Shown here one piece after another: positions 1 to 64,000 of a DNA stretch of 64,000 nt. The stretch comes from a virus. Numbering within the stretch: the first letter of the stretch is position 1; every line of letters starts with the position of its first letter. The notes beneath the pieces are model-generated. The model did not search any database. It had not been told where the DNA came from and saw only the letters and a list, made by a program, of their open reading frames with translations. The position numbers and the translations under genes were made by a program. The stretch is taken from positions 1-64,000 of the IMG/VR virus record IMGVR_UViG_3300028840_006907; one strand, given 5' to 3'.

Positions 1-356
1 ATTATATCTGGTGGAGTTCCAAACCATAGTTTTCTGGGAGTCTTATATTTCAGTTTACCAATAGCAATACCTAGGATCAATAAAATTTCCATGATACGAT
101 GATAACTAGCCCATTGATCACCGTTTTTATTTTTACACATATTTAGGAATGTGTCACCACCGTTACTTTCCAGAAATGATTCAGGAAGCTGATTTATGAG
201 TTCACCGATATTAGCTTTGTTCTCTTCAAGTCTGCCAGGGTGAAGTCCAAAAGTTTGAAGAATGCCTTCTGCTCTGACATGTTTGGTTGTATCTTCTCCA
301 TTTTGAAAGAGACAGTTGTTTAATATTTCCTCTACGTTATTTTCAGTTAATTCCAT
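1..356 (-). CDS. hypothetical protein (partial, C-terminus beyond window edge)
   Basis: ATG at 354-356 on minus strand, frame open to position 1; co-oriented with downstream genes. Confidence 0.35.
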   Translation of the reverse strand, partial: MELTENNVEEILNNCLFQNGEDTTKHVRAEGILQTFGLHPGRLEENKANIGELINQLPESFLESNGGDTFLNMCKNKNGDQWASYHRIMEILLILGIAIGKLKYKTPRKLWFGTPPDI

Positions 357-359
357 GGA

Positions 360-605
360 TTATTCTCCTACAATTTCATCATCTACACTAAGTACCGGTG
401 ATACTACGATATACCATTTTTTACATTTTAATAATGATGTGACAGATTGACTTGATCCTATTAGTCTTCCATTATCTAATTCAACCCACCAGACCCAGGT
501 TCCGGCTTTACGTTGCCAATAACCTGGGTAACATCGGTAGAAAGAGACAGCTTTTAAATTAAACTCATCTTCAAGTCTCTTAATTAGTTTTTCACTTTTT
601 TTCAT
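360..605 (-). CDS. hypothetical protein
   Basis: 81-aa ORF; stop/start abut neighbours. Confidence 0.45.
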   Translation of the reverse strand: MKKSEKLIKRLEDEFNLKAVSFYRCYPGYWQRKAGTWVWWVELDNGRLIGSSQSVTSLLKCKKWYIVVSPVLSVDDEIVGE

Positions 606-787
606 TATTCATCGTCATCATAGCTACTATCATCATCGCTATCAGAACCGAAGATAGAATCATCATCATCAAAGGAACTTGATGATTTATAGCTACCAGA
701 TCTCTTTATTACTTTACCACATCTAGGGCATTTAGAGCCATATACAGCAGTTCCGCATTTTGAACATTTAGTCATATCACCCTCCAT
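605..787 (-). CDS. small zinc-ribbon protein with acidic Asp/Ser-rich tail
   Basis: CSKCG...CPRCG motif pair then DDDD/SDSDDD tail. Confidence 0.5.
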   Translation of the reverse strand: MEGDMTKCSKCGTAVYGSKCPRCGKVIKRSGSYKSSSSFDDDDSIFGSDSDDDSSYDDDE

Positions 788-807
788 ATTTTATTTAGAT
801 CTTTTAT

Positions 808-1467
808 TTAATTGTTAGTTCTATTAAGTTTTTTTACTTTAGAACTTTCTTCTATTTTAATATTATCAATTTCTTTAAATGCATTATTAGCAATACCTTC
901 ATAAACTTTTCGAAATTGAACAACTATCCGATTTATAAGATCTTTAATAAGGTTATTTAAAAGATACCAAATAATGCTGATGGGCCAATACATAACCCAT
1001 ACAGATATTTTCTTTTTACTTTCTTTAAATACTGGCCTTTCATAGCCATAACGAATCTGGCTTTTCCATTCCTCATGTAATTTTTTAGATATTGTTTTAG
1101 TATCTTTAGGAAGTTCCTTATCTTTTAAAAAATCCTCCCATTTTTCTTCTGTCTTTTTTGCTATCTTATTAAGCAAGAGTCCCCATTTTACCCAGGACCA
1201 TATAATTCCGAAAAGGATATATCCTGGTATTATCCATAAAAGATGGATAGGATTTTCTATTATCCATTTGAAAATGTTAATTTTTGCGAAAAATTGGATA
1301 GCTAAACTGTAAAGGACTAGCAGAACTATAGCGAATTCAAAAGAATCATGCTCTTCACAAATAATAGCTATAATAATAAAAATAAGAGTAAAAATATAGA
1401 ACCAAATTGAAATGGCAAATAGCGCTGAAAATAACGCTACAATCACTAAACCCTCCTCTTTTATCAT
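808..1467 (-). CDS. multi-pass membrane protein
   Basis: 219 aa, several long hydrophobic segments in N-terminal half. Confidence 0.5.
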   Translation of the reverse strand: MIKEEGLVIVALFSALFAISIWFYIFTLIFIIIAIICEEHDSFEFAIVLLVLYSLAIQFFAKINIFKWIIENPIHLLWIIPGYILFGIIWSWVKWGLLLNKIAKKTEEKWEDFLKDKELPKDTKTISKKLHEEWKSQIRYGYERPVFKESKKKISVWVMYWPISIIWYLLNNLIKDLINRIVVQFRKVYEGIANNAFKEIDNIKIEESSKVKKLNRTNN

Positions 1468-1500
1468 TGTTATTAGAGTCTGTTAATTTATGGCCATTCT

Positions 1501-2574
1501 TTATTCTTTGTCCTGTTGAATTAATGTATTGTTATATTCAGTATTAAAAATTAGTGTGTTATCAGCATTAGAATTACCTAGTAATATCTCTTTTATTTGA
1601 TCTATTTGTATTTCAATCTCTTGATTTGTTTTTACCGGGCAGTTATGGCTCTTATTATGGTAATTAAAATTGTCTATACCATTTGTTTCTGTATAGGTAA
1701 AATGATTATTGAGTCTTTCTTTTATATACCCGTTCATGAAATCAATATTATTGGTAAGATTATTTTCAATAATTTCTTTAAAATCATTATTATATTCAAT
1801 ACCTATACTATTTCTACCAGATGCCATAGCAGCTAGTGAGGTTGTACCGGTACCGAGAAATGGATCTAATATCACATCTCCTTTCAAGGAATACATATTA
1901 ATTAATCGGTATGGTAATTCAAAAGGAAAGGCAGCACTTCGCTCAATATTTTTATGATTAAGTTTTTGCTTTGTACCTTTAAAACTCCAAGTATCAGAGA
2001 ACCATTGATTCCTTTCTTCCCAGAAGAAAGCACTTTGTTTTCTTCTAAGTTTATCCTCAGGAGTGAGAAAGGTTCTTTTACCCATTTTTCTAAATATGAG
2101 TATGTATTCATTTTCCAGGGTTACATAAGCCCCTGCGGGAAGCATACCAGAACCCATGAATTTATTCGGGGCATTTGTTGGTTTTCTCCATAGGATTAAT
2201 GGAAGGGGAATAAGTCCTATATCCATACAGAAATCCATAACTCTGGCATGATTTGGGAATAATTGAAAAGTTTTATAAAATGTTCGAACAGCATCTCCGA
2301 TATTGAGGCAAGCAAAGCCACCGGGTTTTAGTACCCGATAACATTCTGACCATACTTTATCTAGCTCTTGATGCATAGCTTCAAAAAGTGCATTTGTTTT
2401 CATTTCTTTATCTGGTTTGATATCCAGAAAATCAAAGAACAGCATATCCCACATTTCTATCATAGGGTATGGAGGAGAAGTAATTATTAAATCAACACTA
2501 TTGCTCTTTAGTGGAAAGTTATCCCTAGAATCCCCAAAACGTATAATATGGTTAGTGATCATTGGTTCAGTCAT
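1501..2574 (-). CDS. DNA methyltransferase, beta-class amino-MTase (likely N4-cytosine or N6-adenine)
   Basis: Motif IV SPPY near N-terminus (LIITSPPYPMIEMWD) and motif I DPFLGTGTT near C-terminus; order IV then I. Confidence 0.8.
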   Translation of the reverse strand: MTEPMITNHIIRFGDSRDNFPLKSNSVDLIITSPPYPMIEMWDMLFFDFLDIKPDKEMKTNALFEAMHQELDKVWSECYRVLKPGGFACLNIGDAVRTFYKTFQLFPNHARVMDFCMDIGLIPLPLILWRKPTNAPNKFMGSGMLPAGAYVTLENEYILIFRKMGKRTFLTPEDKLRRKQSAFFWEERNQWFSDTWSFKGTKQKLNHKNIERSAAFPFELPYRLINMYSLKGDVILDPFLGTGTTSLAAMASGRNSIGIEYNNDFKEIIENNLTNNIDFMNGYIKERLNNHFTYTETNGIDNFNYHNKSHNCPVKTNQEIEIQIDQIKEILLGNSNADNTLIFNTEYNNTLIQQDKE

Positions 2575-3170
2575 AAATTGTAAATTCCTTCTAGTATTTC
2601 AGCTTTTGTTAATTTTATTCTTGAAGTAGACGGTATAACTGAATCCACTTCTTCTATTACTTCACTTAAATTTAAATTTAAAATATTTGTAATATGAATA
2701 TCAAAGTGTCTCGCTAGAGCTGTCGCGTAACTTGTCCCTCCTATATCTGGGCTATAACATAATACGATTCGGCTTAATTCATGTACGGGATCTGTATGTC
2801 CAATAATCTGATTTACATTACGTTCCATTAATAATTGCACACCACGTTCCATTTCTTGATAAGGTTTTCTGGCAACAAGATCGCACATAAATTCAGCTAT
2901 TTCTTTTTCTCGTTCAGGAATAATAGCATTGCCGATAACTTCCATCCCTGGATCATTCTTATAGGGTCTAATCCCATAAGTTTTCCAAGGTAGGTAGATA
3001 TCGGCAAAACCGTTTGCACCCTTTTCACAGGCTCTATCGGCTCCTACAGCGTGCCCACTACGTAATTTCAATTTGTAGGTATCTACAATAAATCTGCTAA
3101 CATTTTCAAGAATATTTAAATATTTTTCTGGAGTATTACGGCTACCGATTCCTGTAAAAAAACCATCCAT
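2571..3170 (-). CDS. DprA/SLOG-like Rossmann-fold protein
   Basis: FTGIGSRNTP and RSGHAVGADRACEKGA resemble DprA/Smf-SLOG nucleotide-binding motifs; 4-nt overlap with MTase gene. Confidence 0.45.
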   Translation of the reverse strand: MDGFFTGIGSRNTPEKYLNILENVSRFIVDTYKLKLRSGHAVGADRACEKGANGFADIYLPWKTYGIRPYKNDPGMEVIGNAIIPEREKEIAEFMCDLVARKPYQEMERGVQLLMERNVNQIIGHTDPVHELSRIVLCYSPDIGGTSYATALARHFDIHITNILNLNLSEVIEEVDSVIPSTSRIKLTKAEILEGIYNL

Positions 3171-3181
3171 TTTTACCTCAT

Positions 3182-3403
3182 CTAAATTTTTAAAAATAAT
3201 GAACCATCATATTTTAATTTTAAATTTTCTATCCCATTAATAATTTTAGTAAAAACTGCCTTTTTCTCTTTAGTAGTCAAGGTAATATTTAAACAGCTAG
3301 CATAATGATTGATTCCCCAATTTATTATATCTTTGTAGATATATTTCATTTGAGAACAATCTGTGATTACATAGAATACAATATCGGTCATATTATCAGT
3401 CAT
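3182..3403 (-). CDS. hypothetical protein
   Basis: 73-aa ORF, coupled to neighbours. Confidence 0.4.
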   Translation of the reverse strand: MTDNMTDIVFYVITDCSQMKYIYKDIINWGINHYASCLNITLTTKEKKAVFTKIINGIENLKLKYDGSLFLKI

Positions 3404-3681
3404 AATTTGTCTGTATTTAAATCAACAATCTCTCTATCGTAAAGTAGATCAGACCAACAATTATTTGGATTGGGTTCGGTATCTTTATTCCAATCAGCTT
3501 TCAACCCATATACAGAATAATCAACTGGGCAGAATTTTTCCGCTTCCTCCTTTGTCTGCCATACAGAACCACCACGATAGTTTTCTGTCCTTCCAAGTTT
3601 CATACATTTTTCTTGTTTTGATAAATATTGTTTATAACTTTCTGTATGCCCTATCGTAAAAATCATATGTCTCCTTTTCAT
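3400..3681 (-). CDS. hypothetical protein
   Basis: 93-aa ORF; no confident family assignment. Confidence 0.4.
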   Translation of the reverse strand: MKRRHMIFTIGHTESYKQYLSKQEKCMKLGRTENYRGGSVWQTKEEAEKFCPVDYSVYGLKADWNKDTEPNPNNCWSDLLYDREIVDLNTDKL

Positions 3682-3736
3682 GATTAATCCTTATATATTT
3701 ATACGACGCTAGCAATGCAAAAATACAGAAGTTTTT

Positions 3737-4030
3737 TTAGGCTAACATATAAGTTGTTCTAAACCAATCTTTTACCATTTCATTTTCTACACAGATATAA
3801 GCGTAAGCTTTTTCTTTTTCAAAAAACCAATATGCCACAAATACATCAGCGAAACCTGCTTCTTCTATCATTTTTTTCAAATAATATTTATTTATTTTAA
3901 TAAATTTTCCTTTATCAGAATCATCATAATCTAAAGTAAGAGTAAATTGAGGTTCAGCTTGAACTTTATTTGATACGAAATAGACCCCTTTTTCTAAAAA
4001 GTTTAAATTTCTAATTAATCTTTGTTCCAT
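3737..4030 (-). CDS. hypothetical protein
   Basis: 97-aa ORF. Confidence 0.45.
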   Translation of the reverse strand: MEQRLIRNLNFLEKGVYFVSNKVQAEPQFTLTLDYDDSDKGKFIKINKYYLKKMIEEAGFADVFVAYWFFEKEKAYAYICVENEMVKDWFRTTYMLA

Positions 4031-4032
4031 AA

Positions 4033-4224
4033 TTAATTGGGCAATCTCCTATCAGGATAAAAGGTTTCTTCGAGTTTGCCTTTTATTACTTTTTGTGTTA
4101 AGATAAGTATCTCTAAACGTTCTATATGTTCTTTATTCGTTGTCATATGTTTTTTTATTTCATGGGGATCTGCCGTGATCTCATCCCCGCATACAGGACA
4201 ACATAATTTTAATTTTTTATTCAT
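4033..4224 (-). CDS. small zinc-ribbon protein
   Basis: CCPVCG motif; start moved to internal ATG abutting upstream stop at 4217. Confidence 0.4.
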   Translation of the reverse strand: MNKKLKLCCPVCGDEITADPHEIKKHMTTNKEHIERLEILILTQKVIKGKLEETFYPDRRLPN

Positions 4225-5053
4225 AATCAATTTCTTCCGATAAGAGTAATTTGAAAAATGTTTCAGCCAATTCTTGTTCAAAGAATTTTGGCTCTCGAAT
4301 TTTTATAGTATCAAGCTTTAATAGATCTGCAAATGAATCAATTTTGATATCAATCTCTGGATCTATTAAAGGTTGACACCATTCCATCTCTTTCAACATA
4401 TCTGGTGTGAGAAATGTTTTTGCAATAAAAATATCCCCTAAATCTTCCAGGGCCAAGACTCCCATTCGAATATTTAAATAGCAATAACCATCTTTCATAG
4501 CATATTCTTTATTGCTATTTAAGATTAATCCGACTAGGATATCAGCACTAGTTGGGTCAGTTTTATAAATCCTTTTTAAATCCTCTGTGAGGGGGCTGTA
4601 TGCCCTTGGATCCACTCGTTCTTCTAGTCGCTCAATGCAGTGTGAGGTGACGAAGATATTCCCACAGGAGCCCCTATTCGGGCTCCCATACAATATCCCG
4701 CTATTTTTTATTTTATATACTCTATTGAAGTTAGTTTGGTAGGAAGCATTCCCTACACCTTTGAATTTTATATTGGTTAAGTTTATCCAGCGACCATATT
4801 TAGATCTTAATTTTTGTAGGATTTTTTCTTTTATGGCTTTTTGTTTTCGTTGAGGAATTCTTTTTTTCTGGTAATTTTTTCCACATATTTCATCGAATGT
4901 GCGGGACCAGATGATACTTATCATTGCATCTGGATGTTCTTCGAACGTTGATACGTTATCTTTACCGAAATGTTTTTTTAAAAGTTTTAGGTAATAATTT
5001 TCTTCTTCTTTGCCGTATTTGCTTACTATCCATTGAGAGGGATTCTTTTTCAC
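4217..5053 (-). CDS. hypothetical protein
   Basis: 278-aa ORF overlapping SpoVG-like gene stop by 4 nt. Confidence 0.5.
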   Translation of the reverse strand: MKKNPSQWIVSKYGKEEENYYLKLLKKHFGKDNVSTFEEHPDAMISIIWSRTFDEICGKNYQKKRIPQRKQKAIKEKILQKLRSKYGRWINLTNIKFKGVGNASYQTNFNRVYKIKNSGILYGSPNRGSCGNIFVTSHCIERLEERVDPRAYSPLTEDLKRIYKTDPTSADILVGLILNSNKEYAMKDGYCYLNIRMGVLALEDLGDIFIAKTFLTPDMLKEMEWCQPLIDPEIDIKIDSFADLLKLDTIKIREPKFFEQELAETFFKLLLSEEIDYE

Positions 5054-5307
5054 TTGTTTAGCTCCGCTTCGTATTCATCTAATACGGCATTTTCAATAAG
5101 TATTCTGGTTTCATTTTGTATTGGATGTACCATATCTACAATTTTACCAGTTTTTGTTTTTCTGCTTGGCATTGCTACAAAGTGCCCTTGCGCTCCTTCA
5201 ATAATTTTCAATCCTCGGACAATAAAGCAATCATCAAGAACAATATCAACAAAAGCTCTTACATTTCTGCTTCTATGCATTGTTACTTTTATTTCAGTAA
5301 TTTCCAA
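5050..5307 (-). CDS. spoVG: SpoVG-family nucleic-acid-binding protein
   Basis: MEITEIKV...FVAMPSRKT...HPIQNETR matches the conserved SpoVG core along its length. Confidence 0.85.
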   Translation of the reverse strand: MEITEIKVTMHRSRNVRAFVDIVLDDCFIVRGLKIIEGAQGHFVAMPSRKTKTGKIVDMVHPIQNETRILIENAVLDEYEAELNK

Positions 5308-5352
5308 TTTTTGCCTCCTTAAATACAGAGCAAATATTACTACGAAATGAGA

Positions 5353-6360
5353 TTAATCTACCCATTGAATTTTTCTACGGTACTGACCTGTTACTTCATC
5401 TATATCAGAGACATTTCCTGCTTCCTTTACTATTAAATTTAATTTACGTTTTAATTCTAGCTGAAGATCATCACTTTTTATTATTTCGGGAGAAGTATGT
5501 TTCTCCAAAAAATTATTTTTTAAATCAAGCAATTGTTTTTCAATGCTCACATCTCCAACAAAATTGAGTTCTGAAAAATCATCAATAAATTTTTTAAGTG
5601 AATTAATAGTAGGGCCTTTAACAATTTTCCCTGATTTCATATTGGTGGCGATTTTATCACAAAGAGTTACTACTTGTTCACGAAGATTTGTAACAACCTC
5701 ATTGATAAAAGAACCAATCTTTTCTTGGGCCTCTTTCTGATAAACATCGTAGGCAATATTCTCTTTTGCAATTTTATCTTCAGAAACTTTTCTCATTTTC
5801 GGTAGAGCAATTTCAAATATATTCCAGGTTAAAGAGAACCTATTTCTTAATGAAGTTGTGCTTGGATAGTATGATTTTATTCGGTCAAGAAAATTTGTGA
5901 CGAATTCTTCCTCTTCGTTTTCTTTACCTTCAATACTGAATTCATGAACACCTATTTTTGTTTGTCGGTTATAGGCAGCTTTGGCTGCTTCCTCATAAAT
6001 AGGTAGCATCTCTTTTCGTAATTTGTCGTAATCAACAATCAGGTTATCGATTAATTTATTATATGCCTCCTGATATTCCTGAAGAGTTTGCAGTATTTTT
6101 AAAAATTTCTTTTTGGGTACAAACCGTGCTGAACTTATAGGGAATTTAAAACTGTTCGTCTCAACTAGAAACCGAGCTTTACTTTCAATAGATCTGAATT
6201 TATGTATGGTTTCTTTTGGAACGAGCATCTTCTTACCAAGAAGATAAACATTAGATATAGTGTCTTTTTCTAATCCCAAGTCTTGAGCAGTCAGGATTTT
6301 TGCTCCAGTCCAGAACCGCACTTTAATTTCAACTAAAACACCATCTTTAAATATATCCAT
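5353..6360 (-). CDS. DUF3150-like protein (plasmid/phage-associated)
   Basis: N-terminal VLVEIKVRFWTGAKILTAQDLGL pattern recalled as typical of DUF3150; 335 aa. Confidence 0.4.
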   Translation of the reverse strand: MDIFKDGVLVEIKVRFWTGAKILTAQDLGLEKDTISNVYLLGKKMLVPKETIHKFRSIESKARFLVETNSFKFPISSARFVPKKKFLKILQTLQEYQEAYNKLIDNLIVDYDKLRKEMLPIYEEAAKAAYNRQTKIGVHEFSIEGKENEEEEFVTNFLDRIKSYYPSTTSLRNRFSLTWNIFEIALPKMRKVSEDKIAKENIAYDVYQKEAQEKIGSFINEVVTNLREQVVTLCDKIATNMKSGKIVKGPTINSLKKFIDDFSELNFVGDVSIEKQLLDLKNNFLEKHTSPEIIKSDDLQLELKRKLNLIVKEAGNVSDIDEVTGQYRRKIQWVD

Positions 6361-6386
6361 AATTATTTTCCTATCATTAATAAGTG

Positions 6387-6420
6387 CTGTCCCTTTAATG
6401 AAAAAGGGACAGTGTTTTTT
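6387..6420 (+). terminator. hairpin plus T-run oriented for plus-strand transcription
   Basis: ctgtcccttt...aagggacag stem followed by tgtttttt, overlapping stop of 6419-7981 gene. Confidence 0.35.
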
Positions 6421-7981
6421 ATAAGTTTAATTTCCTTTTACCTATTACCTGTTCAGCCTTCATCTCTATTGAAGCTTTTTTCACTCTACGTTTTTCAGAC
6501 CATTCACGGCCTTTCTTAATATCCTCGGCATAAAGCTGTGCTGTAAGTGATACTTCTTTAGCACTTGTAACAAGATCTTCAGTGGAGATTTCCTGATTTT
6601 TGCTGAATGAAAATTTCAGAGTATCATTAATCCAAACTTCAATTTCAGATCCACTAAAATCTTTAGTGGATTTAACTAATTGCTTTATGTCGAAGTTGCT
6701 GGGGTCACGATTTATTTTTCCCAAATGTATTGAGATAATTTTCTCTCGTTCACTATCATAAGGGAAATCAACCCAGAAGATTGCATCCATACGACCACCA
6801 CGAATTAGTTCAGGAGGTAGTTTCGTTGCATCGTTTGAAGTAGCTGCAATGAATACATCAGTTGTTCTTTCAGCCATCCAGGTTAAAAGTGTTGCTAGCA
6901 TTTTTTGAGAAGTCTCATGAACATGCCCACTTTTATTATTAGGAAAAGCTTTTTCGATTTCATCTATTCGTAAGACACAGGGAGCATTTGCATCAACGAT
7001 ACTGAGACATCTTCTTATTTTCTCTTCTGATTCTCCTACAAGACTGCCTAAGAGTGCACCTACATCAAGACTGAATAATGGTCGTTCCCAAACATTGGCG
7101 ATAACTTTTGCAACAAGAGATTTCCCGGTTCCAGGAGGGCCTACGAATAGGGCACCTTTGGGAGGAAGTATTCCATATTCTCTGGCTTTCTCAGTGAAAC
7201 AATTCTTTCTAACCAGGAGCCATTCTTTAAGGTTATCAAGTCCACCAATGTCATCAAGAGTTTCTGTTACACTAATAACATTTAAGAGCCCTGTGTTTTT
7301 AACAACTGTGGCTTTTTCTCTATTAATAACATTAATGTCAAGACATTTTCTTTCAACAATGGAAAGAGAATAAGCATTCTCAGCTTCATCAGATGTCATT
7401 CCTAAGGCTGCTTCAATAAGGGAAGTATCGTTTTTGGGGTACTCTATGGAATCTTCAACTGATCTAGCGTTTTCATAAGCTCGTTGACATACTTTTCTTA
7501 AAGTATTTGTATTTGGAAGTTTAAAATCAATTACAGTTATTTCTTTCTTTAATTCATCTGGTATTGATGAACAGCAAGAAACAACAGCCAAAACTCTACC
7601 GGTAGATCTGCAGATTGGAATTATATTTCGTATTTTTCGTTGAATAAAATCTTTTTTAATATAATGGTGGAAATCTAATAGAAAAAAGATAGAATTCTCT
7701 TCCACCTCTTCTGAACTTATCCAATTAAGAGCCAACATTGGATCATCTGTTTTAGTTTTTATATCTAATTTATTTTCTAAAAGGATATTATTATCATTTA
7801 TTTCTCGGAGTTTGATTCCATCAACTCTGTCCCAAGAATAAAATTTATAATTTCCTTTGTCAAGTTTGTTCATTTCATTTGCTAGGGTTCTTATCGCCCT
7901 ATGTTCTTCATGGGTCTGTATCCACAAAATTGTATAACCGGCACGTATATAATTTGAAAAGATGTGTTCTTTATTTTCCAT
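6419..7981 (-). CDS. AAA+ ATPase with N-terminal domain of unknown function
   Basis: Walker A GPPGTGKS, Walker B VLRIDEIEKA, sensor region TSNDATKLPPELIRGGRMD. Confidence 0.85.
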   Translation of the reverse strand: MENKEHIFSNYIRAGYTILWIQTHEEHRAIRTLANEMNKLDKGNYKFYSWDRVDGIKLREINDNNILLENKLDIKTKTDDPMLALNWISSEEVEENSIFFLLDFHHYIKKDFIQRKIRNIIPICRSTGRVLAVVSCCSSIPDELKKEITVIDFKLPNTNTLRKVCQRAYENARSVEDSIEYPKNDTSLIEAALGMTSDEAENAYSLSIVERKCLDINVINREKATVVKNTGLLNVISVTETLDDIGGLDNLKEWLLVRKNCFTEKAREYGILPPKGALFVGPPGTGKSLVAKVIANVWERPLFSLDVGALLGSLVGESEEKIRRCLSIVDANAPCVLRIDEIEKAFPNNKSGHVHETSQKMLATLLTWMAERTTDVFIAATSNDATKLPPELIRGGRMDAIFWVDFPYDSEREKIISIHLGKINRDPSNFDIKQLVKSTKDFSGSEIEVWINDTLKFSFSKNQEISTEDLVTSAKEVSLTAQLYAEDIKKGREWSEKRRVKKASIEMKAEQVIGKRKLNL

Positions 7982-7998
7982 TTTTCAATTCCTTGAAT

Positions 7999-8202
7999 TT
8001 AAAATTGATTGACTATCTGCTTTATTACTAAAATTCTATTAAGGATTTTATTGTAGGATAGATTTAATTCGTTTTGAATATCTTTAAATGAATAGTTATT
8101 CAGAAAATAAAAAGATGCTATAGTATAAGTTATCCTATCTACTTTTGACTTTAAATAATTCATAATGTCTTTGGAATAATTATTTGCATGTGGCATATTC
8201 AT
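7999..8202 (-). CDS. sigma-70 region-4-like HTH protein
   Basis: ITYTIASFYFLNNYSFKDIQNELNLSYNKILNRI is paralogous to C-terminus of 8180-8800 product. Confidence 0.35.
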   Translation of the reverse strand: MNMPHANNYSKDIMNYLKSKVDRITYTIASFYFLNNYSFKDIQNELNLSYNKILNRILVIKQIVNQF

Positions 8203-8800
8203 TATCCTTTGACTTTGAAAACTTATATACTATTTGTTTAATTTTTGTAATTTTTCTGAGGATTGTATTGTAGGATACTTTTGCAGTATCTTGAATTTCT
8301 TTCATTGAATAACAATCCAGAAGATAAAGACATGCAATGAAATAAGTTATATCATTGAGTTGATTTCTTAGATATTTCATGGTTTCATCAGAGATCAAAG
8401 TATCATCTATTGTTTCGTTAAAGTTAGGCCGGGTAGTATAATCAATATGATTTTTAAGGGTTTTATTATTATTCCTTTCTTCACCATCACTATTATTTTC
8501 ACGCATTGTGATATACATATCAATAGGGAAAAATTTAGGTCTTCGTGATATTGTTCTTATGTAATGAAGGGCATAGCCTTGAACTTTATGTACAAAATAT
8601 GTTTTTAAATAACATCCTTTTGAAAGATCATATTGTTCAAGTAACTCGGATTCAGCTAGTTTTAAAATGAGGTGTTGAAACATCTCACATGGTTCAACAA
8701 TTTTCACAAATTTCATAATGTGAAAATTTAAAATATAATCAATTTCTTCTCTGTTTAGGGTATAGAATTCCCAGAAGTCAGGGTGATATTTTAAATCCAT
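8180..8800 (-). CDS. putative sigma-factor-like transcription protein
   Basis: C-terminal ITYFIACLYLLDCYSMKEIQDTAKVSYNTILRKI resembles sigma-70 region 4.2 HTH. Confidence 0.4.
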   Translation of the reverse strand: MDLKYHPDFWEFYTLNREEIDYILNFHIMKFVKIVEPCEMFQHLILKLAESELLEQYDLSKGCYLKTYFVHKVQGYALHYIRTISRRPKFFPIDMYITMRENNSDGEERNNNKTLKNHIDYTTRPNFNETIDDTLISDETMKYLRNQLNDITYFIACLYLLDCYSMKEIQDTAKVSYNTILRKITKIKQIVYKFSKSKDNEYATCK

Positions 8801-8809
8801 AATAAAACC

Positions 8810-9064
8810 TCATTTTGTGAGACCATCAATTTCTTTCTGGACATTGGTCCAATATTCATGGTCGGTTCCGTTTCCTTTAATTGTGTTAATTTTTTCTCGA
8901 ATCCTTTTTGTTTCTTTCGAGATTTGTCTTTGTGTATTTATGTTTGAAACAGCTCTGTCAGATAGATCATGTGACAGAGCATCAAATGATTTTCCTATAG
9001 CATTCATGATCTTTCTAAGAAAGATCAGTATAGCGATAAGTCCGATAAATGCTAAAAGGGCCAT
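8810..9064 (-). CDS. small membrane protein
   Basis: N-terminal hydrophobic helix ALLAFIGLIAILIFL. Confidence 0.4.
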   Translation of the reverse strand: MALLAFIGLIAILIFLRKIMNAIGKSFDALSHDLSDRAVSNINTQRQISKETKRIREKINTIKGNGTDHEYWTNVQKEIDGLTK

Positions 9065-9220
9065 GTAAGCCTCCTTTATTTTTAACCACAGTATGGATTA
9101 ATGTTAAAACATTTTTCCTTTTTATTTTTATTGCATTTCTCTTTGCATAGAGTACATAAAACCGGAGCAATTTTCGGGTGAAACCATGGACTGAATACCC
9201 GCTCACCGTCGAATACTAAT

Positions 9221-9499
9221 TCAATAGGTGTTAAAATCTCTGTTTTCTTCTTCATTATCTACCTCTGTATCTTGATAATACTCTGATTTCATTTCTCTAT
9301 TTTCTGTTTTATTACCAAAGGCTTTTTCAATAAATTCAGTTTTTTCAATACATTCATTACCTACAAAGCCCTCAGTTTCTTTATGGACAGTTTTACCATC
9401 CCATTCAAATGTTAATTTTATTTCAGGCATTGTTTTCATTCCTTTTTTGATTTGCTTCTTCAAATAGTTTGATAATAGTGCTATCATGAATAAATTCAT
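9221..9499 (-). CDS. hypothetical protein (start uncertain)
   Basis: ORF overlaps upstream gene; internal Met likely true start. Confidence 0.3.
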   Translation of the reverse strand: MNLFMIALLSNYLKKQIKKGMKTMPEIKLTFEWDGKTVHKETEGFVGNECIEKTEFIEKAFGNKTENREMKSEYYQDTEVDNEEENRDFNTY

Positions 9500-9743
9500 G
9501 TTCTTTTATAAAACCATGCTCTTCAAAAGTACTTCTTATTCCATGCATGATTAAATTGTAACGATTCATTAAGTCAGGAATTTTATCATCGGATTTAAGA
9601 ATGTTTATCATTTTCTTTCTATGTTTAATATTTATAATGATTGAGGTAATCATAATAGCAATAATAAAAGCCACAATAGAAAAAACTATTGTCATTACTA
9701 TACTTACATCTTGTAGAAAAAATTTTTGAATATTATTATACAT
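9423..9743 (-). CDS. membrane protein
   Basis: Hydrophobic helix VMTIVFSIVAFIIAIMITSIII. Confidence 0.4.
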   Translation of the reverse strand: MYNNIQKFFLQDVSIVMTIVFSIVAFIIAIMITSIIINIKHRKKMINILKSDDKIPDLMNRYNLIMHGIRSTFEEHGFIKEHEFIHDSTIIKLFEEANQKRNENNA

Positions 9744-10134
9744 AAGCTCTTAATACTATACGATCCTCTTCATCAACAGTTTCTTCATAACTTAAACACA
9801 TTGAATCATATTCTGATTTGGCCCTTTCAACATTATAATAAGTGAAAAGTTTCTTCTGCCACTCTTCACCATATCCATTTGCTTCATCAATATGAGCTAT
9901 ATAATTTCCTTCAACAGTTTGTTCAAAACCGAAGTCATTATGGTAATTACCAATATGTTCTTTACGGATAATAATATGACCTAGTTTTTCTGTTGGATTT
10001 CCTTGCCAATCATTTAACTTATTTGCTATATCAAATATCTCAATCTGCTCCTCGGTAAAACCCATTCGAATCAAGGCTTTAACCAAAGAATCTTTATCGT
10101 TGATTATTGTCACTATGTCAACGTAATGACTCAT
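9736..10134 (-). CDS. hypothetical protein
   Basis: 132-aa ORF. Confidence 0.5.
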   Translation of the reverse strand: MSHYVDIVTIINDKDSLVKALIRMGFTEEQIEIFDIANKLNDWQGNPTEKLGHIIIRKEHIGNYHNDFGFEQTVEGNYIAHIDEANGYGEEWQKKLFTYYNVERAKSEYDSMCLSYEETVDEEDRIVLRAYV

Positions 10135-10281
10135 ACATTTTCCTCGCTCTGATATTGTAAGTTTAATAATTTGAGGTAGTAAGGTTTAAAATAAACAGGA
10201 ATAAAAAACCTGTCAACACTTTTTTAATTGAGATCAATTAAAAATTTTTTACCTAGAAAAATACCTCAATTTAATCGATTT

Positions 10282-10761
10282 TTATTGATGATGCTCGATG
10301 GAATTTCCTCGAAAAAAAGGATTCGAAAATGTTCCATCTTCATCACCGGTGAAATATACCCAACCACTGTCAACGAAATTAAATTTATTACTTAAATATT
10401 TATATTTTCGTTCAAAAGCTTCTCTATCGGTATAAATAATACAAGTTAAAGCGCTGACTGTGTGGGGGTGTTCTTCTATAAATTCAGAATCCAGATCTTT
10501 TTTTTCTGATTCATAGGATAAAAGATCTGCAATTAATATAAAAGCATTGTATTTAGCGGTTAATTGTTTGAATTGTTTTCTGAATTTCGTTATATCTTCA
10601 GCAGTAATTAAATCAATATCATAAAAGATAAGCTCATATTTATCTGTTACTCCAAAAAGCATAGGAGGTAGGTTCTCAGTTGCTACCAATTGCGCCTTAG
10701 AATCCTTAATACATTCTTGAGCTTTCTCTTTTAACATCTTTAAATCCATCATTATACGCAA
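10282..10761 (-). CDS. hypothetical protein
   Basis: 159-aa ORF overlapping upstream gene end. Confidence 0.5.
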   Translation of the reverse strand: MRIMMDLKMLKEKAQECIKDSKAQLVATENLPPMLFGVTDKYELIFYDIDLITAEDITKFRKQFKQLTAKYNAFILIADLLSYESEKKDLDSEFIEEHPHTVSALTCIIYTDREAFERKYKYLSNKFNFVDSGWVYFTGDEDGTFSNPFFRGNSIEHHQ

Positions 10762-11786
10762 ACCTTTTCATTTAATTTTTTAACAATCTTTTTGTTTGTT
10801 AATCTTTCAAGTTCGCCATCCAATATATCATCATAAGCAGTCTTATCTTTACCTGGAATGATGTCCCAGGCATATGTTCCGTAATTTTCCTGTACATGTT
10901 GCATCAGATTTTTGATTTCAACTACTTCATCATCATTGAGGTAACCCAAAACATATGCAACACCAACTTTTGTAGGTAACCCATATTTACAGATTAATTC
11001 AATGGGAGCAAAGGCATCATCGGAAAATTTATTTTCCAAGACACAGATACTGGCTTCTGCAGTATGTCCTGCTTCGATATATCCTTTTAATTGTTTAGCC
11101 TCTTTTCGTAATGTACTGGCATTTATATCCTTCTTAACCAGATAATCGACAATTTCTTCTGGCAATCCGTATTTCTGGATTTCCTTTCTTAATTCATTCT
11201 CAATCTCGATCTCAGTATTTTCTTCTTCATAATTAGATAAATCATTTGCTAGCCCTCTCATATTAGGAGAGAGTTCTGGATAATACTTATAGATAGTATT
11301 CAGGAAAAGCATCCGTTTAACAATACTGGCTTTTTTATGGAGTTGATATTGAATCTTCATATACTGAATAAAATTGGAACGTAAAGTGTTATCAGTATCC
11401 AGAGCTTCGGGAGCCCATCTTAAATCAGAGTCAATGATGTTACCACTCTGCCATTCCTGAAACCAGGCAAAATATATCTGATTATTTTCTTTGTCTCTTT
11501 TATATTTGAGATCTTTATCAATGAATCGAACTTTGAATTGATTCATAGGATCATTGGGATCATCAATTGTTCTGACTCTTCGTGCCATCCTTTTTTCATG
11601 TATGATACGTTCAAATCTCTCTTCAACTTCATCCTGGGATAACATTCTAAGAGGTCTGAATATAAATTCAAATATTTGATAAATAACATAGAGTATGAAA
11701 CTACCAACAATGAGGTAAATCATATCATACTGTAATTTATCTGTCTTATTCTGTTTAGGTGCTGTTGGAGGTAAATTACTTTTCAT
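10752..11786 (-). CDS. membrane-anchored protein
   Basis: 344 aa; hydrophobic helix IYLIVGSFILYVIYQIF near N-terminus; overlaps upstream gene. Confidence 0.5.
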   Translation of the reverse strand: MKSNLPPTAPKQNKTDKLQYDMIYLIVGSFILYVIYQIFEFIFRPLRMLSQDEVEERFERIIHEKRMARRVRTIDDPNDPMNQFKVRFIDKDLKYKRDKENNQIYFAWFQEWQSGNIIDSDLRWAPEALDTDNTLRSNFIQYMKIQYQLHKKASIVKRMLFLNTIYKYYPELSPNMRGLANDLSNYEEENTEIEIENELRKEIQKYGLPEEIVDYLVKKDINASTLRKEAKQLKGYIEAGHTAEASICVLENKFSDDAFAPIELICKYGLPTKVGVAYVLGYLNDDEVVEIKNLMQHVQENYGTYAWDIIPGKDKTAYDDILDGELERLTNKKIVKKLNEKVCV

Positions 11787-12096
11787 CGGTTCTGTATTCC
11801 TTTATATATTTTTGTTTTGAATTTCGGTATACTTCTTGAACTCTTTTCTTTAATTCTTTACTATCGATATATCCAGTGGATTTTAAATCTCTGATAACTC
11901 GTAATTTTGATCTATTATATTTTTCGATTTCATAAGTACTGACTGAGTTATGTGATTTATTGACCGCCCAGTCACAGGCGAATTTTCCACAACAGAGTAA
12001 TAGTAATAATAAACCTATTCTTATGCCCATTCCAATAATCATAAAGATCGGATTAACATTCTTTTTCATATTTTCGAAACGTTCATCGGCATACAT
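11776..12096 (-). CDS. small membrane protein
   Basis: Helix IFMIIGMGIRIGLLLLLLCCG. Confidence 0.45.
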   Translation of the reverse strand: MYADERFENMKKNVNPIFMIIGMGIRIGLLLLLLCCGKFACDWAVNKSHNSVSTYEIEKYNRSKLRVIRDLKSTGYIDSKELKKRVQEVYRNSKQKYIKEYRTDEK

Positions 12097-12099
12097 AAT

Positions 12100-12354
12100 T
12101 TATTCCTCTTGAAATTCTTTATAATCTTTAACAACTTCACTCCAAGGTTTGTGCTCAGTTCCTCGACAGAAAGCAACAAAGCCTTCCAGGAAGTAACGAC
12201 CACCTAAGAAAAGGACATATAAAGTTACAAGAAAGAAAGCCAACCGCATAATTTTTTGTGGCACTCTTTTATATCCTTTTTTCTTCTGCTTCTTAGGTCT
12301 TTTTAATTGGACCTTTTTATTAAATTGTATCTCATTAAGAAATTCGTTGCTCAT
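12100..12354 (-). CDS. small membrane protein
   Basis: Helix LAFFLVTLYVLFLGG; 2-nt gap to FtsK-like gene. Confidence 0.45.
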   Translation of the reverse strand: MSNEFLNEIQFNKKVQLKRPKKQKKKGYKRVPQKIMRLAFFLVTLYVLFLGGRYFLEGFVAFCRGTEHKPWSEVVKDYKEFQEE

Positions 12355-12355
12355 A

Positions 12356-13540
12356 TTATCCTCTTACATAATCAGTTACACAGTTAATTTCATCATCACT
12401 TATCCAGGCACCGTGATATCGTTCAGGTTCAGAAGCACCAGGATAAATCATTAACATATCTCCCTTACCGGCCAGAGCTTCAGCTCCATTGCAATCAAGA
12501 ATAACTCTGGAATCATTTTTGGATGATACTTGGAATGAGATCCTTGAAGGCATATTGGATTTAATAAGACCAGTGATAACTTTAACGATAGGCTTTTGAG
12601 TTGCAAGTACCAGATGGATACCTACTGCTCTGGCTAATTGAGCCAACCGTACGATCATTTTCTCAAGTTCTTTACCTGAAGTCATCATAAGATCAGCCAT
12701 CTCATCAACCACAGTTACTATATAAGGAAGTTTTGTATCGGAATTTTTATTAAAACTTTCGATATTTCTTACTCGATAATCAGCTAAGAGTTTATATCTA
12801 CGATCCATTTCTTCAATTAAATCTGAGAACACATGCACCGCTTCTGAGGGCTCGGTAACCACAGGGCATCTCAGGTGGGATAAATTATTATATGACGCCA
12901 TTTCCACTCTCTTGGGATCGACAAGGACAAGCTGGCATTCATCTGGTGTTCGAGTAAATAATATTGAAAGAAGAATACTATTTATACATACAGATTTACC
13001 TGATCCAGTTTGACCTGCGATTAAAAGATGAGGCATAGTAGTCAAATCGATTATTTTTGGATTACCAATAGTATCGGTTCCAAGTACGATGGGAATCTTG
13101 GTATTGGAATCAGTGGTAAAGATATCACGGAAACCGATAATGGATCTTGTTTCATTCATCATTTCTATTCCAACACAAGCTGTACCTGGAATGGGTGCTT
13201 GGATTCTGATATTGGATGACATTAAAGCCATTGCGATATCTTCAGTGATCTTTTTAATCTGAGCAATCCTTACACCTTTTGATAATTTCAGTTCATATCG
13301 GGTAACCACTGGGCCATGTTTAATATCCTGGACAGCAGTATCGAATCCAAGTTCAGCGATCCTGTTTTCAAGATCATGAGAGCTTAAACTGTTGGGTATT
13401 CTATTGGATGAATACTCGTTTAAGAGTCCTAAATGAGGTTTTCTATATCTTTTGTTTTTCTTCTTTTTACATGCATCTTCCTCGGAATTAAGGAGTTGCA
13501 TTACATTTAAGAGCTTTCTGAATTTTGTTGATTTGTTCAT
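12356..13540 (-). CDS. FtsK/SpoIIIE-family DNA translocase motor (alpha/beta domains only)
   Basis: GPVVTRYEL, APIPGT..VGIE, Walker A GQTGSGKS, Walker B VVDEMADLMM; no N-terminal TM or gamma domain. Confidence 0.8.
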   Translation of the reverse strand: MNKSTKFRKLLNVMQLLNSEEDACKKKKNKRYRKPHLGLLNEYSSNRIPNSLSSHDLENRIAELGFDTAVQDIKHGPVVTRYELKLSKGVRIAQIKKITEDIAMALMSSNIRIQAPIPGTACVGIEMMNETRSIIGFRDIFTTDSNTKIPIVLGTDTIGNPKIIDLTTMPHLLIAGQTGSGKSVCINSILLSILFTRTPDECQLVLVDPKRVEMASYNNLSHLRCPVVTEPSEAVHVFSDLIEEMDRRYKLLADYRVRNIESFNKNSDTKLPYIVTVVDEMADLMMTSGKELEKMIVRLAQLARAVGIHLVLATQKPIVKVITGLIKSNMPSRISFQVSSKNDSRVILDCNGAEALAGKGDMLMIYPGASEPERYHGAWISDDEINCVTDYVRG

Positions 13541-13556
13541 AATTCCTCCACAATAT

Positions 13557-13571
13557 ATTATACGAGATCTC
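13557..13571 (-). promoter_or_regulatory. GAGATCTC palindrome fused to TATAAT box upstream of FtsK-like gene
   Basis: Minus strand reads GAGATCTCGTATAAT, then GGAGG and ATG at 13540. Confidence 0.4.
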
Positions 13572-13698
13572 TTAAAGAGATTCCAGGTTTTTCTTGGGGC
13601 AGAAGTCTATTTTCTTTTATATCAAACCTTTACAAGAGAAAAAATTAAATTAATAATCTTTTGATATTATTGCCTTTGTTTACAAAGAAAGGGTTATA

Positions 13699-14712
13699 AT
13701 GAAATATTTAATTTCTCATCAGATAAAAGTGTTGGCGAATTGTTTAGAGAACTATAAAGAGGTATGGGATATAGTTCCTATAATGATGCGGATCTCTTTT
13801 GAGAATCCCAAATTAAGTATGAAAGAGATTCAGGTTAAAAGTAAGATGGAAAATTATGGGAATCTTTTTTCAAGAATAATGGCAGATTTAAAAACTGCTC
13901 AGGAAAAGAATATTGTTTTCAAAAGACCTCATAAAGTTTTTAAGCAAGCGGATGATTTGCTTGTGTTATTTAATAAGTTGACAGGTAAAAAAGAAACCAC
14001 AAGTGAGAGTTCTGAAAATGAGTTATTAGATATTGTTAATATCCTTTCTGAAAATGTCAAACCTTTATCAAAAAGACCAAAGTGGGAAATTGAAAATCTT
14101 AAGGTCATGGATGATATCGATGCCTTAATGAAGAAGTTTCCTTTTACCATTCAAACGGTATTGCAACGCTCCATAAAAAGGAAAGAAGAAATAGAGCAGG
14201 AATTGGGAAAAGGTGTCACAGCAAAAAGAGAAATAAAAGTGTATCTCGATATGGATAGTTGTATCACCGACTGTGACAAGGCTATCAGGAAGCTAGGACC
14301 GAAAGTTGCCAAAGGTTTAGCAGATGATGCTTCCGAGGAAGAGAAGCAATACATGTATGATAAGATTGAAGAGAAGGGGGCTGAGTTCTGGTCTGAAATG
14401 GAATGGATGCCCAAAGGTGAAGAGCTTTGGAAAGTGGTAAAGAAATATGATCCTGTTTTGCTGTCCTCACCAGGATTATTTAAATGGGCTCCTGGTGGAA
14501 AGAAAAATTGGGTAGATAAAAATATTCCAGGAACAACTTTGTATCTTGATATTGACAAATATCAATGGGCTGAACCCGACTCAGTTCTCATCGATGATCG
14601 GGTTTCAAATATAGAGAGTTGGAAAGAGGCCGGTGGTGAAGCCATCCTTTATGAAAATGATCCAGAACTCGTTAAATTAAAACTAAAAGAGATCATCAGT
14701 CAACCGGGGTAA
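13699..14712 (+). CDS. protein with C-terminal HAD-like 5'(3')-deoxyribonucleotidase-type domain
   Basis: YLDMDSCI (DxD-type) and C-terminal VLIDDRVSNIESWKEAGGEAILYEND; only long plus-strand gene in the left arm. Confidence 0.45.
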   Translation: MKYLISHQIKVLANCLENYKEVWDIVPIMMRISFENPKLSMKEIQVKSKMENYGNLFSRIMADLKTAQEKNIVFKRPHKVFKQADDLLVLFNKLTGKKETTSESSENELLDIVNILSENVKPLSKRPKWEIENLKVMDDIDALMKKFPFTIQTVLQRSIKRKEEIEQELGKGVTAKREIKVYLDMDSCITDCDKAIRKLGPKVAKGLADDASEEEKQYMYDKIEEKGAEFWSEMEWMPKGEELWKVVKKYDPVLLSSPGLFKWAPGGKKNWVDKNIPGTTLYLDIDKYQWAEPDSVLIDDRVSNIESWKEAGGEAILYENDPELVKLKLKEIISQPG

Positions 14713-14935
14713 CTTTTTTATCTGCAAAACCTTCTACTTTGTAATGAACTAGAACTCGTGCAAGTTGTGTCGCGCTAACGATTTCAAATGTTAGATTTGC
14801 ATCTTTAATTTTATTCCACACTCTTTGCATTGCAGCACATTCTTCTTCATTTGGTTCTTCAGGAATAAAAAAGTATCCTTTTTGTTTTTTTCTTTTCCAC
14901 CAGAAAAATAAATCTAATAACCACATAATAACCAT
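14696..14935 (-). CDS. hypothetical protein
   Basis: 79-aa ORF, convergent overlap with 13699-14712. Confidence 0.35.
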   Translation of the reverse strand: MVIMWLLDLFFWWKRKKQKGYFFIPEEPNEEECAAMQRVWNKIKDANLTFEIVSATQLARVLVHYKVEGFADKKVTPVD

Positions 14936-14952
14936 CCTATATCAAAAAAAGA

Positions 14953-15168
14953 TCATTTAATGGTTATTATATCATTCGTGCTTTTTTGGTTCAAGAAATA
15001 AAGATTAATTTCTAACATTAAAAGTTCTGTACCATCACAGTAACCTTTCCACCATTCTTCGTATTCTTTTGTTCCTATATCATATAAGCATTCTTTAAAT
15101 GGTTCGTTTAATTTTTTGGTGGATGTGATAAGTCCTTTACGATACGGAGTAAGTGTAGATAAATCCAT
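14953..15168 (-). CDS. hypothetical protein
   Basis: 71-aa ORF. Confidence 0.4.
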   Translation of the reverse strand: MDLSTLTPYRKGLITSTKKLNEPFKECLYDIGTKEYEEWWKGYCDGTELLMLEINLYFLNQKSTNDIITIK

Positions 15169-15269
15169 ATGAAATCTCCTTGGAATGATTTGTGTGTAAA
15201 ATAAAAAAGGGACACTCTGAGAAAGCGCCCCTTTTTAACTTGAAGGAATTTGTGAATATATCAGATCAT

Positions 15270-17330
15270 TTATTCCACAGTGCGAACAAGTAAATATTTA
15301 GCTCCATTATATGTTGGAAAGTATGAATAATAATTTCCTCTATTGAAGAAACTTTCGGTCATAGTAAATTTTACCATTGGATCAATTACTGATGGACCAG
15401 TATAATCAGTTTGTGATTCACCTGGAATCGCATTTTCATATTTATCATTCAATCTGATCTCTCCCAGGACCACTACACCATTATTAAATGCGTAATGGAA
15501 TTCAGCTTCAGTAGAAATTCGGAATCCATTCTTGGTCAGATCCATTTGAATATCCAAACTATCAGTATAAGTATAAGCTGTATCCAATCCAGCACCTTTT
15601 GATTTCTCGTTACAGTATTTTATTGCTTCAAAGTAATTACCTAAACTGTAGGTAGTAGTATCAAACCAGAAATCATAACTGAAACTGACATCGATAGGAG
15701 GTAAAGGAAACCAATGATATTGGTATACATTATTCTGTAATTTACCGAACATGGTAGATTGATTTTTCGATTTTATCTTATACTCACCATTAAATAGGAA
15801 AAGAACTTTAAGTGTAACAGTATCCAAAGCAGTATTACCATCATCATCGGTAACCCGAAGGACACATTCAATAACAGAATCTGAGTTCATTGGAATAACA
15901 TATTCATATTTACTGGTATCTGTAGCAGATTCATCTGTAACAAATGTTCCGGTATTCCCAATGTCCCATTCCCATTTTACAATGTGACCATAGCCATCTG
16001 TGGCAGTACCATGAAGAATAACTGTATCTCCTACAACAATCATAGAGTCACTGTTATTAACGAGGAAAGAAGGTCTGCACTGTCCTTCAACAAAGGTACT
16101 CGCTATAGGCTCATCTTTGACCACTGTAACAGTTATTTGATCTGAAGATGTGTTACCATCATTATCAGTAACTCGAACCACATAGACCATATCACCATTT
16201 CTTTGTCCGGTGACATCGGGAACAATCACTGAGGTGTCACCTGTGCTTGTTTCTTTAAATCCTTCACCATTAATATCCAGTTCCCATTTTGAGATTCCTC
16301 TGCTACCGATAGGGTCAGTGGCAATACAGGTAATATGGATTGTATCATAGATACTAACAGTAGTATCATTTCCTATAATCTGTACTTCTGGTTTTGCATT
16401 TTCTGCACTAAAGGGAGGAATTTCAATATCACCAGCTATACTATTGAAAAGAATATTTGGACTTTGACCGATAAGTTTATCTTGGTTATTAAATACATCC
16501 ACATACACATTATATTTATTTGTACCTACAGAATAAATGAAGTAAACGAAACCACTATAGGTATTACTGGAAGTATTATGCCAGAGTTCAGCGGTCTTGG
16601 TACCATTGATATCATCACCAGTAATATTGGCTTGGATAAGGCTGATTGTATCAGGGAAAAACATAGGTAAGTATAAGTTTCCATAGATATCTCTCTGTAT
16701 GACAAACAGATCCGGTAGGGTATCAATCCATTCACTGATATTGGTAGTAGAGAGTACTTGGTTATCTTTAATCAGATTTAGAGTATCATTAATATCATCT
16801 TGTGATAATCTAGCAAAGACACCACCACTGATTGTGGCATTGTCCCCGATCCGGGTTAAACTTGGTTTACCTCTATCATAGAGACTTGGTGATTTAAAGT
16901 TATGTACTTTATTGCCAATCTTTAATTGAACGATATACATTTGTGCTGATAAACCAGTGGCAGGATTAATTGAATAGTTACCAGGATCAAGTTTTCGGTT
17001 TAAAGCAGTGAAGACATTTTGACCACTCAGATTATATACCTTAATAGAAACCTGAGTTTTCTTAAGAACCGGGAACCAGAGTCGAGAGTTATCATATTTA
17101 ATTGTATTAAGGGATACTGAAGATTGGTTTTTAATATCATTGGAAAGTTTTGATAAGATATAGATACCATCAGCACCGGTAGTATCAGAAATACCTTGTC
17201 CTTTTAATGTCGCAATAACGCCAAACATCGGACTGTTATTGTTGTCCAGAACCTTACCTGTAATATATAAGTCCTGGGCATTAACTGTAATTAATAAAAA
17301 TAAAACGATAAGAATAAAAGATTTGTACAT
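15270..17330 (-). CDS. secreted multi-domain protein with CarboxypepD_reg-like and PKD-like repeats
   Basis: Signal peptide MYKSFILIVLFLLITVNA; GKVLDNNNSPMFGVIATLKGQGISDTTGADGIYIL; two VRVTD(N/D)DGNT PKD-like units. Confidence 0.7.
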   Translation of the reverse strand: MYKSFILIVLFLLITVNAQDLYITGKVLDNNNSPMFGVIATLKGQGISDTTGADGIYILSKLSNDIKNQSSVSLNTIKYDNSRLWFPVLKKTQVSIKVYNLSGQNVFTALNRKLDPGNYSINPATGLSAQMYIVQLKIGNKVHNFKSPSLYDRGKPSLTRIGDNATISGGVFARLSQDDINDTLNLIKDNQVLSTTNISEWIDTLPDLFVIQRDIYGNLYLPMFFPDTISLIQANITGDDINGTKTAELWHNTSSNTYSGFVYFIYSVGTNKYNVYVDVFNNQDKLIGQSPNILFNSIAGDIEIPPFSAENAKPEVQIIGNDTTVSIYDTIHITCIATDPIGSRGISKWELDINGEGFKETSTGDTSVIVPDVTGQRNGDMVYVVRVTDNDGNTSSDQITVTVVKDEPIASTFVEGQCRPSFLVNNSDSMIVVGDTVILHGTATDGYGHIVKWEWDIGNTGTFVTDESATDTSKYEYVIPMNSDSVIECVLRVTDDDGNTALDTVTLKVLFLFNGEYKIKSKNQSTMFGKLQNNVYQYHWFPLPPIDVSFSYDFWFDTTTYSLGNYFEAIKYCNEKSKGAGLDTAYTYTDSLDIQMDLTKNGFRISTEAEFHYAFNNGVVVLGEIRLNDKYENAIPGESQTDYTGPSVIDPMVKFTMTESFFNRGNYYSYFPTYNGAKYLLVRTVE

Positions 17331-17497
17331 AAAAGTAACTCCTTTAATTTTAATGTGTATGATCCATATTACTTAACCTCAATATTTCGAGGACATTACA
17401 AAATCTTAATAAATTATACCCAGAAAATTTCAAATAAACAAGATTAAAGTTTTAGCATTTACTTGTGAGAAAGTTATTGGTAGGTACTCCTAAATGT

Positions 17498-17528
17498 CAA
17501 GGGCACCAGGAAGTAGCCAGTGCCCTTG
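17498..17528. promoter_or_regulatory. perfect 9-bp inverted repeat with 13-nt spacer
   Basis: caagggcac...gtgcccttg in the 310-bp gap upstream of the PKD gene start. Confidence 0.3.
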
Positions 17529-17639
17529 AAGTCATCATTAATCATCAGTGGAGTAAAGTATTGTTTATATTTCATTATATTTTTATGGGAAGGAATTTAC
17601 AAGAAAAATTTTGAATATAAAGTAACATGGAATGGATAA

Positions 17640-18146
17640 TTATTTTTTATTGTTTTTGATTTTTAATAGATTCATTTTTGTTTTAAGTGTTTTTTCATTA
17701 ATCGATAATGCAGTCGCAACTTTTCCAGCAGTTTTAAATTGATGAAATAAAGCTTCAATGATAACTTTTTCTTGTTCATCTGTGACATTTACATGTATCC
17801 CTAATTTCTTGATTCGAGCACGGACTGAAGACACACTGGTCTTTAATGCTTTTGCAGTATTTTGAATGTTATATTTATTCTTTTTCAGAATATTCTCAAA
17901 CCATTCTTTTCTTTTCTCAGGATCTTTTGGTTCTCCTTCCAGGTAACCATAATCGTTATCAATTCCTAAACGTTTCATTTGTTCATAAATAGTTTGGGGG
18001 GATTTACCCAGTGCTTCTGCAACTTTCTTACCGTTACCATATTGATTTAAAAGGGCTAAAAGAATAACTTTTTTCTTTTTATCTTCTTTTTGAATACGTT
18101 CTTTAAAACGTTTTTTCTTTACTTTTGAATCTAATTTGGTTGTCAT
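17640..18146 (-). CDS. DNA-binding protein with three tandem Fis-type-like HTH motifs
   Basis: KVAEALGKSPQTIYEQMKRLGI, NTAKALKTSVSSVRARIKKLGI, KVATALSINEKTLKTKMNLLKI. Confidence 0.55.
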   Translation of the reverse strand: MTTKLDSKVKKKRFKERIQKEDKKKKVILLALLNQYGNGKKVAEALGKSPQTIYEQMKRLGIDNDYGYLEGEPKDPEKRKEWFENILKKNKYNIQNTAKALKTSVSSVRARIKKLGIHVNVTDEQEKVIIEALFHQFKTAGKVATALSINEKTLKTKMNLLKIKNNKK

Positions 18147-18195
18147 TATAATTCCTTTGAAAATTGTGAATAAATATTTAATTTACAAATTTAAA

Positions 18196-18519
18196 TTATT
18201 GAATTAATTTTGTAGCCATCTCATAATAGATTTTGTCCATTTTAGGACATTGTCTTTCCATTTTCTTTAACCAGTCAATAACTGAATCGCTCTCTTCAAT
18301 TGGTGGTACAGTTTCAATAATTTTAAAAAACTTTTTGAAAATTCCAGTACCACATGTCTCATAGTAACCACTATTACCATAATCAGGATAAACTTGGTAA
18401 TATGGTCTACCATTTTTATCTTTCTCTTTATATTCACAGAAATAATGTTCTCCTAAAGAATAACCTTCCAATCCATTCCTGGCCATAGGAGCTTCGATAC
18501 ATAGACATAATTGAAACAT
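18196..18519 (-). CDS. hypothetical protein
   Basis: 107-aa ORF downstream of NAD-binding gene. Confidence 0.45.
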   Translation of the reverse strand: MFQLCLCIEAPMARNGLEGYSLGEHYFCEYKEKDKNGRPYYQVYPDYGNSGYYETCGTGIFKKFFKIIETVPPIEESDSVIDWLKKMERQCPKMDKIYYEMATKLIQ

Positions 18520-18539
18520 CTATTACCATCCTTTCATTT

Positions 18540-19607
18540 TTATGGTTTAAATTCTTTATCTATGGCATATTTAATCAATCCAGAGAAATGTTCCAAAACA
18601 TCTGGATATTGAATTGAATTAAATATTTCATGGGATAAATTAGAATTATATTTTTGATTATCTACAGTAATATAAGGAGCGAAAGTTTTACCTACAGTTC
18701 TGTAATATAATTTTTCAAATTTATTTAAATTATTTGGAAATTTATCAACAAATTCAAATTCCTTTACATTTAGCATATTTAAAATAACGGAAAAGTATTC
18801 TTTATGTAATGGAGGATTTGGGTTTATTATATTAAGTTCTGTAAAATCTTCATTGATAGATTTACATATGATTTTAGCAACATAATCTACAGGAACAATA
18901 TTAAGAGTTTCATTTAAATTAATGTGGATTCTAATTGGCATATCCATTTTATATCTATAAAAAAAGTATGCCCAACCATAGAATACATCAAATTTTAAAG
19001 TAATATATAAAGGGAAATCAATTAAACGACCACAGATAACTGAAGGTCGTAATATCTGATAATGAATATTATATTTTTTACAATAACTTGATATATATGT
19101 TTCCATAGTTGATTTAGTTTCTTCATAGGGATTTCTATAAATATTTTTAATTCTATTTACAAATGCTGTACTTATATAAATAAATTTATAAAGTTTTTTA
19201 CTATCGATATTATTTATCAAATTTATAGTTCCCAAATTATTATTTAATAAAAGTTCTTGTTCTGTAGCTTTATCTGTCATTAAATTTGTTGAAGCGGCAC
19301 AATGTATTACTGTCAATTTCTTAGTATCAATATTAGAAATTATATGAAATAATTCTTTACAATTTAAATGACATGGGATAATTTGAAACCTTTCTTTAAG
19401 TATATTTATTGAATATTTCTTTATGAATTCTGGAATATTTTCTGGAGCAAAAATATTTATGCCTCTTTCTATAGGAGTCATATTATTAAAAGGTCTAATT
19501 AATAAAAAAAGTTTAGATGATGAATTATATCTAATAATTTTTTCAAGCAATTCAAAAAAGATATGACTACCTAATAGACCTGTAACGCCTGTAATTAAAT
19601 AATCCAT
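18540..19607 (-). CDS. NAD(P)-binding epimerase/thioester-reductase-like protein
   Basis: N-terminal ITGVTGLLGSH Rossmann motif, YISTAFV, YEETK (YxxxK). Confidence 0.55.
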   Translation of the reverse strand: MDYLITGVTGLLGSHIFFELLEKIIRYNSSSKLFLLIRPFNNMTPIERGINIFAPENIPEFIKKYSINILKERFQIIPCHLNCKELFHIISNIDTKKLTVIHCAASTNLMTDKATEQELLLNNNLGTINLINNIDSKKLYKFIYISTAFVNRIKNIYRNPYEETKSTMETYISSYCKKYNIHYQILRPSVICGRLIDFPLYITLKFDVFYGWAYFFYRYKMDMPIRIHINLNETLNIVPVDYVAKIICKSINEDFTELNIINPNPPLHKEYFSVILNMLNVKEFEFVDKFPNNLNKFEKLYYRTVGKTFAPYITVDNQKYNSNLSHEIFNSIQYPDVLEHFSGLIKYAIDKEFKP

Positions 19608-19651
19608 ATTGAATCCTTTTTAATGGTTATGTGCGATATTGATTTTTTTAT

Positions 19652-19999
19652 TTACGATTTTTCCATTTCTTTTTTCCAAGTATATGTGATATATGAATAA
19701 TCAATATCTTTAAGTAATTTGATTTTCTCTACAGCATTTTCAATATCTGGAATTGATCCTGTTATAAAAAATCTTTTTATTGAAATATTTTCCTCATCAC
19801 AATATCCTGGATTAGAAAAGATAAGGGATAATTTCTCGGTTTTAATTTCTGGTTCTTCTGAAGAATCTTTATTTATTGTATTAAAAATTTCTTCCTCAGA
19901 TAATGAGTTATTTTCGGATAATTCTGATTTTATAAATTGAATAAAACTCTCTGTATTTACATCAAATAATTTGAACATACATTCAGGTAAATTAGGCAA
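19652..19999 (-). CDS. hypothetical protein
   Basis: 115-aa ORF. Confidence 0.45.
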   Translation of the reverse strand: MPNLPECMFKLFDVNTESFIQFIKSELSENNSLSEEEIFNTINKDSSEEPEIKTEKLSLIFSNPGYCDEENISIKRFFITGSIPDIENAVEKIKLLKDIDYSYITYTWKKEMEKS

Positions 20000-20018
20000 A
20001 ATTTTTATCCTTTATTGA

Positions 20019-20222
20019 TTAATCTTCTACAGTGACAGTGGCTTCAGCTCCGCAGGTACAGCATGTCCAAGTGTTATCTGGATTAGGGAATGCAACGGTC
20101 TCAACTGATTCATCGACAACTTCAAGAAAATTACCTGTTTCATCTACTTTCCAGTCCTGGGAGACATGGGCAACAGTTTCAAATGTTTTATGATCCGGGT
20201 TATTGGGACATATAGCTTTCAT
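20019..20222 (-). CDS. hypothetical protein
   Basis: Start moved to internal ATG abutting upstream stop. Confidence 0.4.
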   Translation of the reverse strand: MKAICPNNPDHKTFETVAHVSQDWKVDETGNFLEVVDESVETVAFPNPDNTWTCCTCGAEATVTVED

Positions 20223-20223
20223 A

Positions 20224-20526
20224 TTAAAAATCCTCTCCGAAAATGTATTTGTGATCCCAAGTACTAAGAACGATACCTTTATAATGTGTTTCTTTTTTCT
20301 TGTAATCAACAAAATATTTTTCAATTAAATGTTTATCTGTAAAGTAAAATACTTGTTTAAAATTTTCAGATGCAATGGCAATCAATTGACCAATCTTATT
20401 GAAAACAAGAAGATCATTCTCGTTAAGTGGAAAGAGAATGATCTCATCGTAATCATTTAAACATTGCATATTCCGTACACCTGCTTTGCGTTCAGGAAAT
20501 ATTATTTCAGTTATTTTCTTTGTCAT
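20224..20526 (-). CDS. hypothetical protein
   Basis: 100-aa ORF. Confidence 0.45.
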   Translation of the reverse strand: MTKKITEIIFPERKAGVRNMQCLNDYDEIILFPLNENDLLVFNKIGQLIAIASENFKQVFYFTDKHLIEKYFVDYKKKETHYKGIVLSTWDHKYIFGEDF

Positions 20527-20529
20527 AAA

Positions 20530-20772
20530 TTACTCCCTTTTAAAAATATCAGCGACAAGCGTTCCACCGTGTTTAAGTATTTGAATTGCACTAACAATAA
20601 TAATTGTTAAGATGAGAGGTGCTCCGACCATTACAATCAGTGGACCTAGAATCTTAAAAGTTTTTAACATATACTCCGCATCTTCTGCGGGAGTCGTTGA
20701 CCAGGTTCTTGAAGCATATATCTGTGCTACAAAAGCGAGACATAAGATAAGTAAAAAGACTTTTTGTTTCAT
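20530..20772 (-). CDS. small secreted/membrane protein
   Basis: Signal-like N-terminus MKQKVFLLILCLAFVAQIYA plus second hydrophobic helix. Confidence 0.45.
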   Translation of the reverse strand: MKQKVFLLILCLAFVAQIYASRTWSTTPAEDAEYMLKTFKILGPLIVMVGAPLILTIIIVSAIQILKHGGTLVADIFKRE

Positions 20773-20851
20773 GATTTTTTCTCCTATCTACTTGGAAATA
20801 TTGTACTTGACTTTAATTATACCATAAATTTATATTATTTTTCTCAATTTA

Positions 20852-20897
20852 AATGGGGTGGCTCCCATCATCTCATTTCTCCCCGGCTTTTCCGGGG
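20852..20897. other. GC-rich structured element: ATGGGGTGG box plus CCCCGG-N5-CCGGGG hairpin (copy 1)
   Basis: atggggtgg...ccccggcttttccgggg in intergenic gap; second copy at 45640-45669. Confidence 0.4.
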
Positions 20898-20973
20898 TTG
20901 TCCCACCACAATTATATATTTATTTCTTCAATTTTCCTTGGCAACACCGGGGTTCCCATCATAATCATACACA

Positions 20974-21882
20974 TCAATACTTCGACTGATTACATCCATG
21001 ATTAAATTTGTATTCATTTAATTCATCATTGGACATATGTCCATGTTTCTTGATCGTTTCTTCTAAAATCTGAGGTAATAACTTTTCACCCCAAACTCCC
21101 ATGTTCGGGACAATCTCTCCTCTTGAATTTTTGGATTTGGTAGGGTCTCCTTCAAGAGCATTGGCTCTGATTTTATTTCGTTCCAGTAGCTCCCATTCCT
21201 CATAGTCCTCACGATAAAATCTGTACAACCATAAAAGTTCGATCTCACTCATGAAAGGACATAATAAACAGTTCGATGGATAAGGCACATGCAAGCCCGT
21301 AGAGGCCATGTAATCCTGGCAATCCTTTCTATCCATTCCCATCTCTATGAGTGGATAGATAACCTCTATGGCTTTCTCCTGCCATTTTGGGCGCTCACCC
21401 TTGTTAACACGTTTTTCTTCTCCTTTGGCAATACCGATAAGCATATTGATTTTATCATATGTTTCAGCAAATTGTTTCAATCCTTTCTTTCTTCCTGATT
21501 TAAATCCATATTCTTTTTGAATCCAGTATTCGAGATATTTATATATAGGTCTCAATTTAAGTCTTTCGGTACAAGTTTTGGGAAAACATTTGCTTCCAAT
21601 TCTATTTTTTGTTTTATAGAAAAATCTTAATGTTTGCCAGTCGGGAGAGTGGAATCCCATGTCGTTTGTAAGATGAACAAATTCTACTACATTTTGAGAA
21701 CAGAATTCCTTTATAAATTGTATATGTTTATAGGTATGGGGATGCTCATCACCAGTATCGGCCATGATCACCAAAAGCCGTCCTGGTGCATATTTTTTTC
21801 TGAAATTGTTATCGAGGGCGTACTTGTAAAGTAAAGTGGTGCTGTCTTGTCCGCCCCCGTAACTTAAGACCGTAAGTTCCAT
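20974..21882 (-). CDS. PAPS-reductase/ATP-sulfurylase-like (adenine-nucleotide alpha-hydrolase) protein
   Basis: N-terminal LSYGGGQDSTTLL PP-loop variant of SGGxDS. Confidence 0.65.
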   Translation of the reverse strand: MELTVLSYGGGQDSTTLLYKYALDNNFRKKYAPGRLLVIMADTGDEHPHTYKHIQFIKEFCSQNVVEFVHLTNDMGFHSPDWQTLRFFYKTKNRIGSKCFPKTCTERLKLRPIYKYLEYWIQKEYGFKSGRKKGLKQFAETYDKINMLIGIAKGEEKRVNKGERPKWQEKAIEVIYPLIEMGMDRKDCQDYMASTGLHVPYPSNCLLCPFMSEIELLWLYRFYREDYEEWELLERNKIRANALEGDPTKSKNSRGEIVPNMGVWGEKLLPQILEETIKKHGHMSNDELNEYKFNHGCNQSKY

Positions 21883-22707
21883 CTATTTATTTTTCTCCTG
21901 GTTTGAAGTATCTTTTTTATAAAGGATAAGATCCTTTATTTCATGAGGATTATAATAGAATTGTGTACTCGGATTTTCTTGAGCCATTGAAGTAATTGTT
22001 TTCAGTAATTCTTTTATTAATTGATTTTCTATAGTTTTATATTTTTGAGATGGTAATGGCTCTCCTTTCTTTATAAATAAATTTCTTCCTTTGCATAGTA
22101 AAAGTACTCTACCTCTATTAATCAAATAAGAAGCTTTTTGTTTTGTTATCCCAACGGATTTAGCCCATTCATCAATAGACTGATAACCTGATGGTGGTTT
22201 AATATCTTTCAGTTTTGGTTGAAGAAGAGAAAGGTTTGAAAAGAATTGTTTATCTTTATGTCTATTTATTCGATTACCTTTACAATGTCTACAAGGTTTT
22301 TTACATAAACCTATAAAATGTATTCGTAGATTTCCACAATTTTTACAAAATCCAAGTCTAGGTTTATTTAAAAATAATGTTTTTAGACGCTCGGGATTAT
22401 GATAAATCTGTCTATATTCTTTTCTCTCATTAATTGTTTTGTCTTTGTCATAAGGTCTTGTAGGGATACCTGTATAATATAAATCTATAGCCTCTTTATT
22501 ATATTCTAAAAAAGATACCCAGGCTTTTTCAACTAATAATTCTGGGTCTTTTTTAGCAAGACTTACATGTATATCTTCAAAAAATATGTTATAATTTGAG
22601 AGTGTTTTAAATCCTTCATAAAGCTGTTCCATATCCCATACATGAAAGATATACCTATTAGCATGAAAGCAATTGAAGGCATCTAAAATTTCATCATAAT
22701 CCATCAT
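21883..22707 (-). CDS. zinc-finger protein with HTH-like segment
   Basis: CKNCGN...CKKPCRHCKG cluster; abuts PAPS-reductase-like gene. Confidence 0.5.
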   Translation of the reverse strand: MMDYDEILDAFNCFHANRYIFHVWDMEQLYEGFKTLSNYNIFFEDIHVSLAKKDPELLVEKAWVSFLEYNKEAIDLYYTGIPTRPYDKDKTINERKEYRQIYHNPERLKTLFLNKPRLGFCKNCGNLRIHFIGLCKKPCRHCKGNRINRHKDKQFFSNLSLLQPKLKDIKPPSGYQSIDEWAKSVGITKQKASYLINRGRVLLLCKGRNLFIKKGEPLPSQKYKTIENQLIKELLKTITSMAQENPSTQFYYNPHEIKDLILYKKDTSNQEKNK

Positions 22708-23279
22708 TTCTCCAATTGTACCAAAATTCTCACCAAGTCACTTTTAGTGAAAGTGACATTACCTACTATAAGTTTTCCCCTTTTTATTTGATAAGGGAGA
22801 GAAATATCTGCTGATTCTTTTTGTGAAGTTTCAATAGCTTTGGTAGTTTTAAGGGATTCAATATAAGCTCTTTGTTCTGATCGATTACGAATATGGTCAG
22901 AAGCAAAAACTTGTTTTACTTGATCTGGTTGAAGATTATGTATACTTACTTTCAACACATCATTATTTGGTAATAAAACATCTAGAGGTTCTTCTACATA
23001 TTTAGATTGTTCTGCAAAAGAACATTTTCCAAGTTTCTTTGCCCCTGTTGTAAGATTAGTGAGGAGTTTTACATGAAGAGAACCTCTTCCTACAGATTCA
23101 AACCTGCGCCATGCAGTAGAGGAAATATCAGGATAGGCTTCTTGAAAATCGTATATTGCATCTGGATTGTCATCTATTGTTTTAACATATAGCTTACATG
23201 CTTTTAAAAGATATCCAATACCTTTTGTAAATAACTCTCCAAATTTATTAATTGCTGTTTCTTGAATATTATTTTTCAT
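22704..23279 (-). CDS. hypothetical protein
   Basis: 191-aa ORF, 4-nt overlap with downstream gene. Confidence 0.5.
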   Translation of the reverse strand: MKNNIQETAINKFGELFTKGIGYLLKACKLYVKTIDDNPDAIYDFQEAYPDISSTAWRRFESVGRGSLHVKLLTNLTTGAKKLGKCSFAEQSKYVEEPLDVLLPNNDVLKVSIHNLQPDQVKQVFASDHIRNRSEQRAYIESLKTTKAIETSQKESADISLPYQIKRGKLIVGNVTFTKSDLVRILVQLEK

Positions 23280-23499
23280 TTATTGTACCTTCTAAAGAAA
23301 TATGTGAATTGAATCCTTTAGAGAAATATTGTGCTGGGTTAAATTTAAAAATTGCTATTCCTCCTATTGCCACAAGAAAAATAAAGAGAATGATTCTCCC
23401 GATCTTTCTTGGCAATTCTTTTCTTCGACGTTTAGCCATAAAATCTTTTTCATTTATTTTCATTATTATCCTCATTATTATCCTCATTATTATCCTCAT
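23269..23499 (-). CDS. small membrane protein with N-terminal (MRII)n repeat
   Basis: 12-nt tandem repeat encodes MRIIMRIIMRIIM; then basic stretch and TM helix; start set to first ATG. Confidence 0.35.
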   Translation of the reverse strand: MRIIMRIIMRIIMKINEKDFMAKRRRKELPRKIGRIILFIFLVAIGGIAIFKFNPAQYFSKGFNSHISLEGTINEK

Positions 23500-23508
23500 T
23501 ATTATTAA
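23461..23508. repeat. 12-bp tandem repeat, about 4 copies
   Basis: cattattatcct x3 plus one degenerate copy. Confidence 0.9.
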
Positions 23509-23708
23509 TCGCACTTTACATGGTAATTTAAGAATGATGCTTCATCCCATTTTTTTCCATTGTCTAATACAACTATATCACCTTCCCGTTCAATGACGGG
23601 AGGTTCAATAGCAACGACAACAACAATATCATTGTCTAATGTGCTTCGATATTTTATTCCAATTTCAATCATATCCTTCCTCCTGGTTAAATGGCATACT
23701 CCATCCAT
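23505..23708 (-). CDS. hypothetical protein
   Basis: 67-aa ORF. Confidence 0.35.
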   Translation of the reverse strand: MDGVCHLTRRKDMIEIGIKYRSTLDNDIVVVVAIEPPVIEREGDIVVLDNGKKWDEASFLNYHVKCD

Positions 23709-23887
23709 TTTAATTGTGCCCTTTCCATAAAGGAAAATTTATTATCGATCATCCAGGTTTCTAATTCATTTTTATTCTTGAAGTATCCGGCTTTTACTTT
23801 CCTGGTTAATAAGAGCATCAATTTAAATTTATTCATAGCTTCTGTTTCCATTATATCTTGGTTCTTTAATCTCAGGTATTGAGGCAT
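23687..23887 (-). CDS. hypothetical protein
   Basis: Start set to ATG at 23885-23887, preceded by AGGAGGA. Confidence 0.4.
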   Translation of the reverse strand: MPQYLRLKNQDIMETEAMNKFKLMLLLTRKVKAGYFKNKNELETWMIDNKFSFMERAQLKWMEYAI

Positions 23888-23903
23888 TATATCCTCCTTA
23901 ATT

Positions 23904-23918
23904 ATTATAAGAGATCTC
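23904..23918 (-). promoter_or_regulatory. GAGATCTC palindrome fused to TATAAT box
   Basis: Minus strand reads GAGATCTCTTATAAT, then AGGAGGA and ATG. Confidence 0.4.
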
Positions 23919-24247
23919 AGATAAAGATTCAATATGAATCTTTTAGAATACATTTAATTATATGATTTTTACATACATACGAAAGGCGTAATGGCAAATG
24001 CTATAAGAAAAATAGCAAGAAGAATGAGGCAGATATCGGGTGATTTCATAACATTTTACTCCTTTAAAAGATAGAACTTTGAATTTTTTGGGGTTTCATT
24101 ATCAAAGAAAGCTATTGCTATAATATCTCCTTTGACAAAGAATTGAGTTGCATTCCTAATATTATTAATATTGAATGTCTTATCTTTCATAAATTCTTGA
24201 AATTCAATCTCGGTCACAAGGGAAAGCTCATTCATATCTAATACCTT

Positions 24248-24628
24248 TTATTGGTGAAATTCATCAAATAATTCTTTGGCTTCTCCTCCTATTACAACTT
24301 CATTCTCAAGATTAGCGATCCTGGCAGTCCCTTCGAAGTCACCAGTAGATTTAGTATTGAATTTCTGGATCTCTTCGTCATCGGCACTATCGACATCTTT
24401 ATCGATGATCAATACTTCAGAATCATCTTCAGTAAAAATTTGTTCAACCAAACCACCATCAAGAATGATGACAATTTGTCTCTTTCTTTTTAATTCAGAT
24501 AGGATATTTTCAATTGCTCGAAGATGATACATGTGATGATCATTGAGCATGCATTCATCACAATCAGCCATTTCATCTAAAATATTTTGAATTTGTTTTA
24601 ATAAAGGATTCATTTTATTCCTCATCAA
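24248..24628 (-). CDS. hypothetical protein
   Basis: 126-aa ORF. Confidence 0.5.
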   Translation of the reverse strand: MMRNKMNPLLKQIQNILDEMADCDECMLNDHHMYHLRAIENILSELKRKRQIVIILDGGLVEQIFTEDDSEVLIIDKDVDSADDEEIQKFNTKSTGDFEGTARIANLENEVVIGGEAKELFDEFHQ

Positions 24629-24827
24629 TTGTTAAGGTTTTAGGATCTTCTTTATCATTCCATACATGGACTAAAACTTTTCCTTGAATATGCTCAATAA
24701 AGATCTGTCCATTACCGTCAGCATCGGTAGGGTTTCCTTTACATCCGGGGATGTTAATCTCAAGACCACCATTGCCCTTATCATTATTCAGATTATTTTT
24801 ATGTATTGTCAGTTTCATTTCACTCAT
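24615..24827 (-). CDS. hypothetical protein
   Basis: 70-aa ORF. Confidence 0.4.
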   Translation of the reverse strand: MSEMKLTIHKNNLNNDKGNGGLEINIPGCKGNPTDADGNGQIFIEHIQGKVLVHVWNDKEDPKTLTIDEE

Positions 24828-24999
24828 AACTATTCCTTATCCGTTAAGGTTTTCTTTTCTTTCTCCGAACGTTTCTTCTCAATCATTTCTTTTATCTTTG
24901 ATTTGGGAACCTGTGATAACAATCTCCTTGCTTCTGAAAAAGAGACACATACTCCTTCATCAACTAAAGTTTTTGCATCCATTTATTGCTCCTTGGTAT

Positions 25000-25269
25000 T
25001 TATATTCCCACTTTATTAAGAACAGCTTTTTCCTCTTCAGTGATCTCTATCCAATTGATCTTTTTGATACCAACTTCACCAGCACAATAGAGATAACTGG
25101 AAGCTTTTTCCATATCATCCTCATCCACGTCATCATAAAAAGTGATGAAATTATCATGAACAATATCTTCATCAGCATCATTTTGATTTCCAGTAAGGAT
25201 AGTGGTTCCATTAAATTCATACTCACCACATCGGACAGTATAACGCACTGCTAAATTTTTATTACTCAT
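25000..25269 (-). CDS. hypothetical protein
   Basis: 89-aa ORF. Confidence 0.45.
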   Translation of the reverse strand: MSNKNLAVRYTVRCGEYEFNGTTILTGNQNDADEDIVHDNFITFYDDVDEDDMEKASSYLYCAGEVGIKKINWIEITEEEKAVLNKVGI

Positions 25270-25283
25270 AGTTATATTTCCTT

Positions 25284-25595
25284 TTAATTAAGTTTTACCC
25301 AACCATCATTATCGCAATAATAAGTACCGCTTTCATTAGCAACGATGTCACCTACACTCATTGAAGTATGGTGTAAATCTTTATTCTCTTTAACAAGTGC
25401 ACCTATTTCATTATTATCCTGATATTTTATAAAGATTTTTTCCAGGTCATTCTCAGGTTCTTCGGTTAAGAGAACATGTGTCTCAGAGAAGTCCAAGGTT
25501 TCAAGTTTTAACATCAATTCAGGTAAATTTTTCTCTATGAACCTCCAGCCCATACCTAGATCTCTTAAATTTTTTGCATAATATATCTTTGCCAT
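25284..25595 (-). CDS. hypothetical protein
   Basis: 103-aa ORF. Confidence 0.5.
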   Translation of the reverse strand: MAKIYYAKNLRDLGMGWRFIEKNLPELMLKLETLDFSETHVLLTEEPENDLEKIFIKYQDNNEIGALVKENKDLHHTSMSVGDIVANESGTYYCDNDGWVKLN

Positions 25596-25604
25596 AACTA
25601 TATC

Positions 25605-25943
25605 TTATTTTTTTTTCTTTTCTTTTTTAAAAACTTTTTTTATAGCATCTTCCCATTGTTCCCAAGTTTCACATTTAAAATCTTCAAGATAGAGAATTAC
25701 TCTTTCACCACAATGAGGGCAGAAAAGTAAATCCAATGCTTCTCTTGGAGAACTATCTACATGAATTTTAATAGGCCAATCTCCTCCATGATCTTCTATA
25801 TTTGTTCCAACATAATGGAGAAAATATTTGGCAAAAATATGGAAAGCCATATCGGGACAACAGCATTCAAAAGATTTTATATAAAAAGCATCTACATAAT
25901 TTAATAATTTTTCTTTTGGATATTTATTATATCTGAAAATCAT
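25605..25943 (-). CDS. hypothetical Cys-containing protein
   Basis: 112 aa with CCCP and CPHCG motifs, K-rich tail. Confidence 0.5.
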   Translation of the reverse strand: MIFRYNKYPKEKLLNYVDAFYIKSFECCCPDMAFHIFAKYFLHYVGTNIEDHGGDWPIKIHVDSSPREALDLLFCPHCGERVILYLEDFKCETWEQWEDAIKKVFKKEKKKK

Positions 25944-25955
25944 CAGAACCTCCTC

Positions 25956-26261
25956 CTACCAATCAAATTTTTCAAGTTCATTATAGATTTGACCATCACG
26001 ATCCAATTTTAAATATTGGCATCCCTGATCCTTGGCCAATTGGATTAGATTCCAAACAGCATCGGAATAGAATTCATTTTTAATGGGATTATTAGAGACA
26101 CAGATATAATATCCGTAATTGAATTTATCGACAATTAATTTAGCTTTATCTGGAAAGATAGCATCATATTCCAAATGCTTATTATCTTTCAAAGTTATAT
26201 GTGCTGTAGAAATTACAAGTATTTTTTGAATTTCGAATTTTGTCAGTGTATTTATAGACAT
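25956..26261 (-). CDS. hypothetical protein
   Basis: 101-aa ORF. Confidence 0.5.
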   Translation of the reverse strand: MSINTLTKFEIQKILVISTAHITLKDNKHLEYDAIFPDKAKLIVDKFNYGYYICVSNNPIKNEFYSDAVWNLIQLAKDQGCQYLKLDRDGQIYNELEKFDW

Positions 26262-26262
26262 T

Positions 26263-26520
26263 TTATACCTCCGTTAATTGTTCAGCTTCAAACCAAAACT
26301 GTTTGGGCATGCTAGTATCCAGTTCCCGATTACTATGAGCAGAAAGATCAACACAGTATTCAGTAGTTTCACCAACTTTAACTGGATTCCAATTTGATTC
26401 ATAAGTTCTTTTTGTAATAATTTTTTTTCGTGTCTTAACGACAAAACCACTGAGACCATGTAGATATTCACAAATCGTTCCCAGTGGTTTTATCTTCACA
26501 CATGATTTTTTCTGTATCAT
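26263..26520 (-). CDS. hypothetical protein
   Basis: 85-aa ORF, 2-nt gap to next gene. Confidence 0.45.
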   Translation of the reverse strand: MIQKKSCVKIKPLGTICEYLHGLSGFVVKTRKKIITKRTYESNWNPVKVGETTEYCVDLSAHSNRELDTSMPKQFWFEAEQLTEV

Positions 26521-26576
26521 ATAATATACTCAATTTTCTCCTATAAGTTTAATATAAATACTTTGAATCATTGAAC

Positions 26577-26768
26577 TTAGTCTTCTATGATACCCGCTAA
26601 TTTGTATAGATCTTTCCATATTTCACGACAACTATTACAGGTTATTTCAACGATAATCTCAGCGCCATCAGCTTGTGGCTCTCCAGCATCCAATTCATCG
26701 GAGTTACAATGCGGACATCGTACTCCTTGGTTCTCGACATATTGTTTTTCTTGTTTAGAATTAATCAT
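26577..26768 (-). CDS. small zinc-ribbon protein
   Basis: CPHCNS...CNSC motif pair. Confidence 0.5.
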   Translation of the reverse strand: MINSKQEKQYVENQGVRCPHCNSDELDAGEPQADGAEIIVEITCNSCREIWKDLYKLAGIIED

Positions 26769-26771
26769 AAA

Positions 26772-27197
26772 TTATTTCTCCTGTGATTTTTCTTTTACCC
26801 ATGTCTCATAGCCAAATAGAGTACCGCCTTTGACTACTTCATTTACCCAAGCCTCCTCAGTATATTTTGCCTTTAATGCTATCATTTCATAATCAGGAGG
26901 CTTAATCTTTTCAAGATTGATAATGAAATCTTCTTGACCTAAATAATTATATCCTTTGGGGATATCAACATAAGCACCTTTCTTATCATACTCAACAGGT
27001 AAATATTTAGTCTCATGATATTCTTCACTGATATAATAAGGCACCATTAAATCAGTATCATGGATTTGAAAAGTATTACCTGTAATATAAGTAGCAGTTT
27101 CCCGAAGAGTCTCTTCACTGGTCTGTACTTCATCTCCGGCTTGCAGGTAGAGTCGGGTAATTCTTTTACCTTTATGTTTGATGACTTTTTTAATCAT
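26772..27197 (-). CDS. hypothetical protein
   Basis: 141-aa ORF. Confidence 0.5.
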   Translation of the reverse strand: MIKKVIKHKGKRITRLYLQAGDEVQTSEETLRETATYITGNTFQIHDTDLMVPYYISEEYHETKYLPVEYDKKGAYVDIPKGYNYLGQEDFIINLEKIKPPDYEMIALKAKYTEEAWVNEVVKGGTLFGYETWVKEKSQEK

Positions 27198-27481
27198 TAT
27201 TCAGTTTCCTCTAAGGTTTTAACAGCATTATGATAAATTGAGGCTAGTTCAGGGTAATTCAAAAGATTCTCATCAATTTCATCCCCATTACCAGTTCCGA
27301 AATCTTTTTTGATTGTTTCTATAAGCGATACCAAGACAGAATTTATCTTATCAAATTTAGTTGAAAGAAGTTTTAATAGTTGGGTTTGTGTTTCATCTTC
27401 ATTAGATAAATCTGATAAAGCATCGATCAATCCACTTATGTTATTCGTATAACCATTTTCATTTAATATATTTTTAATCAT
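27197..27481 (-). CDS. hypothetical protein
   Basis: 94-aa ORF, 1-nt overlap coupling. Confidence 0.45.
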   Translation of the reverse strand: MIKNILNENGYTNNISGLIDALSDLSNEDETQTQLLKLLSTKFDKINSVLVSLIETIKKDFGTGNGDEIDENLLNYPELASIYHNAVKTLEETE

Positions 27482-27491
27482 TTCAGTCTCC

Positions 27492-27752
27492 TTAAGAACT
27501 AAAAATTACTTCACCAATCTGTTCACCATTTTCTTTAACTTCTTTATCAAGTTCTTTTTCAATCCCAACAAGAAATTTATATAAACTTATATCATCTTTA
27601 TTTTCTTCTTCATTGAGCCATTCGGTAAGGGTATCGATATTAACAACAGCTTGACCATCACCCTCAGCAATACAATTAAGGGATGAAGTTATTTCATCCA
27701 GTATTCCGGAAGGACATGTAACATAAGCGATTTTCGAATAAGTAATTTTCAT
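27492..27752 (-). CDS. hypothetical protein
   Basis: 86-aa ORF. Confidence 0.45.
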   Translation of the reverse strand: MKITYSKIAYVTCPSGILDEITSSLNCIAEGDGQAVVNIDTLTEWLNEEENKDDISLYKFLVGIEKELDKEVKENGEQIGEVIFSS

Positions 27753-27763
27753 AATTGTTCTCC

Positions 27764-28150
27764 TTATTCCAGTTCAAAATTATTATTTAAATATTCAGTG
27801 ATTTTCCAAGATTCACTTTTCTTTTTCCAATCAACCATTTCATTATCAGTAAGTACATTTCCATTATCCAATTGGAATTTAAGATTTAAAATGTCATCAG
27901 CAACAGACTTTCTTCTATCTAACCAGATAGTTTGACATTCTTCACACCAAATAAGAATAGGTTCGGTTATCCAGGTATCATCACCTGATAAATCGAATTC
28001 AATATACTCACCTCTAATTTCAAGGCTATTACTATCACATATCTGTATACCTCTAGCCATAAGATTATCATGATTCTTACAAGTTATACATCCATATTTA
28101 ACGATATGATTTATAATTTTCCATTCATTTCCTGTAATTTCCATAATCAT
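27764..28150 (-). CDS. Cys-rich zinc-binding-like protein
   Basis: CITCKNH...CEECQ motifs. Confidence 0.5.
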   Translation of the reverse strand: MIMEITGNEWKIINHIVKYGCITCKNHDNLMARGIQICDSNSLEIRGEYIEFDLSGDDTWITEPILIWCEECQTIWLDRRKSVADDILNLKFQLDNGNVLTDNEMVDWKKKSESWKITEYLNNNFELE

Positions 28151-28248
28151 ATTCTCCTTATACGTTACAGCATATATTTGATTTGTATACCCTTCAGGGT
28201 ATAAATAAACCGATAATGGATATGTTTATACCTGATCGGGACTAATTT

Positions 28249-28854
28249 TTATATCTCTCTGATTTTAGATGTATCAAATTCACCTTTGATAAAATATTCA
28301 GGCGGTAAAATGTATGCAGTCAAATTTCCATCACTATCCAGATCAGCTTGCCCAGGATAGCATGGTGAACAAAAACCAACATTATCTATTATGTATTTTG
28401 ATTGCAATATCTGAAGAGTACAACCGTTCCCCATATTAACGATAACCGATAAGTCCTGATCAGGATCAGGAATATATTTATCATCAGCATCCTTAATGAA
28501 TCCATAAAGGTAAGTAGTATCAGAACATTCCCAACAATCACCTAGTTCTTCAATCTCATCTTGAGTCTTACCTTCAATAGCTTCTTCCCATGCTATATCA
28601 ATAGCATTATTGATCAATTGCTCATCCAACATATCCGGTTTAATACTTGCTGTATCTAAAACACCAGTTCTAATATTCAAAATTTCAATAAACTCTCTAT
28701 CATCAGATTGTACTTTTATTACAGCATATTCATTGAGAGAATCTTTACCAATTTTCATAGCATCTTTTCTTCTAGTTAATCCTTCATCAACAACCACATA
28801 ATCACGATTATCAAAATCCTCTTGTGTCTTATATCCATATACATCATAAGTCAT
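28249..28854 (-). CDS. hypothetical protein
   Basis: 201-aa ORF. Confidence 0.5.
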   Translation of the reverse strand: MTYDVYGYKTQEDFDNRDYVVVDEGLTRRKDAMKIGKDSLNEYAVIKVQSDDREFIEILNIRTGVLDTASIKPDMLDEQLINNAIDIAWEEAIEGKTQDEIEELGDCWECSDTTYLYGFIKDADDKYIPDPDQDLSVIVNMGNGCTLQILQSKYIIDNVGFCSPCYPGQADLDSDGNLTAYILPPEYFIKGEFDTSKIREI

Positions 28855-28857
28855 ATA

Positions 28858-29013
28858 TTACTCCTCTACTTTAAGCATTTTCCCATTACACATGGGACAT
28901 GGATCATCAGCATAGGTTTTATCACCCTCTACAACAATACCATTGATACCATTTTCACCTTCATTATCTTCAATGAAGTACCCACACTCAGTACATTTCC
29001 ATGATTCATTCAT
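28858..29013 (-). CDS. small zinc-ribbon protein (below ORF-track cutoff)
   Basis: 51 aa, CTECG...CPMCNG; ATG overlaps TAA of upstream gene. Confidence 0.45.
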   Translation of the reverse strand: MNESWKCTECGYFIEDNEGENGINGIVVEGDKTYADDPCPMCNGKMLKVEE

Positions 29014-29396
29014 TAGTTACTAAGCTCCTCAGCAATAGCAGAACTAATAACTTCCCAATTGATCCCAATGGTAGCATCAAAATGTTGCTTCAGGTATCTG
29101 AGAATATTGATTGCTTGCTCATCAGTAATTTCATGACCATCATCTTCCGCTTGACTTTTAATGTCAGCAATAGACCAACCTTCCAGGATGACTTCTTCAG
29201 CACCACCCAAATCAACCTTGGTCTCTTGTGCTTCCTGAATTAAACTGTCCATAGAAGCCTTTATATTTGATTGTGCATCCTTCCAATTATCAGCTTGTTC
29301 GATAGCTTCATTCACTAGGGCTTCAATGGTAGCACTCCCACGTCTTAAATCTTCGACTCTTTCTTTTAATTCTTCAGGTATATTTTCAAATTCCAT
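29013..29396 (-). CDS. hypothetical acidic protein
   Basis: 127-aa ORF. Confidence 0.5.
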   Translation of the reverse strand: MEFENIPEELKERVEDLRRGSATIEALVNEAIEQADNWKDAQSNIKASMDSLIQEAQETKVDLGGAEEVILEGWSIADIKSQAEDDGHEITDEQAINILRYLKQHFDATIGINWEVISSAIAEELSN

Positions 29397-29522
29397 ATCT
29401 TACTCCTTAATTAAATGACCGTAATAATTATTTCAATGACCTATAATGAAACTCAGAATTATTGTAGTAAATCCCACTATAAGAATTGAATGACTGTATA
29501 ATTTGTGCCATTCTTTTTCCTC

Positions 29523-30077
29523 TCAATTTTTAATATTATTAAATAGCCAATGTTTAACAGTAGCTTTGTTAGTATTTTTATATCCTTGTAGAACAATAGG
29601 ATCAATATCCCCACTCTCGGCTTCCGGGAAACTATTAGCAATCGATGCCCAAAAAACATCCTCCGCTTTTATAAGGGCATCATCCAATTTTTCCATGTAT
29701 TTAAAAACATTAGCGGTAAATTTGATATAAGTATCAATTGCTTCATCATAGGTGATCGGATAATTATCAAGAGTATAAATCAATGAATTGTTTTCCCATA
29801 TCTCTATGGAAAACCAACCCCATTTATTCATATCACCATTAGAATTAATTTCTTTTATTTTATCATCAGTTAATTCATCAATAACTTTATGAAAATTTTC
29901 GTTATTATAATTTTTCATTTTATAAGTAAATTCATATTCCCCTGCAACAGTAAGAATATAGGTAAGTCCTTTAAGTTCAATAGTAGCAAGATCACTATCA
30001 TAAAAGATGACATCGGTTTTATTATCAGCAATTTTTTCAAGATGATGTTCCATTGAACCAATAATATTAAAGTCCAT
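29523..30077 (-). CDS. hypothetical protein
   Basis: 184-aa ORF. Confidence 0.5.
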   Translation of the reverse strand: MDFNIIGSMEHHLEKIADNKTDVIFYDSDLATIELKGLTYILTVAGEYEFTYKMKNYNNENFHKVIDELTDDKIKEINSNGDMNKWGWFSIEIWENNSLIYTLDNYPITYDEAIDTYIKFTANVFKYMEKLDDALIKAEDVFWASIANSFPEAESGDIDPIVLQGYKNTNKATVKHWLFNNIKN

Positions 30078-30082
30078 AATTA

Positions 30083-30274
30083 TTACATCCCTTCTTCAAT
30101 TTCCTGAATTGATACATCACGTCCAGCCATAGCTTCCAATTTACTCCACTTACGCATGATATCATTATAGCGTTTTTTAGTTTCTGAAGAACTAATCTCA
30201 CCATCACAACTCAAGTTCTCCGGTGATAAATCAATCACTAAATCTTCGAACATTTTACGTATGCTTTTAATCAT
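30083..30274 (-). CDS. hypothetical protein
   Basis: 63-aa ORF. Confidence 0.4.
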   Translation of the reverse strand: MIKSIRKMFEDLVIDLSPENLSCDGEISSSETKKRYNDIMRKWSKLEAMAGRDVSIQEIEEGM

Positions 30275-30275
30275 G

Positions 30276-30524
30276 TTATTTTCCTTGTGTGTATTTTTTA
30301 AGTACTTTTTTTACTTCTCGTGCAGTCTCCCCACGCCATGTCTTCATATTATTCAATGCATATAATATCTGAAGTTTAAATGAATCAACAGCCATACCAT
30401 TTAAACCACCAAGTTCTATCGATTCAGAAATATTTTTTAGATATGATTGGGCATAAGGATTTTTACACTGTTCTTTAGCAATTCTTATAGCTTCATCAAC
30501 TGTCATATTTATTTTTCTATCCAT
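30276..30524 (-). CDS. hypothetical protein
   Basis: 82-aa ORF. Confidence 0.45.
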   Translation of the reverse strand: MDRKINMTVDEAIRIAKEQCKNPYAQSYLKNISESIELGGLNGMAVDSFKLQILYALNNMKTWRGETAREVKKVLKKYTQGK

Positions 30525-31458
30525 TAAATTCTACAAAAGTAGTATTGAGCATTGAATCATCCGGTAACGGGAAAGGCATAATTAAAGAAGTCGAATCATT
30601 ATTTGAAATAGTTACTGCGTGTTTCTTTGATTTGGGAAAATTTATATATCCCTGTGCAAGCTTTAAGACCTTCTTTAAATTATTAGCATCAAGCATAATA
30701 ACCTTATCAGGAAACAATTCAACACCAATATTGATTTTAAAAGAAAGCCCTGCACCACTCACAACTTTAATATCAGTACCATCAAATACCACAAACATAT
30801 TCAAGATATAGTGAGGCTTTAATAATTTAAGAGCTTTAAGAATATCCTTCTTAATCTTATCGGTGATTTCGATATGGGTATTCCCTTTAGGAACACAGTG
30901 AAACCAGGAAGGATAGACTTCTCTAGTAATAAGCTCACAGATAATTGTAACACCATCACCTTTTGCAATAGAATACTTATCATTAAAGAATATCTGAGTT
31001 AGTTTAAAATGGTGTAACAGTTTCCAGAACTCAGGTCTTATTAAAATCGATTCCGGTATATCTTTTAATTCATGAGTGTATAAGATCCGGCCATCAGTCG
31101 CAACAATACATTCATGTTCTTTATCGAAATAAATCCCTGATAAAGAATTATCTTTATCGTTACTTACGAAATTCACAATCTCGTATGGGATATCTGTGAC
31201 ATCAACCATAGGCATCTCAGCATTTAAATCAACACCGAGATTCATTTCTGGAATATCAGAGTAACCCATATTTAATAGTTCACCCTTACTGAATGTGTAA
31301 TGTCCTTCTTCCATTTCTGAATCTATGGTAACCCATATCCAACCATGTTCTTTATGATTCGTGAAATGAGCTTTCCCATTAGAGAAGAATATCCTATTGG
31401 TTTTTGATAACATTTTTATCTTTTTCAAAGTTTTGATACTCATAATTATTAACTCCAA
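30517..31458 (-). CDS. hypothetical protein
   Basis: 313-aa ORF overlapping both neighbours. Confidence 0.55.
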   Translation of the reverse strand: MELIIMSIKTLKKIKMLSKTNRIFFSNGKAHFTNHKEHGWIWVTIDSEMEEGHYTFSKGELLNMGYSDIPEMNLGVDLNAEMPMVDVTDIPYEIVNFVSNDKDNSLSGIYFDKEHECIVATDGRILYTHELKDIPESILIRPEFWKLLHHFKLTQIFFNDKYSIAKGDGVTIICELITREVYPSWFHCVPKGNTHIEITDKIKKDILKALKLLKPHYILNMFVVFDGTDIKVVSGAGLSFKINIGVELFPDKVIMLDANNLKKVLKLAQGYINFPKSKKHAVTISNNDSTSLIMPFPLPDDSMLNTTFVEFNG

Positions 31459-31838
31459 TCTTCCATGTGATGGATAATAGGTTCATCTTCACAAATTTCC
31501 CAAGCATCATTTAAATATTCTGTGACGTTCTTGGCACAGGTCTTATAATCCCAATCCAGGATTTCACCACCAAGGAATTTAGCAAAAGCAAAACGTTGAT
31601 ACTTTTGTGTCTTTGGATTCCAACGAGCAATTTCACAATAGATTCCTTCACTACCAGAGTTTTCTACCCGAGCGATACATTCATCTTTGATTTTGATTAA
31701 CTCTGATACTTTTATATGATTACACTCTTCTCCATATTGAGAAAAAGATAATTGTTCGATTAATTGTTTTGTTTCAGTATTCATACTTTTGTTGCTCCGC
31801 ATTTCTTTATTTGTATTCTCTATAAATTCTCTACTCAT
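31449..31838 (-). CDS. hypothetical protein
   Basis: Start set to second ATG, preceded by GGAGG. Confidence 0.45.
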   Translation of the reverse strand: MSREFIENTNKEMRSNKSMNTETKQLIEQLSFSQYGEECNHIKVSELIKIKDECIARVENSGSEGIYCEIARWNPKTQKYQRFAFAKFLGGEILDWDYKTCAKNVTEYLNDAWEICEDEPIIHHMEDWS

Positions 31839-31868
31839 AAAAACCTCCATTATTAATCATTATAAGAG

Positions 31869-31883
31869 ATCTCAGAAAAGGAT
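31869..31883 (-). promoter_or_regulatory. GAGATCTC palindrome fused to TATAAT box
   Basis: Minus strand reads GAGATCTCTTATAAT, then GGAGG and ATG. Confidence 0.4.
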
Positions 31884-31963
31884 TCAAGGAAATTCTTCTA
31901 AGATCTTTTAAATATAAATTATATGTATCTGGAAATATTATAGTTATAGGTAGGAAGAAATAT

Positions 31964-32206
31964 TTATTTCCATATTTCGTAGGTAATGATACTATCCTTT
32001 TCATGGAAAGAAGGACAGGAAACTAAACAAGTACCTTCATCATTTGCGTAATAGTATCCGGTAAGAGAGGTGTCTTGTTTCTTAATATTAAAACCCTTCT
32101 TTTTCGCCATAGCATCAAATTGAACTATGGGTATATTAGAAGCAATCACCTTAGCTTTATTTGTAACCAATGTATCATGATCAACTAAGACAACAGAGAT
32201 ATTCAT
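31964..32206 (-). CDS. hypothetical protein
   Basis: 80-aa ORF. Confidence 0.45.
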   Translation of the reverse strand: MNISVVLVDHDTLVTNKAKVIASNIPIVQFDAMAKKKGFNIKKQDTSLTGYYYANDEGTCLVSCPSFHEKDSIITYEIWK

Positions 32207-32240
32207 AATTAATAACCTTTCGATAAAAAACCTTTATAAT

Positions 32241-32570
32241 CTATCGAATTAAATATAAAGATAGATTTCGTTCATCTATTTGTTTAAAACCTTGAGAGAT
32301 ATACCATTTTTGAAGTTGTTCAAAGGATAAATCACTATCTAAAGGAGATGCATTTAATACTATTCCTGTATCGGGAAGGAGTGATTCAATAAATTGATTC
32401 AATAATTTTCTCCCATTTTTTTGATACTTAATAGTAACTTGTATATTTTCAATCATTATCCAGGTATGGGTTTTATTCCAGAAGGGGCTGTCTTCTTCAT
32501 CAAATTCATATCGGATGTCTTTAGTAACAAAATGATAAATTATATATCCTTCAAGTGTTTCAAATTGCAT
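32241..32570 (-). CDS. hypothetical protein, weakly GNAT-acetyltransferase-like
   Basis: QKNGRKLL and C-terminal WYISQGF loosely resemble GNAT motifs; start moved to internal ATG. Confidence 0.3.
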   Translation of the reverse strand: MQFETLEGYIIYHFVTKDIRYEFDEEDSPFWNKTHTWIMIENIQVTIKYQKNGRKLLNQFIESLLPDTGIVLNASPLDSDLSFEQLQKWYISQGFKQIDERNLSLYLIR

Positions 32571-32595
32571 AATTGATATACCCTCTCTTTTTTGA

Positions 32596-32898
32596 TCAGA
32601 CTTTTCTTCTGTCAATACAAGCTTCACATTGGCAATTCTTAGCAGCAATCTTATCCAGTTCACTACCAACAACATAAGAATCGATATTATAAATAAACCC
32701 GTGACTTCTCACAGTTCTATCTTTCTTATTCCAAAATCCCTGTGCTTTCATTCCACTTACACTACCACTTGAATCGATATTAGCATGAGCACTATGCCCT
32801 AAACCCGTAGTCCCATCTTTTATCCAGGCAATCCCGGTCTTTGGGCAACGATGTAACTCTACATAATCTCTGATATTTTTAATAAATGTATTATCCAT
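32596..32898 (-). CDS. hypothetical protein
   Basis: Start set to internal Met (MDNTFIKN). Confidence 0.4.
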   Translation of the reverse strand: MDNTFIKNIRDYVELHRCPKTGIAWIKDGTTGLGHSAHANIDSSGSVSGMKAQGFWNKKDRTVRSHGFIYNIDSYVVGSELDKIAAKNCQCEACIDRRKV

Positions 32899-33003
32899 GA
32901 TCTTAATCTCCTTTATAATTAAATACAAAGCCATAGAGAGCACATCTATGGTTCAGAGGTATCTTACTATCCCTGAACCATAGACAGGCTTAAACGGCCT
33001 TTA

Positions 33004-33318
33004 TTAACACCCCATCTGTTCCATAATACTTTTAACTTTACGCACAAACCATATAGGCAATCTTAATATTCCCCCTATACTATTGCCCTTGATATCTTCA
33101 TCTTCCTGTTTAATAGTTTTTAAATATGCTTCTGGTCGTATAAGTGTTCTACTATCCAAAGTAATTGAAGGATTGTTATTTGTATAAATAGAACTACCCG
33201 TAGTCGCTATAATAAACATGTCATCTTTAATCGGAATACCTAATTCCTCTGTAGGAATTATTGTAGTGATAATAGTCTTATCACCAACACATCGTAAGAA
33301 TACTGGATGCTGTATCAT
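33004..33318 (-). CDS. hypothetical protein
   Basis: 104-aa ORF. Confidence 0.45.
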   Translation of the reverse strand: MIQHPVFLRCVGDKTIITTIIPTEELGIPIKDDMFIIATTGSSIYTNNNPSITLDSRTLIRPEAYLKTIKQEDEDIKGNSIGGILRLPIWFVRKVKSIMEQMGC

Positions 33319-33324
33319 AATTAT

Positions 33325-33561
33325 TTACTCCCATGATAAAATTGACATACCTAAACAAGTCTCAAGCTCCTCTTGAGAACTAGGTACATGATCAGGTCGA
33401 AACTTAATCCAAGTAGAAGTTTTAACTCCCCGTACATAGGGAGGATTACATTCGATGGTCACCGCAGGAACAAAAGAAACTATGCAGTTAATCAAACCAT
33501 TACTTTCAAATTCATTGTATCGGGTAAACTTAAATGTATCCATAAATATAACTTCTTCCAT
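33325..33561 (-). CDS. hypothetical protein
   Basis: 78-aa ORF. Confidence 0.45.
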   Translation of the reverse strand: MEEVIFMDTFKFTRYNEFESNGLINCIVSFVPAVTIECNPPYVRGVKTSTWIKFRPDHVPSSQEELETCLGMSILSWE

Positions 33562-33689
33562 AAGTATTTCTGGTTTAATGGGTTACCATTGTCTACCGAC
33601 AAAATCCTCTTCATCTTCATCAGGATTGATCACATTATCCCATATGATCTTTTTAATTTTTACAAATAGCTGTATGATAAATTTCATAA

Positions 33690-33872
33690 TCAGTCCTCTG
33701 GCTGAAATGTTAAGATTAAATTCTCAATCTTTATTCCAAAGCTCCGTACCTTGTCCAATAAGGTCGGGAAATTATCCACTATAATAATTCTCGGTTTATC
33801 CTTAATAATCCCAAAAGCACTTATTGCCTTATCTGAATAATGAAGATTAATCTGTAATTCAATTTTATTCAT
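33690..33872 (-). CDS. small conserved protein, paralog of 35047-35238
   Basis: Shared DKPRIIIV(D/R)(N/D)FP...VR..GIK(I/L)E(N/D)L core. Confidence 0.55.
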   Translation of the reverse strand: MNKIELQINLHYSDKAISAFGIIKDKPRIIIVDNFPTLLDKVRSFGIKIENLILTFQPED

Positions 33873-33873
33873 A

Positions 33874-34542
33874 TCAACATGCCCTCTCTGAATAAATATT
33901 ATAATTCTCAGGTAAGTTTATCGGAACCTCCTGAAACAACTCATCAATAGCCTTCTCCGCTGTAATAGTATCATAAAAGTAGATGTCCTCTACTTCCTGC
34001 TCTAAATCCTCAGCATCCATATCACTCTCCGATAAATCCTCCCTACGAGATACCCTAACTTTAAATAACTTCACTTCATATTTCGATACCAACAAATCCG
34101 GGAAATCATCAGGGTCACCCAATACAATAACAAAAACATTCTTTAAATCATATGCCTCATAATCTATCCAGATACACTCCTGATGAAGGTATCCCCGAAA
34201 CCGAATACCTTTTACAATTGCACCACACTCTATGTAAGGTGCCATCTTAACATCACTAACCTTCTCAAGACTCTCATCCATACGGGCACAACTATTTATA
34301 ATATTACCCTTGTAACCATCATTGTATCTTAATACAACCTCCATAGTACGATCAGGACTAATATCAGCATCAAAGTCAAAATGAAAATCCACCAACAAAC
34401 TTAAACGCTCATACTCAGTTCCCGATCTAAATTTAACCAACCTAATTTTATCAATCTCGGAACCAACAGGCAATGAATTTAATAAATCCTTATCACCTAT
34501 CTTATAGCCACGACTACCATCTGCACTTATATTAACTCTCAT
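33874..34542 (-). CDS. hypothetical protein
   Basis: 222-aa ORF. Confidence 0.5.
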   Translation of the reverse strand: MRVNISADGSRGYKIGDKDLLNSLPVGSEIDKIRLVKFRSGTEYERLSLLVDFHFDFDADISPDRTMEVVLRYNDGYKGNIINSCARMDESLEKVSDVKMAPYIECGAIVKGIRFRGYLHQECIWIDYEAYDLKNVFVIVLGDPDDFPDLLVSKYEVKLFKVRVSRREDLSESDMDAEDLEQEVEDIYFYDTITAEKAIDELFQEVPINLPENYNIYSERAC

Positions 34543-34544
34543 AA

Positions 34545-34901
34545 TTACATTTCCTCCTCTATATATCTCCTTGCTTCATCTTCACTCTTAAAATAAAAAG
34601 TCGTTATATCCTTCAATTTTTTAATACGCCACTTCTTATCCTTATGATGAAATATCCTACCCTCTGAATCAACGATATAATAATAAGTCGAAGCAGCTCT
34701 ACCAAATCCATCAGGTAAATATTGATTACTAACTATCCAATAATCACCTACTCTCGGATACTTATCCAAATAGCCCAACCTCTCATAACAACTTTCACAT
34801 AATAACTCTTCAGAAGTAGCATCCTCCGGGACATCCGGGATACTAATCCCACAAACAATACATTTTATCTGATTTTCATATGCCATAATTATTTCTTCCA
34901 A
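34545..34901 (-). CDS. hypothetical Cys-containing protein
   Basis: CIVCG...CESC motifs; 118 aa. Confidence 0.5.
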   Translation of the reverse strand: MEEIIMAYENQIKCIVCGISIPDVPEDATSEELLCESCYERLGYLDKYPRVGDYWIVSNQYLPDGFGRAASTYYYIVDSEGRIFHHKDKKWRIKKLKDITTFYFKSEDEARRYIEEEM

Positions 34902-35046
34902 TCTTTTTCATAAAATTCACAGACTACATAATCAGCTTTTTTTTCTTTAAAATAAGAACAATAAATACAACCTTTTCCAACTTCAACTTCTTTGTCTTTA
35001 TAGAAAGGACATATTTTTACATTTTTATAATATATCTTCAACATGA

Positions 35047-35238
35047 TTATTTACTCCTTGTTAAATCCTCAAGCTTTATCCCCAATCCACGTACCTGTTT
35101 AAATAACTCCGGGAAATCTCTCACTATTATAATCCTCGGCTTATCCTCAATCAGCCCATAAGCACTTAGCTTATCTGAACTATATCCTAAATTAACCTGT
35201 AACGATACTTTATCCATATTCTTACCTCCATATAACAT
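35047..35238 (-). CDS. small conserved protein, paralog of 33690-33872
   Basis: About half the residues identical to 33690-33872 product. Confidence 0.55.
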   Translation of the reverse strand: MLYGGKNMDKVSLQVNLGYSSDKLSAYGLIEDKPRIIIVRDFPELFKQVRGLGIKLEDLTRSK

Positions 35239-35740
35239 TATATATACCCAATTACCTTTTTTATCCAGTAATATAACATTTTAATACTATCAAATACCAA
35301 CGTCCTATATGGTGCGTCCGTATTAATCTCTATTAAATCAGTCGTCCTATATCTTTAAACTATGGTCTATATAGTAATAAACACGATCTATAAATCAAAT
35401 AACAATTTTAAGGTAATCCTCTTACTCATCAATATCCATATCTTTATAATAAAAAACCCACACATAGCACCTATAAAAATGTGGAACCCTTTAAGGCATT
35501 TCTTAAGTAACTATGTATGGGCACTGAAAGGGATTTATACAAATCCCATTATTATCTTAATATATTAACTTACTATATGTCTATACCTATAAACATATCC
35601 CCCTATATATTACTAATTAGTAATATGAATGTAATTATCCCTATCCCCTATATCTAATAACCTATAAACTATCCATTAAGTATATCTGTATCCTATCCAT
35701 ATAATAACTCTGTAAGAGAAAATTAATATGTATCAGTATG

Positions 35741-35890
35741 CCCATTACCTTGAATAGAATAATGAGTAAGTCAGTACCAGGAACTATACCATCATGAACT
35801 ATGAACTCGGAACTATGTCAGGGAAAACTTGAGTACTTACCCATTACCTTGAATAGAATAATGGGTAAGTCAATACCAGGAACTATGTCG
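35741..35890. repeat. about 48-bp direct repeat x2 (period 99 bp), each with internal inverted repeat
   Basis: cccattaccttgaatagaataatg(a/g)gtaagtca(g/a)taccaggaactat at 35741 and 35840. Confidence 0.85.
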
Positions 35891-36057
35891 GGAATTTCCA
35901 ACGAGTATTTTGAAAAAATTTATTCTCCCTGCAAAACCCGGAACCGATTTCCTAGTTCCTACAATCATATATTAATAATCTTTTGTTATCTGTATAAGTA
36001 AATTTACACAGGGTAATTGACTGATCAAAGTAAGTTAATGTCTTCCCAAACCGAGTC

Positions 36058-36141
36058 TTTGACTTGGGGAAATTGGTTGTTGACTGTAGAGAAGAATAAT
36101 TTCACTTGCTCATTTGGGTATTTGACTTGGGGAAACTGGTT
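36058..36141. repeat. 21-bp direct repeat x2 (period 63 bp)
   Basis: tttgacttggggaaa(t/c)tggtt at 36058 and 36121. Confidence 0.85.
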
Positions 36142-36511
36142 CCCGACTATCAAAAGTGGGGTTAAAAACGAGGGGGGTTACCCCTAAATTTGATATTTCC
36201 AGACTGGGAACTCAGACAGGGGCGATTCCAGACTGTTTCTGGCCAGACTGGGGGAAAGACCTAAGACGGTCTTAGTCCACTCATCCAAGACCATTGCCAT
36301 TTATCTGATCCGTAGCTCCAGACCTGGAATGACTTGGATAGAATTTTATATGTTACTGCCAGACAGAAAATGATCTTTGAGTCTCCACGTCCCAGGATTT
36401 CCTGGACACCGTGTAATCCACGGAACTCTAGGCTATCGGCTGATTTAATTTCGTTCTGAACTTCTATGGGAAGTTCATTCATGTTTATTTGATCTATACT
36501 TGTGATATGCA

Positions 36512-36703
36512 TTAGTCTCTCAATGCCTCACAGGTAAGGGTAGCGGGAACTACTTCAAACTGAGTTCCAGGTTCAGTACCTTGTGTGAGTTCTACTGTAC
36601 GTATGCTGGCTATATTAAAGTCAGTATAGAACTCTGTGTTATCATCCCATGCGAATTTTTTATCTTTATTTATTATGATCCATCCTTGTAATTTCATAAT
36701 CAC
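36512..36703 (-). CDS. hypothetical protein
   Basis: 63-aa ORF. Confidence 0.35.
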   Translation of the reverse strand: MIMKLQGWIIINKDKKFAWDDNTEFYTDFNIASIRTVELTQGTEPGTQFEVVPATLTCEALRD

Positions 36704-36929
36704 CTCTCATTGTACGTTTAAATAGGTTTTCAGGCCATATCCAGACTGAAGAGGTATTCAGCTACCTCTCAGTTCCAGACAGGCTTAAAACAGGTTTATT
36801 CTTCTTCATCTTCGTGGTGTATGATTTCACCAGAAGTATATCCTTCTTTAATAAGTTCTGCTATGTGTTCTCTATCAAGATCGTTGAGTTCATCAACTCC
36901 AGAGAAGGTTAAATTCCACCATCCAGTCA

Positions 36930-37190
36930 TTAGTTTAACTCCTTGATACGTTTGTTAACGGTTATTACTGCTTGTTTATATGAACAGTTTGATTTATTCA
37001 TTTCCTGAGCATACCAGATAAGTCTGATAAAAGATACACAGGCGACTGCTCTGGCATGTTCACGTTCTTTCTTGGTTAATTCACCGGGATTGAAATGAAC
37101 TCCGGCAATAGTCGGGGTTGATAAGCTTCCAGGTGCACCAAATTGCTCAATCCCATACAATTGGTTATTGATTCTTTTGATTTCTGGCAT
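36930..37190 (-). CDS. hypothetical protein
   Basis: 86-aa ORF. Confidence 0.45.
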   Translation of the reverse strand: MPEIKRINNQLYGIEQFGAPGSLSTPTIAGVHFNPGELTKKEREHARAVACVSFIRLIWYAQEMNKSNCSYKQAVITVNKRIKELN

Positions 37191-37314
37191 AATTCTCTCC
37201 TTGATTGGGGGACACTGATTTAAGTTTTACCAGACAAGTCGATTCTGACTATTTTAGACTGAAATCCAGGCTGAATTTCCAGACTGATTTGGGGAACGGG
37301 ATTTCCAGACTGAA

Positions 37315-37512
37315 CTAGTCCGAATCTTCTAGGTTTGCAGATACTTCTCCATCGATTTCTTCAACATCGAAAGGATATTCAACAGAGATTTCGTCCTCAA
37401 GAGTTTCAATAGTACAGTTATCGGGTAAAGGATCTTGTACTTTAATTCTTCTATGAATAGTAATATTATAATAACGAGCCATTGCTACCTCCAGGTTTAG
37501 GTTTGTTTCCAA
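37315..37512 (-). CDS. hypothetical acidic protein
   Basis: 65-aa ORF. Confidence 0.4.
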   Translation of the reverse strand: METNLNLEVAMARYYNITIHRRIKVQDPLPDNCTIETLEDEISVEYPFDVEEIDGEVSANLEDSD

Positions 37513-37691
37513 CCAAAGTTATATTTGCTACTCCAATTTTTATAAAGCAGTTTAATATTTAAGTGAGTATTTCGTTTGATAAATGTTTTTGCCTGTTTCA
37601 ATGCAGAGTTAAATGGTCGGTCTACAAAGAAAACTTTGGTTAATTTATTCTTGGAATCAGTATACTCAATTTTGTATTTCTGTTTATTCAT
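37497..37691 (-). CDS. hypothetical basic protein
   Basis: 64-aa ORF. Confidence 0.4.
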   Translation of the reverse strand: MNKQKYKIEYTDSKNKLTKVFFVDRPFNSALKQAKTFIKRNTHLNIKLLYKNWSSKYNFGWKQT

Positions 37692-38011
37692 TTTCTGATA
37701 TTATGTTGTTCTTTTTGATGAGTCACCCAGCTATCATAACCCAGACGGGTCTCCTCATTAGAGACAGCGAGTCTCCATTCTTTCATAGGAAAGTCGGGAT
37801 CTTCAGTTTCGAGTTTAGGATTTTGTTTGATGTAATCTGCTATGGATAATTCTTTTTCCAGTACACCTTCACACCCATCATTGGTAAGATTGACTTCGAC
37901 TATTTTATAACCATCTTCGTTTAATTGTTTATGTTTTATCATGATCTCTTTTAAGGATGAAGATGTGAAAGTAACTCTTTTAATGATTAAATCTTGGTTT
38001 TGGATCTTCAT
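37688..38011 (-). CDS. hypothetical protein
   Basis: 107-aa ORF. Confidence 0.45.
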   Translation of the reverse strand: MKIQNQDLIIKRVTFTSSSLKEIMIKHKQLNEDGYKIVEVNLTNDGCEGVLEKELSIADYIKQNPKLETEDPDFPMKEWRLAVSNEETRLGYDSWVTHQKEQHNIRK

Positions 38012-38017
38012 AAATTT

Positions 38018-38239
38018 TTACTCCTGGTTATTCTGTACGAGGAATGGGTGAAAACATCCATCTATGTATTGAAGTTTATACTCATCAGTTCCTTCTCTGA
38101 ATACAGTAGGTAAAGTTTCACCTTTATTATTCACATAAGCATTCCCTGTATAGTAATGATGCTTCTTATCAAATGTGAGACCGTATTTCTTACCTATGGC
38201 GGTCAGAGTCCTACGGGCTTTAACAATTTTATTATTCAT
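38018..38239 (-). CDS. hypothetical protein
   Basis: 73-aa ORF. Confidence 0.45.
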   Translation of the reverse strand: MNNKIVKARRTLTAIGKKYGLTFDKKHHYYTGNAYVNNKGETLPTVFREGTDEYKLQYIDGCFHPFLVQNNQE

Positions 38240-38525
38240 TTTCCTTTTTCTCCTTTAAGCTCTTTAATAATAATTCAGCTCTTACACTTTCTTTTAGGAT
38301 CTCTCCATAGTGTTCATGGCCTTCCGGGAATATGAAGTATTGGATAGCTTCTTTCTTGATTGGGCAATCGGCTTCGCCATCTTTTGTGGCTGAATAGAAG
38401 TGGGGATATTGACTATATCCGTTATCCCATTGCAGGGCATAGTATCGGTTAGTCTTTTTTGATTTATATATGTTCTTAAGGAATCCGGTATGACTATATA
38501 CAAATCTTAATTCTTGATAATCCAT
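38232..38525 (-). CDS. hypothetical protein
   Basis: 97-aa ORF preceded by conserved 23-nt leader. Confidence 0.5.
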   Translation of the reverse strand: MDYQELRFVYSHTGFLKNIYKSKKTNRYYALQWDNGYSQYPHFYSATKDGEADCPIKKEAIQYFIFPEGHEHYGEILKESVRAELLLKSLKEKKENE

Positions 38526-38534
38526 ATTGGTTAA

Positions 38535-38557
38535 TCCTTTTTAAGAGATGTCAGATT
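38535..38557 (-). promoter_or_regulatory. conserved 23-nt leader/translation-initiation element (copy 1)
   Basis: Minus strand AATCTGACATCTCTTAAAAAGGA, 10 nt before ATG. Confidence 0.5.
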
Positions 38558-38579
38558 ATAACTTTTAGTTTCTTTTGAT

Positions 38580-38837
38580 TTATATGTTCTTAAGGATATC
38601 AATTAAGTCAGTTAATTCACATTCACAATAAATTGAATAATGTAGACCTTCTGCATCCAAAAAAGTTAATTTGGAATTAATTATTACTAGTTCCTCATAA
38701 TCAAATACATTTACTTTGATAGCGTTACTATCGATATGTTTTGATTTGGTCTTACTTTTATTGATCTCAGTTTTTAATGCTTCTTTAATTTCTTTTTCTA
38801 AATTATTGTATCGATTAAGTAAGTTTTGATATTTCAT
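38580..38837 (-). CDS. hypothetical protein
   Basis: 85-aa ORF preceded by conserved leader. Confidence 0.5.
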   Translation of the reverse strand: MKYQNLLNRYNNLEKEIKEALKTEINKSKTKSKHIDSNAIKVNVFDYEELVIINSKLTFLDAEGLHYSIYCECELTDLIDILKNI

Positions 38838-38843
38838 AATATT

Positions 38844-38866
38844 TCCTTTTTAAGAGATGTCAGATT
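38844..38866 (-). promoter_or_regulatory. conserved 23-nt leader/translation-initiation element (copy 2)
   Basis: Identical 23-mer, 7 nt before ATG. Confidence 0.5.
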
Positions 38867-38871
38867 GTCAT

Positions 38872-39243
38872 TTAATACTGGTTAGTTGTGATAGAGAAAG
38901 AATTATAACAACTACCAAAGACATTTTCGAATCCAGAATGACTAACTAGGTCACTGATTTTAACAGGGAGAGGTAACTTGTTAAATTCATTCTCTGTTAA
39001 TCCCAGGAAACTAAGTAGGTCATTTTTAGAGACCCAATCATATTCTTCCCAAAAATCTATATCAGCATTTACAGTGGCCCAATCAAATACACAATCGTTT
39101 GCTTTTTCTGCAACATTAACTTTATAGTAGAATCGATATTCATTTTCTTTCTTTATAAACTTCCATGCCAGACCGTATTCATAGAGAGATGTACCAAGAT
39201 CTGTATCTGTTCCTTCATATCCTTTGAGTTCTGATAAGTACAT
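38872..39243 (-). CDS. hypothetical protein
   Basis: 123-aa ORF preceded by conserved leader. Confidence 0.5.
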   Translation of the reverse strand: MYLSELKGYEGTDTDLGTSLYEYGLAWKFIKKENEYRFYYKVNVAEKANDCVFDWATVNADIDFWEEYDWVSKNDLLSFLGLTENEFNKLPLPVKISDLVSHSGFENVFGSCYNSFSITTNQY

Positions 39244-39246
39244 AGT

Positions 39247-39498
39247 TTAATCCTTTTTAAGAGATGTCAGATTACAACTTTTAGTTTGTTTAAATTTAAT
39301 GATGAATTGATCAGGGTTATCGAGTCTTACTAGGACAGTACTGGATTCATATTCATATATGATAGCTCCAGACTGTCGTAGGTCGTTCAGTATTTCTGTC
39401 TCTGGGATATTAGTATCTTTAAAGTGATAGATACTATCATTCATACCGGTAGCTCTGGGGAATTTATTATTAGGGTTTTTTGTATATTTTACTGACAT
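39247..39498 (-). CDS. hypothetical protein
   Basis: 83-aa ORF. Confidence 0.45.
   Translation of the reverse strand: MSVKYTKNPNNKFPRATGMNDSIYHFKDTNIPETEILNDLRQSGAIIYEYESSTVLVRLDNPDQFIIKFKQTKSCNLTSLKKD
39251..39273 (-). promoter_or_regulatory. conserved 23-nt leader/translation-initiation element (copy 3)
   Basis: Identical 23-mer, 8 nt before ATG; overlaps last codons of upstream gene. Confidence 0.5.
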
Positions 39499-39718
39499 TT
39501 TTTGTTAATCCTTTCTATTGGTTGTTATTTCATGTATACATAGAATTATGGCGGTAATAAAGCATATTCCCATAATTGGACCGATTGTCCATGACCATGA
39601 GAATGTTCCTATAGAACCTGCCATAATAGCCAGGATCATAATTATGCCTAGTGCGGTAGATATTTTTTCTTTCATGATGGGTATATCCTTTTTTATGAGT
39701 TACAAGATCTACTACAGT

Positions 39719-40375
39719 TTATTCCTCTTCTTTTTGTTTGAGTGAACAGAATTCACTTGCAGAAATAAGTTCTGTTACTGCATTGTATATTTCTAGGTCG
39801 TCATCACTTGGAACAAGTTCCTTTTCATACTCCAGAATAAATTCTAGGATACTTCCCATTTTATGTTCAATGTTTTCTATGTCTGGTAATCTTTTGATAT
39901 CTTCTAACCAGACATCTACATCATTACTATAGGATGAGATGAAACCGTCACAGCTAGTATAGATAGCTTTTAAGAAAGTAGAATAAGATTTAAGGACTTC
40001 TTTATTCTCAAAGAATTTTTTGATAGCTTCAAGATCAATTTCTACTTCAATATTTATCGAGTCGTTTTCATAGTTATACTGTTTAGGGGATGATACATTT
40101 TGTAGATTTATTTTAACAACATATGGTTTTAATTTCTTTTCTACAAATTCAACAAAGATTTTAGCGAGGGCTTTTTCATATCCTTCGTTATCGATTTCAA
40201 GATCATCATATTCGATTTCTTCATCCAGACTGTATCCTTTTTCTTTTCTTTCTTCATGATGCCAATCGTCATTTTCATTATAACCTTCTAATACTTTATC
40301 TGTATCCAGATCATACAGGGTATTATAGAACCCTGGAAAGAGAGGACACCAAGTTTCGATTTTAGTTGTTCTCAT
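39719..40375 (-). CDS. hypothetical acidic protein
   Basis: 218-aa ORF, D/E-rich. Confidence 0.5.
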   Translation of the reverse strand: MRTTKIETWCPLFPGFYNTLYDLDTDKVLEGYNENDDWHHEERKEKGYSLDEEIEYDDLEIDNEGYEKALAKIFVEFVEKKLKPYVVKINLQNVSSPKQYNYENDSINIEVEIDLEAIKKFFENKEVLKSYSTFLKAIYTSCDGFISSYSNDVDVWLEDIKRLPDIENIEHKMGSILEFILEYEKELVPSDDDLEIYNAVTELISASEFCSLKQKEEE

Positions 40376-40677
40376 GATAATCCTCCAGACACTATAATTT
40401 CTCTTCTCTTTTCGAGATGGTGATATCTATGTCTTTTTATAATGGTTAGATCATAACCAATGCTTTCTAGTTCTTCTTTAAGATCTTTATATTCTTCGGG
40501 AGTAGCTAATCTACTTTCCTGAATGATCCCGTAAGGGTTACAGGCTCCGTGTTGGCCTATATGTTCATAAGACGAACAGGTCATAGGATTAGTATTTCCG
40601 GGTTCTTCGGGGAAGATAGCTATTACTTCGTTTGATATTTTCCAGAAACGGAAGATCACTTTAGTTTTGTTATTCAT
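40372..40677 (-). CDS. hypothetical protein
   Basis: 101-aa ORF, 4-nt overlap. Confidence 0.45.
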   Translation of the reverse strand: MNNKTKVIFRFWKISNEVIAIFPEEPGNTNPMTCSSYEHIGQHGACNPYGIIQESRLATPEEYKDLKEELESIGYDLTIIKRHRYHHLEKRREIIVSGGLS

Positions 40678-40679
40678 AG

Positions 40680-40967
40680 TTAAGTCTCCTGTAGAGCGAT
40701 TTGAAATCTATTGGTATACTTCTGTATCTCTTTAGCGTATCTCTCATCACTCATAGTTTGGTTGTCGATTATTCTAATTTCTAGTACTTCTGAATCTTTA
40801 GTAAAAGTATTTATCATGGTAGTCTTGGTAATAGGGTAATATCCTTTCCAGTGTTTCACTATAAAGACTAAAGCCTCTTCTTTTATTACCCACTGTCTAC
40901 CGTACAATAAATCATGCTTTTTCATATCTTGGAGTATGTTTTCGAGTTTTATCCATGTTAATTTCAT
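40680..40967 (-). CDS. hypothetical protein
   Basis: 95-aa ORF. Confidence 0.45.
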   Translation of the reverse strand: MKLTWIKLENILQDMKKHDLLYGRQWVIKEEALVFIVKHWKGYYPITKTTMINTFTKDSEVLEIRIIDNQTMSDERYAKEIQKYTNRFQIALQET

Positions 40968-40968
40968 A

Positions 40969-41331
40969 TTATTTCACACACTTGTAACAGTGATTCATAA
41001 TAGTTGTGATGTTTGTATTAAAGAGTTTAACAAAGAAGTCTTTCTTATCATTATTAATAAGATATTCATAGACCGTATTAACTACATTGGCACTAAAGAG
41101 ATCCAGTAATACACCATCTACTAAAAGGCATTGTTTCTTTTTCAGTACCCATTTAATAGCGAGGATCTTTTTGATTTTACTACCATTAGTTTTACAGGTA
41201 TAATCTTTTACTGTATCGAGTATTTCTAATTTATCCTCACATGTACCATCATACCACCAATCCTTTATGATTTCAATTTCGTATTCTTTTAATTCGTTTT
41301 CGTTCATTGGATTTACTAATGTTGATGCCAT
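40969..41331 (-). CDS. hypothetical protein
   Basis: 120-aa ORF. Confidence 0.45.
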   Translation of the reverse strand: MASTLVNPMNENELKEYEIEIIKDWWYDGTCEDKLEILDTVKDYTCKTNGSKIKKILAIKWVLKKKQCLLVDGVLLDLFSANVVNTVYEYLINNDKKDFFVKLFNTNITTIMNHCYKCVK

Positions 41332-41465
41332 TATATGTTCTCCTTGTTATAATTACCTGGAACAGGTAGAGTTAAAAATATATATTACGTATTAGAAGTG
41401 CTTGAGTCGCGCTTTAAGGCATGGAGTAAGCCCGACCTTTACGGACAGTCGGGCTTCTCTATGCA

Positions 41466-42086
41466 TTACCAGTCCCAGCACCGGGCACATTCCAAACATC
41501 CCGATACTTCATGCCAGACTGCAAGACAGTCCAGAGGATGTTTAGGAACGTTTTTAACTACTGAACCATGACAGTGGTAGGGAAATACTATAATGATTCG
41601 GGGATCATCTGGAACAGTATCTACGTCTCTCCTAGGGCCAAAACACATCTTACCTGGAAATTTACTCCAGACTTTCTTTGGAGTTGTAGCATCGATACTT
41701 AATAATAATCTGAGATTAGGTAATTGATCATTAATGACCTTTGCTATTTCAGGTTTCCTTGTCATGCCATAGAACATAGTTTTAGGGCATTCATTAGCGA
41801 GGTTAATAATATTATTCACGTGATCAGGTAATAGATCACCACATCCATTTAAACGTACTGCATGACAGTTTTTACATTCGACTATGACTTTGAGTAGATC
41901 ATTACCGGTGAAGTAATCAGAAACATAGTTCTGTTTTTTCACGGTATTGGGTAAAGCCATATGTCCGGATCGGGCATAGCAAAGTTTCTGACATAACTTA
42001 CTAGGTCTACAATGCCCTTTCATGGGAAAGTTTATTGAGACACCAGTTTTCTTGTTTTCAGAAATGATAGTTAATGGAGTATACAT
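41466..42086 (-). CDS. Cys-cluster protein, possibly phage Gp37/Gp68-like
   Basis: N-terminal GHCRPSKLCQKLCYA cluster; weak resemblance only. Confidence 0.3.
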   Translation of the reverse strand: MYTPLTIISENKKTGVSINFPMKGHCRPSKLCQKLCYARSGHMALPNTVKKQNYVSDYFTGNDLLKVIVECKNCHAVRLNGCGDLLPDHVNNIINLANECPKTMFYGMTRKPEIAKVINDQLPNLRLLLSIDATTPKKVWSKFPGKMCFGPRRDVDTVPDDPRIIIVFPYHCHGSVVKNVPKHPLDCLAVWHEVSGCLECARCWDW

Positions 42087-42627
42087 ACTTATACCTCCTG
42101 TTAATATGTAACATTGTTCTTAATTTTATTCATATATTAAAGACTCTCTCGTATACTATCTTGAGAGAGGATTTTTCGAATTGATATTTATTTACTGAGC
42201 GAGTAATTGTTGTTGAATTTAATGAAATTTTAAGTACCCCAATGTGCGTGTAAGTAAATTTGAATTTTTCTGTGATAACAGACTGAAAACACTTAGGGAT
42301 GAAAACTGTAAGTACCGTCCCCCAAATAGGGCTAGGGAGGTTATTTTGTATCTGAGAAATCAGATTTGGAAAGTAAAAATAATAATATTTTTCTACTCTT
42401 TTTTGATCTTTTATAATAAATTATAAACGAGTCTCCAGGACATTCAGACCGTCTTGTGAGAAAATGATGAGTTAAATAGTTTGCGCCCCCTGGAAGCTGA
42501 AAACCGAGGGGGCGCATTAACACAAATAAAGGAACGCCCTCAAAAGAGGGTGTCACCCTTTATCTACTTAATATATCCTGAATCAACCAAAAAGTCAACT
42601 TTAATATTTCCAACACTTTATAATAAA

Positions 42628-43926
42628 TTACACGTTATAGTTCTCATTAACTGTTTCAGTTTTCTCAAATTCCTTTTTTAATAATGAGATACCATACATG
42701 CCTACGTCTGGTTGAAAGATTAATAGACGTTCATATTTAGTTCTGCCTTTTGAGAATTTCACTTTATCTCTGACAGAATCGGGGATTTCAGAAATACCAA
42801 AGAGGAGCTTATTAAGAAATTCATATTCTGCATAGAATTGATTCTTTTCATTTTCTTTATAAGATCTTTCTTTCATAAGATTAAGGATAGATCTTTCATT
42901 ACCATCAAATTTCTTTAAGAAGTTAGCATTAACAGTAAACTTCTTAGGTGATTTATATTCTTTCCATTCAACACCTTTCATCCAGTGCGGGAAAGGTTTA
43001 TCAGGATTGGCATATCTAAAGTTGGCGTATTCTTCACCACGAATATAGAACTGTAATTGAGATTTGATCTTATATGTTAGCCATTTCTTTCTTTTAACGA
43101 CTTCTACTAGAGTATCTTGGTTAAGGGGCATCATAGCATATTCCCCGACCAAGGGAGGAATATCTACTTCATAGGTGACTGATTTAATTTTAATTTTTTT
43201 CTCGTTACCAAGTTTAGTAGTTTCAGGCCATTCCTTTTTCTCTTCGGGAGGTAAGACAATACCTTTATCGTTCATAAGTTTAATAAGTCCACCAAGATAT
43301 TGTATTTCATCTTCCAGACGGGCTAGGGCTATTTTAATTACAAAGTAATTAGAGGAGAAGATATTAAATCTTCTTTGAGGAGCTATAAAATTATTAAAGG
43401 TTATCTTTCCATTGGAAGCTAGTTTAATAAAGAACTCGTTCTCTTTTGCAGTGGGCATGAACTCTATACGTTCCCAACCTTCATACCATTCACCGTCTAC
43501 ACCTACAACATTAAAGACTCGGAAGTCTCCGGTATCATCGAACTTCATGATATTAACATCAACTATTCTCATACCAAAAGACCAAAGATCTTTAGCACAA
43601 GAAAGGCCAACGACTTTACCGTGTCTATTTTCTTTTGAGACAAGGTGCTGTCCATCTTTTAAGACTGTGCCTCTCATGGCATGGTACTTAGATATATTGA
43701 TCACGGCATTACGTGACATAAAGTTATACATTGCAGACTGAAGATCGAGAGTAGTTCCGGTATAATTACCTTCAGCATCACAGACTGTTGTAGGATTTTT
43801 ACTGAATATATCGGGAATAAGACTTTTAACTAAGGTCTCATAATCTACATCCTGAGACCTGTTAATAAGAGTTTTTACGAATGGTTCTTTTAATATGTTT
43901 TTTAGTTTTTCAGGTACTTTCTTCAT
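42628..43926 (-). CDS. hypothetical protein (432 aa)
   Basis: Long ORF with TATAAT-type motif about 35 nt upstream. Confidence 0.55.
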   Translation of the reverse strand: MKKVPEKLKNILKEPFVKTLINRSQDVDYETLVKSLIPDIFSKNPTTVCDAEGNYTGTTLDLQSAMYNFMSRNAVINISKYHAMRGTVLKDGQHLVSKENRHGKVVGLSCAKDLWSFGMRIVDVNIMKFDDTGDFRVFNVVGVDGEWYEGWERIEFMPTAKENEFFIKLASNGKITFNNFIAPQRRFNIFSSNYFVIKIALARLEDEIQYLGGLIKLMNDKGIVLPPEEKKEWPETTKLGNEKKIKIKSVTYEVDIPPLVGEYAMMPLNQDTLVEVVKRKKWLTYKIKSQLQFYIRGEEYANFRYANPDKPFPHWMKGVEWKEYKSPKKFTVNANFLKKFDGNERSILNLMKERSYKENEKNQFYAEYEFLNKLLFGISEIPDSVRDKVKFSKGRTKYERLLIFQPDVGMYGISLLKKEFEKTETVNENYNV

Positions 43927-43966
43927 AATGAATATCCTTTTAAAGATTACGGTTCGGTATCATATA

Positions 43967-43978
43967 TTATACGAGATT
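43967..43978 (-). promoter_or_regulatory. CGTATAAT-type box upstream of 42628-43926
   Basis: Minus strand reads ATCTCGTATAAT; half-palindrome variant of the GAGATCTC motif. Confidence 0.35.
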
Positions 43979-44023
43979 TAGGAAAGAAAGTGATAAGAAA
44001 AAAATTTAATTATTTATTTAAGT

Positions 44024-44542
44024 CTAACCTTTCGAGGTATTTAAAGATTTAATATAATCCTTTCGTTTTGTATGATATTCTGTATAAACAAAAGGAATCT
44101 CAATAAATTGTTTCCCATACCAAGACTGGCCTTTAACATTACTTAATTGAACCTTAATATTCTGAGGAAACTCATAGTTATCCATCAACCACTTCCAGAC
44201 TTCTTCAGAGAAAAGGATATGTAGGTCAGAACAATAATTATTCATGTTCTCCTCTGGAATATTAAACATTTCTTGTAATAATTTTTTCCAGGTCATATCT
44301 AATTGATCCAAGATATCTTTCTTATCCTTTTTAGTAAGGATATAATCACACCCGTCCCCAAGGGGGACAAAGCCAGACTTAAGAGCGTGTATGGCTTTGC
44401 CTCCGGCATCGGTGGTTCCGTATAATTCAGAGGAGCATTGAAAATTAATTGATCCATCTTTATAAACTGTTATGGGAGTCTTTCTTTTAATAGTCATAAT
44501 AATCTCCAGGTTAATTGGTGAATAACCAGACTGTCGGTTCAT
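44024..44542 (-). CDS. hypothetical protein
   Basis: 172-aa ORF. Confidence 0.5.
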   Translation of the reverse strand: MNRQSGYSPINLEIIMTIKRKTPITVYKDGSINFQCSSELYGTTDAGGKAIHALKSGFVPLGDGCDYILTKKDKKDILDQLDMTWKKLLQEMFNIPEENMNNYCSDLHILFSEEVWKWLMDNYEFPQNIKVQLSNVKGQSWYGKQFIEIPFVYTEYHTKRKDYIKSLNTSKG

Positions 44543-44720
44543 AAGGTTTATTGTGGAGGTCTAACTTACCACGTAGATTCTTATGAAGGACTTTTACTGT
44601 TCGATAAGTTTTCTTATTAAGTTTAGCTTCTTTCAAAGCCTCTTCATAAGATTTACCAATTACTTTTCTTAATATCTTACCATTTACTTCTATTGATTCG
44701 GGTAGATTACATTGAATCAT
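44511..44720 (-). CDS. hypothetical protein
   Basis: 69-aa ORF. Confidence 0.4.
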   Translation of the reverse strand: MIQCNLPESIEVNGKILRKVIGKSYEEALKEAKLNKKTYRTVKVLHKNLRGKLDLHNKPYEPTVWLFTN

Positions 44721-44983
44721 AATCCCTCCTGTTCTTTATCTATCCATTCAGTTTCTATCTCAGTAAGAGCATTAATTAATTCTCTCATATGAGATATAGG
44801 AACTTCGATGAAACATTTTCCAGGTTGACCTTTACTTGTTATAGGTCTAATTTCTATGAAAGGTCTTTCACCTTCGAATGGACTTTCAAATTGCCCCAGA
44901 CTGAGACCGGAACATTTAAAAGAACCGTTACGTCCTAAGAACTTAGAATGATATCCGTCAAATTTAAAAGTTTTCTTTATCAT
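44717..44983 (-). CDS. hypothetical protein
   Basis: 88-aa ORF. Confidence 0.45.
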   Translation of the reverse strand: MIKKTFKFDGYHSKFLGRNGSFKCSGLSLGQFESPFEGERPFIEIRPITSKGQPGKCFIEVPISHMRELINALTEIETEWIDKEQEGL

Positions 44984-44997
44984 GATTTAATCTCCTG

Positions 44998-45567
44998 TTA
45001 GAGTTTTAATTCTTGTTGAATACCTTCAGTTTTTTCAATATGGTCTATATCGTGATCAATAATGCTTCGAGTATCGGGTAGTAACCCACTCTTTTCATGA
45101 TCATATCCAAAGAAGCCCCAGCAAGAGTGGATCTCTTCACCATCTTTATTTTTAACAATGTATCCGTAGACAGCATCTGTTAATAGACAGTCATAGGTCT
45201 CAACTTCAGACCGAAGAATATCTTTAATCTTTTCGATACGTTCTTCATTAAGTTCTGTCCAATTAAATTCAGACAGGGCTTTGCTTTTCTCTACGTAGAT
45301 CCAACCGACTTGACCACTGTCCCAAGGACAGTCAAAGCCAGTCGTATTCATGGTTAAACCACTGTGATCATATAGATACAGGGGTAGATAGATAACGTCC
45401 TCAAAGGGTATCGAATCGACGTCATATGGTGCGCCTTTATCATTGAAGTCGTAGCGTCTATGTTTAGATACCATTGATCCAAAATTATCCCATTCTGTTC
45501 TAGGGTTCAAGGGATCTTCATCAACATGAATTTCAATTGTGTAGTTTTTATATTTTATAGTTTCCAT
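44998..45567 (-). CDS. hypothetical protein
   Basis: 189-aa ORF. Confidence 0.5.
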   Translation of the reverse strand: METIKYKNYTIEIHVDEDPLNPRTEWDNFGSMVSKHRRYDFNDKGAPYDVDSIPFEDVIYLPLYLYDHSGLTMNTTGFDCPWDSGQVGWIYVEKSKALSEFNWTELNEERIEKIKDILRSEVETYDCLLTDAVYGYIVKNKDGEEIHSCWGFFGYDHEKSGLLPDTRSIIDHDIDHIEKTEGIQQELKL

Positions 45568-45639
45568 AATACCTCAATACCTCTCTTTTATTAAATATAA
45601 TTAACTGGAATGATTTGACTTAGATATATTTTATATATA

Positions 45640-45669
45640 ATGGGGTGGTCATCCCCGGATTTACCGGGG
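45640..45669. other. GC-rich structured element: ATGGGGTGG box plus CCCCGG-N5-CCGGGG hairpin (copy 2)
   Basis: atggggtggtcatccccggatttaccgggg; same bipartite element as 20852-20897. Confidence 0.4.
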
Positions 45670-45722
45670 CTGTCTCTGGGAGAATCGATACAAATGGCGG
45701 TGATTTAGACCACTCCATTTTA

Positions 45723-45980
45723 TTAGACATAGATATATTCTATAGCGGAATGTACAAGATAATAGCATCTTTGACCGTCATAAGTACTTTTATAGTACGC
45801 TACATGCCAGTCTTTTTTAATACTAGGGATGCACGTTCCTGTATATCCAAACTGTTCATTGACTTCTTGGAGGGAGACGTGTTTAAAGAAAGTATTGGCT
45901 GTTATCTTTCTTCCGTTATCAGTCATATCGTTAATAAGTTCTGCTGTGCTTGCAACACAGCATGTTAAATATTCATACAT
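45723..45980 (-). CDS. hypothetical protein
   Basis: 85-aa ORF. Confidence 0.45.
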   Translation of the reverse strand: MYEYLTCCVASTAELINDMTDNGRKITANTFFKHVSLQEVNEQFGYTGTCIPSIKKDWHVAYYKSTYDGQRCYYLVHSAIEYIYV

Positions 45981-46198
45981 GATTTACCTCCAGACTGGGT
46001 ATAACAATTATCTTCACAAGTTCCACCACGTCCAAGTCTATCACAAGCAATGCCATAATCTACTGGGCATATTTCAAGGTTAGATTTAATCTTTCGGTAA
46101 TCGTGGTGTTCACAACTGCGACAAATTGAACCATTTTGAGTGGTATCATTTCCAAGTTTATTACATATACTACCATTAACCGGACATTCTCTAGGCAT
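45965..46198 (-). CDS. cysteine-rich small protein
   Basis: 11 Cys in 77 aa. Confidence 0.45.
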   Translation of the reverse strand: MPRECPVNGSICNKLGNDTTQNGSICRSCEHHDYRKIKSNLEICPVDYGIACDRLGRGGTCEDNCYTQSGGKSCMNI

Positions 46199-46745
46199 TG
46201 TTACTTCTCCTTATCGTTATGATATTAGTTTTCTTCTTTTTCTTGACTCCAGACTTCTTTTGTCTCTGAAATTCATAGTAACTTTCCATATCACGAAGTT
46301 CAATCTCACCTTTCTTCACATACTTATGAAGCAGTGAAATAAATCCGGTAACCTGGAAGATTGCAGTCTTACTAGATAACTTATCTTTAATTTCCAGACA
46401 GGCATCTTCGTGTATCTCTCCATTAAGAGCGATAAACTCCTGTCTCATTAAATCTTTCTCCCAATCTTCCAGACTGCGTTTCTTTTCAATCTTGTGCCCG
46501 TTCTTAGATCCTTTAGGGATACGGGGGTCGAGTTCTTTATCTGTTTTCTCAGATACAGATTTAGTTGGAAGTTCCAAAGTGGTTTGTACTGGTGTTTTAA
46601 GTTCTTTCTGTTCAGGTTTAGAAGTATTCATCTTCTCTTGAACCATTGCAGGAATGATAACTTTTTTAACGAAGGTTAAAACGATAGTTCTATTTTCATC
46701 ATTGATTAAATCAAGTGTAGAATTTAAAAGATCATTAGTATTCAT
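46191..46745 (-). CDS. hypothetical protein
   Basis: 184-aa ORF, K-rich C-terminus. Confidence 0.5.
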   Translation of the reverse strand: MNTNDLLNSTLDLINDENRTIVLTFVKKVIIPAMVQEKMNTSKPEQKELKTPVQTTLELPTKSVSEKTDKELDPRIPKGSKNGHKIEKKRSLEDWEKDLMRQEFIALNGEIHEDACLEIKDKLSSKTAIFQVTGFISLLHKYVKKGEIELRDMESYYEFQRQKKSGVKKKKKTNIITIRRSNNA

Positions 46746-46877
46746 TGGATACCTCCATATTTATTATTTATGATATGTTATTTATTATCGATACTTTTTC
46801 GGGACTCTCAACTCTTATGGTATCGATAAGTCCCCCCAGTAGAGAGTTCCTATCTCTCTACCGGCCAGAGTTATATA

Positions 46878-48008
46878 TTAACCAACAAGATCTAAGATCT
46901 TATCAAGGGTTTCATTCTTTTCTTTCATTTGAACTGTAGGATTAGGATTATGTGAAGTCTCTTCAGGAGATTCAATTAATTCCAATACAGTTTCGAGAGC
47001 ATTGGATTTTAATTGAGCACCACTACCTACCCACGCACTATCGGCACGGGCTTGTTCTTGAGTAGTATATCCAGACGTAGATGTTACTCTACTAGGTCTT
47101 TTATGATCCACGTAATTAGTAACAGCATTCACCAAAGCCATACCCGTTCCAGCTTGTTCCGGGATAGCATTATCATCATTATCATTAAATAGTTTAGCTA
47201 TCTCAAGGGCTTTATCAGATTTCTTATCTGATTGTTCCCATTTCTCACCAAAGATACGAGTCATAGTCTGTGCAAAAAGTTCTTTGGTAACTTTATGAGT
47301 AATAATCTTTTCAAACTTTTCTTTAAGAGAATTTATATCCTGTTTTAATCCGGTTTGAATCTCAGTGGTTATTTTATTAAGTTTCTCTTTAGCACCTTTG
47401 GTATGTCTTACTTTAATCATTGCATCCTTAGTGCCTTTAGATAAGGCAAAATTCAAAGTGTTCTGACATACTACCCGTACATCGGTGAGCATAATTGTAT
47501 TACTCATAGTTCCATCATGAGCACTCATAAACATGATAAATGTTTCGTGTTTATCATTTCCGATGGAAGCGTTAAAGGGGACACGGGCCAAAGCCCAGAC
47601 ACGTTCTCCACGTCCTAAAACTCCGGCAGCTTCATAATGTGCACCATCAATCTGTTCTAAGACATTATCAATCCATCCACCGATTTCAATATTTTGCGTA
47701 GGTTCATAGGTATTACCTACGATACCAAGGGCGCTTTCCTTACCAGTTAAATCGGAACGAAAGATACCAAATTGATTCGGGAAAACATATCCTTTAGGTA
47801 CAGTGCTTCCAGGTTTCCATAAAGGATTCTTAAAGAATAACGGCCTTTTTTCGACCGTCCAATCTAATTGAGCCAGTTCATAAGCTTCTTTCCAGGTCAT
47901 TGCATGATTGACCATTTGTCCTAGTTCATGCCACGGTAAACCATGTTCATCTATGGCATATGCAGCCGATACTAAACCGTTTTTTGCTGTAAATAAATTA
48001 TGAGCCAT
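46878..48008 (-). CDS. DUF932-like phage/plasmid protein
   Basis: N-terminal AYAIDEHGLPWHELG...MTWKEAYELAQLDWTVEKRPL pattern recalled as typical of DUF932. Confidence 0.5.
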   Translation of the reverse strand: MAHNLFTAKNGLVSAAYAIDEHGLPWHELGQMVNHAMTWKEAYELAQLDWTVEKRPLFFKNPLWKPGSTVPKGYVFPNQFGIFRSDLTGKESALGIVGNTYEPTQNIEIGGWIDNVLEQIDGAHYEAAGVLGRGERVWALARVPFNASIGNDKHETFIMFMSAHDGTMSNTIMLTDVRVVCQNTLNFALSKGTKDAMIKVRHTKGAKEKLNKITTEIQTGLKQDINSLKEKFEKIITHKVTKELFAQTMTRIFGEKWEQSDKKSDKALEIAKLFNDNDDNAIPEQAGTGMALVNAVTNYVDHKRPSRVTSTSGYTTQEQARADSAWVGSGAQLKSNALETVLELIESPEETSHNPNPTVQMKEKNETLDKILDLVG

Positions 48009-48274
48009 TGAAAGACTCCTTTCATGATAAGGGTTCCACTAACTTATTAAAGTCAGCTATTATAGTTATTTGGGTTTTTTATTTACTATGAGGGATTGAC
48101 CAGACTATAAAGAGCATTGCCTTTATTATCAGTCTGGCCTGTTTTCTTCCAGAGACCGAAAGAACTATTTATATATTCAGGTTCAGTCTCTACACCATGT
48201 AATCTGATATATTCAGACCATGAATATTCAGACCATGAAGTAGTGCAGACAGGGGGAGAAGGGAAAGCAATCAT

Positions 48275-48763
48275 TTATACAATGCTCCAGATTTCTTTAG
48301 TCTCACCGTCTTTAACTTCGTAAAAGGTCACGTTACCGTGATCATTCACTAAGAACAATTCACCGGTATAGTTATCAGGGACTTCAGACAAGTCTGAAAC
48401 TTTAATACCGTCGAAATCAATATCATCTAAGTCACACGGCCAGTAACCGTAATCGGAACCATCACCGGGATGGGCACCGAAGTAACAATATGGCGGAGCA
48501 AAAGAATCAAGTGCATTCCAAAGATCTTCATTGAGATATTCTGAAACGTTCTCACTGTCCCAGTCTAAATCTTTGTCCTCTGGAATATTAAGATCTTCTT
48601 TTTCTTCGTTATATTTAATGATCTTTTCACCTTCAGCAATAACTGAAGTATACTCGTTATTTTCATCCAGTTCTTTCAGAAGATCTAAGAAACACGGGAT
48701 AAGATCTTCTGGTTTCATTGTTGCATGACTAACTGTACCTAATGTTATTTTCATGTTATTCAC
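48275..48763 (-). CDS. hypothetical acidic protein
   Basis: 162-aa ORF. Confidence 0.5.
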   Translation of the reverse strand: MNNMKITLGTVSHATMKPEDLIPCFLDLLKELDENNEYTSVIAEGEKIIKYNEEKEDLNIPEDKDLDWDSENVSEYLNEDLWNALDSFAPPYCYFGAHPGDGSDYGYWPCDLDDIDFDGIKVSDLSEVPDNYTGELFLVNDHGNVTFYEVKDGETKEIWSIV

Positions 48764-48770
48764 TCCTTCG

Positions 48771-49079
48771 TTATATTATATCTTCGATTGATTCATTATC
48801 AATGTGCCATTGTTCGCATTCATCAATTTCTTTTTCAATGGCTTCAGTAATTTCCTCATCCAGGTCGAGAACATTATTTAAATAATCTCTCCAGTTCTGG
48901 ATAGTATCATTATGAGTCACTCCCCACATACCGTTTTCGTTGTGTTCTTCCATAGTATCTACATCGGTATCGTATTGATTAGGATTAATGCAATGATCTT
49001 GTATACTGTGTACAGTTTCACTTGCATAAATCTGATATTCTTCAGAGTTAATTAAATCTTTCAATGTCTTTATAGTCAT
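48771..49079 (-). CDS. hypothetical acidic protein
   Basis: 102-aa ORF. Confidence 0.45.
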   Translation of the reverse strand: MTIKTLKDLINSEEYQIYASETVHSIQDHCINPNQYDTDVDTMEEHNENGMWGVTHNDTIQNWRDYLNNVLDLDEEITEAIEKEIDECEQWHIDNESIEDII

Positions 49080-49100
49080 AGTTAATTCCCCCGATAAGGT

Positions 49101-49613
49101 TTATATTTTATTTAATAGATCTTCAAAGCTTTCAGCAGTGTTCAAAGTAATGAGGAAATCCTTAATATCACTTTCTTTAATGATCTTCTCATGACTATTA
49201 TTGTTTCGAGTTATCTCTTCAGCTAAAAGAGAAACTTTGTTGCCATTTAAATAAATCTCAAATGTTTCGAAATAACCATCTTTATCAATTCTGTCTCTGA
49301 TATTGGCTATATCTTCGAGATATAAATTTATCTTACTTTCGACATTAATAATTACATGACGTTCCTTAGTATCAAAATTGACCTTACAGTTTATATCAAG
49401 ATGTTTAAACATGTTTTCGATTGCATCCAATGTACTTTCTTTTGGTGCTATCTGGTAAGTTATTTCTGTGTTCTCAGAAACGATTGCTTTAATCTTATCT
49501 TTGATAGAGTTATCTATCTCCTGTGAGCACGTGAGGATAATTTTATTATTGCCGTTTTTTGTGAGTTCAATGTTATTATCCTCACATACTCTTAATAGTT
49601 CATTGTTACTCAT
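49101..49613 (-). CDS. hypothetical protein
   Basis: 170-aa ORF. Confidence 0.5.
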   Translation of the reverse strand: MSNNELLRVCEDNNIELTKNGNNKIILTCSQEIDNSIKDKIKAIVSENTEITYQIAPKESTLDAIENMFKHLDINCKVNFDTKERHVIINVESKINLYLEDIANIRDRIDKDGYFETFEIYLNGNKVSLLAEEITRNNNSHEKIIKESDIKDFLITLNTAESFEDLLNKI

Positions 49614-49618
49614 AATAT

Positions 49619-50077
49619 CTATATCCTTTTGTGATGTTTAATCATTCTTGCAGAATTATCCCGACCTGTACTAACATGAATCAGGAAGTTATATTTAACT
49701 TTATCCTTCCTGATTATTTCAATGTACAAATGATCAGAAACAAAACCGTTTTCTTTAAGATCTTCAGTATCACCGGCACCTTGGTACCATACTAACTGTA
49801 TAGTATCATTCTCCCGTAATAAACTGATAACAGTCTTTAACGGGCAAAATTCGAAGTCATACATACTGTGATGACTGAAACAGTATGTCTTATTTTTGTA
49901 GCTATAATTTATATATCTTTGTTTCGATTCTACGTTAAATACATGATCACTATCGAACGGGTTATCGTCAGATTTCTTTTTATAGCACTCCACTGTACTA
50001 ATAGAGTTTTCAGTTCTAAAACATATTGTATCGGCTTGTTTCATTGCCTGTATATCGATCTTCTTAATGGTTTTCAT
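49619..50077 (-). CDS. hypothetical protein
   Basis: 152-aa ORF. Confidence 0.5.
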   Translation of the reverse strand: MKTIKKIDIQAMKQADTICFRTENSISTVECYKKKSDDNPFDSDHVFNVESKQRYINYSYKNKTYCFSHHSMYDFEFCPLKTVISLLRENDTIQLVWYQGAGDTEDLKENGFVSDHLYIEIIRKDKVKYNFLIHVSTGRDNSARMIKHHKRI

Positions 50078-50090
50078 AGTCTGTATCTCC

Positions 50091-50300
50091 TTATTTATTA
50101 TGTGCTGTTCTAATCATTGGATCATATGTCCCATTGTTCCAAGCTTGAATTTTATTAATAGCAGTCTCGAAAGACTGCAATTCTTCTGGTGATCTTTCTC
50201 TAATTTCTCTTTTTGCTTCAATCTTCATAGTAAGACTGAAAGCACCAAATAATATTATTACACCTATACATATACTTAAAAATAACATAATATATTCCAA
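50091..50300 (-). CDS. small membrane protein
   Basis: Helix FLSICIGVIILFGAFSL. Confidence 0.4.
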   Translation of the reverse strand: MEYIMLFLSICIGVIILFGAFSLTMKIEAKREIRERSPEELQSFETAINKIQAWNNGTYDPMIRTAHNK

Positions 50301-50344
50301 TCATTAAAGTTATGGGGGAAGTTATTCCCCCGTTAATTATTTAA

Positions 50345-50650
50345 TTATTTAATAGGCATTCCCAAAGTTTTTGCTACATTGTTCCAAGTTTCTTTCTCTT
50401 TCCATCCAGTCTCAAGAGCATTGAGAGCGGTTACAGCATGATTATATTGCTCTGTTGTGCCCTTATTAACTATTCGACTGAGAAAAGGCTTTGCCTGATT
50501 AAAGAACATAAAATGATGACCGTCCTTAACGATTCGTTTATGTGCGAGTTCTCTGAGAGCGGTATAATTATCTTTCCGGTATTTCTTAGCTCTCATTACG
50601 ATTTTTTTGCCATTGGTTGAATTTTGCAGTGCGTCTTGAATAGAGTTCAT
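50345..50650 (-). CDS. hypothetical basic protein
   Basis: 101-aa ORF. Confidence 0.45.
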   Translation of the reverse strand: MNSIQDALQNSTNGKKIVMRAKKYRKDNYTALRELAHKRIVKDGHHFMFFNQAKPFLSRIVNKGTTEQYNHAVTALNALETGWKEKETWNNVAKTLGMPIK

Positions 50651-50908
50651 GGTTCCTCCATGTTAAGGTTTATGTTAGTTATTTAATTATTATCTTTGTT
50701 ACGTATTAGTCTACGTAGAGTATTAATAGTCCGGTGACTTGTTCTTTGGTCATTCCGCTTAAGGCTTTGATAAATTCTATCGTTGTCCTTTCACCTTGTG
50801 TTTTGAGAAGAGTATTTATACATGCTTTCATTTCGGGTATCATCTCTATTGTGTTCATTGGTGTTATAGTTACAGTCTCCATGTTTTTTCTCCTGTCTGG
50901 TTTAAGTT

Positions 50909-51517
50909 TTAGTTATAGCGAGTTATTCCGTCACTGGATTCAAAATCCATTGCGAGTATGGTATATAATTCCGTTTCCTGTGTATTAATTGTGTCTGGAT
51001 TGACTTGTCTGGAATATCCATCACTGCTTTCAAAATCCATTGCGAGTGAAGCAAATTCATTTGATATGGTTACAAGCGAGTTAACTGGTTGAATTTCAAC
51101 GATTTCAGTCTGGGTTTGGACTTCTTTAATACATTCATCCATTAAACTATTTAGAGTATCTAAGTCGGTAGTTTTTACGAAGGTTTCCCAGTCCTCTTTG
51201 GACATATTAAAATATTCTCGTACGACTTCGAGTTTATCTATATCTGTTATAGTTTTTACTTTGTTCCCGTTTTGCCAAATACTTTTAGCTTTATTAGTAT
51301 ATATAATCTCGCCTGTAAAGTTATGGTTGAAATTTAACCAGCGAGTCTCGTTATTTACTGACGGGTCAATGACTTCAGCGAGTTTATTACCAAAACGGTT
51401 TATACGATAACGGCCAGTACATTGAACGTTTATCCATTCACGAATTGTTTTTCTTGCGGTTTGGTTTGTGCCATTAATAACAGCACCAATTAATTTATCG
51501 TTCATTAGTATAGACAT
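50909..51517 (-). CDS. hypothetical protein with duplicated C-terminal LAMDFESSDG motif
   Basis: First gene of the leftward array next to the control hub; about 35-nt DNA direct repeat inside its 3' end. Confidence 0.5.
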   Translation of the reverse strand: MSILMNDKLIGAVINGTNQTARKTIREWINVQCTGRYRINRFGNKLAEVIDPSVNNETRWLNFNHNFTGEIIYTNKAKSIWQNGNKVKTITDIDKLEVVREYFNMSKEDWETFVKTTDLDTLNSLMDECIKEVQTQTEIVEIQPVNSLVTISNEFASLAMDFESSDGYSRQVNPDTINTQETELYTILAMDFESSDGITRYN

Positions 51518-51572
51518 AATATTTCCCCTTGTCTAATGTATATATTAACAGTCAATTATTTTTTTCTGTTGT

Positions 51573-51940
51573 CATGAATAATGAAAAAAGTTTAGTAACT
51601 TTCCGAAGTTTTAAGAAACTTTTTCTTTGACGTTTGTTTTTTGTGGCTTTCATGAGTAATGAAAAAAGTTTAGTAACTTTCCGAAGTTTTAAAAATTTTT
51701 TCTTTCATGTAAACTTTTCCTTGTCTACATGAGTAATGAAAAAAGTTTAGTAACTTTCCGAAGTTTTAAAAATTTTTTCTTTCATGTAAACTTTTCCTTG
51801 TCTACATGAGTAATGAAATTAGTTTGGTAACTTTCCGAAGTTTTAAAAATTTTTTCTTTCATGTAAACTTTTCCTTGTCTACATGAGTAATGAAATTAGT
51901 TTGGTAACTTTCCGGAAAAAATTGTAAAAACGCTATTTTC
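51573..51940. repeat. 77-bp tandem direct repeats, about 4.4 copies
   Basis: Units begin at 51573 (degenerate), 51651, 51728, 51805, 51882 (partial). Confidence 0.95.
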
Positions 51941-52312
51941 CTTTATATAGGGGAGAGCCAGAAATCGCCCGTTTGATGTGCGTGATATATACGCCCGAAA
52001 ATGTTCCCGGTTCTAACCCCCCAGTGAAATACCCTTTCCACAAAAGTGAAATACCCCAATACAACTATACCATACCCGACCATACCCCACCCCCGGGACC
52101 TGTCTTCGGGATCATCATCATGCGCTTGCTTTTCGTGCGCTCAATGCCATACCCACCCCCTTTTTGTAAAGATTTTTGGAAGTTGGAAATGGATGGAGTT
52201 AGATTGGATTTTTTGGATGGTAGAAAATTTTGGCTGGTGGGAGAGACCCCACAGTAAAGTACCCGGTTGGTTCAGGGAAGTACCAATATGGTTCAGTGGA
52301 GTGTCTTTTTTG

Positions 52313-52370
52313 TGGCGCATATCCTGTTATAGTGGCGCATATTCTATTATAATGGCGCATATTTCAGTTC
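52313..52370. repeat. three direct GTGGCGCATAT boxes at about 20-bp spacing
   Basis: gtggcgcatatcctgttata / gtggcgcatattctattata / atggcgcatatttcagttca. Confidence 0.9.
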
Positions 52371-52397
52371 AAAGCTCTCAGAACCCAGTTCAAAGAA

Positions 52398-52628
52398 CAG
52401 GGAACAGGGAACTGAGCACAGGGAACTGAGCACAGGGAACCGAGCACAGGGAACCGAGCACAGGGAACTGAGCACAGGGAACTGAGCACAGGGAACTGAG
52501 CACAGGGAACCGAGCACAGGGAACCGAGCACAGGGAACTGAGCACAGGGAACCGAGCACAGGGAACTGAGAACAGGGAACCGAGCACAGGGAACTGAGAA
52601 CAGGGAACTGAGAACAGGGAACCGAGCA
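52398..52628. repeat. 14-bp tandem repeat array, 16 copies, GC-rich
   Basis: CAGGGAAC(T/C)GAGCA with T/C and C/A variants; partial copy then units from 52405. Confidence 0.95.
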
Positions 52629-52872
52629 CCTGTATCTGTGATCTCGGAAAAGTTTCGGGAAAAAAATCGGGAACGGCTCAGGGCTGAGAAATAGGTATGA
52701 ATTTTTTTGGGGTATAATTTTTGGAGTTAAACAGTTGGGGAAATTGGAGTTATCTTATGTGAGGTGATGGGATAGTTTATGGAGGGTGAAAATTTTTTGG
52801 TATAGTTTGATGGAGAAACAGGTATAATACTTATAGGACGGAAAAATTTAAGTCTAATGGTTCGAGGATCTT

Positions 52873-53064
52873 GTGAAGAAGAACACAAAGCGTAAATTAA
52901 ATAAATTGATAGCATTTTGCAAGGATGAGGGGATGGACATAAGTGCGGATGGTGGTTTAATTTATGTCACGGTAGGAAATGGTCGGATGAATGAGGAGGT
53001 TTGGTGTGAGAAGGCTATCAGTGGTTTTTCGGAGGTTGGTGATTTTGGTTTTAACGAGGATTAA
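52873..53064 (+). CDS. hypothetical protein, first gene of rightward array
   Basis: 63-aa ORF; GGTATAAT box about 40 nt upstream. Confidence 0.45.
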   Translation: MKKNTKRKLNKLIAFCKDEGMDISADGGLIYVTVGNGRMNEEVWCEKAISGFSEVGDFGFNED

Positions 53065-53095
53065 AACCTATTAACATTAAACAATTGAGGTAGTT

Positions 53096-53815
53096 ATGAA
53101 CAATAAGATGTATTTAAACAGTTTTATAGATGCATTGAAGGTTTTATCAGTAGGGACTCTTGATAATTATAAGGAGGAGTTTACTGTGGGATTACCTTTG
53201 GACCCGGAGATATTTAAGGAGGTCATACGGAATGGAGTTATGGCTATTCGTGATGGGTCTCATTTTTTTCTTCGTGACATTAAGAAGGTTCGGATTAGGG
53301 ATATGCCGAATGAGTTGCATGAGATTCCAGATCTTTTCACGATATCTTATAAGGCTGATGTTTTTAATGATGAGTTAGTGAAGGAGGATGTTGAGGCTCA
53401 TACTTTGGTGGTTCGTAGATTATCAGATTTGGCATATTCTGTTGTATTGTGGGCATCTCAGGATTTGGAGGTATGGCAACCTATACCTATTTATAATGTT
53501 GTAAATTTTGATGCTGACTTTAATGTTGAAGATGGGGCGTTGCCTTATAGTTATTGGGCGCATGAGTGTTTTTTAAATGGTCAGGGTGATATGATGATTC
53601 GCCAATTACCGTTTGAGAAATTGAATGAAGATCAGGTTGAATATTTAAATCAAACTTATTTATTCCCGATTTTATTTGAGTTATTTCTTGGATTTTGGAA
53701 CAAGTATCCCAGGCTTAGCTTTAAGGATCAGGTTTTACGAAATCGGACGTTGGTACATGATGAGGAGGGTGATGTTTTTTCATTGGATTGGATAAAATAC
53801 AAGGAGATAGTATGA
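53096..53815 (+). CDS. hypothetical protein
   Basis: 239-aa ORF. Confidence 0.55.
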   Translation: MNNKMYLNSFIDALKVLSVGTLDNYKEEFTVGLPLDPEIFKEVIRNGVMAIRDGSHFFLRDIKKVRIRDMPNELHEIPDLFTISYKADVFNDELVKEDVEAHTLVVRRLSDLAYSVVLWASQDLEVWQPIPIYNVVNFDADFNVEDGALPYSYWAHECFLNGQGDMMIRQLPFEKLNEDQVEYLNQTYLFPILFELFLGFWNKYPRLSFKDQVLRNRTLVHDEEGDVFSLDWIKYKEIV

Positions 53816-54702
53816 AAAATTTACGTGAGATGAAAGATATCCCGGAGGTCATGTATCGGAAGTCGCGTGAAGCGATTTGGTATGACATGAGTCAAGGGGG
53901 GGAATTATTTAATCGGTGTTATGTTTGTGGTCATCATAAGGATGATATGGAGACGTGTACTCATTTTATAAGGGGTATTGAGAATGAGATAGATATTAAG
54001 GAAGTGGCGTCTTGGTTTAATCAACCACCTGAGGTCATAGAGGACCGCGTGATTAATAACACGTTTATTTTACCGTATAATGCAACAAAGGGAGTTGAAT
54101 ATTTACCGGTGAAATATCATGGTGAAAATATAGCGGTATTTCCGATTTGTGGTGGGTGTCAGGCACTTATGCGTATACCTTTTGCAACTGAAGCAGATGT
54201 AATCAAAATGAAGGAGATGAACATGGATAGAGCGATAATAATGACAGGTAAGGCGGTAGAAACTGGTGATATAAACGAGAAGAAGTGTTGTTATTTATGT
54301 GGAAGGCCGGAGGGATCTGACAGTCTTTCGGTTCCTTATAATAAGAGGACTGAGGAGACGTTATTAGCGAAAATTACCTTACGGATGGTGACCTTTAATA
54401 CATCTGAAGAGATGAATATAAAATTTAAGTATTTGGTATGCCCGGAGTGTGAGATTTTATTGGGGGTATCTCCTCGGATCTTTATGAGTCATGATGGTGG
54501 TCATTTAAATGAAGATCATGATCCGTTTGATCTTACTGAATTAAACAATGGGATTCAGGCGATTTTAAATGGCAATATTTCTCCGACATTACAGGCAAAG
54601 GTTTTGGAATACATAAAGGCAGCGGGTCCTGAGTTTTTCATTAATGAGATTTTAACTATTACCAGTAAGAAGAGGAAGAGGAAGAAGAAAAATGGCAAAT
54701 AA
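53788..54702 (+). CDS. Cys-rich protein with several CxxC pairs
   Basis: CYVCGHH, CGGCQ, CCYLCG, CPECE; true start possibly an internal Met near 53812. Confidence 0.5.
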   Translation: MDKIQGDSMKNLREMKDIPEVMYRKSREAIWYDMSQGGELFNRCYVCGHHKDDMETCTHFIRGIENEIDIKEVASWFNQPPEVIEDRVINNTFILPYNATKGVEYLPVKYHGENIAVFPICGGCQALMRIPFATEADVIKMKEMNMDRAIIMTGKAVETGDINEKKCCYLCGRPEGSDSLSVPYNKRTEETLLAKITLRMVTFNTSEEMNIKFKYLVCPECEILLGVSPRIFMSHDGGHLNEDHDPFDLTELNNGIQAILNGNISPTLQAKVLEYIKAAGPEFFINEILTITSKKRKRKKKNGK

Positions 54703-54919
54703 ATTACAATCGGAAGAGAACACGGTATCTTTTACAGATTGTATCAGGGTTGAAGTTCGTGGAGAGTTAGCGGGATCATTTATGGAGTATTGTTTAAAGA
54801 ATAAGATTTATTCGATGAGAGCTGGGATGTCTGGTCCTGGCATTCATATTGGATTTTATTTGTTGGAGCACCGGGCCAAGATAGAGTCATTTTTTGATGG
54901 AGTCATAGATGAAGAATGA
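54692..54919 (+). CDS. hypothetical protein
   Basis: 75-aa ORF. Confidence 0.45.
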   Translation: MANKLQSEENTVSFTDCIRVEVRGELAGSFMEYCLKNKIYSMRAGMSGPGIHIGFYLLEHRAKIESFFDGVIDEE

Positions 54920-55160
54920 GCGGACTCGTATACTTCTATTATATAAGCCTGAGCAGAAGCTTCTTAAGACGGTTTTGCGGACGATACATGAGATTCGGGA
55001 GGTTTACGGGTATTATTATGTGGGCTGGTTTGTTTATGATCGTTTTGATCATTTTTGTTTTCGTTCAAAGAATGCGACTACGTGGATTGAGCTTTATGGC
55101 TGGAGTCCTTTGATCGTGGCTTGGAAGCGATACAACTTTAACAAGCGGAGGTACTTATGA
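54909..55160 (+). CDS. hypothetical protein
   Basis: 83-aa ORF. Confidence 0.45.
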   Translation: MKNERTRILLLYKPEQKLLKTVLRTIHEIREVYGYYYVGWFVYDRFDHFCFRSKNATTWIELYGWSPLIVAWKRYNFNKRRYL

Positions 55161-55354
55161 ACGCATCAACATCTATTAAATTGGATAAATTTTTAGAATA
55201 TTGTCGTGAGAATGGGATTCGGTTGAGTGCAGTTGGTCAGATTTTTCTCAATGTTGATGGTGATATCATTTTTACTCCCTATGGCAAGATCACCGAAGAG
55301 ACAGTGGTGGATGATTTTCAGAATGAGAAGTTTATTGGTAATTATACAATATAG
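55157..55354 (+). CDS. hypothetical protein
   Basis: 65-aa ORF, 4-nt overlap. Confidence 0.45.
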   Translation: MNASTSIKLDKFLEYCRENGIRLSAVGQIFLNVDGDIIFTPYGKITEETVVDDFQNEKFIGNYTI

Positions 55355-55363
55355 GAGATTTTT

Positions 55364-55780
55364 ATGGTACCCAATACATTCACAGACGAAGAAGTTGATA
55401 TAGCCCGAAAATATGTTTTATCTCAGATTAGGAGATATAGTCGGTTTAAGAACGGGAAGAAGTTAGGGAACCCGTTTGTCTTTTATAAGGACGTTTTGGC
55501 TCAGATAGGGTATTATATAGAATCTGAGCATGACGGGGATCGTGCTGGTATACTTGCTGCGCGTATTTCAGAGGCAGAATTTTCTGAGCATGGAGTGCTT
55601 ATAGGTGCGGTTATAGTGAGTCAGGAGTATCGTCGTCCTGGTCCTGGTTTTTATGTATTTGCCGAGGAGAATGGGTTATTTAATTGTCATGGTAATGCCG
55701 ATCCGGACGGGGCTCGGGAGTTGAATTTTTGGGATCAGCATGTTACTGAAATTGTAAGACATTATGGGAGGCAGAGATAA
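55364..55780 (+). CDS. hypothetical protein
   Basis: 138-aa ORF. Confidence 0.5.
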   Translation: MVPNTFTDEEVDIARKYVLSQIRRYSRFKNGKKLGNPFVFYKDVLAQIGYYIESEHDGDRAGILAARISEAEFSEHGVLIGAVIVSQEYRRPGPGFYVFAEENGLFNCHGNADPDGARELNFWDQHVTEIVRHYGRQR

Positions 55781-55933
55781 TGATACATTCTTATCAGGTT
55801 GGGGAGATATGTAATGATCCTTTATATGTGGACTATGCAATGAGAGGTGATATTGTTGAAGTCAGTCTTGATGAGGTAGAACTTGTACAAGCCTCTGATT
55901 CAGATGCTTTTTTATCAGAAGAGGATTTAATAA

Positions 55934-56359
55934 ATGAAAAGAGTTAAATGTCGTTCAGATAAAGTGACTGTTTTTCCTGTTACTGGAGGTCATTATCAAC
56001 AAAGGATTGAGGAAGTAACAATTGGAAATGTTTATGAAGTGATTAGGGTTGTTCGTGATGATTATTATGAAATCCTTCCTGATGAGGGATTCCAAACCAA
56101 AGTGCTTCCTGATTACATGTTTGAGTCAACCAATGAACCGGTTACCATTAACCCGGATCGGGAGAAGAATGAAAAGAAGAGACAGGAACGATTAGAGAAG
56201 GAGCGAAAGGAACGGGAAGCTCAGAGAATTCGCGAGGAGATTCAAGATAGAGCATTAGCATATTATAATCCGGTTGCATGGTATAAAAAACAGAAAGCGA
56301 AAAAGCGCTTATCAGATGCTCTTTCTCAGATTTTTACCTCTGGTTTACCTTATGGATAA
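55934..56359 (+). CDS. hypothetical protein with charged coiled-coil-like segment
   Basis: EKNEKKRQERLEKERKEREAQRIREE. Confidence 0.5.
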   Translation: MKRVKCRSDKVTVFPVTGGHYQQRIEEVTIGNVYEVIRVVRDDYYEILPDEGFQTKVLPDYMFESTNEPVTINPDREKNEKKRQERLEKERKEREAQRIREEIQDRALAYYNPVAWYKKQKAKKRLSDALSQIFTSGLPYG

Positions 56360-56370
56360 AGGAGATAAGC

Positions 56371-56694
56371 ATGGTTGAAAAATCATGGGAAGAAATAGAA
56401 GGAAGAGACTGGACTGCTATACAGATAAAAGATGCTCAAAAAAAGCATAATGATGGCATAATAGAAAACATAGTTATGAAATTTGATAAGCCAGAGACAG
56501 CGAATGGTTTCAATAGATGGTTACAATTTTGCGGGGAATTTAAAATAACTGTAGAAGACATTACTCCTGCAGATGTCCGTCTTGTATGGTATGGCCCGAA
56601 TTTGAATAACATCACATTTATGACTGAGAAGAATTCTCAAAAGTACATTAATGAAAAGACGAGATTGATTTTAATAAAGGATATTGAAAGATGA
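56371..56694 (+). CDS. hypothetical protein
   Basis: 107-aa ORF. Confidence 0.5.
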   Translation: MVEKSWEEIEGRDWTAIQIKDAQKKHNDGIIENIVMKFDKPETANGFNRWLQFCGEFKITVEDITPADVRLVWYGPNLNNITFMTEKNSQKYINEKTRLILIKDIER

Positions 56695-56939
56695 TCACAC
56701 GCATTGGATTGGATGCTGCGATCAGCATGATCGATAAGGATATCCCCGAGGCCCTGGAGCCTTACTGGGCTACTGTGAAGCAATTTATAGATGAGTTGCC
56801 AGAAGATACCTTAATCCAGTTGCTTCAATCTATTGCTAATCAGATAAATACTAGGGGTAATTGTCTGATAATTCAGCAGGAAGAAGATTTACGAGTAGTA
56901 AAAGATATTGATTTAGTATTATTTAAAGATTTAAAATAG
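56691..56939 (+). CDS. small protein, tandem paralog A
   Basis: Shares I.E.LE.YW.TV...DDLPE.TL..L..SIA core with next gene. Confidence 0.5.
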   Translation: MITRIGLDAAISMIDKDIPEALEPYWATVKQFIDELPEDTLIQLLQSIANQINTRGNCLIIQQEEDLRVVKDIDLVLFKDLK

Positions 56940-56949
56940 GAGCGGTAGT

Positions 56950-57195
56950 ATGAAAGTTAAACGTTCTGATTTAACAAAAGCTATACGTGAACTTGATGAA
57001 AAAATACCTAGTGAATTAGAATCTTATTGGAAAACAGTCAGATTAGCCCTAGATGATTTACCAGAAGAAACTTTATGTAATTTGTTTGGATCTATTGCCA
57101 GAGAACTGGGTTTAAAAAATCAATGTCTTCTGATTCGTAAAGGGGATGATATTGGTATAGTTACAAAATTTAAAGCGATAAGGATACCTGATTAA
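56950..57195 (+). CDS. small protein, tandem paralog B
   Basis: Same length and motif spacing as 56691-56939 product. Confidence 0.5.
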   Translation: MKVKRSDLTKAIRELDEKIPSELESYWKTVRLALDDLPEETLCNLFGSIARELGLKNQCLLIRKGDDIGIVTKFKAIRIPD

Positions 57196-57197
57196 TT

Positions 57198-57545
57198 ATG
57201 AGACAGATAAAATTGGCTTCAAATGATAATGATATTACAGCTAAATTAAAAATGACTATAAATTCTAAAATACACCAATTACATGTATTATTGAGTAAAA
57301 ATATAGAACTTGGTAATCTCTTGGAATTAAAAGATGAAGCCTCCGATAATGATTATATCGAATTCGGTGATATAATGTTGAGACAAAGGTTACTCTTGGC
57401 AGAAATAGATTCTTTAATGATTTCTTTAAAACAGATGATTATGATGATTTCAAAAAATAAAAGAGTACAAATAGAGTGGGATGAAATTTCAGAGGAAGAT
57501 TTAAAAGCTGTACGAGATAGTTATTTCCATAAAATAATGGAGTAA
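57198..57545 (+). CDS. hypothetical protein
   Basis: 115-aa ORF. Confidence 0.45.
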   Translation: MRQIKLASNDNDITAKLKMTINSKIHQLHVLLSKNIELGNLLELKDEASDNDYIEFGDIMLRQRLLLAEIDSLMISLKQMIMMISKNKRVQIEWDEISEEDLKAVRDSYFHKIME

Positions 57546-57547
57546 TA

Positions 57548-57829
57548 ATGAATCAAGAGTTTTCAGAGACACCAGTTTCCATTGAGATAGAATTTGATTT
57601 GGATAGATTCAAAATTGATCCGGAAAAAAGTGTGAGGTATACTTTTCATTTTAAAGGCAGTGATGAGTTAAATTCGATAGAAGAAGCTGATATAAAAAGT
57701 TTACATAGTCTATACGCATGTTCTAGTGCTGTTACTATTATGCTTAAAAAATGTATAGATTCTTATTATCATTATATGAATAAAGCTGGAGAAGAAATTA
57801 ACACAATAGTAGAAGAGGGAAAAAAGTGA
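57548..57829 (+). CDS. hypothetical protein
   Basis: 93-aa ORF. Confidence 0.45.
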   Translation: MNQEFSETPVSIEIEFDLDRFKIDPEKSVRYTFHFKGSDELNSIEEADIKSLHSLYACSSAVTIMLKKCIDSYYHYMNKAGEEINTIVEEGKK

Positions 57830-58215
57830 AACAATTAATCCTAAATGAAGGAGATGGTGTAACAACGGTAATTCTAAAAGCAATGATAAATTCATCAATG
57901 GCTGAACTGGATTATTATGAAAACACTGCTTCGAAGATGAATATAGAGAATTGGGATGTTACCGTAGATGTTGAGAGAATCCAAGTTAAAATTGATTCTT
58001 TGGTTAGAATGTTACAAGTACATTTAAAGAAGATCTATTTGACATGGGAAGAAATTGATACTAAAGATCTGGTTATAAAAGATTGGAAAGTATGGAGTTC
58101 AAAGAATAATAAAAATACTTGTTTTGGATCAAAACCAGGTTCCCAGGCTCAGGCAGAGAATGGTTGTGAAAATTGTTGGGATCAGAATGAATGCTTTTCT
58201 AATATAGAAAAATAA
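57826..58215 (+). CDS. hypothetical protein
   Basis: 129-aa ORF, 4-nt overlap. Confidence 0.5.
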   Translation: MKQLILNEGDGVTTVILKAMINSSMAELDYYENTASKMNIENWDVTVDVERIQVKIDSLVRMLQVHLKKIYLTWEEIDTKDLVIKDWKVWSSKNNKNTCFGSKPGSQAQAENGCENCWDQNECFSNIEK

Positions 58216-58389
58216 TATGATTTCAAGATGGAATGTGTTTTTTAACGTGATACTCATCCAGATAATTATGTTATTTGTTACTGAGGCAAAGGAAGGTTTA
58301 CATTTAGTTCGATATTTATCATTTGCCGTTATAGATGTGTTACTTCTCATCTACGCATTAATAGGTTATAGGAAATCAAAAGAAAAATA

Positions 58390-58833
58390 GTGAGGGAAAG
58401 AATGTCATTTTTAGAACCTGAAGATGTTGTTGATCAATTAAAGATTTATAAAAGAGATAGTAGTGATATAGTTCTTTTAAAAGCCATGATAAATAAAGAA
58501 GTGGCTAAATTATTTGTTTTAAATCAAACAAGTGAAGTTATTTTGGAAGATATTCTGAAAATGGATTCAGGATCTGTTCCTGTTTTTTCAATTGAAAAAG
58601 TCACTGAGATGGGACTTGATTATTGTATCTCGGTTGCAAAGATAATTTCTTTAATAAATTCTTTGATACAATCTGGTCATGATGTTCTGGAGTGGGAAGA
58701 AGTGAGTCTATATAAGATAGGTAAAATAGACGGTTTAAAAATATTGGAAAAATTAAGCAATAATATGGACAAATTAAATGAAGCAATGAAAAGTTTTAAG
58801 ATGGATGAGGATTCTTCCGAGGATATAAATTGA
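58390..58833 (+). CDS. hypothetical protein
   Basis: 147-aa ORF. Confidence 0.5.
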   Translation: MRERMSFLEPEDVVDQLKIYKRDSSDIVLLKAMINKEVAKLFVLNQTSEVILEDILKMDSGSVPVFSIEKVTEMGLDYCISVAKIISLINSLIQSGHDVLEWEEVSLYKIGKIDGLKILEKLSNNMDKLNEAMKSFKMDEDSSEDIN

Positions 58834-59198
58834 TGGATTTTTTATTCGAAAAATCAAGGAAAGTCCCTAAGCATAGATGCACGAAATGTTTTAAAGAGAT
58901 GGATCATCTGACAGGAGATGGTATACCTACTGTTGGAAGTCTTATTGCCTGTATAAATTGTGGCCATATTATGATGATTGGAGAATCTTTTAAAATGCTT
59001 GAGGTAGATATACCTCAATTAGCAAGAGAATCAGATATCAAAGATTATTGTAAAATATGTCTTGCTAGTAAAGTTCTTGCTAATGTATTTCACAAAAGAA
59101 ATGGATATTATGCTTCTACCATTTTTGAGGATATTGAAAAACATTGTCCAGGAGGTTGCCATTGGATTGAAGGTACTGGCCAAGGTTTGTATAATTGA
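58830..59198 (+). CDS. zinc-ribbon-like protein
   Basis: CTKCF...CINCGH and CKIC...CPGGCH. Confidence 0.5.
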   Translation: MMDFLFEKSRKVPKHRCTKCFKEMDHLTGDGIPTVGSLIACINCGHIMMIGESFKMLEVDIPQLARESDIKDYCKICLASKVLANVFHKRNGYYASTIFEDIEKHCPGGCHWIEGTGQGLYN

Positions 59199-59250
59199 TT
59201 TTTAGAAATAACTATTGAAGAAATAAAAGATATTTTAGAAAAATTATAAT

Positions 59251-59757
59251 ATGGATCAAATAATAACAGAAATAGCAGAAGTAGCCAAGCAGAATTTAAT
59301 TAAACATGGAAGTTTGGCTCCGGTAGTATTACCTCATAAAAATGGTGTGATTGTACCACAATTAGTAATGAATCTGAGATTTGAAAATGATGAACAGAAA
59401 TACAAAGCATTTGTAATGATTGGAATAACTGCTCAGAAATTTTTTAAAAATGGCTTTATTGACAGAATAGTTCTTGTAATAGAAGGTGCTATGAAAGCTT
59501 ATGATGAGCATACAAGCGAATTGGTAAAAAGAAATCCTGAGCTTTATGCCCCTTTAACATATCCAGAGAGTCAGCGCCAAGAAATCATAATTATTAATGA
59601 CTTTGATTTGATAAAAAAGACGGATTGTTTTTATAGTATAGAATTCAAGAAAAACGGGACTAGCTTTACATTTAAACAATTAGAAAAATATGGATCGATG
59701 CCAGGAGGCATGCGGGATAAATTTTACCTTGGATTAAATTATGAAAAAAATCTATAA
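59251..59757 (+). CDS. hypothetical protein
   Basis: 168-aa ORF. Confidence 0.5.
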   Translation: MDQIITEIAEVAKQNLIKHGSLAPVVLPHKNGVIVPQLVMNLRFENDEQKYKAFVMIGITAQKFFKNGFIDRIVLVIEGAMKAYDEHTSELVKRNPELYAPLTYPESQRQEIIIINDFDLIKKTDCFYSIEFKKNGTSFTFKQLEKYGSMPGGMRDKFYLGLNYEKNL

Positions 59758-60082
59758 ATATTTTATATCTTTTTTTGTTGTGTTATCAACAATATCTATC
59801 GTAATATTGTATATCATTGTTTTTAATTGCTTGAAACATGAAAGATATTATCCTTATAGTTATTTCCATTCCCTAAAACATTATCGTTATAAACCTTTTG
59901 ATTATAATAAATATTATGCCATAACATTTACAGGTTCTCTGGAAAATCAAGATAGTTGCTATGTTTTAAAGAATAACAATCTTATAAAAGCTCGTTTTTA
60001 TAATTCGCCACAATTAGATCTATTAAATATAAAAGACAGTTCAAAAGTAGAAGTAATTATACAAGGAGTAATGGAAGAATGA
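59741..60082 (+). CDS. membrane protein
   Basis: Helix FISFFVVLSTISIVILYIIVF. Confidence 0.45.
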   Translation: MKKIYKYFISFFVVLSTISIVILYIIVFNCLKHERYYPYSYFHSLKHYRYKPFDYNKYYAITFTGSLENQDSCYVLKNNNLIKARFYNSPQLDLLNIKDSSKVEVIIQGVMEE

Positions 60083-60351
60083 AAGACAAAGAATATAATT
60101 TAAATCTTAAAGCTGGGTTCAAAATAGGTAATAATAAAATATGTGGCAAAAGAACTAAATATAGATCTGAAGAAACAGCTCGTAAGGCACTTTTCATGAG
60201 ATTAGAGAGGAAAAAAAGTCAAAATTTTTTAGGATATTACCCATGTGTATTCTGTGGAGGATGGCATATCGGTTTGAAAATGTTTATGAAATCATTAATA
60301 AAATATGAGAAGATAGAACTTCCAAAAGAAAAAGTAGATATGTTGAGATAA
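60079..60351 (+). CDS. hypothetical basic protein
   Basis: 90-aa ORF, 4-nt overlap. Confidence 0.45.
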   Translation: MKDKEYNLNLKAGFKIGNNKICGKRTKYRSEETARKALFMRLERKKSQNFLGYYPCVFCGGWHIGLKMFMKSLIKYEKIELPKEKVDMLR

Positions 60352-60747
60352 AGTTTTTTAGAGGTATTTAATATGGCATTAGAAGTATTATCTATACCGG
60401 AAGAACAATTACTTGAAGTAGTTATGGTCATTCGTGCAGGCTTGCAAGTCGTTGATGTTTCACGTGAAACATCAGATTACTTAATAAATTGGTGTAAAGA
60501 AGAAGAGGAGTATCTAAATGGGTGATTTGAAAGGAAAAGTAGAATGCCCCGTTTGCGGAGAAGAAGTGGATTTAGATGATTCGGAAAAAGCAGTAGCCCA
60601 TATGTCAAAAAGATGAAGCTCATAAAAATCATTTGGATAGGGCTCGAATTAATCATCTGATGGAGATGTTTACTGGATCTGGAATTATAAGGAAGGTCTG
60701 AATAGTTATAAAAATTATTAATTTAGTTAAAAAGAAGGAGTAAAAAA

Positions 60748-61041
60748 GTGCAGACAGATAATTTATTCTGTGATTTAAGAGAAGATGATGAATACTTTCC
60801 TATTGGATGTAATACAAGTCCGATAGCTCTAATATGGATAGAGAAAGGGGAAATTCAAACAAAGTATATGCAAGGTTGGTGTAAAAGTCGTTCCCGAATG
60901 GTAGCTGAAAATATAAGAGAATTACGAGATAAAAAGATCCCTTTTAAAATTATAGGTACATGGAGTGGTGAGTATAGCTCGAATATGTTTAATCTTAATC
61001 CTGAGAGAATTGAAAAGCTTTTGGAACTTCATGGTAATTAA
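60748..61041 (+). CDS. hypothetical protein
   Basis: 97-aa ORF. Confidence 0.45.
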   Translation: MQTDNLFCDLREDDEYFPIGCNTSPIALIWIEKGEIQTKYMQGWCKSRSRMVAENIRELRDKKIPFKIIGTWSGEYSSNMFNLNPERIEKLLELHGN

Positions 61042-61045
61042 TACA

Positions 61046-61498
61046 ATGCTTGTTGAAGAAAAAATCATAGAGGTTTTGGATTTAGATGAATGTCATGTTC
61101 TTTTGGAGAATTTCAAGAGTGAGATTTTTTGCCATTATAATGTGCCAGAAGATTTCAGTACCAGAATTTTAGTAAATGTCCTTAAGAAGATCGGGTTTGA
61201 AAATCAAGTTAACCGTCTCGATGCTACTCTTGATATGTGTCATTTAGAATATTCTGAGGATGGGGATTTCTATAAGAAAATTGTAAAGCATGCAGTTTAT
61301 TTATTTCAATTGTTTATAATTTGGGATAGGCAAGAAGAATTATGTGAAATAGAAATACCTACCCAAAGCCTGATCGATGATCTGCCCGAATTACCGCTGG
61401 TGAAATTTAAAGAAGATGGAAATGCAGAATGTCAGATTGAGTTAATGGTTCAAGTTAGGGAATTTATGAGATCGATGGTAATTAAGGATTGGGTATAA
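61046..61498 (+). CDS. hypothetical protein
   Basis: Start moved to ATG just after upstream stop (MLVEEKIIEV). Confidence 0.45.
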   Translation: MLVEEKIIEVLDLDECHVLLENFKSEIFCHYNVPEDFSTRILVNVLKKIGFENQVNRLDATLDMCHLEYSEDGDFYKKIVKHAVYLFQLFIIWDRQEELCEIEIPTQSLIDDLPELPLVKFKEDGNAECQIELMVQVREFMRSMVIKDWV

Positions 61499-61510
61499 GG
61501 TTCCGTTTTT

Positions 61511-61732
61511 ATGGGTAGTTGTAGGTATAAATATGTTTTAGATCCAGATATTACCCAAATGAATATTTGGGATGATATAAAAAGGCGCATTGAGAGAGAA
61601 AAATTGGTACAGGCTTTAAAAAATGGTGATGATAAAACTATACAAAGATTGATGCCTGATAAAGACCTACAGGAAATGCTGAAACAATTTCATGATGCTT
61701 GGATAAGCAGATTCCCGGAAGATGACATCTGA
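61511..61732 (+). CDS. hypothetical protein
   Basis: 73-aa ORF. Confidence 0.45.
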   Translation: MGSCRYKYVLDPDITQMNIWDDIKRRIEREKLVQALKNGDDKTIQRLMPDKDLQEMLKQFHDAWISRFPEDDI

Positions 61733-62109
61733 TGGCGAGTAGATACGAAATATTATTAAGACAAGAGGATCCCTTTTATGGGAAATGCCCTAAGGGTGGG
61801 AACCATGAATGGGGAACTGATGGACAGCATTCAAATCAATATTGTAAGAAATGTTTTTTAAATAGACCAGAACCACCGAAACTTGAGGATAAATACATAA
61901 CTGAAAATAATAAGACTATAAGTTTATTTAGTGAAAAAAAGTGCTTTGATGGCCAGGATCATGTGTGGGGTATTGATGGTGCTCATTCAAATGTTTATTG
62001 TAAAAAATGCTTTATGAGTAAACCTGAAGATACCCCTGCAGATCCGTATGAAGATGAAGTTGATTTAAAGAAGAAAAAGGAGTTTGATATAACAGATTTG
62101 AATGGCTAA
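61732..62109 (+). CDS. protein with two tandem zinc-ribbon-like repeats
   Basis: CPKGGNHEWGTDGQHSNQYCKKCF and CFDGQDHVWGIDGAHSNVYCKKCF. Confidence 0.5.
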   Translation: MASRYEILLRQEDPFYGKCPKGGNHEWGTDGQHSNQYCKKCFLNRPEPPKLEDKYITENNKTISLFSEKKCFDGQDHVWGIDGAHSNVYCKKCFMSKPEDTPADPYEDEVDLKKKKEFDITDLNG

Positions 62110-62812
62110 TGGAGGGAAAGTGACTAAAGATAAAAATGTTTCAAAATATAAAATAACCGATCCAGAATTTTGGATTAATGAAAAAGGGGATCATCCGACT
62201 CCTAGAACGATGATAACTGTTAATCATGTACAAAGAGGTATTTGGAAACCTGCTGATAGTATTATCAGTGTAGAAAGTGTTTTAAAATATCTGAAAAGTT
62301 TAGCAGAAGTGAAAGATGAAATCCCTATGGAGGATGACGGATCTGATAGAATTTCTGTAGCATTGACATGTTCAAGAATGTTAAATTTTGAGAATAATTC
62401 CAAAGAAGAAGTTGAACCTTTTCTTAGATTAGATCTCCCAATAGTTTCAGTTAAAGCACCCTTGGCTCTTTTTGGAAACATTGAATATGAAGAACATAAA
62501 CTTTCTAAAATGATTATAGAAATGGCTCAGAAAGTTCATATCGATGTTGAAAAAAAATATGTGGAGATTGGGGGTTTAAAAGGGCTTTATGGTAACATGA
62601 ATTTGGTAGAATATACTCAAAATAATGAAAATGAATTATCAGAAGTTTTTTTTGGAAGATGGCTTGAATGTCAATCTATAATTTTTGAATTCAGTATTCT
62701 TAATTTTAATGATGATAATTTATTTACTATTCGAGGTCTTTGGTTAGTAGACCATTGGGATTTTATAGACGTTTTTACTTCTCCAATATTTAATATCATG
62801 ATAAAAGAGTAA
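62102..62812 (+). CDS. hypothetical protein
   Basis: 236-aa ORF. Confidence 0.5.
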   Translation: MANGGKVTKDKNVSKYKITDPEFWINEKGDHPTPRTMITVNHVQRGIWKPADSIISVESVLKYLKSLAEVKDEIPMEDDGSDRISVALTCSRMLNFENNSKEEVEPFLRLDLPIVSVKAPLALFGNIEYEEHKLSKMIIEMAQKVHIDVEKKYVEIGGLKGLYGNMNLVEYTQNNENELSEVFFGRWLECQSIIFEFSILNFNDDNLFTIRGLWLVDHWDFIDVFTSPIFNIMIKE

Positions 62813-62816
62813 TAGA

Positions 62817-63362
62817 ATGGTGAAAAAAGAAGAAGTAGTTAAGTTACTTGAAGAACGGGGCTATGGAAGATTTAATGAAGAGTCCTGGATATTGGGATTT
62901 GCAGAACTTCGATCAATATGTGAGATCCAAGCGCATCTAACTGAAACCAAATATGCTGGTACCGATGAATCCGATTCTTGGAGAATACAAATAATGTATG
63001 AATTTGAGAAGGGGATCTTCGTTATGAGCCAGCGCAATATAGTTGAAAACGGAGTCCTTTTACGTGATGAATTTATAGAATGGGATACCAATTTAAGGCT
63101 TTTTATCGAGAGGTTCAGAATACTATCTCCCAATCAATTAATATTTGTGGGACCTGAGAAGGAACCTATGATCCTAAATCCAGGAGAACATGTTAATGAT
63201 ATTCATCCAATAACCGGTTTATGCACTAAGTTAACTCCTCTTTATGGTAGTTGGTTGAAATTGTTAAGGAGTGATTTGGATGAACTGGAAGAATTAGTCA
63301 AATTGTTAAAAAAAGCTAAGATAGAATTAAAACCATTAGTAGAAGATCTTACCAATGAATAA
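62817..63362 (+). CDS. hypothetical protein
   Basis: 181-aa ORF. Confidence 0.5.
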   Translation: MVKKEEVVKLLEERGYGRFNEESWILGFAELRSICEIQAHLTETKYAGTDESDSWRIQIMYEFEKGIFVMSQRNIVENGVLLRDEFIEWDTNLRLFIERFRILSPNQLIFVGPEKEPMILNPGEHVNDIHPITGLCTKLTPLYGSWLKLLRSDLDELEELVKLLKKAKIELKPLVEDLTNE

Positions 63363-63372
63363 GGAGTATGTA

Positions 63373-63552
63373 TGGATGAAATGATTAGTTGCCCACGCTG
63401 TGATGGGGATCCTGGAGCAATTTTGGATGGTGGTCATCCATGTTTTATGTGTAATGGTACTGGAAAAGTCAGAGGTAAGGATTTTACTTTTCATCCTGAT
63501 TACAGAGAACCTGAAAGAGACAAAGAAGAATGATATTCAGATTTATACGTAA
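63373..63552 (+). CDS. small zinc-finger protein (below ORF-track cutoff)
   Basis: CPRCDG...CFMCNGTGKV (CxxCxGxG-like); AAGGAG upstream of ATG. Confidence 0.35.
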
Positions 63553-63838
63553 ATCGTTTTGGACGTTTATTATGATTATAGCCTTTCCAATTGATTACGT
63601 TGGATGGAATTTAATATATGGTGGCACATTTGGCTATAGACCATTAAAACAATGTGTCAAAGATGGATTAAAACAATTAGAAGAATATAAAAGAAAGATA
63701 GATAAATTTTGAAAGAATTTTGGTTAAAAGTACTAGCTGCTTTCATAGGTAATGCTATTGGTGCCCCTTTAGCAATTTTATTTATTTGGCTAATTATAAA
63801 ATTCACAAATTTATAATCATAGAGAAGGAACCCTTATA

Positions 63839-64000
63839 ATGGAACAAGAGATGTTACATGGAATTAATATCATGGAATTCGGGAATACTATTCAGATAGC
63901 TGGTATTATCATGAATAGCGATAGTATGTCTTATTTGATCCCGTTGCCCGATGATGATATCTTGGAAGCAAAGAATTTCCCACTTGATACTGATCAGTGG
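63839..64000 (+). CDS. hypothetical protein (partial, runs off window end)
   Basis: ATG at 63839 preceded by AGAAGGAA; open to window end. Confidence 0.35.
   Translation, partial: MEQEMLHGINIMEFGNTIQIAGIIMNSDSMSYLIPLPDDDILEAKNFPLDTDQW

Follow-up and report, generated by a model that had tools for sequence, protein, structure and literature searches.

Bor and Lom of phage lambda and Llp of phage T5 are phage "moron" proteins of the envelope or of superinfection exclusion. Hoc-type proteins are not known to carry a signal peptide, and their genes accompany structural genes. [quoted passage not shown]

Here, we analyzed the largest gene in a window of 64 kb, by which we mean the whole stretch of DNA studied. 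The evidence leads us to favor, with moderate confidence, a Sec-exported stalk protein that is derived from Fibrobacterota, carries a shortened lectin-like head, binds in the envelope, and is encoded on a phage-like element of ~469 kb. In kind, this is ordinary, namely, an exported protein encoded by a mobile element.

The gene and its transcription signals

The ORF list confirmed that the 686-amino-acid reading frame is real, with exactly the coordinates given in Table 1 and an ATG start. Two promoter-like sites were noted upstream. For the proximal site, the first hexamer falls below the rule of the promoter scan, whereas the distal site is weak evidence alone, because the number of promoter-like sites in this intergenic region was no higher than in shuffled sequence. 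Orthologous loci show related signals: L016 and L018 possess 11/12 promoter-like sites (TTGAAA-17-TATAAT) 35 to 46 nt upstream of the ATG, and L016 also has a matching terminator-like hairpin 3' of the gene. Taken together, these consensus matches to promoter and terminator support the prediction that the gene forms its own transcription unit.

Table 1. Features of the 686-amino-acid protein gene and its flanks (window coordinates)
Feature	Residues	Coordinates	Strand	Basis or remark
Complete gene, 686 aa plus stop codon		15270..17330	-	ORF list; identical protein on record
Predicted Sec (SPase I type) signal peptide	1-18	17277..17330	-	Predicted cleavage between VNA and QD; no lipobox Cys
D1, four strands resembling the first half of a CarboxypepD_reg-like sandwich	20-62	17145..17273	-	PF13715; pLDDT >90
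D2, seven-strand sandwich resembling a T9SS type-A C-terminal domain, near N-terminus	78-148	16887..17099	-	pLDDT about 90
D3, family-defining beta-sandwich	182-312	16395..16787	-	No Pfam model
PKD unit 1	313-405	16116..16394	-	PF22352, best stretch 320-403; model
PKD unit 2	428-514	15789..16049	-	Second PF22352 stretch; model; aligns with PKD unit 1
Remnant of a non-catalytic FGE-sulfatase/C-type-lectin-like domain	515-686	15273..15788	-	Orthologue profile
Poorly conserved, low-confidence stretch	622-676	15303..15467	-	Replaces second half of FGE-like domain
Shine-Dalgarno AAAGGAG		17339..17345	-	8 nt before ATG; sequence
Intrinsic-terminator-like hairpin, 15 pairs plus T-run		15204..15236	-	34 nt after stop codon
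Promoter-like TTGTTT-17 nt-TATAAT		17413..17441	-	83 nt upstream of ATG; read by eye
Second promoter-like site TTGTAA-17-TATAAT, 10/12		17574..17602	-	In 309-bp intergenic region

The possibility of a moron, raised in a preliminary description of this DNA, fits with this arrangement, since a terminator directly follows the stop codon and promoter-like sites lie upstream, also in orthologues. The gene's own promoter and terminator were recognized by consensus matches only. Its base composition (GC 0.33 to 0.35) is not deviant and lies inside the window's range, nor is its presence sporadic, as it is conserved across related elements in one clade.

Signal peptide and stalk domains

The preliminary description had proposed a classical signal peptide and a secreted protein, and hydropathy and cysteine positions support this view: K3 is followed by a hydrophobic core at residues 4 to 16 and by the predicted cleavage site, and the AlphaFold model contains a helix at residues 2 to 14. 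The pattern is conserved in orthologues (cleavage between AFA and Q). There is no lipobox cysteine at the end of the signal peptide, the first cysteine of the protein being residue 335. The product would be exported via Sec, and a Sec signal alone delivers a protein only as far as the periplasm.

The AlphaFold model is confident and shows beta-sandwiches at the CarboxypepD_reg-like and T9SS-tail-like positions. D1 scored 19.1 bits with PF13715 (cutoff, 32.2) and covered profile positions 1 to 43 of 88; it thus remains below the threshold for CarboxypepD_reg-like domains (PF13715/PF13620), a cutoff that applies to the whole domain of ~85 residues. This half-match recurs at the same position in homologues. 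The second half of the domain may be supplied by the strands at residues 182 to 198, after the D2 insert, judging from the layout in paralogues lacking D2: in these lipoproteins, the family sandwich starts near residue 88, as compared to near residue 180 here. Of the CarboxypepD_reg-like sandwich reported previously, the confident model and the recurrence in homologues speak for a sandwich, whereas the profile match is partial and sub-threshold.

The similarity of D2 to a Por/T9SS-type sorting domain placed near the N-terminus, also reported previously, is real, but it is below threshold as well. Residues 86 to 145 scored 13.7 bits with PF18962 (cutoff, 27) and 18.1 bits with TIGR04183 (cutoff, 23), and the T9SS-tail profile score reached up to 26 bits in orthologues. 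D2 is present in only some family members. As it is located at residues 78 to 148 of 686 and, hence, not at the C-terminus, it cannot serve as a T9SS signal and is instead a structural module.

D3 is characterized by the signature DTL..K.GQ....WIDTLPD..IxQRDIxG...YSGFVYF...NYxVxVxVY...GRS..V.F.S.AG.I..P.F...NA. and marks a small family of 333 clusters among 1.84 billion. Its 130 amino acids had no Pfam match, and a D3 profile retrieved nothing from the PDB sequences. Neither the D3 sandwich nor the FGE-like C-terminal remnant was mentioned in the preliminary description.

The two PKD-like units proposed there were confirmed. PF22352 (K319L-like_PKD) matched in two stretches with 36.1 bits (cutoff, 27), and the model contains the corresponding sandwiches at residues 315 to 404 and 428 to 513. 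In the domain HMM scans, these two units were thus the calls that passed the curated threshold, whereas the others were sub-threshold. The 686-amino-acid protein had no match in PHROGs, and Foldseek searches of the PDB and BFVD with the whole model returned only generic multi-Ig chains (complement C3 and tail proteins) at TM scores of 0.1 to 0.2.

The C-terminal head

The head retains only the first half of an FGE-like domain (motif GFRISTEAEF) and the last strand (LLVRTVE). PF03781 did not match the query itself at E values up to 10, whereas the orthologues P0003, P0005, P0008, P0012, and P0122 gave 78 to 115 bits at the aligned position. A custom profile built from FGE-like orthologues matched the query over positions 12 to 121 of 240 with 43 bits, and TIGR02171 matched residues 565 to 614 weakly. 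The homology of the head to the FGE domain is thus established via orthologues only and covers half of the domain. The closest solved structure by sequence to the family head domain is TvpA (2Y3C; E values of 7e-19 to 8e-21), whereas the query alone matched 2Y3C at an E value of only 0.049. In the segment that takes the place of the second half, pLDDT is <50 and the sequence is 30% identical to that of the sister orthologue, a value also seen in linkers; tblastn found no frame-shifted remnant of the missing half. As half of the head is eroded, the ability to bind may be reduced or altered.

TvpA, like LdtA, is a variable protein of a diversity-generating retroelement (DGR). Given that no solved structure comes closer in sequence to the head domain of the family than TvpA, we considered whether the present protein may likewise be a DGR target, whose variable region would coincide with the weakly conserved segment near the C-terminus. 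The bacterial paralogues are lipoproteins, like TvpA and LdtA (PMC6328139), and the least conserved part is where a variable region would lie. However, no template-like repeat of the 3' end of the gene was found in the 64-kb window or around L016, L017, L018, and L020, and there was no reverse transcriptase (RVT) match among the 20 ORFs scanned, which included all those of at least 270 amino acids. In addition, six contigs, which come from several samples, carry the protein without any difference, and P0003 and P0121 differ at a single residue (574), upstream of the expected variable region. In the window, the four orthologue surroundings, and the ORFs scanned, there was thus no template repeat, no reverse transcriptase, and no variation; we consider a DGR target very unlikely and rejected it.

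An active formylglycine-generating enzyme, acting as an auxiliary in sulfatase maturation, or a cargo secreted by T9SS would be a different type of product. An orthologue is listed as "formylglycine-generating enzyme" in one source, and orthologues match PF03781 strongly; likewise, a Por_Secre_tail-like segment is present, and host-lineage neighbors use T9SS tails. However, both catalytic cysteines are replaced in P0122 when aligned to the Thermomonospora FGE, and in the query the last cysteine is residue 573 and that part of the domain is missing. The Por-like segment is internal and below both cutoffs, and the true C-terminus is without such a domain. Neither proposal is supported, and we regard them as extremely unlikely.

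The shortened head could also indicate decay, in the sense that a captured host gene lost its functional head and is no longer useful. Of the FGE-like domain, the second half is absent or cannot be recognized, and the corresponding region is modeled as disordered and evolves at linker-like rates. Nevertheless, the 686-amino-acid frame is intact in DNA of 32% GC, the final strand is conserved, and the promoter-like site, Shine-Dalgarno sequence, and terminator are retained. Furthermore, the sister genome L016 keeps the same shortened form, with 51% overall identity, 49% in the retained head half, and 57 to 72% in the stalk domains, and the latter values indicate that the gene is maintained. Decay is, in our assessment, distinctly improbable.

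Homologues and host

In total, 156 homologues were found. The identical protein occurs on contigs of up to 469,617 bp. All taxon-labeled relatives belong to the Fibrobacterota (Chitinispirillaceae, Chitinivibrionales, and Fibrobacteria), except for one contig that is probably mis-binned. There were no Bacteroidota among them, so that the Bacteroidota-like host suggested previously was not supported. The N-terminal ~510 amino acids correspond to a stalk that is common to Fibrobacterota proteins, mostly lipoproteins, with varied C-terminal domains, namely, GH3 glucosidase, RCC1 or Kelch propellers, LamG, Fib_succ_major, and FGE-like domains. Most bacterial members carry a lipoprotein cysteine, and they are found in ordinary cellular contexts, such as next to CsgG/PEGA or a T9SS-tailed glycosidase. 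The element-encoded copies (P0001, P0002, P0003, P0005/P0122, P0008, and P0012) formed one clade in a rough NJ tree. The stalk shared with Fibrobacterota proteins points to a host of this phylum.

The carrying element

The element-encoded copies are located among many small ORFs of unknown function. Their neighbors include genes for DNA polymerase III gamma/tau and NAD-ligase, or FtsK and a deoxyribonucleotidase-like gene, and the genes around the query are related to replication and nucleotide metabolism rather than to structure. Phage-typical content of the element comprises a phrog_8638 AAA ATPase, DUF932, a 5'-deoxyribonucleotidase, and HNH, as well as a radical SAM gene interrupted by an intein. 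No capsid, portal, or terminase genes were detected among the ORFs scanned in the window and 10 kb on each side (84 kb). In INPHARED, neither the gene nor the region around it was matched at the DNA or protein level, and IMG/VR searches with the single protein or the alignment as query retrieved no relative. Rfam found nothing in the window, which also has no tRNAs, and a literature search on huge phages of Fibrobacter returned nothing relevant. Because of its phage-type gene content, it is plausible that the ~469-kb element is a phage. The preliminary assignment of the window to a phage is thus backed by this gene content but not by a capsid or terminase gene in the scanned 84 kb or by a database match.

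In such a setting, the product could be associated with the virion, as had been proposed, either as an Ig/PKD-rich decoration of capsid or tail or as a receptor-binding fiber with a lectin-like tip. Phage tail, baseplate, and Hoc-type proteins commonly contain chains of Ig, FN3, and PKD domains; the whole model matches such proteins significantly at low TM (including Hoc, 3shs); and FGE-subtype lectin heads serve as receptor-binding tips, as in Mtd (PMC6328139). However, the low TM scores correspond to a generic beads-on-a-string similarity, and the gene appears as a separate transcription unit. Tailed-phage virions assemble in the cytoplasm, whereas the predicted cleavable Sec signal peptide is kept in all element-encoded orthologues. 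Because of this signal peptide and the replication-type neighbors, with no structural genes within about 84 kb, we consider a virion-decoration or receptor-binding role improbable.

Proposed mechanism and implications

The product is probably neither a virion component nor an enzyme. In the reading that we prefer, that of an exported stalk protein with a shortened head, one Fibrobacterota gene encoding the stalk together with an FGE-like head would have been captured by an ancestor of the element lineage and retained since then. The gene is probably transcribed alone, by a host-type RNA polymerase. Cleavage of the signal peptide would release a mature stalk composed of the CarboxypepD_reg-like half, the T9SS-tail-like sandwich, D3, and the two PKD units, tipped by the shortened, non-catalytic FGE/C-type-lectin-like head. 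Outside the cytoplasm of the carrying cell, this product may serve in the envelope for binding or scaffolding. It might mask or compete with host surface proteins (superinfection exclusion) or alter cell attachment. We infer export, the cellular location, the binding role, the timing of expression, and the phage nature of the element.

A more specific version, which we regard as rather unlikely, is that the stalk was captured once in a 0.4- to 0.5-Mb Fibrobacterota phage-like lineage and provides the infected cell's envelope with a lectin-like decoy, which competes with or masks host paralogues. If this were true, superinfection would be blocked, or attachment to polysaccharide particles would be re-tuned, and the rapid change in the C-terminal stretch would be due to an arms race and not to decay.

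The exported stalk protein has several implications. It provides a host prediction, namely, Fibrobacterota of the Chitinispirillaceae/Chitinivibrionales type, for an otherwise unplaced element of ~469 kb. D3 represents a beta-sandwich domain that had no annotation and that serves as a marker of a surface-protein stalk restricted to one phylum. An exported envelope protein that mimics the host appears to have persisted in related large elements despite their deep divergence; it thus offers a candidate case for examining how the surface of bacteria that degrade polysaccharides is remodeled by huge phages or by large extrachromosomal elements.

Comparison with known systems

The family head resembles TvpA (2Y3C), which is non-catalytic, exported, and ligand binding (PMC6328139), with export and binding being predictions in the present case. 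However, TvpA is a lipoprotein that consists of one domain and is diversified by a DGR, whereas no TR, RT, or variation was found here and only half of the fold is recognizable. With respect to the FGE/SUMF1 family (PF03781), the fold is homologous in orthologues, which share the conserved GYRLPTEAEW motif, but the catalytic cysteine pair is absent. The likeness to lambda Bor and Lom and T5 Llp consists in a mobile-element gene with its own promoter and terminator and a product that is exported to the envelope and absent from the virion, both of the latter being predicted here; there is no sequence or fold relationship, and the 686-amino-acid protein is far larger and multi-domain. T9SS type-A C-terminal sorting domains share the sequence pattern and the seven-strand sandwich with D2, which, in contrast, lies inside the protein close to its N-terminus and does not reach the threshold. 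Tandem Ig-type sandwiches are a feature in common with Hoc and Ig-like phage decoration proteins.

The uncharacterized paralogous surface (lipo)proteins of Fibrobacterota align with the signal peptide, D1, D3, and the two PKD units at 30 to 45% identity, and 333 clusters share this arrangement of parts; P0028, P0037, P0074, P0092, and P0094 carry the same FGE-like head. Most of these bacterial paralogues are lipoproteins without D2, whereas the protein analyzed here combines an SPase I signal, the D2 insert, and a shortened head and is encoded on a phage-like element.

Gene structure and domain architecture

The gene is real: the ORF listing of the window gives an ATG start and 686 codons at exactly 15270-17330 on the minus strand, with a Shine-Dalgarno-like AAAGGAG 8 nt 5' of the start codon. 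It is the largest gene of the window, among approximately 140 other, mostly small and tightly packed ORFs, and its GC content is unremarkable. Six contigs examined, up to 469,617 bp long, encode an identical protein, and the search for homologues retrieved 156.

The observations of the preliminary description were largely right, with two of its four domain calls below threshold. The only Pfam family above its gathering score was K319L-like PKD (36.1 bits; cutoff, 27), which matched two stretches, and the model contains two corresponding sandwiches. The CarboxypepD_reg-like region (D1) scored 19.1 bits against a cutoff of 32.2 and covered only positions 1 to 43 of the 88 in the CarbopepD_reg_2 profile. 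The T9SS-tail-like segment near the N terminus (D2) reached 13.7 bits with the Pfam profile Por_Secre_tail (cutoff, 27) and 18.1 bits over residues 86-145 with TIGR04183 of NCBIfam (cutoff, 23). What stands of both calls is a modelled fold and recurrence at the same positions in orthologues, where the Por-like segment reaches up to 26 bits. The AlphaFold2 model, based on an alignment with 78 homologues, had a mean pLDDT of 77.8 (Table).

The claimed classical signal peptide was corroborated by K3, a hydrophobic core, a V-N-A|Q-D end, and a modelled helix. Since the first Cys occurs only at residue 335, we infer from this end that the signal is of the SPase I type and not a lipoprotein signal.

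Two parts were absent from the preliminary description, namely, an FGE-like C-terminal region and a further sandwich, D3 (residues 182-312). D3 has no Pfam match in this protein or any homologue, and no match among PDB sequences. Modelled by itself, it had a pLDDT of 92. A profile search retrieved just 333 clusters among 1.84 billion representatives, the start of the domain in the protein being always close to residue 88 or to residue 180. D3 is a small, position-fixed domain family without annotation.

Table. Features of the 686-residue protein and of the window
Feature	Position	Strand	Remarks
Helix (signal peptide)	residues 2-14		AlphaFold2 model
D1, four strands	residues 21-61		AlphaFold2, pLDDT > 90
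D2, seven-strand sandwich	residues 78-148		AlphaFold2, pLDDT ~90
Floppy linker	residues 149-180		AlphaFold2, low confidence
D3 sandwich	residues 182-308		AlphaFold2, pLDDT 90-97
Two PKD sandwiches	residues 315-404 and 428-513		AlphaFold2, high confidence
C-terminal region	residues 516-620		AlphaFold2, pLDDT 65-83
Low-confidence stretch	residues 622-675		AlphaFold2, pLDDT < 50
Final strand	residues 678-685		AlphaFold2 model
AAA ATPase, DUF3150, DUF2997, SpoVG cluster	5353-9743		family matches; also in L001 and L023
FtsK/SpoIIIE-like ATPase, short (394 aa)	12356-13540		no matched membrane domain; adjoins target gene in L016 too
337-aa protein	13699-14712	opposite strand	C-terminal half matches phage 5'-3' deoxyribonucleotidase; kept in L016
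Hairpin and T-run	15204-15236	-	15 pairs, 34 nt 3' of stop
Promoter-like TTGTTT-17-TATAAT	17413-17441	-	309-bp upstream spacer; read by eye
Promoter-like TTGTAA-17-TATAAT	17574-17602	-	309-bp upstream spacer
77-bp unit x4.4	51573-51914		repeat array at orientation/skew switch
20-bp unit x2.5	52313-52363		repeat array at orientation/skew switch
14-bp unit x16	52404-52629		repeat array at orientation/skew switch

Transcription unit

The flanking terminator and promoter proposed as a check for a moron were both encountered as candidates (Table). A terminator also follows the stop codon of the orthologue in the sister genome L016, and the orthologues at L016 and L018 have a promoter-like TTGAAA-17-TATAAT (11/12 match) 35 to 46 nt before the ATG. 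Promoter-like sites around the gene are no more frequent than in shuffled sequence, so the promoter evidence is suggestive only. The 309-bp spacer separates the gene from a Fis-type HTH gene (17640-18146) and contains a GC-rich hairpin (CAAGGGCAC...GTGCCCTTG) without a T-run at 17498-17528 (-), which could terminate transcription of the upstream gene or serve as a regulatory structure.

The C-terminal head

The C terminus aligns with the FGE-sulfatase domain, which is firm, at 78 to 115 bits, in P0003, P0005, P0008, P0012, and P0122. A profile of these orthologues' domain matched our protein at 43 bits over positions 12 to 121 of 240 only, with GFRISTEAEF aligned to GYRLPTEAEW; approximately 55 poorly conserved residues replace the second half, and a search for a frame-shifted remnant of it found none. 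For the full head domain of family members, the best solved sequence relative was TvpA (2Y3C; E values of 8e-21 and 7e-19), followed by an entry labelled CotH, true FGEs, PorK/GldK, and PvdO. TvpA belongs to the FGE subtype of C-type-lectin binding proteins and is targeted by a DGR (PMC6328139).

Enzymatic FGE activity was excluded, because neither catalytic cysteine of the Thermomonospora FGE is conserved in the P0122 alignment and our protein has no Cys beyond residue 573. Nor did the regions scanned support a DGR target: neither the 64-kb window nor the surroundings of four orthologues contained a template-like repeat of the gene's 3' end, the larger ORFs included no reverse transcriptase, and copies from different samples showed no variation.

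Family distribution and host

The first ~510 residues, the stalk, are common to many proteins with differing C termini, including GH3 beta-glucosidase, RCC1 and Kelch propellers, LamG, Fib_succ_major, and FGE-like domains. Judged by source names and by a scan with a single genome for each species, 13 of 14 family loci belong to Fibrobacterota (Chitinispirillaceae, Chitinivibrionales, and Fibrobacteria), the other being a contig binned to Bifidobacteriales. This restriction points to a Fibrobacterota host, in agreement with a weak match to TIGR02171, a Fibrobacter lipoprotein family; the Bacteroidota-like host initially proposed was wrong. Fibrobacterota are related to Bacteroidota, yet form a distinct phylum.

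D2 is missing from most bacterial members, whose signal peptide is followed by a lipoprotein Cys. P0004 and P0006 have ordinary cellular neighbourhoods, one adjoining a glycosidase that has a true T9SS tail at its C terminus. In most bacterial paralogues (P0013-P0120), acidic or Thr/Ser-rich stretches come no more than a few residues after the Cys (e.g., CTQTEPGGGTEN). They resemble the signals for surface export on lipoproteins of Bacteroidota and may indicate that these paralogues are surface exposed.

The element-encoded clade

The closest full-length orthologues are not in cellular contexts. L016, which encodes P0002 (51% identity), shows synteny with the window: both have the gene, two small ORFs, the deoxyribonucleotidase-like gene, and FtsK. 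In a second arrangement (P0003, P0122/P0005, P0008, and P0012), the gene and two small ORFs precede an NAD-dependent DNA ligase where annotated; the order at L017, L018, L020, L024, and L025 is target, ~45-aa ORF, 114-aa ORF, and ligase. Dozens of small ORFs of unknown function surround these orthologues, DNA polymerase III gamma/tau lies upstream in the two longer loci (L017 and L018), and three small genes of these two also occur in the window. The first 681 residues of P0005 are identical to those of P0122, whereupon P0005 has 7 residues of its own and stops; it looks like a frame-shifted or truncated P0122.

A rough NJ tree built on the D3-plus-PKD region grouped the element-encoded copies into one clade, sister to the bacterial P0004, P0006, P0010, P0011, and P0019. 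All of the element-encoded copies have D2 and an SPase I type signal. Identity between the window and L016 was 72% in D1, 59% in D2, 62% in D3, 62% in PKD1, and 57% in PKD2, compared to 49% in the first half of the head and 30%, the level of linkers, in residues 622-676. By sequence comparison, the stalk is maintained and the distal head is not conserved; with the head eroded in this way, its function may have been lost or it may be diversifying fast.

Nature of the element

Window proteins are recorded on contigs of 469,617, 469,021, and 388,651 bp. The window has a coding density of 91% and no tRNA or Rfam matches. Family matches include an N6/N4 DNA methylase, the FtsK-like ATPase, the deoxyribonucleotidase-like gene, DUF932, and a weak RusA-like match. 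The AAA ATPase (6419-7981) matches phrog_8638 (E value of 2e-120); phages of Rhizobium, Aeromonas, and Mycobacterium encode full-length relatives of it with ~29% identity. The DNA just beyond the window contains an HNH endonuclease gene and, past the window's 3' end (L022, 13525-20546), a 1514-aa orphan ORF without Pfam or PHROG match. This ORF is followed by a family-2 glycosyltransferase gene and then by a radical-SAM gene split by an intein with a LAGLIDADG endonuclease. The gene content fits a huge phage, and the element is probably a phage; no capsid, portal, or terminase genes were seen in the ~84 kb inspected, and the element had no match in INPHARED or IMG/VR.

Three repeat arrays (51573-52629) coincide with the switch from minus- to plus-strand genes and with a change in the sign of the GC skew; they resemble an iteron-type origin of replication or a divergent control region. 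GC skew is most negative in the window (-0.435) at 34001-36000, over very small ORFs, and the strand switches briefly at 35362-36187. The minus-strand gene for a 355-aa NAD_binding_4/epimerase-type reductase (18540-19607) belongs to the block with the window's lowest GC content (24.5%), is separated from the target by one gene on its upstream side, and may be an auxiliary gene for sugar or lipid modification.

Proposed function

Tailed-phage virions assemble in the cytoplasm, which Sec-exported proteins leave. Because the signal peptide is conserved throughout the element clade and the neighbouring genes are non-structural, a virion component, as in the receptor-binding or decoration roles suggested earlier, is unlikely; among the options raised, a moron-like gene is best supported. 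The most economical reading is a host-derived envelope protein encoded by the element. Its semi-rigid stalk would present a non-catalytic lectin-type head, and the protein would function through binding, either within the periplasm or on the cell surface. It could mask receptors or bring about superinfection exclusion, compete with paralogues of the host, or change attachment. Exported proteins encoded by mobile elements are a familiar category; what is new here is the architecture, the unannotated D3, and the fact that very large elements of one lineage have conserved the protein.

Follow-up and report, generated by a model that had tools for sequence, protein, structure and literature searches.

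Chains of Fis and of the sigma-54 activators each contain a single helix-turn-helix (HTH) and bind DNA as dimers; dimerisation is what normally brings domains of the Fis type together in pairs. In Myb R1R2R3 and in Pax proteins, tandem tri-helical HTH repeats of ~50 aa bind adjacent stretches of one site as a monomer. Among archaeal proteins, Cbp1 has three HTH domains, HTH1 to HTH3, which follow one another in the 5′ to 3′ direction on a 25-bp CRISPR repeat (PMC3597662, PMC10883916). In both Cbp1 and the Myb repeats each position has its own identity, the Cbp1 repeats being conserved better from protein to protein than inside a single chain, and the linked-HTH logic of Myb and Pax is discussed in the same work (PMC3597662).

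The protein described here, P0001, is very probably a DNA-binding, regulator-like protein, because it is built of three tandem Fis/NtrC-type HTH modules, recovered by Pfam, AF2, Foldseek and hhalign. The regulator reading of an earlier note on this DNA is thereby upheld.

The triple-HTH gene and its product

The gene lies in a 64-kb stretch of DNA (hereafter the window) with 32% GC, no tRNA genes and mostly small genes of unknown function. A few window genes belong to families of the phage or plasmid kind, among them a DNA methyltransferase as well as DUF932, GP88 and phrog_8638; over the window, Rfam gave no match and PADLOC returned generic HTH and FtsK-domain matches only. The features of the gene and its N-terminal region are as follows.

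17640–18146, minus strand: complete coding sequence of the triple-HTH protein P0001, with an ATG start, 168 aa, from the ORF listing and the sequence
18152–18158, minus strand: putative Shine-Dalgarno-like AAAGGAA, 6 nt before the ATG of the triple-HTH gene, read from the sequence
18081–18146, minus strand: lysine-rich N-terminal arm, aa 1–22, MTTKLDSKVKKKRFKERIQKED, net charge +5

The coordinates 17640–18146 given earlier are exact, and the strand, which had been left out, is minus. The product begins MTTKLDSKVKKKRFKERIQKEDKKKK and has a mass of 19.4 kDa and a pI of 10.0, with 35 K and 6 R (21% lysine). The K-rich N-terminus noticed before is evident in residues 1–26, which hold 11 K and 2 R. 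Within the arm, some of the relatives share the conserved motif MT-x-KL-[DN]-[SP]-K-V-K, and AF2 predicts the arm to be helical, running into helix 1 of the first HTH unit (unit A).

The ORF represents a true gene, carried by a phage-like element of very large size (~470 kb), since an identical protein is present on public contigs of up to 469,617 bp and full-length homologues occur at up to 49% identity (P0003, of the same length as P0001). A promoter scan around the gene gave 12 against 9.2 ± 3.7 in shuffles, not above chance, and a repeat scan of 17200–18700 found weak AT-rich pairs only.

Three homologous HTH units

The chain downstream of the arm is divided as follows.

17958–18080, minus strand: unit A, aa 23–63, tri-helical Fis/NtrC-type HTH, recognition helix SPQTIYEQMKR
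17916–17957, minus strand: linker 1, aa 64–77, NDYGYLEGEPKDPE, net charge −4, bearing G-E-P (E72, P73)
17793–17915, minus strand: unit B, aa 78–118, tri-helical HTH, recognition helix SVSSVRARIKK
17778–17792, minus strand: linker 2, aa 119–123, VNVTD
17655–17777, minus strand: unit C, aa 124–164, divergent tri-helical HTH, recognition helix NEKTLKTKMNL

Three modules exist in this chain and are homologous to one another. Scanned whole, the protein matched HTH_30 (34.4 bits), HTH_50 (33.2 bits) and HTH_8 (33.0 bits, E 4.9e-8), all above the gathering cut-offs; the comparison with Fis proposed in the earlier note thus came out positive, the HTH_8 cut-off being 22. Unit A (KKKKVILLALLNQYGNGKKVAEALGKSPQTIYEQMKRLGID) is obviously of the Fis/NtrC type, with the signature G-N-x-x-x-[AV]-A-x-x-L-G-x-S-x-x-T-[IL]-Y-x-x-[LM]-K-[KR]-[LY]-G-I, and scored 23.1 bits with HTH_8 (cut-off 22) and 26.6 bits with HTH_50 when scanned alone. 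Unit B (KRKEWFENILKKNKYNIQNTAKALKTSVSSVRARIKKLGIH), the most basic of the three with a net charge of +10, scored 18.5 bits with HTH_30 and 17.2 bits with HTH_8 (E 0.004), both below the cut-offs. Unit C (EQEKVIIEALFHQFKTAGKVATALSINEKTLKTKMNLLKIK), scanned alone against Pfam, gave no match at E≤0.1. As neither reaches the HTH_8 cut-off alone, units B and C are tied to A solely by profile–profile homology and fold.

In a single-sequence self-alignment, units A, B and C fall into one register. Against 2000 shuffles, A–C reached z=8.7 (0/2000) and A–B z=3.7 (8/2000), and B–C was not significant. Alignment of the family position profiles by hhalign gave probabilities of 99.0% (A–B), 99.5% (B–C) and 99.7% (A–C), with E-values from 9e-18 to 6e-26 and one register over 43–44 columns. 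The three HTH-like units that had been read from the sequence are thus beyond chance by Pfam, shuffles, hhalign and two AF2 models. Their dimensions had been given differently: the module is a ~41-aa tri-helical domain, of which the ~22 aa reported before are the HTH core only, and successive units start 55 and 46 aa apart rather than at equal distances. The chain terminates 4 residues past unit C.

The two AF2 models, from independent runs on 2-sequence and 6-sequence alignments (pLDDT 77 and 79), show the same nine helices, three per unit. The predicted helices span residues 7–36, 39–46 and 50–59 in unit A, 76–89, 94–100 and 105–115 in unit B, and 123–137, 140–146 and 151–160 in unit C, and linker 1 is non-helical with lower pLDDT. 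In these models the individual units are confident, whereas the mutual arrangement of the three modules is not fixed but flexible, because pTM is low (0.38–0.43).

Foldseek searches of the PDB with the pLDDT-77 model fitted one unit, which of A to C the output does not say, to the DNA-binding domain of NtrC4 (3e7l, 4fth), to NtrX (5m7n) and to the sigma-54 activator 2m8g, with rmsd values of 0.9–1.4 Å over 43–45 residues and probabilities of 0.90–0.99. From these fits to NtrC4/NtrX-type DNA-binding domains, the label ‘Fis-type-like’ is correct at module level. The whole chain had no match in the PDB (best E 0.38).

Other assignments were rejected. As a whole AtoC/NorR-type protein, P0001 reached 8.6–12.4 bits in NCBIfam against cut-offs of 476–714, over the HTH part only, and Pfam found neither Sigma54_activat nor any other non-HTH domain in it. 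The IS-element and small-terminase comparisons suggested earlier were negative. The IS630/Tc1-mariner-type transposase region scored 16.9 bits (NF033545, cut-off 100) with no catalytic domain, the transposase HTHs HTH_23 (23.8 bits) and HTH_28 (21.3 bits) stayed below their cut-offs, and Mos1 was matched by Foldseek at E 0.38 with a probability of 0.33. The small terminase subunit (TerS) profiles phrog_2538 (E 0.022) and phrog_4044 (E 0.14) aligned with the HTH segment only, and the 168 aa of P0001 contain no non-HTH core as expected of TerS.

A family of GEP-linked tandem-HTH proteins

An exhaustive phmmer search of 1.84 billion representatives (E≤1e-3) yielded 44 representative-cluster matches besides the query, 21 of them at E≤1e-10. 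A word-indexed protein search returned only P0001 itself and the two-unit relative P0002, and few relatives even with the family profile. No match was obtained against phage records, either by tblastn of P0001 and P0009 (50,697 records) or by megablast of 20 kb of the window; two scans of IMG/VR and one of GTDB genomes found no relative, and of two metagenome scans the first was empty and the second added L020 and L021 only. The relatives define an uncharacterised, unannotated and metagenome-only family, described here as the GEP-linked tandem-HTH family.

By a unit HMM applied to 45 proteins, three units are the commonest state (~27), two units (A+C or A+B) occur in ~11 and four in a few. P0001 shares with the family the unit order A-B-C, the GEP before unit B and a length within 115–220 aa. 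In an alignment of 25 three-unit members (A2), Y54, E72 and P73 are invariant. In most members GEP-x5-6-KK-x-W opens unit C too, whereas linker 2 of P0001 is short and lacks the GEP motif; in the P0001 sub-clade unit C has lost both this preceding GEP and the family's Q-A-V-Y-E-R-M signature. Across the 25 members, Pfam matched HTH_8 in 23 (best E 3.6e-13) and HTH_50 in 23, and phrog_323 (‘transcriptional regulator, D5-like’) was matched by 19 (best E 6e-15). Identity between proteins at the same position is 43% (A–A), 32% (B–B) and 36% (C–C); within a protein it is 25–26% for A–B and B–C, and 37% for A–C, about equal to that of C–C between proteins. Because same-position units are more alike than A–B or B–C within a protein, the triplication is old and the three positions have distinct identities. 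In unit A the recognition helix varies unusually little between elements whose GC content ranges over 30–51%.

Databases label this family only by generic HTH matches or by misleading COG names: the source labels of relatives, products of generic COG transfer, include ‘NtrC family response regulator’, ‘DNA invertase Pin-like’ and ‘transcriptional regulator of acetoin/glycerol metabolism’. In structural searches of BFVD with Foldseek, the best 20 matches covered the whole chain over 137–162 columns with probabilities of 0.97–1.00; the viral matches included free-standing 150–170-aa proteins and DNA-binding arrays of phage endonucleases. The tandem-HTH architecture is therefore recurrent in phages, as many viral BFVD proteins match the whole chain; a literature search on tandem or triple HTH phage proteins found nothing directly relevant. 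The earlier description of a triplicated HTH as uncommon stands only in part: there are 44 representative relatives, mostly of three units, and BFVD holds many viral multi-HTH proteins.

Proposed mode of DNA binding

The best reading, by analogy with Cbp1, is that P0001 acts as a monomeric, beads-on-a-string DNA binder covering ~25–30 bp. Valency would be built into one chain, with no dimerisation as in Fis/NtrC, and three recognition helices would enter successive major grooves with P0001 as a monomer. The footprint would extend over ~25–30 bp, or over two to three short direct repeats, as experiments have shown for Cbp1 and Myb R1R2R3. The predicted non-helical linkers, of 15 residues (aa 61–75) and 7 residues (aa 116–122), would be long enough to reach a neighbouring major groove, and the basic N-terminal arm could add non-specific affinity. 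Unit C, which lacks Y-E-R in its recognition helix and a Pfam match of its own, may make no DNA contact. The strong conservation of the unit-A recognition helix could equally point to a partner protein that is conserved, and not to an operator specific to the phage.

Some observations weigh against the monomeric-binder reading, namely the acidic linker 1, the lack of a shared motif beside the homologous genes in ten loci and the absence of linkage to the FtsK block described below in L013, L016 and L018.

As to its role, we consider it reasonably likely that P0001 is a transcription regulator or a DNA-targeting or architectural factor of the phage-like element. A rival proposal, that it is a largely sequence-non-specific, nucleoid-coating (histone-like) protein of a huge element, draws on its 21% lysine, its pI of 10, the basic N-terminal arm and the flexible multi-domain build, as well as on recognition-helix residues conserved whatever the GC content of the element. 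Fis-type HTH modules, however, normally read bases, and the position-specific differences conserved among the three units speak for a composite site of defined sequence; we consider a histone-like function unlikely.

Linkage to a block with an FtsK-like motor

The neighbourhood of the triple-HTH gene contains the following features.

18196–18519, minus strand: 107-aa gene of unknown function, 49 nt upstream of the triple-HTH gene
12356–13540, minus strand: FtsK-like alpha–beta DNA-translocase motor, 394 aa (Pfam FtsK_SpoIIIE 1.5e-54, FtsK_alpha 3.5e-22)
5353–11786, minus strand: rest of the conserved block, with 344-aa, 159-aa and 132-aa genes, DUF2997, a 206-aa gene, AAA+ and DUF3150
6419–7981: AAA+ gene of the block (Pfam)
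5353–6360: DUF3150 gene of the block (Pfam)

The 107-aa gene has no match in Pfam and is 69% identical to a partial ORF that immediately precedes P0010 in L014; judged by sequence, it and the triple-HTH gene form a pair conserved in a distant relative. Downstream of the triple-HTH gene lie a gene for a secreted 686-aa PKD-domain protein, two small genes, an opposite-strand 337-aa gene, the FtsK-like gene and the block. Neither the 344-aa nor the 337-aa protein has relatives in Pfam or the PDB.

The conserved block is common to the contigs bearing P0023, P0007 and the L021 homologue (blastp synteny, 26–50% identity). L004–L007, which comprise contigs of 74,686, 206,170 and 429,332 bp and a 13,975-bp Logan contig, carry the three-unit homologue P0023 (26% identity), whose start lies 3 nt beyond the FtsK gene; the longest P0023 record has 474,422 bp. 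Compared with the window, the FtsK, AAA+ and DUF3150 proteins of these contigs are 60, 47 and 50% identical, and type I-E-like cas genes lie 8 kb from P0023 on the three longer contigs (L004–L006) only. In L011, P0007 (37% identity) starts 2 nt after the FtsK C-terminus and is followed by 88-aa, 343-aa and 157-aa genes. In L021, counterparts of the 337-aa, 344-aa, 159-aa and 206-aa genes follow 4–6 kb downstream of a three-unit homologue, with no FtsK, and L002 and L010 keep the local gene order of the window. The triple-HTH gene thus lies in or near one conserved block in several lineages of ~430–475-kb phage-like contigs. Other family members are found in unrelated small-gene clusters with no FtsK nearby (L013, next to a ParB-type HTH protein, L016 and L018), so the linkage is real for one clade and not family-wide. 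P0001 is probably tied in function to the FtsK-like/AAA+/DUF2997/DUF3150 block that adjoins it in several lineages. For huge phages, a literature search on such an FtsK/DUF3150 block yielded nothing of direct relevance. The repeated linkage to a motor block without gamma domain offers a testable handle on how very large phage-like genomes are handled or regulated.

A rival reading would make P0001 a trans-acting DNA-recognition or loading subunit of the translocase, replacing the gamma domain. Cellular FtsK owes its sequence recognition to that domain, three gamma winged-helix domains together recognising a single 8-bp KOPS site. The 394-aa protein is a strong match to the alpha–beta motor (PDB 2iuu, E 3e-99) and has neither a gamma domain (FtsK_gamma) nor a membrane domain; the gap of 2–3 nt between the FtsK stop and the HTH gene in two lineages suggests co-translation, and in the window the HTH gene lies 4.1 kb upstream of the FtsK-like gene on the same strand. 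Set against this, both the HTH gene and the block persist in L021 without an FtsK homologue, L013, L016 and L018 have family members away from any FtsK, and in the window the PKD-protein gene and an opposite-strand gene intervene. We regard a loading subunit as improbable on this balance, and no less doubtful is the broader proposal of a dedicated DNA-recognition subunit of an FtsK/AAA+/DUF2997/DUF3150 machine in the ~430–475-kb phage-like clade. If it were true, one three-reader polypeptide would supply gamma-like recognition in trans, and P0001, as a subunit of the FtsK machine, would guide how the DNA of a giant viral genome is translocated or segregated.

Repeat arrays as candidate targets

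Tandem arrays occur elsewhere in the window.

51573–51914: array of 77 bp × 4.4
52313–52363: array of 20 bp × 2.5
52404–52629: array of 14 bp × 16

All three fall within 1.5 kb of non-coding, divergent sequence in which gene orientation and GC skew flip, called a control hub in the earlier note, which had named one of its repeat arrays as a possible target of P0001. As an iteron, origin or array binder, P0001 would resemble Cbp1, whose binding to CRISPR repeats is a precedent (PMC10883916), and a three-HTH monomer spanning ~25–30 bp could cover two 14-bp units; the arrays themselves are real, and so is the strand and skew switch around them. The gene is, however, 34 kb from the arrays, and the 14-mer is confined to its array (16/16 matches in the window) and absent from the loci of 13 relatives. 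Flanking the homologous genes in ten loci, a search for a shared DNA motif found AT-rich 8–9-mers only, nothing meaningful, and relatives associate the gene with the FtsK/AAA+/DUF3150 block instead. No CRISPR-like array was found in the 64-kb window. A link of P0001 to the 14-bp or 77-bp arrays is hence hardly likely. The more general expectation of a reiterated or extended DNA target keeps the archaeal Cbp1 precedent on its side, and it is the choice of these two arrays as that target that is not supported.

Further alternatives

The weakest phmmer matches are HTH arrays of 3–6 units by HMM (borderline more) fused to nucleases, HNH in P0036 and Vsr-like in P0041 and P0043. Together with a match to phrog_8446 (‘HNH endonuclease’, E 1e-5) and the phage endonucleases among the BFVD matches, they raise the idea that P0001 is the free-standing remnant of a homing-endonuclease DNA-binding array whose nuclease was lost. 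P0001 contains no nuclease domain of the HNH, GIY-YIG, Vsr-like or LAGLIDADG kind, and the phrog_8446 match involves the HTH units only (aa 78–164 against profile positions 15–99 of 211). Its synteny, and its length and architecture conserved at 26–49% identity, are unlike those of a decaying mobile gene, and such an origin is very improbable.

A protein-binding HTH array, for instance a host RNA-polymerase appropriator or sigma-like factor, in place of a DNA binder is just as improbable. Weak sigma region-4 matches (Sigma70_r4_2, E 0.0018; TIGR02985, E 0.0028) and the highly conserved surface of unit A hint at it, but all sigma matches lie far below cut-offs, no sigma region 2 is present, and Foldseek probabilities to sigma-28 and SigA are 0.08–0.12.

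Comparison with known systems

Each P0001 unit is the same three-helix module as the Fis/NtrC-type HTH (HTH_8, HTH_50; NtrC4, NtrX, Fis). The difference lies in what accompanies it: Fis/NtrC proteins carry an AAA+ or receiver domain or the Fis N-terminal arm, whereas P0001 consists of three HTH with no other domain. With multi-HTH proteins of cultured and uncultured phages (those in BFVD, including the N-terminal arrays of homing endonucleases with HNH, Vsr or LAGLIDADG) it shares a whole-chain structural match. It differs from them in its GEP linker and in having its units in the order A-B-C, both peculiar to the metagenomic family, and in the absence of a nuclease domain. Compared with Myb and Pax, P0001 has no Myb or Pax match in Pfam, and linker logic and lineage differ.

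The likeness to archaeal Cbp1 (17.5 kDa) is one of design, as P0001 (19.4 kDa) is likewise small and basic with three imperfect HTH repeats from duplication. Both Cbp1, with three HTH, and Cbp2, with two, are archaeal CRISPR-repeat-binding proteins. The family unit profiles matched Cbp2 (2lvs) with E 5.8e-4 for unit B and 4.2e-3 for unit C, values of the order also seen with TyrR, Cro and PucR-like HTH, which suggests a sequence likeness at the generic HTH level, no better than to TyrR or Cro; with the whole chain of P0001, Foldseek gave E 1.9. Linkers in Cbp1, Cbp2 and Pax are basic and contact DNA, whereas linker 1 of P0001 is acidic (net −4) and carries the GEP motif. Cbp1 and Cbp2 are crenarchaeal chromosomal genes, whereas P0001 is a gene of a phage-like element.

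On present evidence P0001 is an ordinary kind of protein, a tandem-HTH DNA binder. If the monomeric-binder reading holds, it would be a compact natural three-reader binder of the Fis type, working as a monomer, and thus a bacterial or phage counterpart of Cbp1 and Myb.

Neighbours of the triple-HTH gene

The triple-HTH gene (17640-18146, minus strand, 168 aa) is flanked by the following features:

18196-18519, gene for a 107-aa protein, adjoining the triple-HTH gene upstream; its counterpart is an ORF at positions 2-193 of L014, a contig with a triple-HTH homologue
18540-19607, gene for an NAD-binding epimerase/'male sterility'-type SDR
17490-17530, perfect hairpin with a 9-bp stem, CAAGGGCAC-N14-GTGCCCTTG
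15270-17330, gene for a 686-aa protein with PKD domains

Conservation of the 107-aa neighbour far exceeds that of the HTH protein itself, as the former shares 69% identity with the L014 ORF, which likewise adjoins the triple-HTH gene P0010 upstream, whereas P0010 and the window protein are only 33% identical. The two proteins may constitute a functional pair.

The segment directly upstream of the triple-HTH gene (18196-20530), which includes the SDR gene, has a low GC content (24.5% versus ~32%). On L010, another contig carrying a relative of the HTH gene, an Acyl_transf_3 gene instead fills the slot immediately 5' of it, and on L002, which carries the closest two-unit relative, these genes are missing from the corresponding place. 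The segment looks like a slot for variable cargo.

Downstream spacer and transcription signals

At its N-terminus the PKD-domain protein has a signal-like hydrophobic segment, and besides its PKD domains it contains one that is CarboxypepD_reg-like; its homologue on L010 is 54% identical, whereas L002 has no counterpart at the equivalent position. The 309-bp spacer separating its gene from the triple-HTH gene contains the hairpin, preceded by a promoter-like TTGTAA-17-TATAAT element (17602-17574, minus strand). The hairpin gave no match in Rfam and is not a canonical terminator, since no T-run follows its stem.

In L002 (1377-1630 and 1988-2129), by comparison, the two-unit HTH gene forms its own transcription unit, with a hairpin terminator, two copies of the direct repeat GTATCACCTTGAAC and a TTGAAT-17-TATAAT promoter on its 5' side; on its 3' side, past the stop codon, a T-run comes after a further hairpin. 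A promoter of such clarity was not seen at the window copy of the HTH gene.

Conserved FtsK/AAA+/DUF3150 block

A gene block at 5353-13540 is also present in L004-L007, L011 and L021, and is common to the window and contigs of up to ~430-474 kb, with protein identities of 26-60%. It comprises an FtsK alpha-beta motor lacking the gamma domain, genes of 344, 159 and 132 aa without assigned function, DUF2997, a 206-aa gene, an AAA+ protein (520 aa) and DUF3150. On three longer related contigs, type I-E-like cas genes (Cas3, CasE, Cas1 and Cas2) lie ~8 kb away.

Non-coding arrays and other repeats

51520-53095, divergent non-coding region of 1.5 kb with three tandem arrays
51573-51914, tandem array, 77 bp x 4.4
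52313-52363, tandem array, 20 bp x 2.5, unit TGGCGCATATTCTATTATAA
52404-52629, tandem array, 14 bp x 16, unit ACAGGGAACYGAGC
38535, 38844 and 39251 (region 38535-39280), three intergenic copies of the 30-nt motif TCCTTTTTAAGAGATGTCAGATTATAACTT
35655-35715, 24-bp tandem repeat
35741 and 35840, 47-nt repeat pair containing CCTTGAATAGAATAATG
36055 and 36118, 31-nt repeat pair
23460-23505, perfect 12-bp tandem repeat, TCATTATTATCC x 3.8

Both GC skew and gene orientation change sign at the divergent region, where GC climbs to 41%. By its appearance the region is a candidate for a replication origin, with the arrays as iterons, or for a master regulatory region. The TCCTTTTTAAGAGATGTCAGATTATAACTT copies are probably a reiterated promoter/leader cassette, because the minus-strand sequence of the motif gives a TATAAT box and then, as a ribosome-binding site, AAAGGA. 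Within a minus-strand gene run, ~1 kb (35240-36260) contains no minus-strand ORF of at least 40 aa; the 24-bp tandem repeat and the 47-nt and 31-nt repeat pairs all lie in this stretch. GC skew is at its strongest in the window in the 34-36 kb bin (-0.435). If the TCATTATTATCC repeat is coding, it keeps the reading frame; its minus-strand position is in the 3' end region of an ORF cluster at ~22704-23596.

PAPS-reductase-like gene

20974-21882, gene for a PAPS-reductase-like protein of 302 aa (Pfam E 0.003)

This protein is 68.5% identical to its L010 homologue and matches PADLOC SspD (E 2.4e-13); it may act in DNA modification as a DndC/SspD-type enzyme.

Follow-up and report, generated by a model that had tools for sequence, protein, structure and literature searches.

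Three minus-strand open reading frames in a row fill positions 18196 to 19999 of the window, by which we mean the whole 64,000-nucleotide stretch of DNA analysed here. The span that a preliminary description had given to a single NAD(P)-binding enzyme thus exceeds the reductase gene itself. An AAGGA or AAAGGA ribosome-binding site lies ahead of each of the three frames; the one of the SDR gene is AAGGA, located 8 nt upstream of the ATG. The locus has the following features.

18196 to 18519, minus strand: gene for a conserved 107-aa protein, part of the backbone and not of the insertion, 20 nt downstream of the SDR gene
18520 to 20018, no strand assigned: low-GC island of 1.5 kb holding the ORFan and the SDR gene, with a GC profile of 20-25%, absent from a syntenic relative
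18540 to 19607, minus strand: extended SDR gene with an ATG start, encoding a stand-alone protein of 355 aa of the NAD_binding_4 type ("MupV-like")
19113 to 19172, minus strand: catalytic codons, from Ser146-Thr147-Ala148 through Tyr161-Glu-Glu-Thr-Lys165, recognised by their conservation in the alignment
19563 to 19592, minus strand: TGVTGLLGSH (residues 6-15), the NAD(P)-binding Rossmann motif TGxxGxxG, read from the sequence
19652 to 19999, minus strand: ORFan of 115 aa with a TTG start and an AAAGGA ribosome-binding site, directly upstream of the SDR gene

Residues 4-15 of the 355-aa SDR read LITGVTGLLGSH. The segment YISTAFV forms residues 144-150, with Ser146-Thr147-Ala148 encoded at nt 19164-19172, and YEETK forms residues 161-165 (nt 19113-19127). 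The three motifs on which the preliminary description was built, the Rossmann motif, YISTAFV and YEETK, were therefore all found in one open reading frame (18540 to 19607). They are far beyond chance, as the protein matched Pfam NAD_binding_4 with an E-value of 5.8e-23 and had 915 homologues with E-values down to 1e-93. All the hallmarks of the extended SDR superfamily were present: the TGxxGxxG motif, the Ser/Thr and Tyr-x-x-x-Lys catalytic residues, and a length of 355 aa with a C-terminal substrate domain. The predicted structure had a pLDDT of 90.7, with a strand-helix-strand arrangement at residues 2-37, and 270-338 of its residues aligned with extended SDR structures.

Within this superfamily, the Pfam scan ranked NAD_binding_4 (PF07993) best, with 81.8 bits against a cut-off of 20.1. 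Epimerase was the runner-up (45.4 bits, E 8.4e-12) and Polysacc_synt_2 followed (E 2e-5), both above their cut-offs. NCBIfam gave sub-threshold matches only. The thioester-reductase model TIGR01746 scored 35.6 bits, below its cut-off of 213.35, and tied with PRK07201 at about 35 bits each, with galE lower. A PDB search with the single protein returned no match; a profile built from 32 family sequences placed an NRPS reductase domain (7e-19) ahead of the first epimerase (1.5e-12). The best structural matches of the model were acyl-CoA and thioester reductases, to which it was nearer than to sugar-nucleotide SDRs. In the Foldseek comparison GalE-type enzymes were not separable, with a TM of about 0.65 for both sides, and UDP-sugar epimerases stood at the top of the list. 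Neither a curated equivalog score nor the best structural similarity placed the protein among the nucleotide-sugar 4-epimerases or 4,6-dehydratases (GalE, RmlB). It is also a single-domain protein, differing from the two-domain architecture that joins an extended to a classical SDR. Overall, the Pfam ranking, the family profile against the PDB and the structure prediction all favoured the NAD_binding_4 branch over the epimerase branch, in support of the resemblance to extended SDRs and thioester reductases that had been proposed from the motifs.

The conserved residues of the family are intact. In the 32-sequence alignment, T6, G7, G10, G13, H15, R38, Y161, E162 and K165 were invariant, and S146, T147 and A148 were at least 90% conserved. 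The preliminary description had regarded a lack of conservation of the catalytic Tyr and Lys in relatives as grounds for giving up its proposal; both residues proved invariant across the family. At the columns where the other 31 sequences showed at least 90% conservation, the window protein kept the consensus residue in every case (57 of 57). Its leave-one-out consensus score was accordingly 100%, a value shared by six other members and exceeded by none. Because these 57 conserved positions are all retained, the reductase is probably active.

The most obvious departure from the family was found between the catalytic Ser and Tyr. These residues are 15 residues apart in the window protein, compared with 28-30 in 28 of the 31 aligned relatives and 18, 23 and 29 in the remaining three, so that the loop is shorter by 13-15 residues. 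A motif count over 72 genome-encoded homologues gave the same picture, with a stretch of 20 residues against 30-42. Model confidence fell to a pLDDT of 73 at this loop. In extended SDRs the Ser-to-Tyr loop lines the substrate site, and the substrate specificity of the shortened enzyme may therefore differ from that of the bacterial enzymes. The deletion could impair or retarget activity.

An identical protein was present on three contigs, from NCBI, JGI and ENA, the longest of which measures 469,617 bp. Apart from these copies, the best relatives were 42-48% identical, and none exceeded 48%. Among 1.84 billion representative proteins we obtained 108 clusters at E<=1e-30, a number that rose to 233 at E<=1e-10. 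Almost all of them were stand-alone proteins of 370-410 aa; with so few clusters, the family is small. In species-representative genomes, 392 relatives were confirmed at 31-45% identity, in Flavobacteriales (Polaribacter, Psychroflexus, Lacinutrix, Aquimarina), Paenibacillus, Verrucomicrobia, Spirochaetes, Brevinematales, Fibrobacter and others. In a neighbor-joining tree, the window protein was a lone basal branch of a subclade made up of uncultured sequences, among them a protein from a Bacteroidales MAG. The closest homologues whose contigs were read (P0009, P0005 and P0002) and a Polaribacter copy all lie amid ordinary chromosomal genes. The gene is thus of bacterial origin, given that its 392 relatives reside in bacterial genomes and that the closest ones examined are chromosomal. 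The preliminary description had also named a host housekeeping epimerase, acquired as a passenger, as a competing explanation. This was right in that the gene is an acquired bacterial one within a 1.5-kb insertion, and wrong in that the relatives are no known housekeeping epimerase and are at most 48% identical.

The neighborhoods of the bacterial copies gave one clue to the substrate. Three verrucomicrobial genomes have genes for a PP-binding acyl carrier protein (ACP) and a beta-ketoacyl synthase (KAS) directly behind the homologue, in the same orientation. This order lends modest support to an acyl-thioester or lipid substrate, and it was limited to one phylum. When neighbors were clustered over 78 bacterial loci, no partner was kept across phyla. 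Apart from the verrucomicrobial ACP-KAS link, synteny was seen within genera only, such as GcvT-SDR-YdjM in Polaribacter.

The gene stands out from the surrounding DNA by its composition. Its GC content is 22.8%, with a GC3 of 12%, compared with window means of 33% and 28%, and that of the ORFan is 24.4%. In a fine-scale profile, an island of 20-25% GC from about 18.5 to 20.0 kb coincided with the ORFan and the SDR gene. The ORFan had no homologue but itself among 5.8 billion proteins, and neither it nor the 107-aa protein matched any Pfam, NCBIfam or PHROG family. Homologues of the 107-aa protein (71%, 58% and 54% identity) were found on short contigs, where they had no adjacent SDR gene. One related contig, L089, about 72% identical at the nucleotide level, shares its gene order with the window over the 3' end of the homologue of the gene at 20019-20324, the 107-aa homologue, and the HTH and PKD-protein genes. 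In this contig a 118-bp spacer replaces the 1.48 kb that hold the ORFan and the SDR gene. In another, L090, an unrelated gene occupies the SDR position. The ORFan and the SDR gene thus share both their low GC and their pattern of presence and absence. Since the island is missing from the syntenic L089, it is accessory, strain-specific cargo in a variable slot. Most likely the island came in from a lower-GC source, although L089 may instead have lost it. A search for flanking repeats that might mark an insertion gave only chance-level AT-rich matches. The scan for promoters and terminators around the SDR gene was uninformative in this AT-rich DNA. With bacterial relatives, absence from L089 and replacement in L090, the gene shows the host derivation and the variability among related genomes that are expected of an auxiliary metabolic gene.

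Genes of this type are unusual in viruses, as had been suspected from the sequence. A tblastn search of 50,697 phage genomes in INPHARED returned no match to the SDR even at E<=5, and megablast likewise gave none. Query-specific and family-wide peptide patterns found no relative in 2.9 million IMG/VR contigs. PHROG holds no dedicated family; the sole match was the generic nucleotide-sugar epimerase family phrog_540 (E 4.6e-15), confined to the N-terminal half of the protein. The best viral structure reached a TM of 0.64 to the model. A plasmid search produced three weak matches only. In the literature on phage fatty acyl-CoA reductases (FARs), thioester reductases or PF07993 in phages we found nothing relevant except the maFACR study discussed below.

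We also looked for partners of the enzyme. Among the 130 open reading frames of the window, searched with Pfam and PHROG (some frames being concatenated), there was no ACP, PPTase, adenylating enzyme, acyl-CoA ligase or lipid gene, and no PP-binding, AMP-binding, condensation or KS domain. Any thioester substrate must therefore come from the host. PADLOC returned no defence-system match for the SDR. We also weighed a sugar or DNA-base modification module formed with the PP-loop ATPase encoded at 20974-21882, but discarded it: the two genes are separated by four unrelated small ones, the ATPase belongs to the backbone whereas the SDR gene was inserted, and bacterial members of the SDR family are never found together with such ATPases.

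The window as a whole contains 130 open reading frames in 64 kb (about 490 bp each) at a coding density of 88%, arranged in long same-strand arrays. Stop codon usage is standard (TAA 87, TGA 29, TAG 14). Shine-Dalgarno usage is strong, with AGGA upstream of 45% of genes against a background of 5.6%, which speaks against a host from the Bacteroidota. No tRNA or Rfam family was detected in the window. Only about a dozen open reading frames had family matches, and fewer than 10% had a Pfam domain. The matches comprised an N6/N4 DNA methylase, a DprA-like protein, DUF3150, an FtsK/SpoIIIE protein, a deoxyribonucleotidase-like domain, a secreted PKD-domain protein, a triple-HTH protein, GP88, DUF932, DUF5983, a PP-loop "PAPS reductase" (phrog_424, SspD-like) and the following gene.

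6419 to 7981: AAA ATPase (phrog_8638), with plasmid copies at 38% and phage copies at about 29%

Several of the matched families are phage-only, namely phrog_8638 (E 1.7e-120), phrog_1221, phrog_6186, phrog_424 and Pfam GP88. The flanks, 10 kb on each side, were taken from near-identical contigs of 388,651 and 469,021 bp, and hold ORFans, an HNH gene, a 1,514-aa ORFan, a glycosyltransferase gene and an intein-bearing radical-SAM gene. Genes for capsid, terminase, tail or portal proteins were found neither in the 64-kb window nor in these 20 kb of flanks. It is plausible that the carrier, an element of about 470 kb, is a phage, and the early timing of the SDR gene is likewise plausible.

Based on these observations, our best explanation, to which we give a probability of about 45%, is that the gene product is a stand-alone carbonyl reductase, functional and NADPH-dependent, of the fatty-acyl-CoA/thioester-reductase branch, and that the gene was derived from a bacterial chromosome and is carried as cargo in a phage-like element of about 470 kb. 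From the properties of the family, NADPH would be held by the N-terminal Rossmann fold through TGxxGxxG and Arg38. A long-chain acyl thioester (acyl-CoA or acyl-ACP), an aldehyde derived from it, or both, would sit in the C-terminal substrate domain. Hydride would pass to the carbonyl carbon, and Tyr161, Lys165 and Ser146-Thr147 would polarise and protonate the oxygen, so that the product would be a fatty aldehyde or alcohol. In the infected cell, host acyl pools might be diverted in this way, or envelope lipids remodelled. The 13-15-residue deletion between Ser and Tyr probably changes substrate access.

The substrate is the point at which other readings diverge. An enzyme restricted to aldehydes would use NADPH to reduce free (fatty) aldehydes to alcohols and leave thioesters untouched, and it could act in aldehyde detoxification or finish a host pathway. 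We consider this unlikely, and keep it as the main rival because the only biochemically tested MupV-like extended SDR domain that we found reduces aldehydes and not acyl-CoA: residues 1-380 of maFACR from Marinobacter (MupV_like_SDR_e) are a strong NADPH-dependent decanal reductase with no acyl-CoA reductase activity (PMC7573125). Consistent with such a role, several homologues are named "MupV family" SDRs by NCBI, neither a carrier protein nor an activating enzyme lies nearby, and positions 1-237 of the 657 in the PRK07201 profile (NF005539) give the joint-best NCBIfam match (E 5.8e-9). However, the 35.2 bits of this match are far under the cut-off of 549 and equal to the thioester-reductase score, the top structural matches are acyl-CoA and thioester reductases, and the verrucomicrobial homologues adjoin an ACP gene. 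The aldehyde-only and the acyl-thioester readings both end in fatty alcohols. A nucleotide-sugar epimerase, dehydratase or reductase that decorates DNA, capsid or host glycans is less probable again. It could be argued from the above-threshold Epimerase and Polysacc_synt_2 matches, from phrog_540 as the only PHROG match, from the UDP-sugar epimerases heading the Foldseek list, and from the label "nucleoside-diphosphate-sugar epimerase" that JGI attaches to some homologues. Structurally, the sugar enzymes nevertheless match less well, and neither a glycosyltransferase nor a base-modifying partner adjoins the SDR gene; nothing links the enzyme to the nucleotide-sugar or DNA-base role that had been suggested earlier.

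Other readings concern what the gene does for its carrier, and what that carrier is. The gene might be a passenger without a role, inserted recently by chance and now neutral or in decay, as would fit a compositionally foreign island of 1.5 kb absent from a close relative, the extreme GC3, and a deletion beside the active site. We judge this improbable in view of the full-length intact frame with a proper ribosome-binding site, the retention of all 57 family-conserved residues despite more than 50% divergence from every relative, the identical protein from three sources, and the confident structure model. The carrier itself might be a megaplasmid or another extrachromosomal element, in which case "phage auxiliary early gene" would be the wrong frame for the enzyme. 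Conjugative elements commonly carry DUF932, DUF3150, FtsK/SpoIIIE and an orphan methylase, the AAA ATPase resembles plasmid copies more than phage copies, virion genes were missing from the window and its 20 kb of flanks, and the contig is absent from the IMG/VR collection scanned. Against this stand the many short open reading frames in long same-strand arrays with few Pfam domains, the phage-only family matches, and the HNH and intein-bearing radical-SAM genes just beyond the window, which together make a plasmid rather doubtful. A bolder version of the fatty-acyl reductase reading is that a huge phage captured and trimmed the bacterial enzyme, by which host acyl-CoA or acyl-ACP would be turned into fatty aldehydes or alcohols in the course of infection, the loop deletion broadening or retargeting substrate access. 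This is a speculative proposal with a rather low chance of being correct. If true, this would be the first auxiliary gene for reductive lipid remodelling to be described in any bacteriophage.

Should the carrier prove to be a huge phage and the reductase to be active, phage-borne metabolism would gain a step that reduces lipids or aldehydes. To our knowledge, lipid-related cargo in phages is sparse. The analysis also draws attention to a small bacterial family, for which the phage copy and the verrucomicrobial SDR-ACP-KAS order point to concrete candidate substrates. Otherwise, the gene would simply be a further case of cargo that a large mobile element acquired horizontally at a variable site, and the view of phage biology would be unaltered.

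The protein can be compared with several known groups. The nucleotide-sugar epimerases of phages and giant viruses (phrog_540; WcaG-like proteins in BFVD) share with it the extended SDR fold and the N-terminal Rossmann half. However, their structural similarity does not exceed a TM of 0.64, tblastn finds no phage relative, and the C-terminal domain and best matches of the window protein are of the reductase type. Unlike the terminal R/TR domains that occur in NRPS, PKS and carboxylic acid reductases (TIGR01746; PDB 6vtj/6vtz, 4u7w, 8v1x and 5msv), the window protein is neither fused nor adjacent to a carrier or adenylation domain. With the alcohol-forming fatty acyl-CoA reductases of the "male sterility" family (rice DPW, PDB 7eoz) it shares only 16% identity. 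The plant FARs are about 100 residues longer, and the Ser-to-Tyr loop of the window protein is much shorter. Unlike the FARs, it is carried on a phage-like element. The N-terminal domain of maFACR (Maqu_2507 type, PRK07201), compared through the PRK07201 profile, is similar in size (about 380 aa) and has the same Ser-Tyr-Lys triad, which mutagenesis showed to be essential in maFACR (PMC7573125). In contrast to the window protein, maFACR has a second, classical SDR domain for the thioester step. The true family is that of the uncharacterised stand-alone bacterial "SDR family oxidoreductases" of about 371 aa in Flavobacteriales, Paenibacillus, Verrucomicrobia and other groups, with 33-48% full-length identity and the same conserved positions. 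Those proteins are chromosomal and have a loop of 28-30 residues, whereas the window copy lies on a mobile element, has lost part of the loop, is extremely AT-rich and branches alone. The enzyme class is already known, and its carriage by a phage-like element is unusual.

Genes of the type carried by plasmids and conjugative elements (DUF3150, an AAA ATPase, FtsK/SpoIIIE and DUF932) were interspersed with ORFans at 5353-7981, 12356-13540 and 46878-48008 of the window. Given their presence, the 470-kb phage-like element to which the window belongs may be either a phage or a plasmid. The IetA-like AAA ATPase shared 38% identity with plasmid copies versus about 29% with phage copies, and the C-terminus of the FtsK/SpoIIIE protein was SspH-like. 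On L086, a near-identical 388,651-bp contig, a radical-SAM gene (18853-20546) with QueE-like and anaerobic RNR-activase-like PHROG matches lies about 9-10 kb past the right end of the window. It is interrupted by an intein that contains a LAGLIDADG domain, and ahead of it lie genes for a 1,514-aa ORFan and a glycosyltransferase of family 2.

A 1.5-kb stretch at 51500-53100, largely non-coding, held three tandem arrays.

51573-51914: 77 bp, 4.4 copies
52313-52363: 20 bp, 2.5 copies
52404-52629: 14 bp, 16 copies

Here the GC skew passed from negative to strongly positive, and the gene orientation changed from minus on the left to plus on the right. The region is a candidate for either a bidirectional origin of replication, its repeats resembling iterons, or a divergent promoter hub. 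Low-complexity repeat DNA was also seen at 23269-23596, flanked by the genes 22704-23279 and 23687-23953. Its short in-frame tandem repeats, which fall in small overlapping ORFs, translate as MRIIMRIIMRII from the minus strand and as IILIIILIII from the plus strand.

Three further genes have putative roles in DNA modification or at the cell surface.

1501-2574, minus strand: orphan DNA methyltransferase of the N6/N4 type (N6_N4_Mtase in Pfam at E 1e-44; type II MTase model in PADLOC at E 1e-132)
15270-17330, minus strand: protein of 686 aa that carries a signal peptide, PKD repeats and, at its N-terminus, a CarboxypepD_reg-like domain
20974-21882, minus strand: 'PAPS reductase'-type PP-loop ATPase whose SGGxDS-like motif reads SYGGGQDST

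No restriction enzyme was detected beside the methyltransferase, whose role is probably self-protective DNA methylation. The PP-loop ATPase, which belongs to the backbone and lies outside the SDR insertion, matched phrog_424 (E 3e-29) and the PADLOC model of SspD, a DndC-like protein of DNA phosphorothioation (E 2.4e-13), while its Pfam PAPS_reduct score fell under the cut-off. It may be a DNA-modification enzyme. The 686-aa protein had a counterpart of about 67% amino acid identity in a syntenic relative without the SDR island (L089). Such an adhesin-like protein, secreted or at the surface, is out of the ordinary for its gene neighbourhood.

The motif AGGA occurred within 20 nt upstream of the start in 45% of the 130 window ORFs, versus 5.6% at random positions. 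Such strong Shine-Dalgarno usage argues for a host with Shine-Dalgarno-led initiation and fits awkwardly with a Bacteroidota host. By contrast, many homologues of the SDR look Bacteroidota-like, as does the PKD/CarboxypepD_reg protein.

Homologues of the SDR were also found at three loci in Methylacidiphilum and two Verrucomicrobiia MAGs.

L018: 2771-5655
L019: 2485-5456
L038: about 830-2310

At each locus the next gene on that strand after the SDR homologue encodes an acyl carrier protein (PP-binding, E 6e-15). A gene for a FabF-like ketoacyl synthase comes after it in L018 and L019. The usual occupant of that slot in the acpP-fabF operon is fabG. The gene order therefore places an extended SDR where fabG would normally stand.

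Follow-up and report, generated by a model that had tools for sequence, protein, structure and literature searches.

The window analysed here, a 64,000-nt stretch of viral DNA, contains two copies of a short G+C-rich element that combines a 9-nt box with the palindrome CCCCGG-N5-CCGGGG, and this element does not look like a conserved regulatory signal. The reading that we favor, if tentatively, is that of a lineage-specific, duplicated G+C-rich palindromic insertion, of the same kind as REP sequences and mitochondrial GC clusters; as RNA, its hairpin would do no more than protect the message upstream or bring it to a partial end. The appearance of recent insertion comes from the location of the element in DNA that is missing from close relatives and from the lack of a copy elsewhere in the sequence searched; because the element was not found elsewhere and is absent at the same gene junctions of the relatives, an insertion that is recent and dispensable appears the likelier alternative to a dedicated conserved regulatory site.

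With about 33% G+C, the window is AT-rich; its genes run leftward to about 52 kb and rightward beyond, and it belongs to a genome of ~469 kb that we call giant phage-like; the PHROG and Pfam matches are phage-like (GP88, DUF932, AAA ATPase and PAPS reductase), and there is also an FtsK-family protein. As the first-pass annotation had reported, a composite element sits twice in the intergenic gaps of the leftward array (20853-20897 and 45640-45669), and both copies have the identical orientation within this minus-strand gene array. The features of the two sites are as follows.

Site 1, gap between the PAPS-reductase-like gene (20974..21882) and an 80-aa ORF (20530..20772), both minus-strand ORFs:
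20853..20861, minus strand: box, CCACCCCAT on the sense strand and ATGGGGTGG on the plus strand
20881..20897, both strands: perfect palindrome 'b', CCCCGG-N5-CCGGGG as written on the plus strand, 6 G-C pairs, RNA fold of -12.3 kcal/mol
20936..20952, both strands: degenerate palindrome 'a', CCCCGGtgttgCCAAGG on the minus strand and CCTTGGcaacaCCGGGG on the plus strand
20863-20871, 20901-20909 and 20954-20962, minus strand: three direct repeats RTGRTGGGA, each before a hairpin module or the box
20816..20847, minus strand: predicted sense promoter of the 80-aa gene, -35-like TTGAGA (20847-20842) and extended -10 TGGTATAAT (20824-20816)
Site 2, gap between an 85-aa ORF (45723..45980) and a 189-aa ORF (44998..45567), both minus-strand ORFs:
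45640..45648, minus strand: box, CCACCCCAT on the sense strand and ATGGGGTGG on the plus strand, 3' arm of a predicted 11-bp outer helix
45653..45669, both strands: perfect palindrome 'c', CCCCGG-N5-CCGGGG as written on the plus strand, RNA fold of -12.8 kcal/mol
45708..45718, both strands: box partner, GACCACTCCAT on the plus strand, with 10 of 11 positions complementary to ATGGGGTGGTC (45640-45650)
45614..45722, minus strand: extra segment of 109 nt, present in the window and absent from the closest relative of the upstream gene (L122)

The two-copy repeat is far beyond chance. The exact palindrome pattern occurs in the window only at sites 1 and 2, as does the exact 9-mer ATGGGGTGG; with up to two mismatches allowed, the hairpin pattern has four matches in the window compared with 0.14 expected, a number reached in none of 100 shuffles. 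Perfect hairpins with at least six pairs, at least five of them G-C, number five in the window compared with 0.5 in simulations, and both palindromes are among the five. Local alignment of the two gaps yields a score of 34, whereas 2000 shuffles average 14.9 and never exceed 28, and the best non-self match of each site in the window is the other site. The sense (minus-strand) core common to both reads GACA[A/G]-CCCCGG-[A/T]AAA[G/T]-CCGGGG-A, followed after 3 or 18 nt by CCACCCCATT. Between the copies, all 12 bases of the stem and the whole 10-nt box agree, whereas the loop ends, the spacer and the flanks differ; this confinement of the identity to stem and box could, alternatively, be caused by selection on a functional site. 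The description of the two sites as the same composite element thus stands for box and hairpin but not for their spacing, which is 19 nt at site 1 and 4 nt at site 2. The description as bipartite captures two parts that are indeed present at both sites but omits GACAR before and A after the hairpin (minus strand) in the shared core, as well as the degenerate hairpin at 20936-20952 and the three RTGRTGGGA copies of site 1.

The additional parts of site 1 put the box into a different light. A covariance model (R1) was built from the three modules 'a', 'b' and 'c', and palindrome 'a', which pairs fully on the plus strand only, via two G-U pairs, scores 45.9 bits with this model, being itself part of the training alignment; it represents another copy of the hairpin module, one that has decayed. 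In a unit-by-unit alignment, the box (..GGGAGCCACCCCAT) matches the 5' part of the hairpin module (..GGGACAACCCCGG). Given that each copy of RTGRTGGGA precedes a hairpin module or the box, site 1 looks like ~2.5 tandem, decaying degenerate units, namely, two hairpin modules and a truncated third. The bipartite look would then probably reflect ancestry rather than two functional parts, and a decayed tandem copy along with a truncated third unit is what is expected of drifting repeat DNA. In the minus-strand RNA, a small hairpin is predicted, GAUGGG-AGCCAC-CCCAUU, to which the box contributes the loop and 3' arm. A CRISPR repeat, expected in a regular array with spacers of ~30 nt, was considered and rejected: the site 1 modules are 52-55 nt apart, with ~16 nt between them, and the third unit abuts the second.

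At site 2, the palindrome is enclosed in a predicted 79-nt structure, with z-scores against shuffles of -3.3 for the minus strand and -3.0 for the plus strand. The most informative result comes from the comparison with relatives. In L122, the closest relative (upstream gene 83% identical), the sequence reads ...ATCTATGTCTAA|TCATTCCAGATAATT, with no insert after the stop codon, compared with ...ATCTATGTCTAA|[109 nt]|TCATTCCAGTTAATT in the window; TCATTCCAG directly follows the stop codon in L122 but lies 109 nt further on in the window. Because the stop codon of L122 joins TCATTCCAGATAATT directly, the whole structured segment 45614-45722 is, by this alignment, extra DNA right behind the stop codon in the window. 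The extra DNA relative to L122 amounts to 109 nt, not to the 79-nt inverted-repeat unit, and no clean target-site duplication was seen at site 2, only a loose TCTAA repeat near the borders. In three further relatives (L123-125), the homologs of the 85-aa and 189-aa genes are only 15 nt apart. The gene order DUF932 ... 189-aa gene ... 432-aa gene ... GP88 is common to three phage lineages (L020, L022 and L023), and the gap upstream of the 189-aa gene homolog is absent in all three.

At site 1, the element is located 7 nt upstream of the predicted promoter region, and this region is conserved in L015 (PAPS-reductase-like gene with 69% identity), where 42 nt separate the stop codon from the promoter region TTGAAT-17-TATTAT, homologous to the TTGAGA ... 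TGGTATAAT region of the window; the G+C element is absent before this homologous promoter. The lack of the element in three different relative lineages favors insertion over deletion in these comparisons, although no outgroup separates the two. More generally, the empty-site comparisons show fast turnover of intergenic DNA in this clade.

The DUF932 neighborhood holds a separate structured RNA candidate of roughly 100 nt (46775-46872, minus strand), immediately behind the stop codon of the DUF932 gene, with counterparts at L022:4098-4200, L020:1-105, L023:4288-4393 and L123:3833-3937. Helices P1-P4 of this candidate are fully complementary in all five phage lineages, with sequences that differ in each (P1, AACTCT/AGAGTT versus AATCCT/AGGATT; P3, GGGAC/GTCCC versus GGTGC/GCACC; P2 and P4 likewise differ per lineage). 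The helix order is P1a P2 P3a P4a P1b P3b P4b, such that P1, P3 and P4 cross one another, which implies either pseudoknots or alternative folds. The candidate has no match in Rfam even at E <= 1. This covarying, putatively pseudoknotted RNA after the DUF932 gene is a more promising subject than the G+C-rich element.

The search for further copies covered the window and about 9 kb on each side, that is, ~82 kb of the ~469-kb genome with more than 100 genes, the flanking sequence from the same genome being identical to the window across the overlaps; no third copy was detected in this region. The R1 scan of the window retrieved only the training copies of the model, with the next best hit at 12.4 bits. 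The sequence collections evidently do not include this genome itself, so that their scans test for relatives only. In IMG/VR, the composite pattern had seven matches, on contigs with 46-68% G+C and with unshared flanks, which points to chance; with an A/T tail required, no matches were found among the JGI metagenome contigs; and in the GTDB genomes, there was a single chance match, beside a tRNA-His gene of an Oscillospiraceae MAG (L018). The pattern GACANCCCCGGN5CCGGGGA had 13 matches in IMG/VR, on contigs with 46-69% G+C, none of them element-like beyond the pattern. A relaxed-stem pattern matched 81 loci in JGI and two in IMG/VR, none with the flanks of the element; the most AT-rich of these matches sits within a long ORF that, judging by its sequence, we take to resemble a RecG-type helicase. 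Taken together, exact and relaxed patterns matched only by chance, for the most part on G+C-rich DNA or within genes. BLAST searches of INPHARED produced only one AT-rich and one coding chance match for the 109-nt and 129-nt segments, and no DNA-level relative for the region. A locus in a 512-kb relative (L011:4837-4874) combines a hairpin with AATGGCGTGG, but the order and strand of the parts fit neither orientation and R1 misses it, so that it was dismissed as unrelated. The first-pass annotation had named absence of the element elsewhere and from relatives as what would count against its reading; no further copy was found in the ~82 kb or the collections, and none at the same junctions of the relatives compared, which weakens its proposal of a dedicated protein-binding or RNA-processing site.

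The relaxed pattern scan also brought up a repeat family in the JGI Ga01263xx contigs that is unrelated to the window, ..GGGG.ACATGTCC(C)ACCCCATTATAAAGTATAGG.AGAGT.., present on many contigs of one metagenome group (L039, L041, L053, L057, L058, L084, L087, L106, L107, L110, L111 and L113).

From these comparisons, we infer an origin of the element by insertion and duplication. A unit of roughly 50-110 nt, with the sense-strand core GACAR-CCCCGG-N5-CCGGGG-A ... CCACCCCATT, would have inserted immediately behind the stop codons of two unrelated genes of the leftward array and, at site 1, would then have been duplicated in tandem, the duplicate now decaying. The copies begin 4-10 nt after the stop codon, and their stem-loops within about 10-70 nt of it, upstream of the promoter or leader of the next gene. 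Located in the 3' untranslated region of the preceding gene, the element would be transcribed with the leftward mRNA and should fold. The transcribed element is predicted to form a very stable stem-loop (each palindrome alone folds at about -12.5 kcal/mol as RNA, with six G-C pairs and a 5-nt loop) that, at site 2, would be nested within the 11-bp outer helix. If there is any effect at the RNA level, it would most likely be that of a 3' barrier, either stabilizing the upstream message or ending it weakly and in part, rather than that of an efficient terminator.

The lack of a U-tract behind the 6-bp G+C stem, on both strands, sets the element apart from standard intrinsic terminators. The observation, made already in the first-pass annotation, that no U-run follows the hairpin on either strand holds at both sites, with no U-tract within 0-2 nt of the stem: the tails are AGAAAUG and AUGACCA on the minus strand and UUGUCCC and CUGUCUC on the plus strand, and a terminator scan of both strands reported neither palindrome. 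What the element has in common with intrinsic terminators is a G+C-rich, stable hairpin that follows a stop codon. The stretch from the site 2 structure to the 189-aa gene contains no convincing sense promoter; given the lack of a credible promoter behind site 2 and the contiguity of these genes in the relatives, the 189-aa gene probably depends on read-through, and therefore, the site 2 hairpin is probably not a strong terminator.

These observations also bear on the possibility that the element is a hairpin-only terminator or an RNA-processing or stability signal under selection, whereby the sense stem-loop is recognized by a phage-encoded RNA polymerase or ribonuclease and fixes the 3' boundary of the transcription unit upstream, ahead of the next promoter. 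The position of the copies directly behind stop codons and, at site 1, right before a promoter region conserved in L015, the very high predicted stability of the hairpins, the complete identity of stem and box in two copies whose spacers differ, and the recurrence in the clade of U-tract-less hairpins after stop codons would all be expected of such a signal. However, the element is missing at the same junctions in all relatives examined and is present in just two copies in about 82 kb with more than 100 genes; there is no good promoter downstream of site 2, where full termination would silence the conserved 189-aa gene; and the same array contains canonical U-tract terminators (15236..15204), which implies transcription of at least part of the array by a host-type polymerase. 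Thus, we consider such a signal unlikely.

G+C hairpins without a U-tract are also found right after stop codons elsewhere in this genome and in its relatives, and 3' stem-loops seem to be commonplace in the clade. Hairpins of this type follow the GP88 gene in the window (41423-41462, minus strand), in L022 (9446-9491) and in L023 (9765-9811), with a compensatory C-G to U-A change between the latter two. The 5' flank in L022 and L023, GGGUCAG-CCCCG, loosely resembles GACAR-CCCCGG, with R1 scores of 16.6 and 14.5 bits.

The element might also act as double-stranded DNA, as an operator in which the palindrome binds a dimeric phage regulator and the box serves as an auxiliary site. The dyad is perfect, with half-site centers 11 bp apart, that is, one helical turn, the palindrome and box are more strongly conserved than their surroundings, and RTGRTGGGA occurs three times at site 1. 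Nevertheless, we regard an operator as quite improbable: the placement relative to promoters is inconsistent (the center lies ~80 nt upstream of the sense start at site 1, and a clear promoter is lacking at site 2), the distance from box to palindrome is not the same at the two sites, the difference being 15 nt, the relatives show no conservation of the element, and no adjacent DNA-binding gene was identified.

A more active variant of the insertion scenario, to which we likewise assign a small probability, is that of an active non-autonomous mobile palindrome, a phage equivalent of REP sequences or mitochondrial GC clusters, that inserts after stop codons and is mobilized in trans by an enzyme encoded by this genome or by the host. 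Under this scenario, the full genome would hold many more copies; among the 20 ORFs scanned, there is no transposase, RAYT or other mobilizing gene.

Still more doubtful is a plus-strand small antisense RNA gene that starts just upstream of ATGGGGTGG and contains the hairpin. Just upstream of the boxes, sigma-70-like plus-strand sequences of the same geometry do end at 20836 (TTGACT-18-TATATT) and 45630 (TTAACT-18-TATATT), and each of the three stem transitions leaves a G-U pair on the plus strand, as opposed to A-C on the minus strand. However, promoter-like matches occur at the chance rate in such AT-rich DNA (two found versus 1.7-2.2 expected), the promoter-to-box distance is 16 nt in one case and 9 nt in the other, the plus strand lacks a terminator, the G-U asymmetry has a p of about 0.125 at best, and there is no Rfam match. 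A small plus-strand ORF, MGW..SP[AD][FL]PGLS, was rejected as common to both sites merely through the shared DNA: the 15-nt indel preserves the frame, but there is no ribosome-binding site, the lengths are 50 and 22 aa and the downstream parts are unrelated.

There is scarcely any chance that site 1 is a divergent skipping-rope RNA or that both sites are relics of tRNA(His)-like genes, both ideas being largely refuted by a sub-threshold score and the absence of tRNA matches: the skipping-rope model (RF02924) does match the minus strand of site 1, with a shared GAGAUG and a following hairpin, at 18.6 bits (E = 0.05 in a 231-nt search), but this is half the gathering score of 36.7, is not significant window-wide and has no counterpart at site 2, whereas for the relics, suggested by the 79-nt length of the site 2 structure, ARAGORN finds no tRNA in the window, no tRNA model matches either site at E <= 10, and the loops AAAAG and UAAAU lack the T-loop consensus. 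In favor of such relics, the sequence CCACCCCA, seen beside the L018 match, equals the 3' end of bacterial tRNA-His.

Several other repeats were noticed in the window. The 9-mer CAGTCTGGR occurs 11 times compared with 0.44 expected, 10 of these on the minus (sense) strand and some within ORFs (a cluster at 36198-37312, and 39367, 40224, 44895, 45989, 46468 and 51106), a strong strand bias; it is also found at L022 ~12480 and, four times, in one intergenic region of the 512-kb relative (L011:4598-4720). An FtsK/SpoIIIE-family protein is encoded in the window at 12356..13540. Two tandem arrays, 51573-51914 (77 nt x 4.4 copies) and 52404-52629 (14 nt x 16 copies), are located in the large gap that marks the switch in both gene orientation and GC skew, and two independent assemblies break within the 77-nt array at about 51.8 kb, where an ENA contig starts and a JGI contig ends; this could represent an origin of replication, an end of the genome or simply a repeat that breaks assemblies. 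Near-consensus sigma-70 promoters with a common spacer, TTGAAT-CTTTATCTGAGATCTCT-TATAAT, are found at 23904-23932 and 31859-31887 (minus strand), and the 30-mer AAGTTATAATCTGACATCTCTTAAAAAGGA (minus strand) precedes small ORFs three times (38535-38564, 38844-38873 and 39251-39280); judging by their sequences, the shared-spacer promoters and the 30-mer look like a phage early promoter family.

At present, the G+C-rich element is of little consequence, being a lineage-specific palindromic repeat that has two copies and shows no hint of a conserved role. The empty-site comparisons caution that G+C islands in AT-rich phage DNA need not all be regulatory signals. Should many copies exist genome-wide, the element would gain modest importance, since these would be selfish palindromes, like REPs or GC clusters, spreading in a giant phage genome, and could serve as markers of recent rearrangement.

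Among the known systems, the skipping-rope RNA (RF02924; PMC5737381) is a family known from phage-related DNA. Site 1 resembles it in the hairpin, the GAGAUG stretch and the second small hairpin but differs in that three of the eight closing pairs are non-canonical and there is no 3' terminator, and nothing similar is seen at site 2. With respect to MITEs, site 2 has inverted repeats matching at 10 of 11 positions (45640-45650 and 45708-45718), and site 1 has no equivalent pair. PeSL (promoter-early stem-loop) cassettes of T4-type phages are present in many copies per genome, always combine a stem-loop with an early promoter, and are thought to spread and shuffle by recombination. The element shares with them a stem-loop just upstream of a sigma-70-type promoter, the location at the borders of variable small-gene blocks and the large phage genome; unlike PeSLs, it has two copies, with a clear promoter behind site 1 only, and since L015 has this promoter but no hairpin, the promoter is ancestral.

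The closest parallels are with palindromic repeats of cellular and organellar genomes. REP sequences and BIMEs of enterobacteria and pseudomonads are short, G+C-rich imperfect palindromes that are strictly extragenic, typically right after stop codons, and often form small tandem clusters; their 3' stem-loops protect the upstream mRNA, and their presence varies between related genomes. They come in tens to hundreds of copies, with a conserved GTAG head and a link to RAYT (Y1 transposase). In the window, the corresponding features are the intergenic location at both sites, the palindrome and the tandem clustering at site 1, whereas the differences are the 2-3 copies seen in about 82 kb of the ~469-kb genome, the phage-like nature of that genome, and the lack of GTAG by the element stems and of a RAYT-like gene among the 20 ORFs scanned. 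GC clusters of yeast mitochondria, along with similar elements in AT-rich organelle and Rickettsia genomes, are intergenic G+C hairpin islands of 30-80 nt whose presence or absence is polymorphic between close relatives, and we know of no enzyme encoded by these elements. The element of the window differs from these in kingdom and sequence, and its mobility is deduced only from two empty sites, with no defined target duplication; the likeness to GC clusters lies in a G+C hairpin island embedded in AT-rich intergenic DNA that is present in one genome and absent from its relatives.
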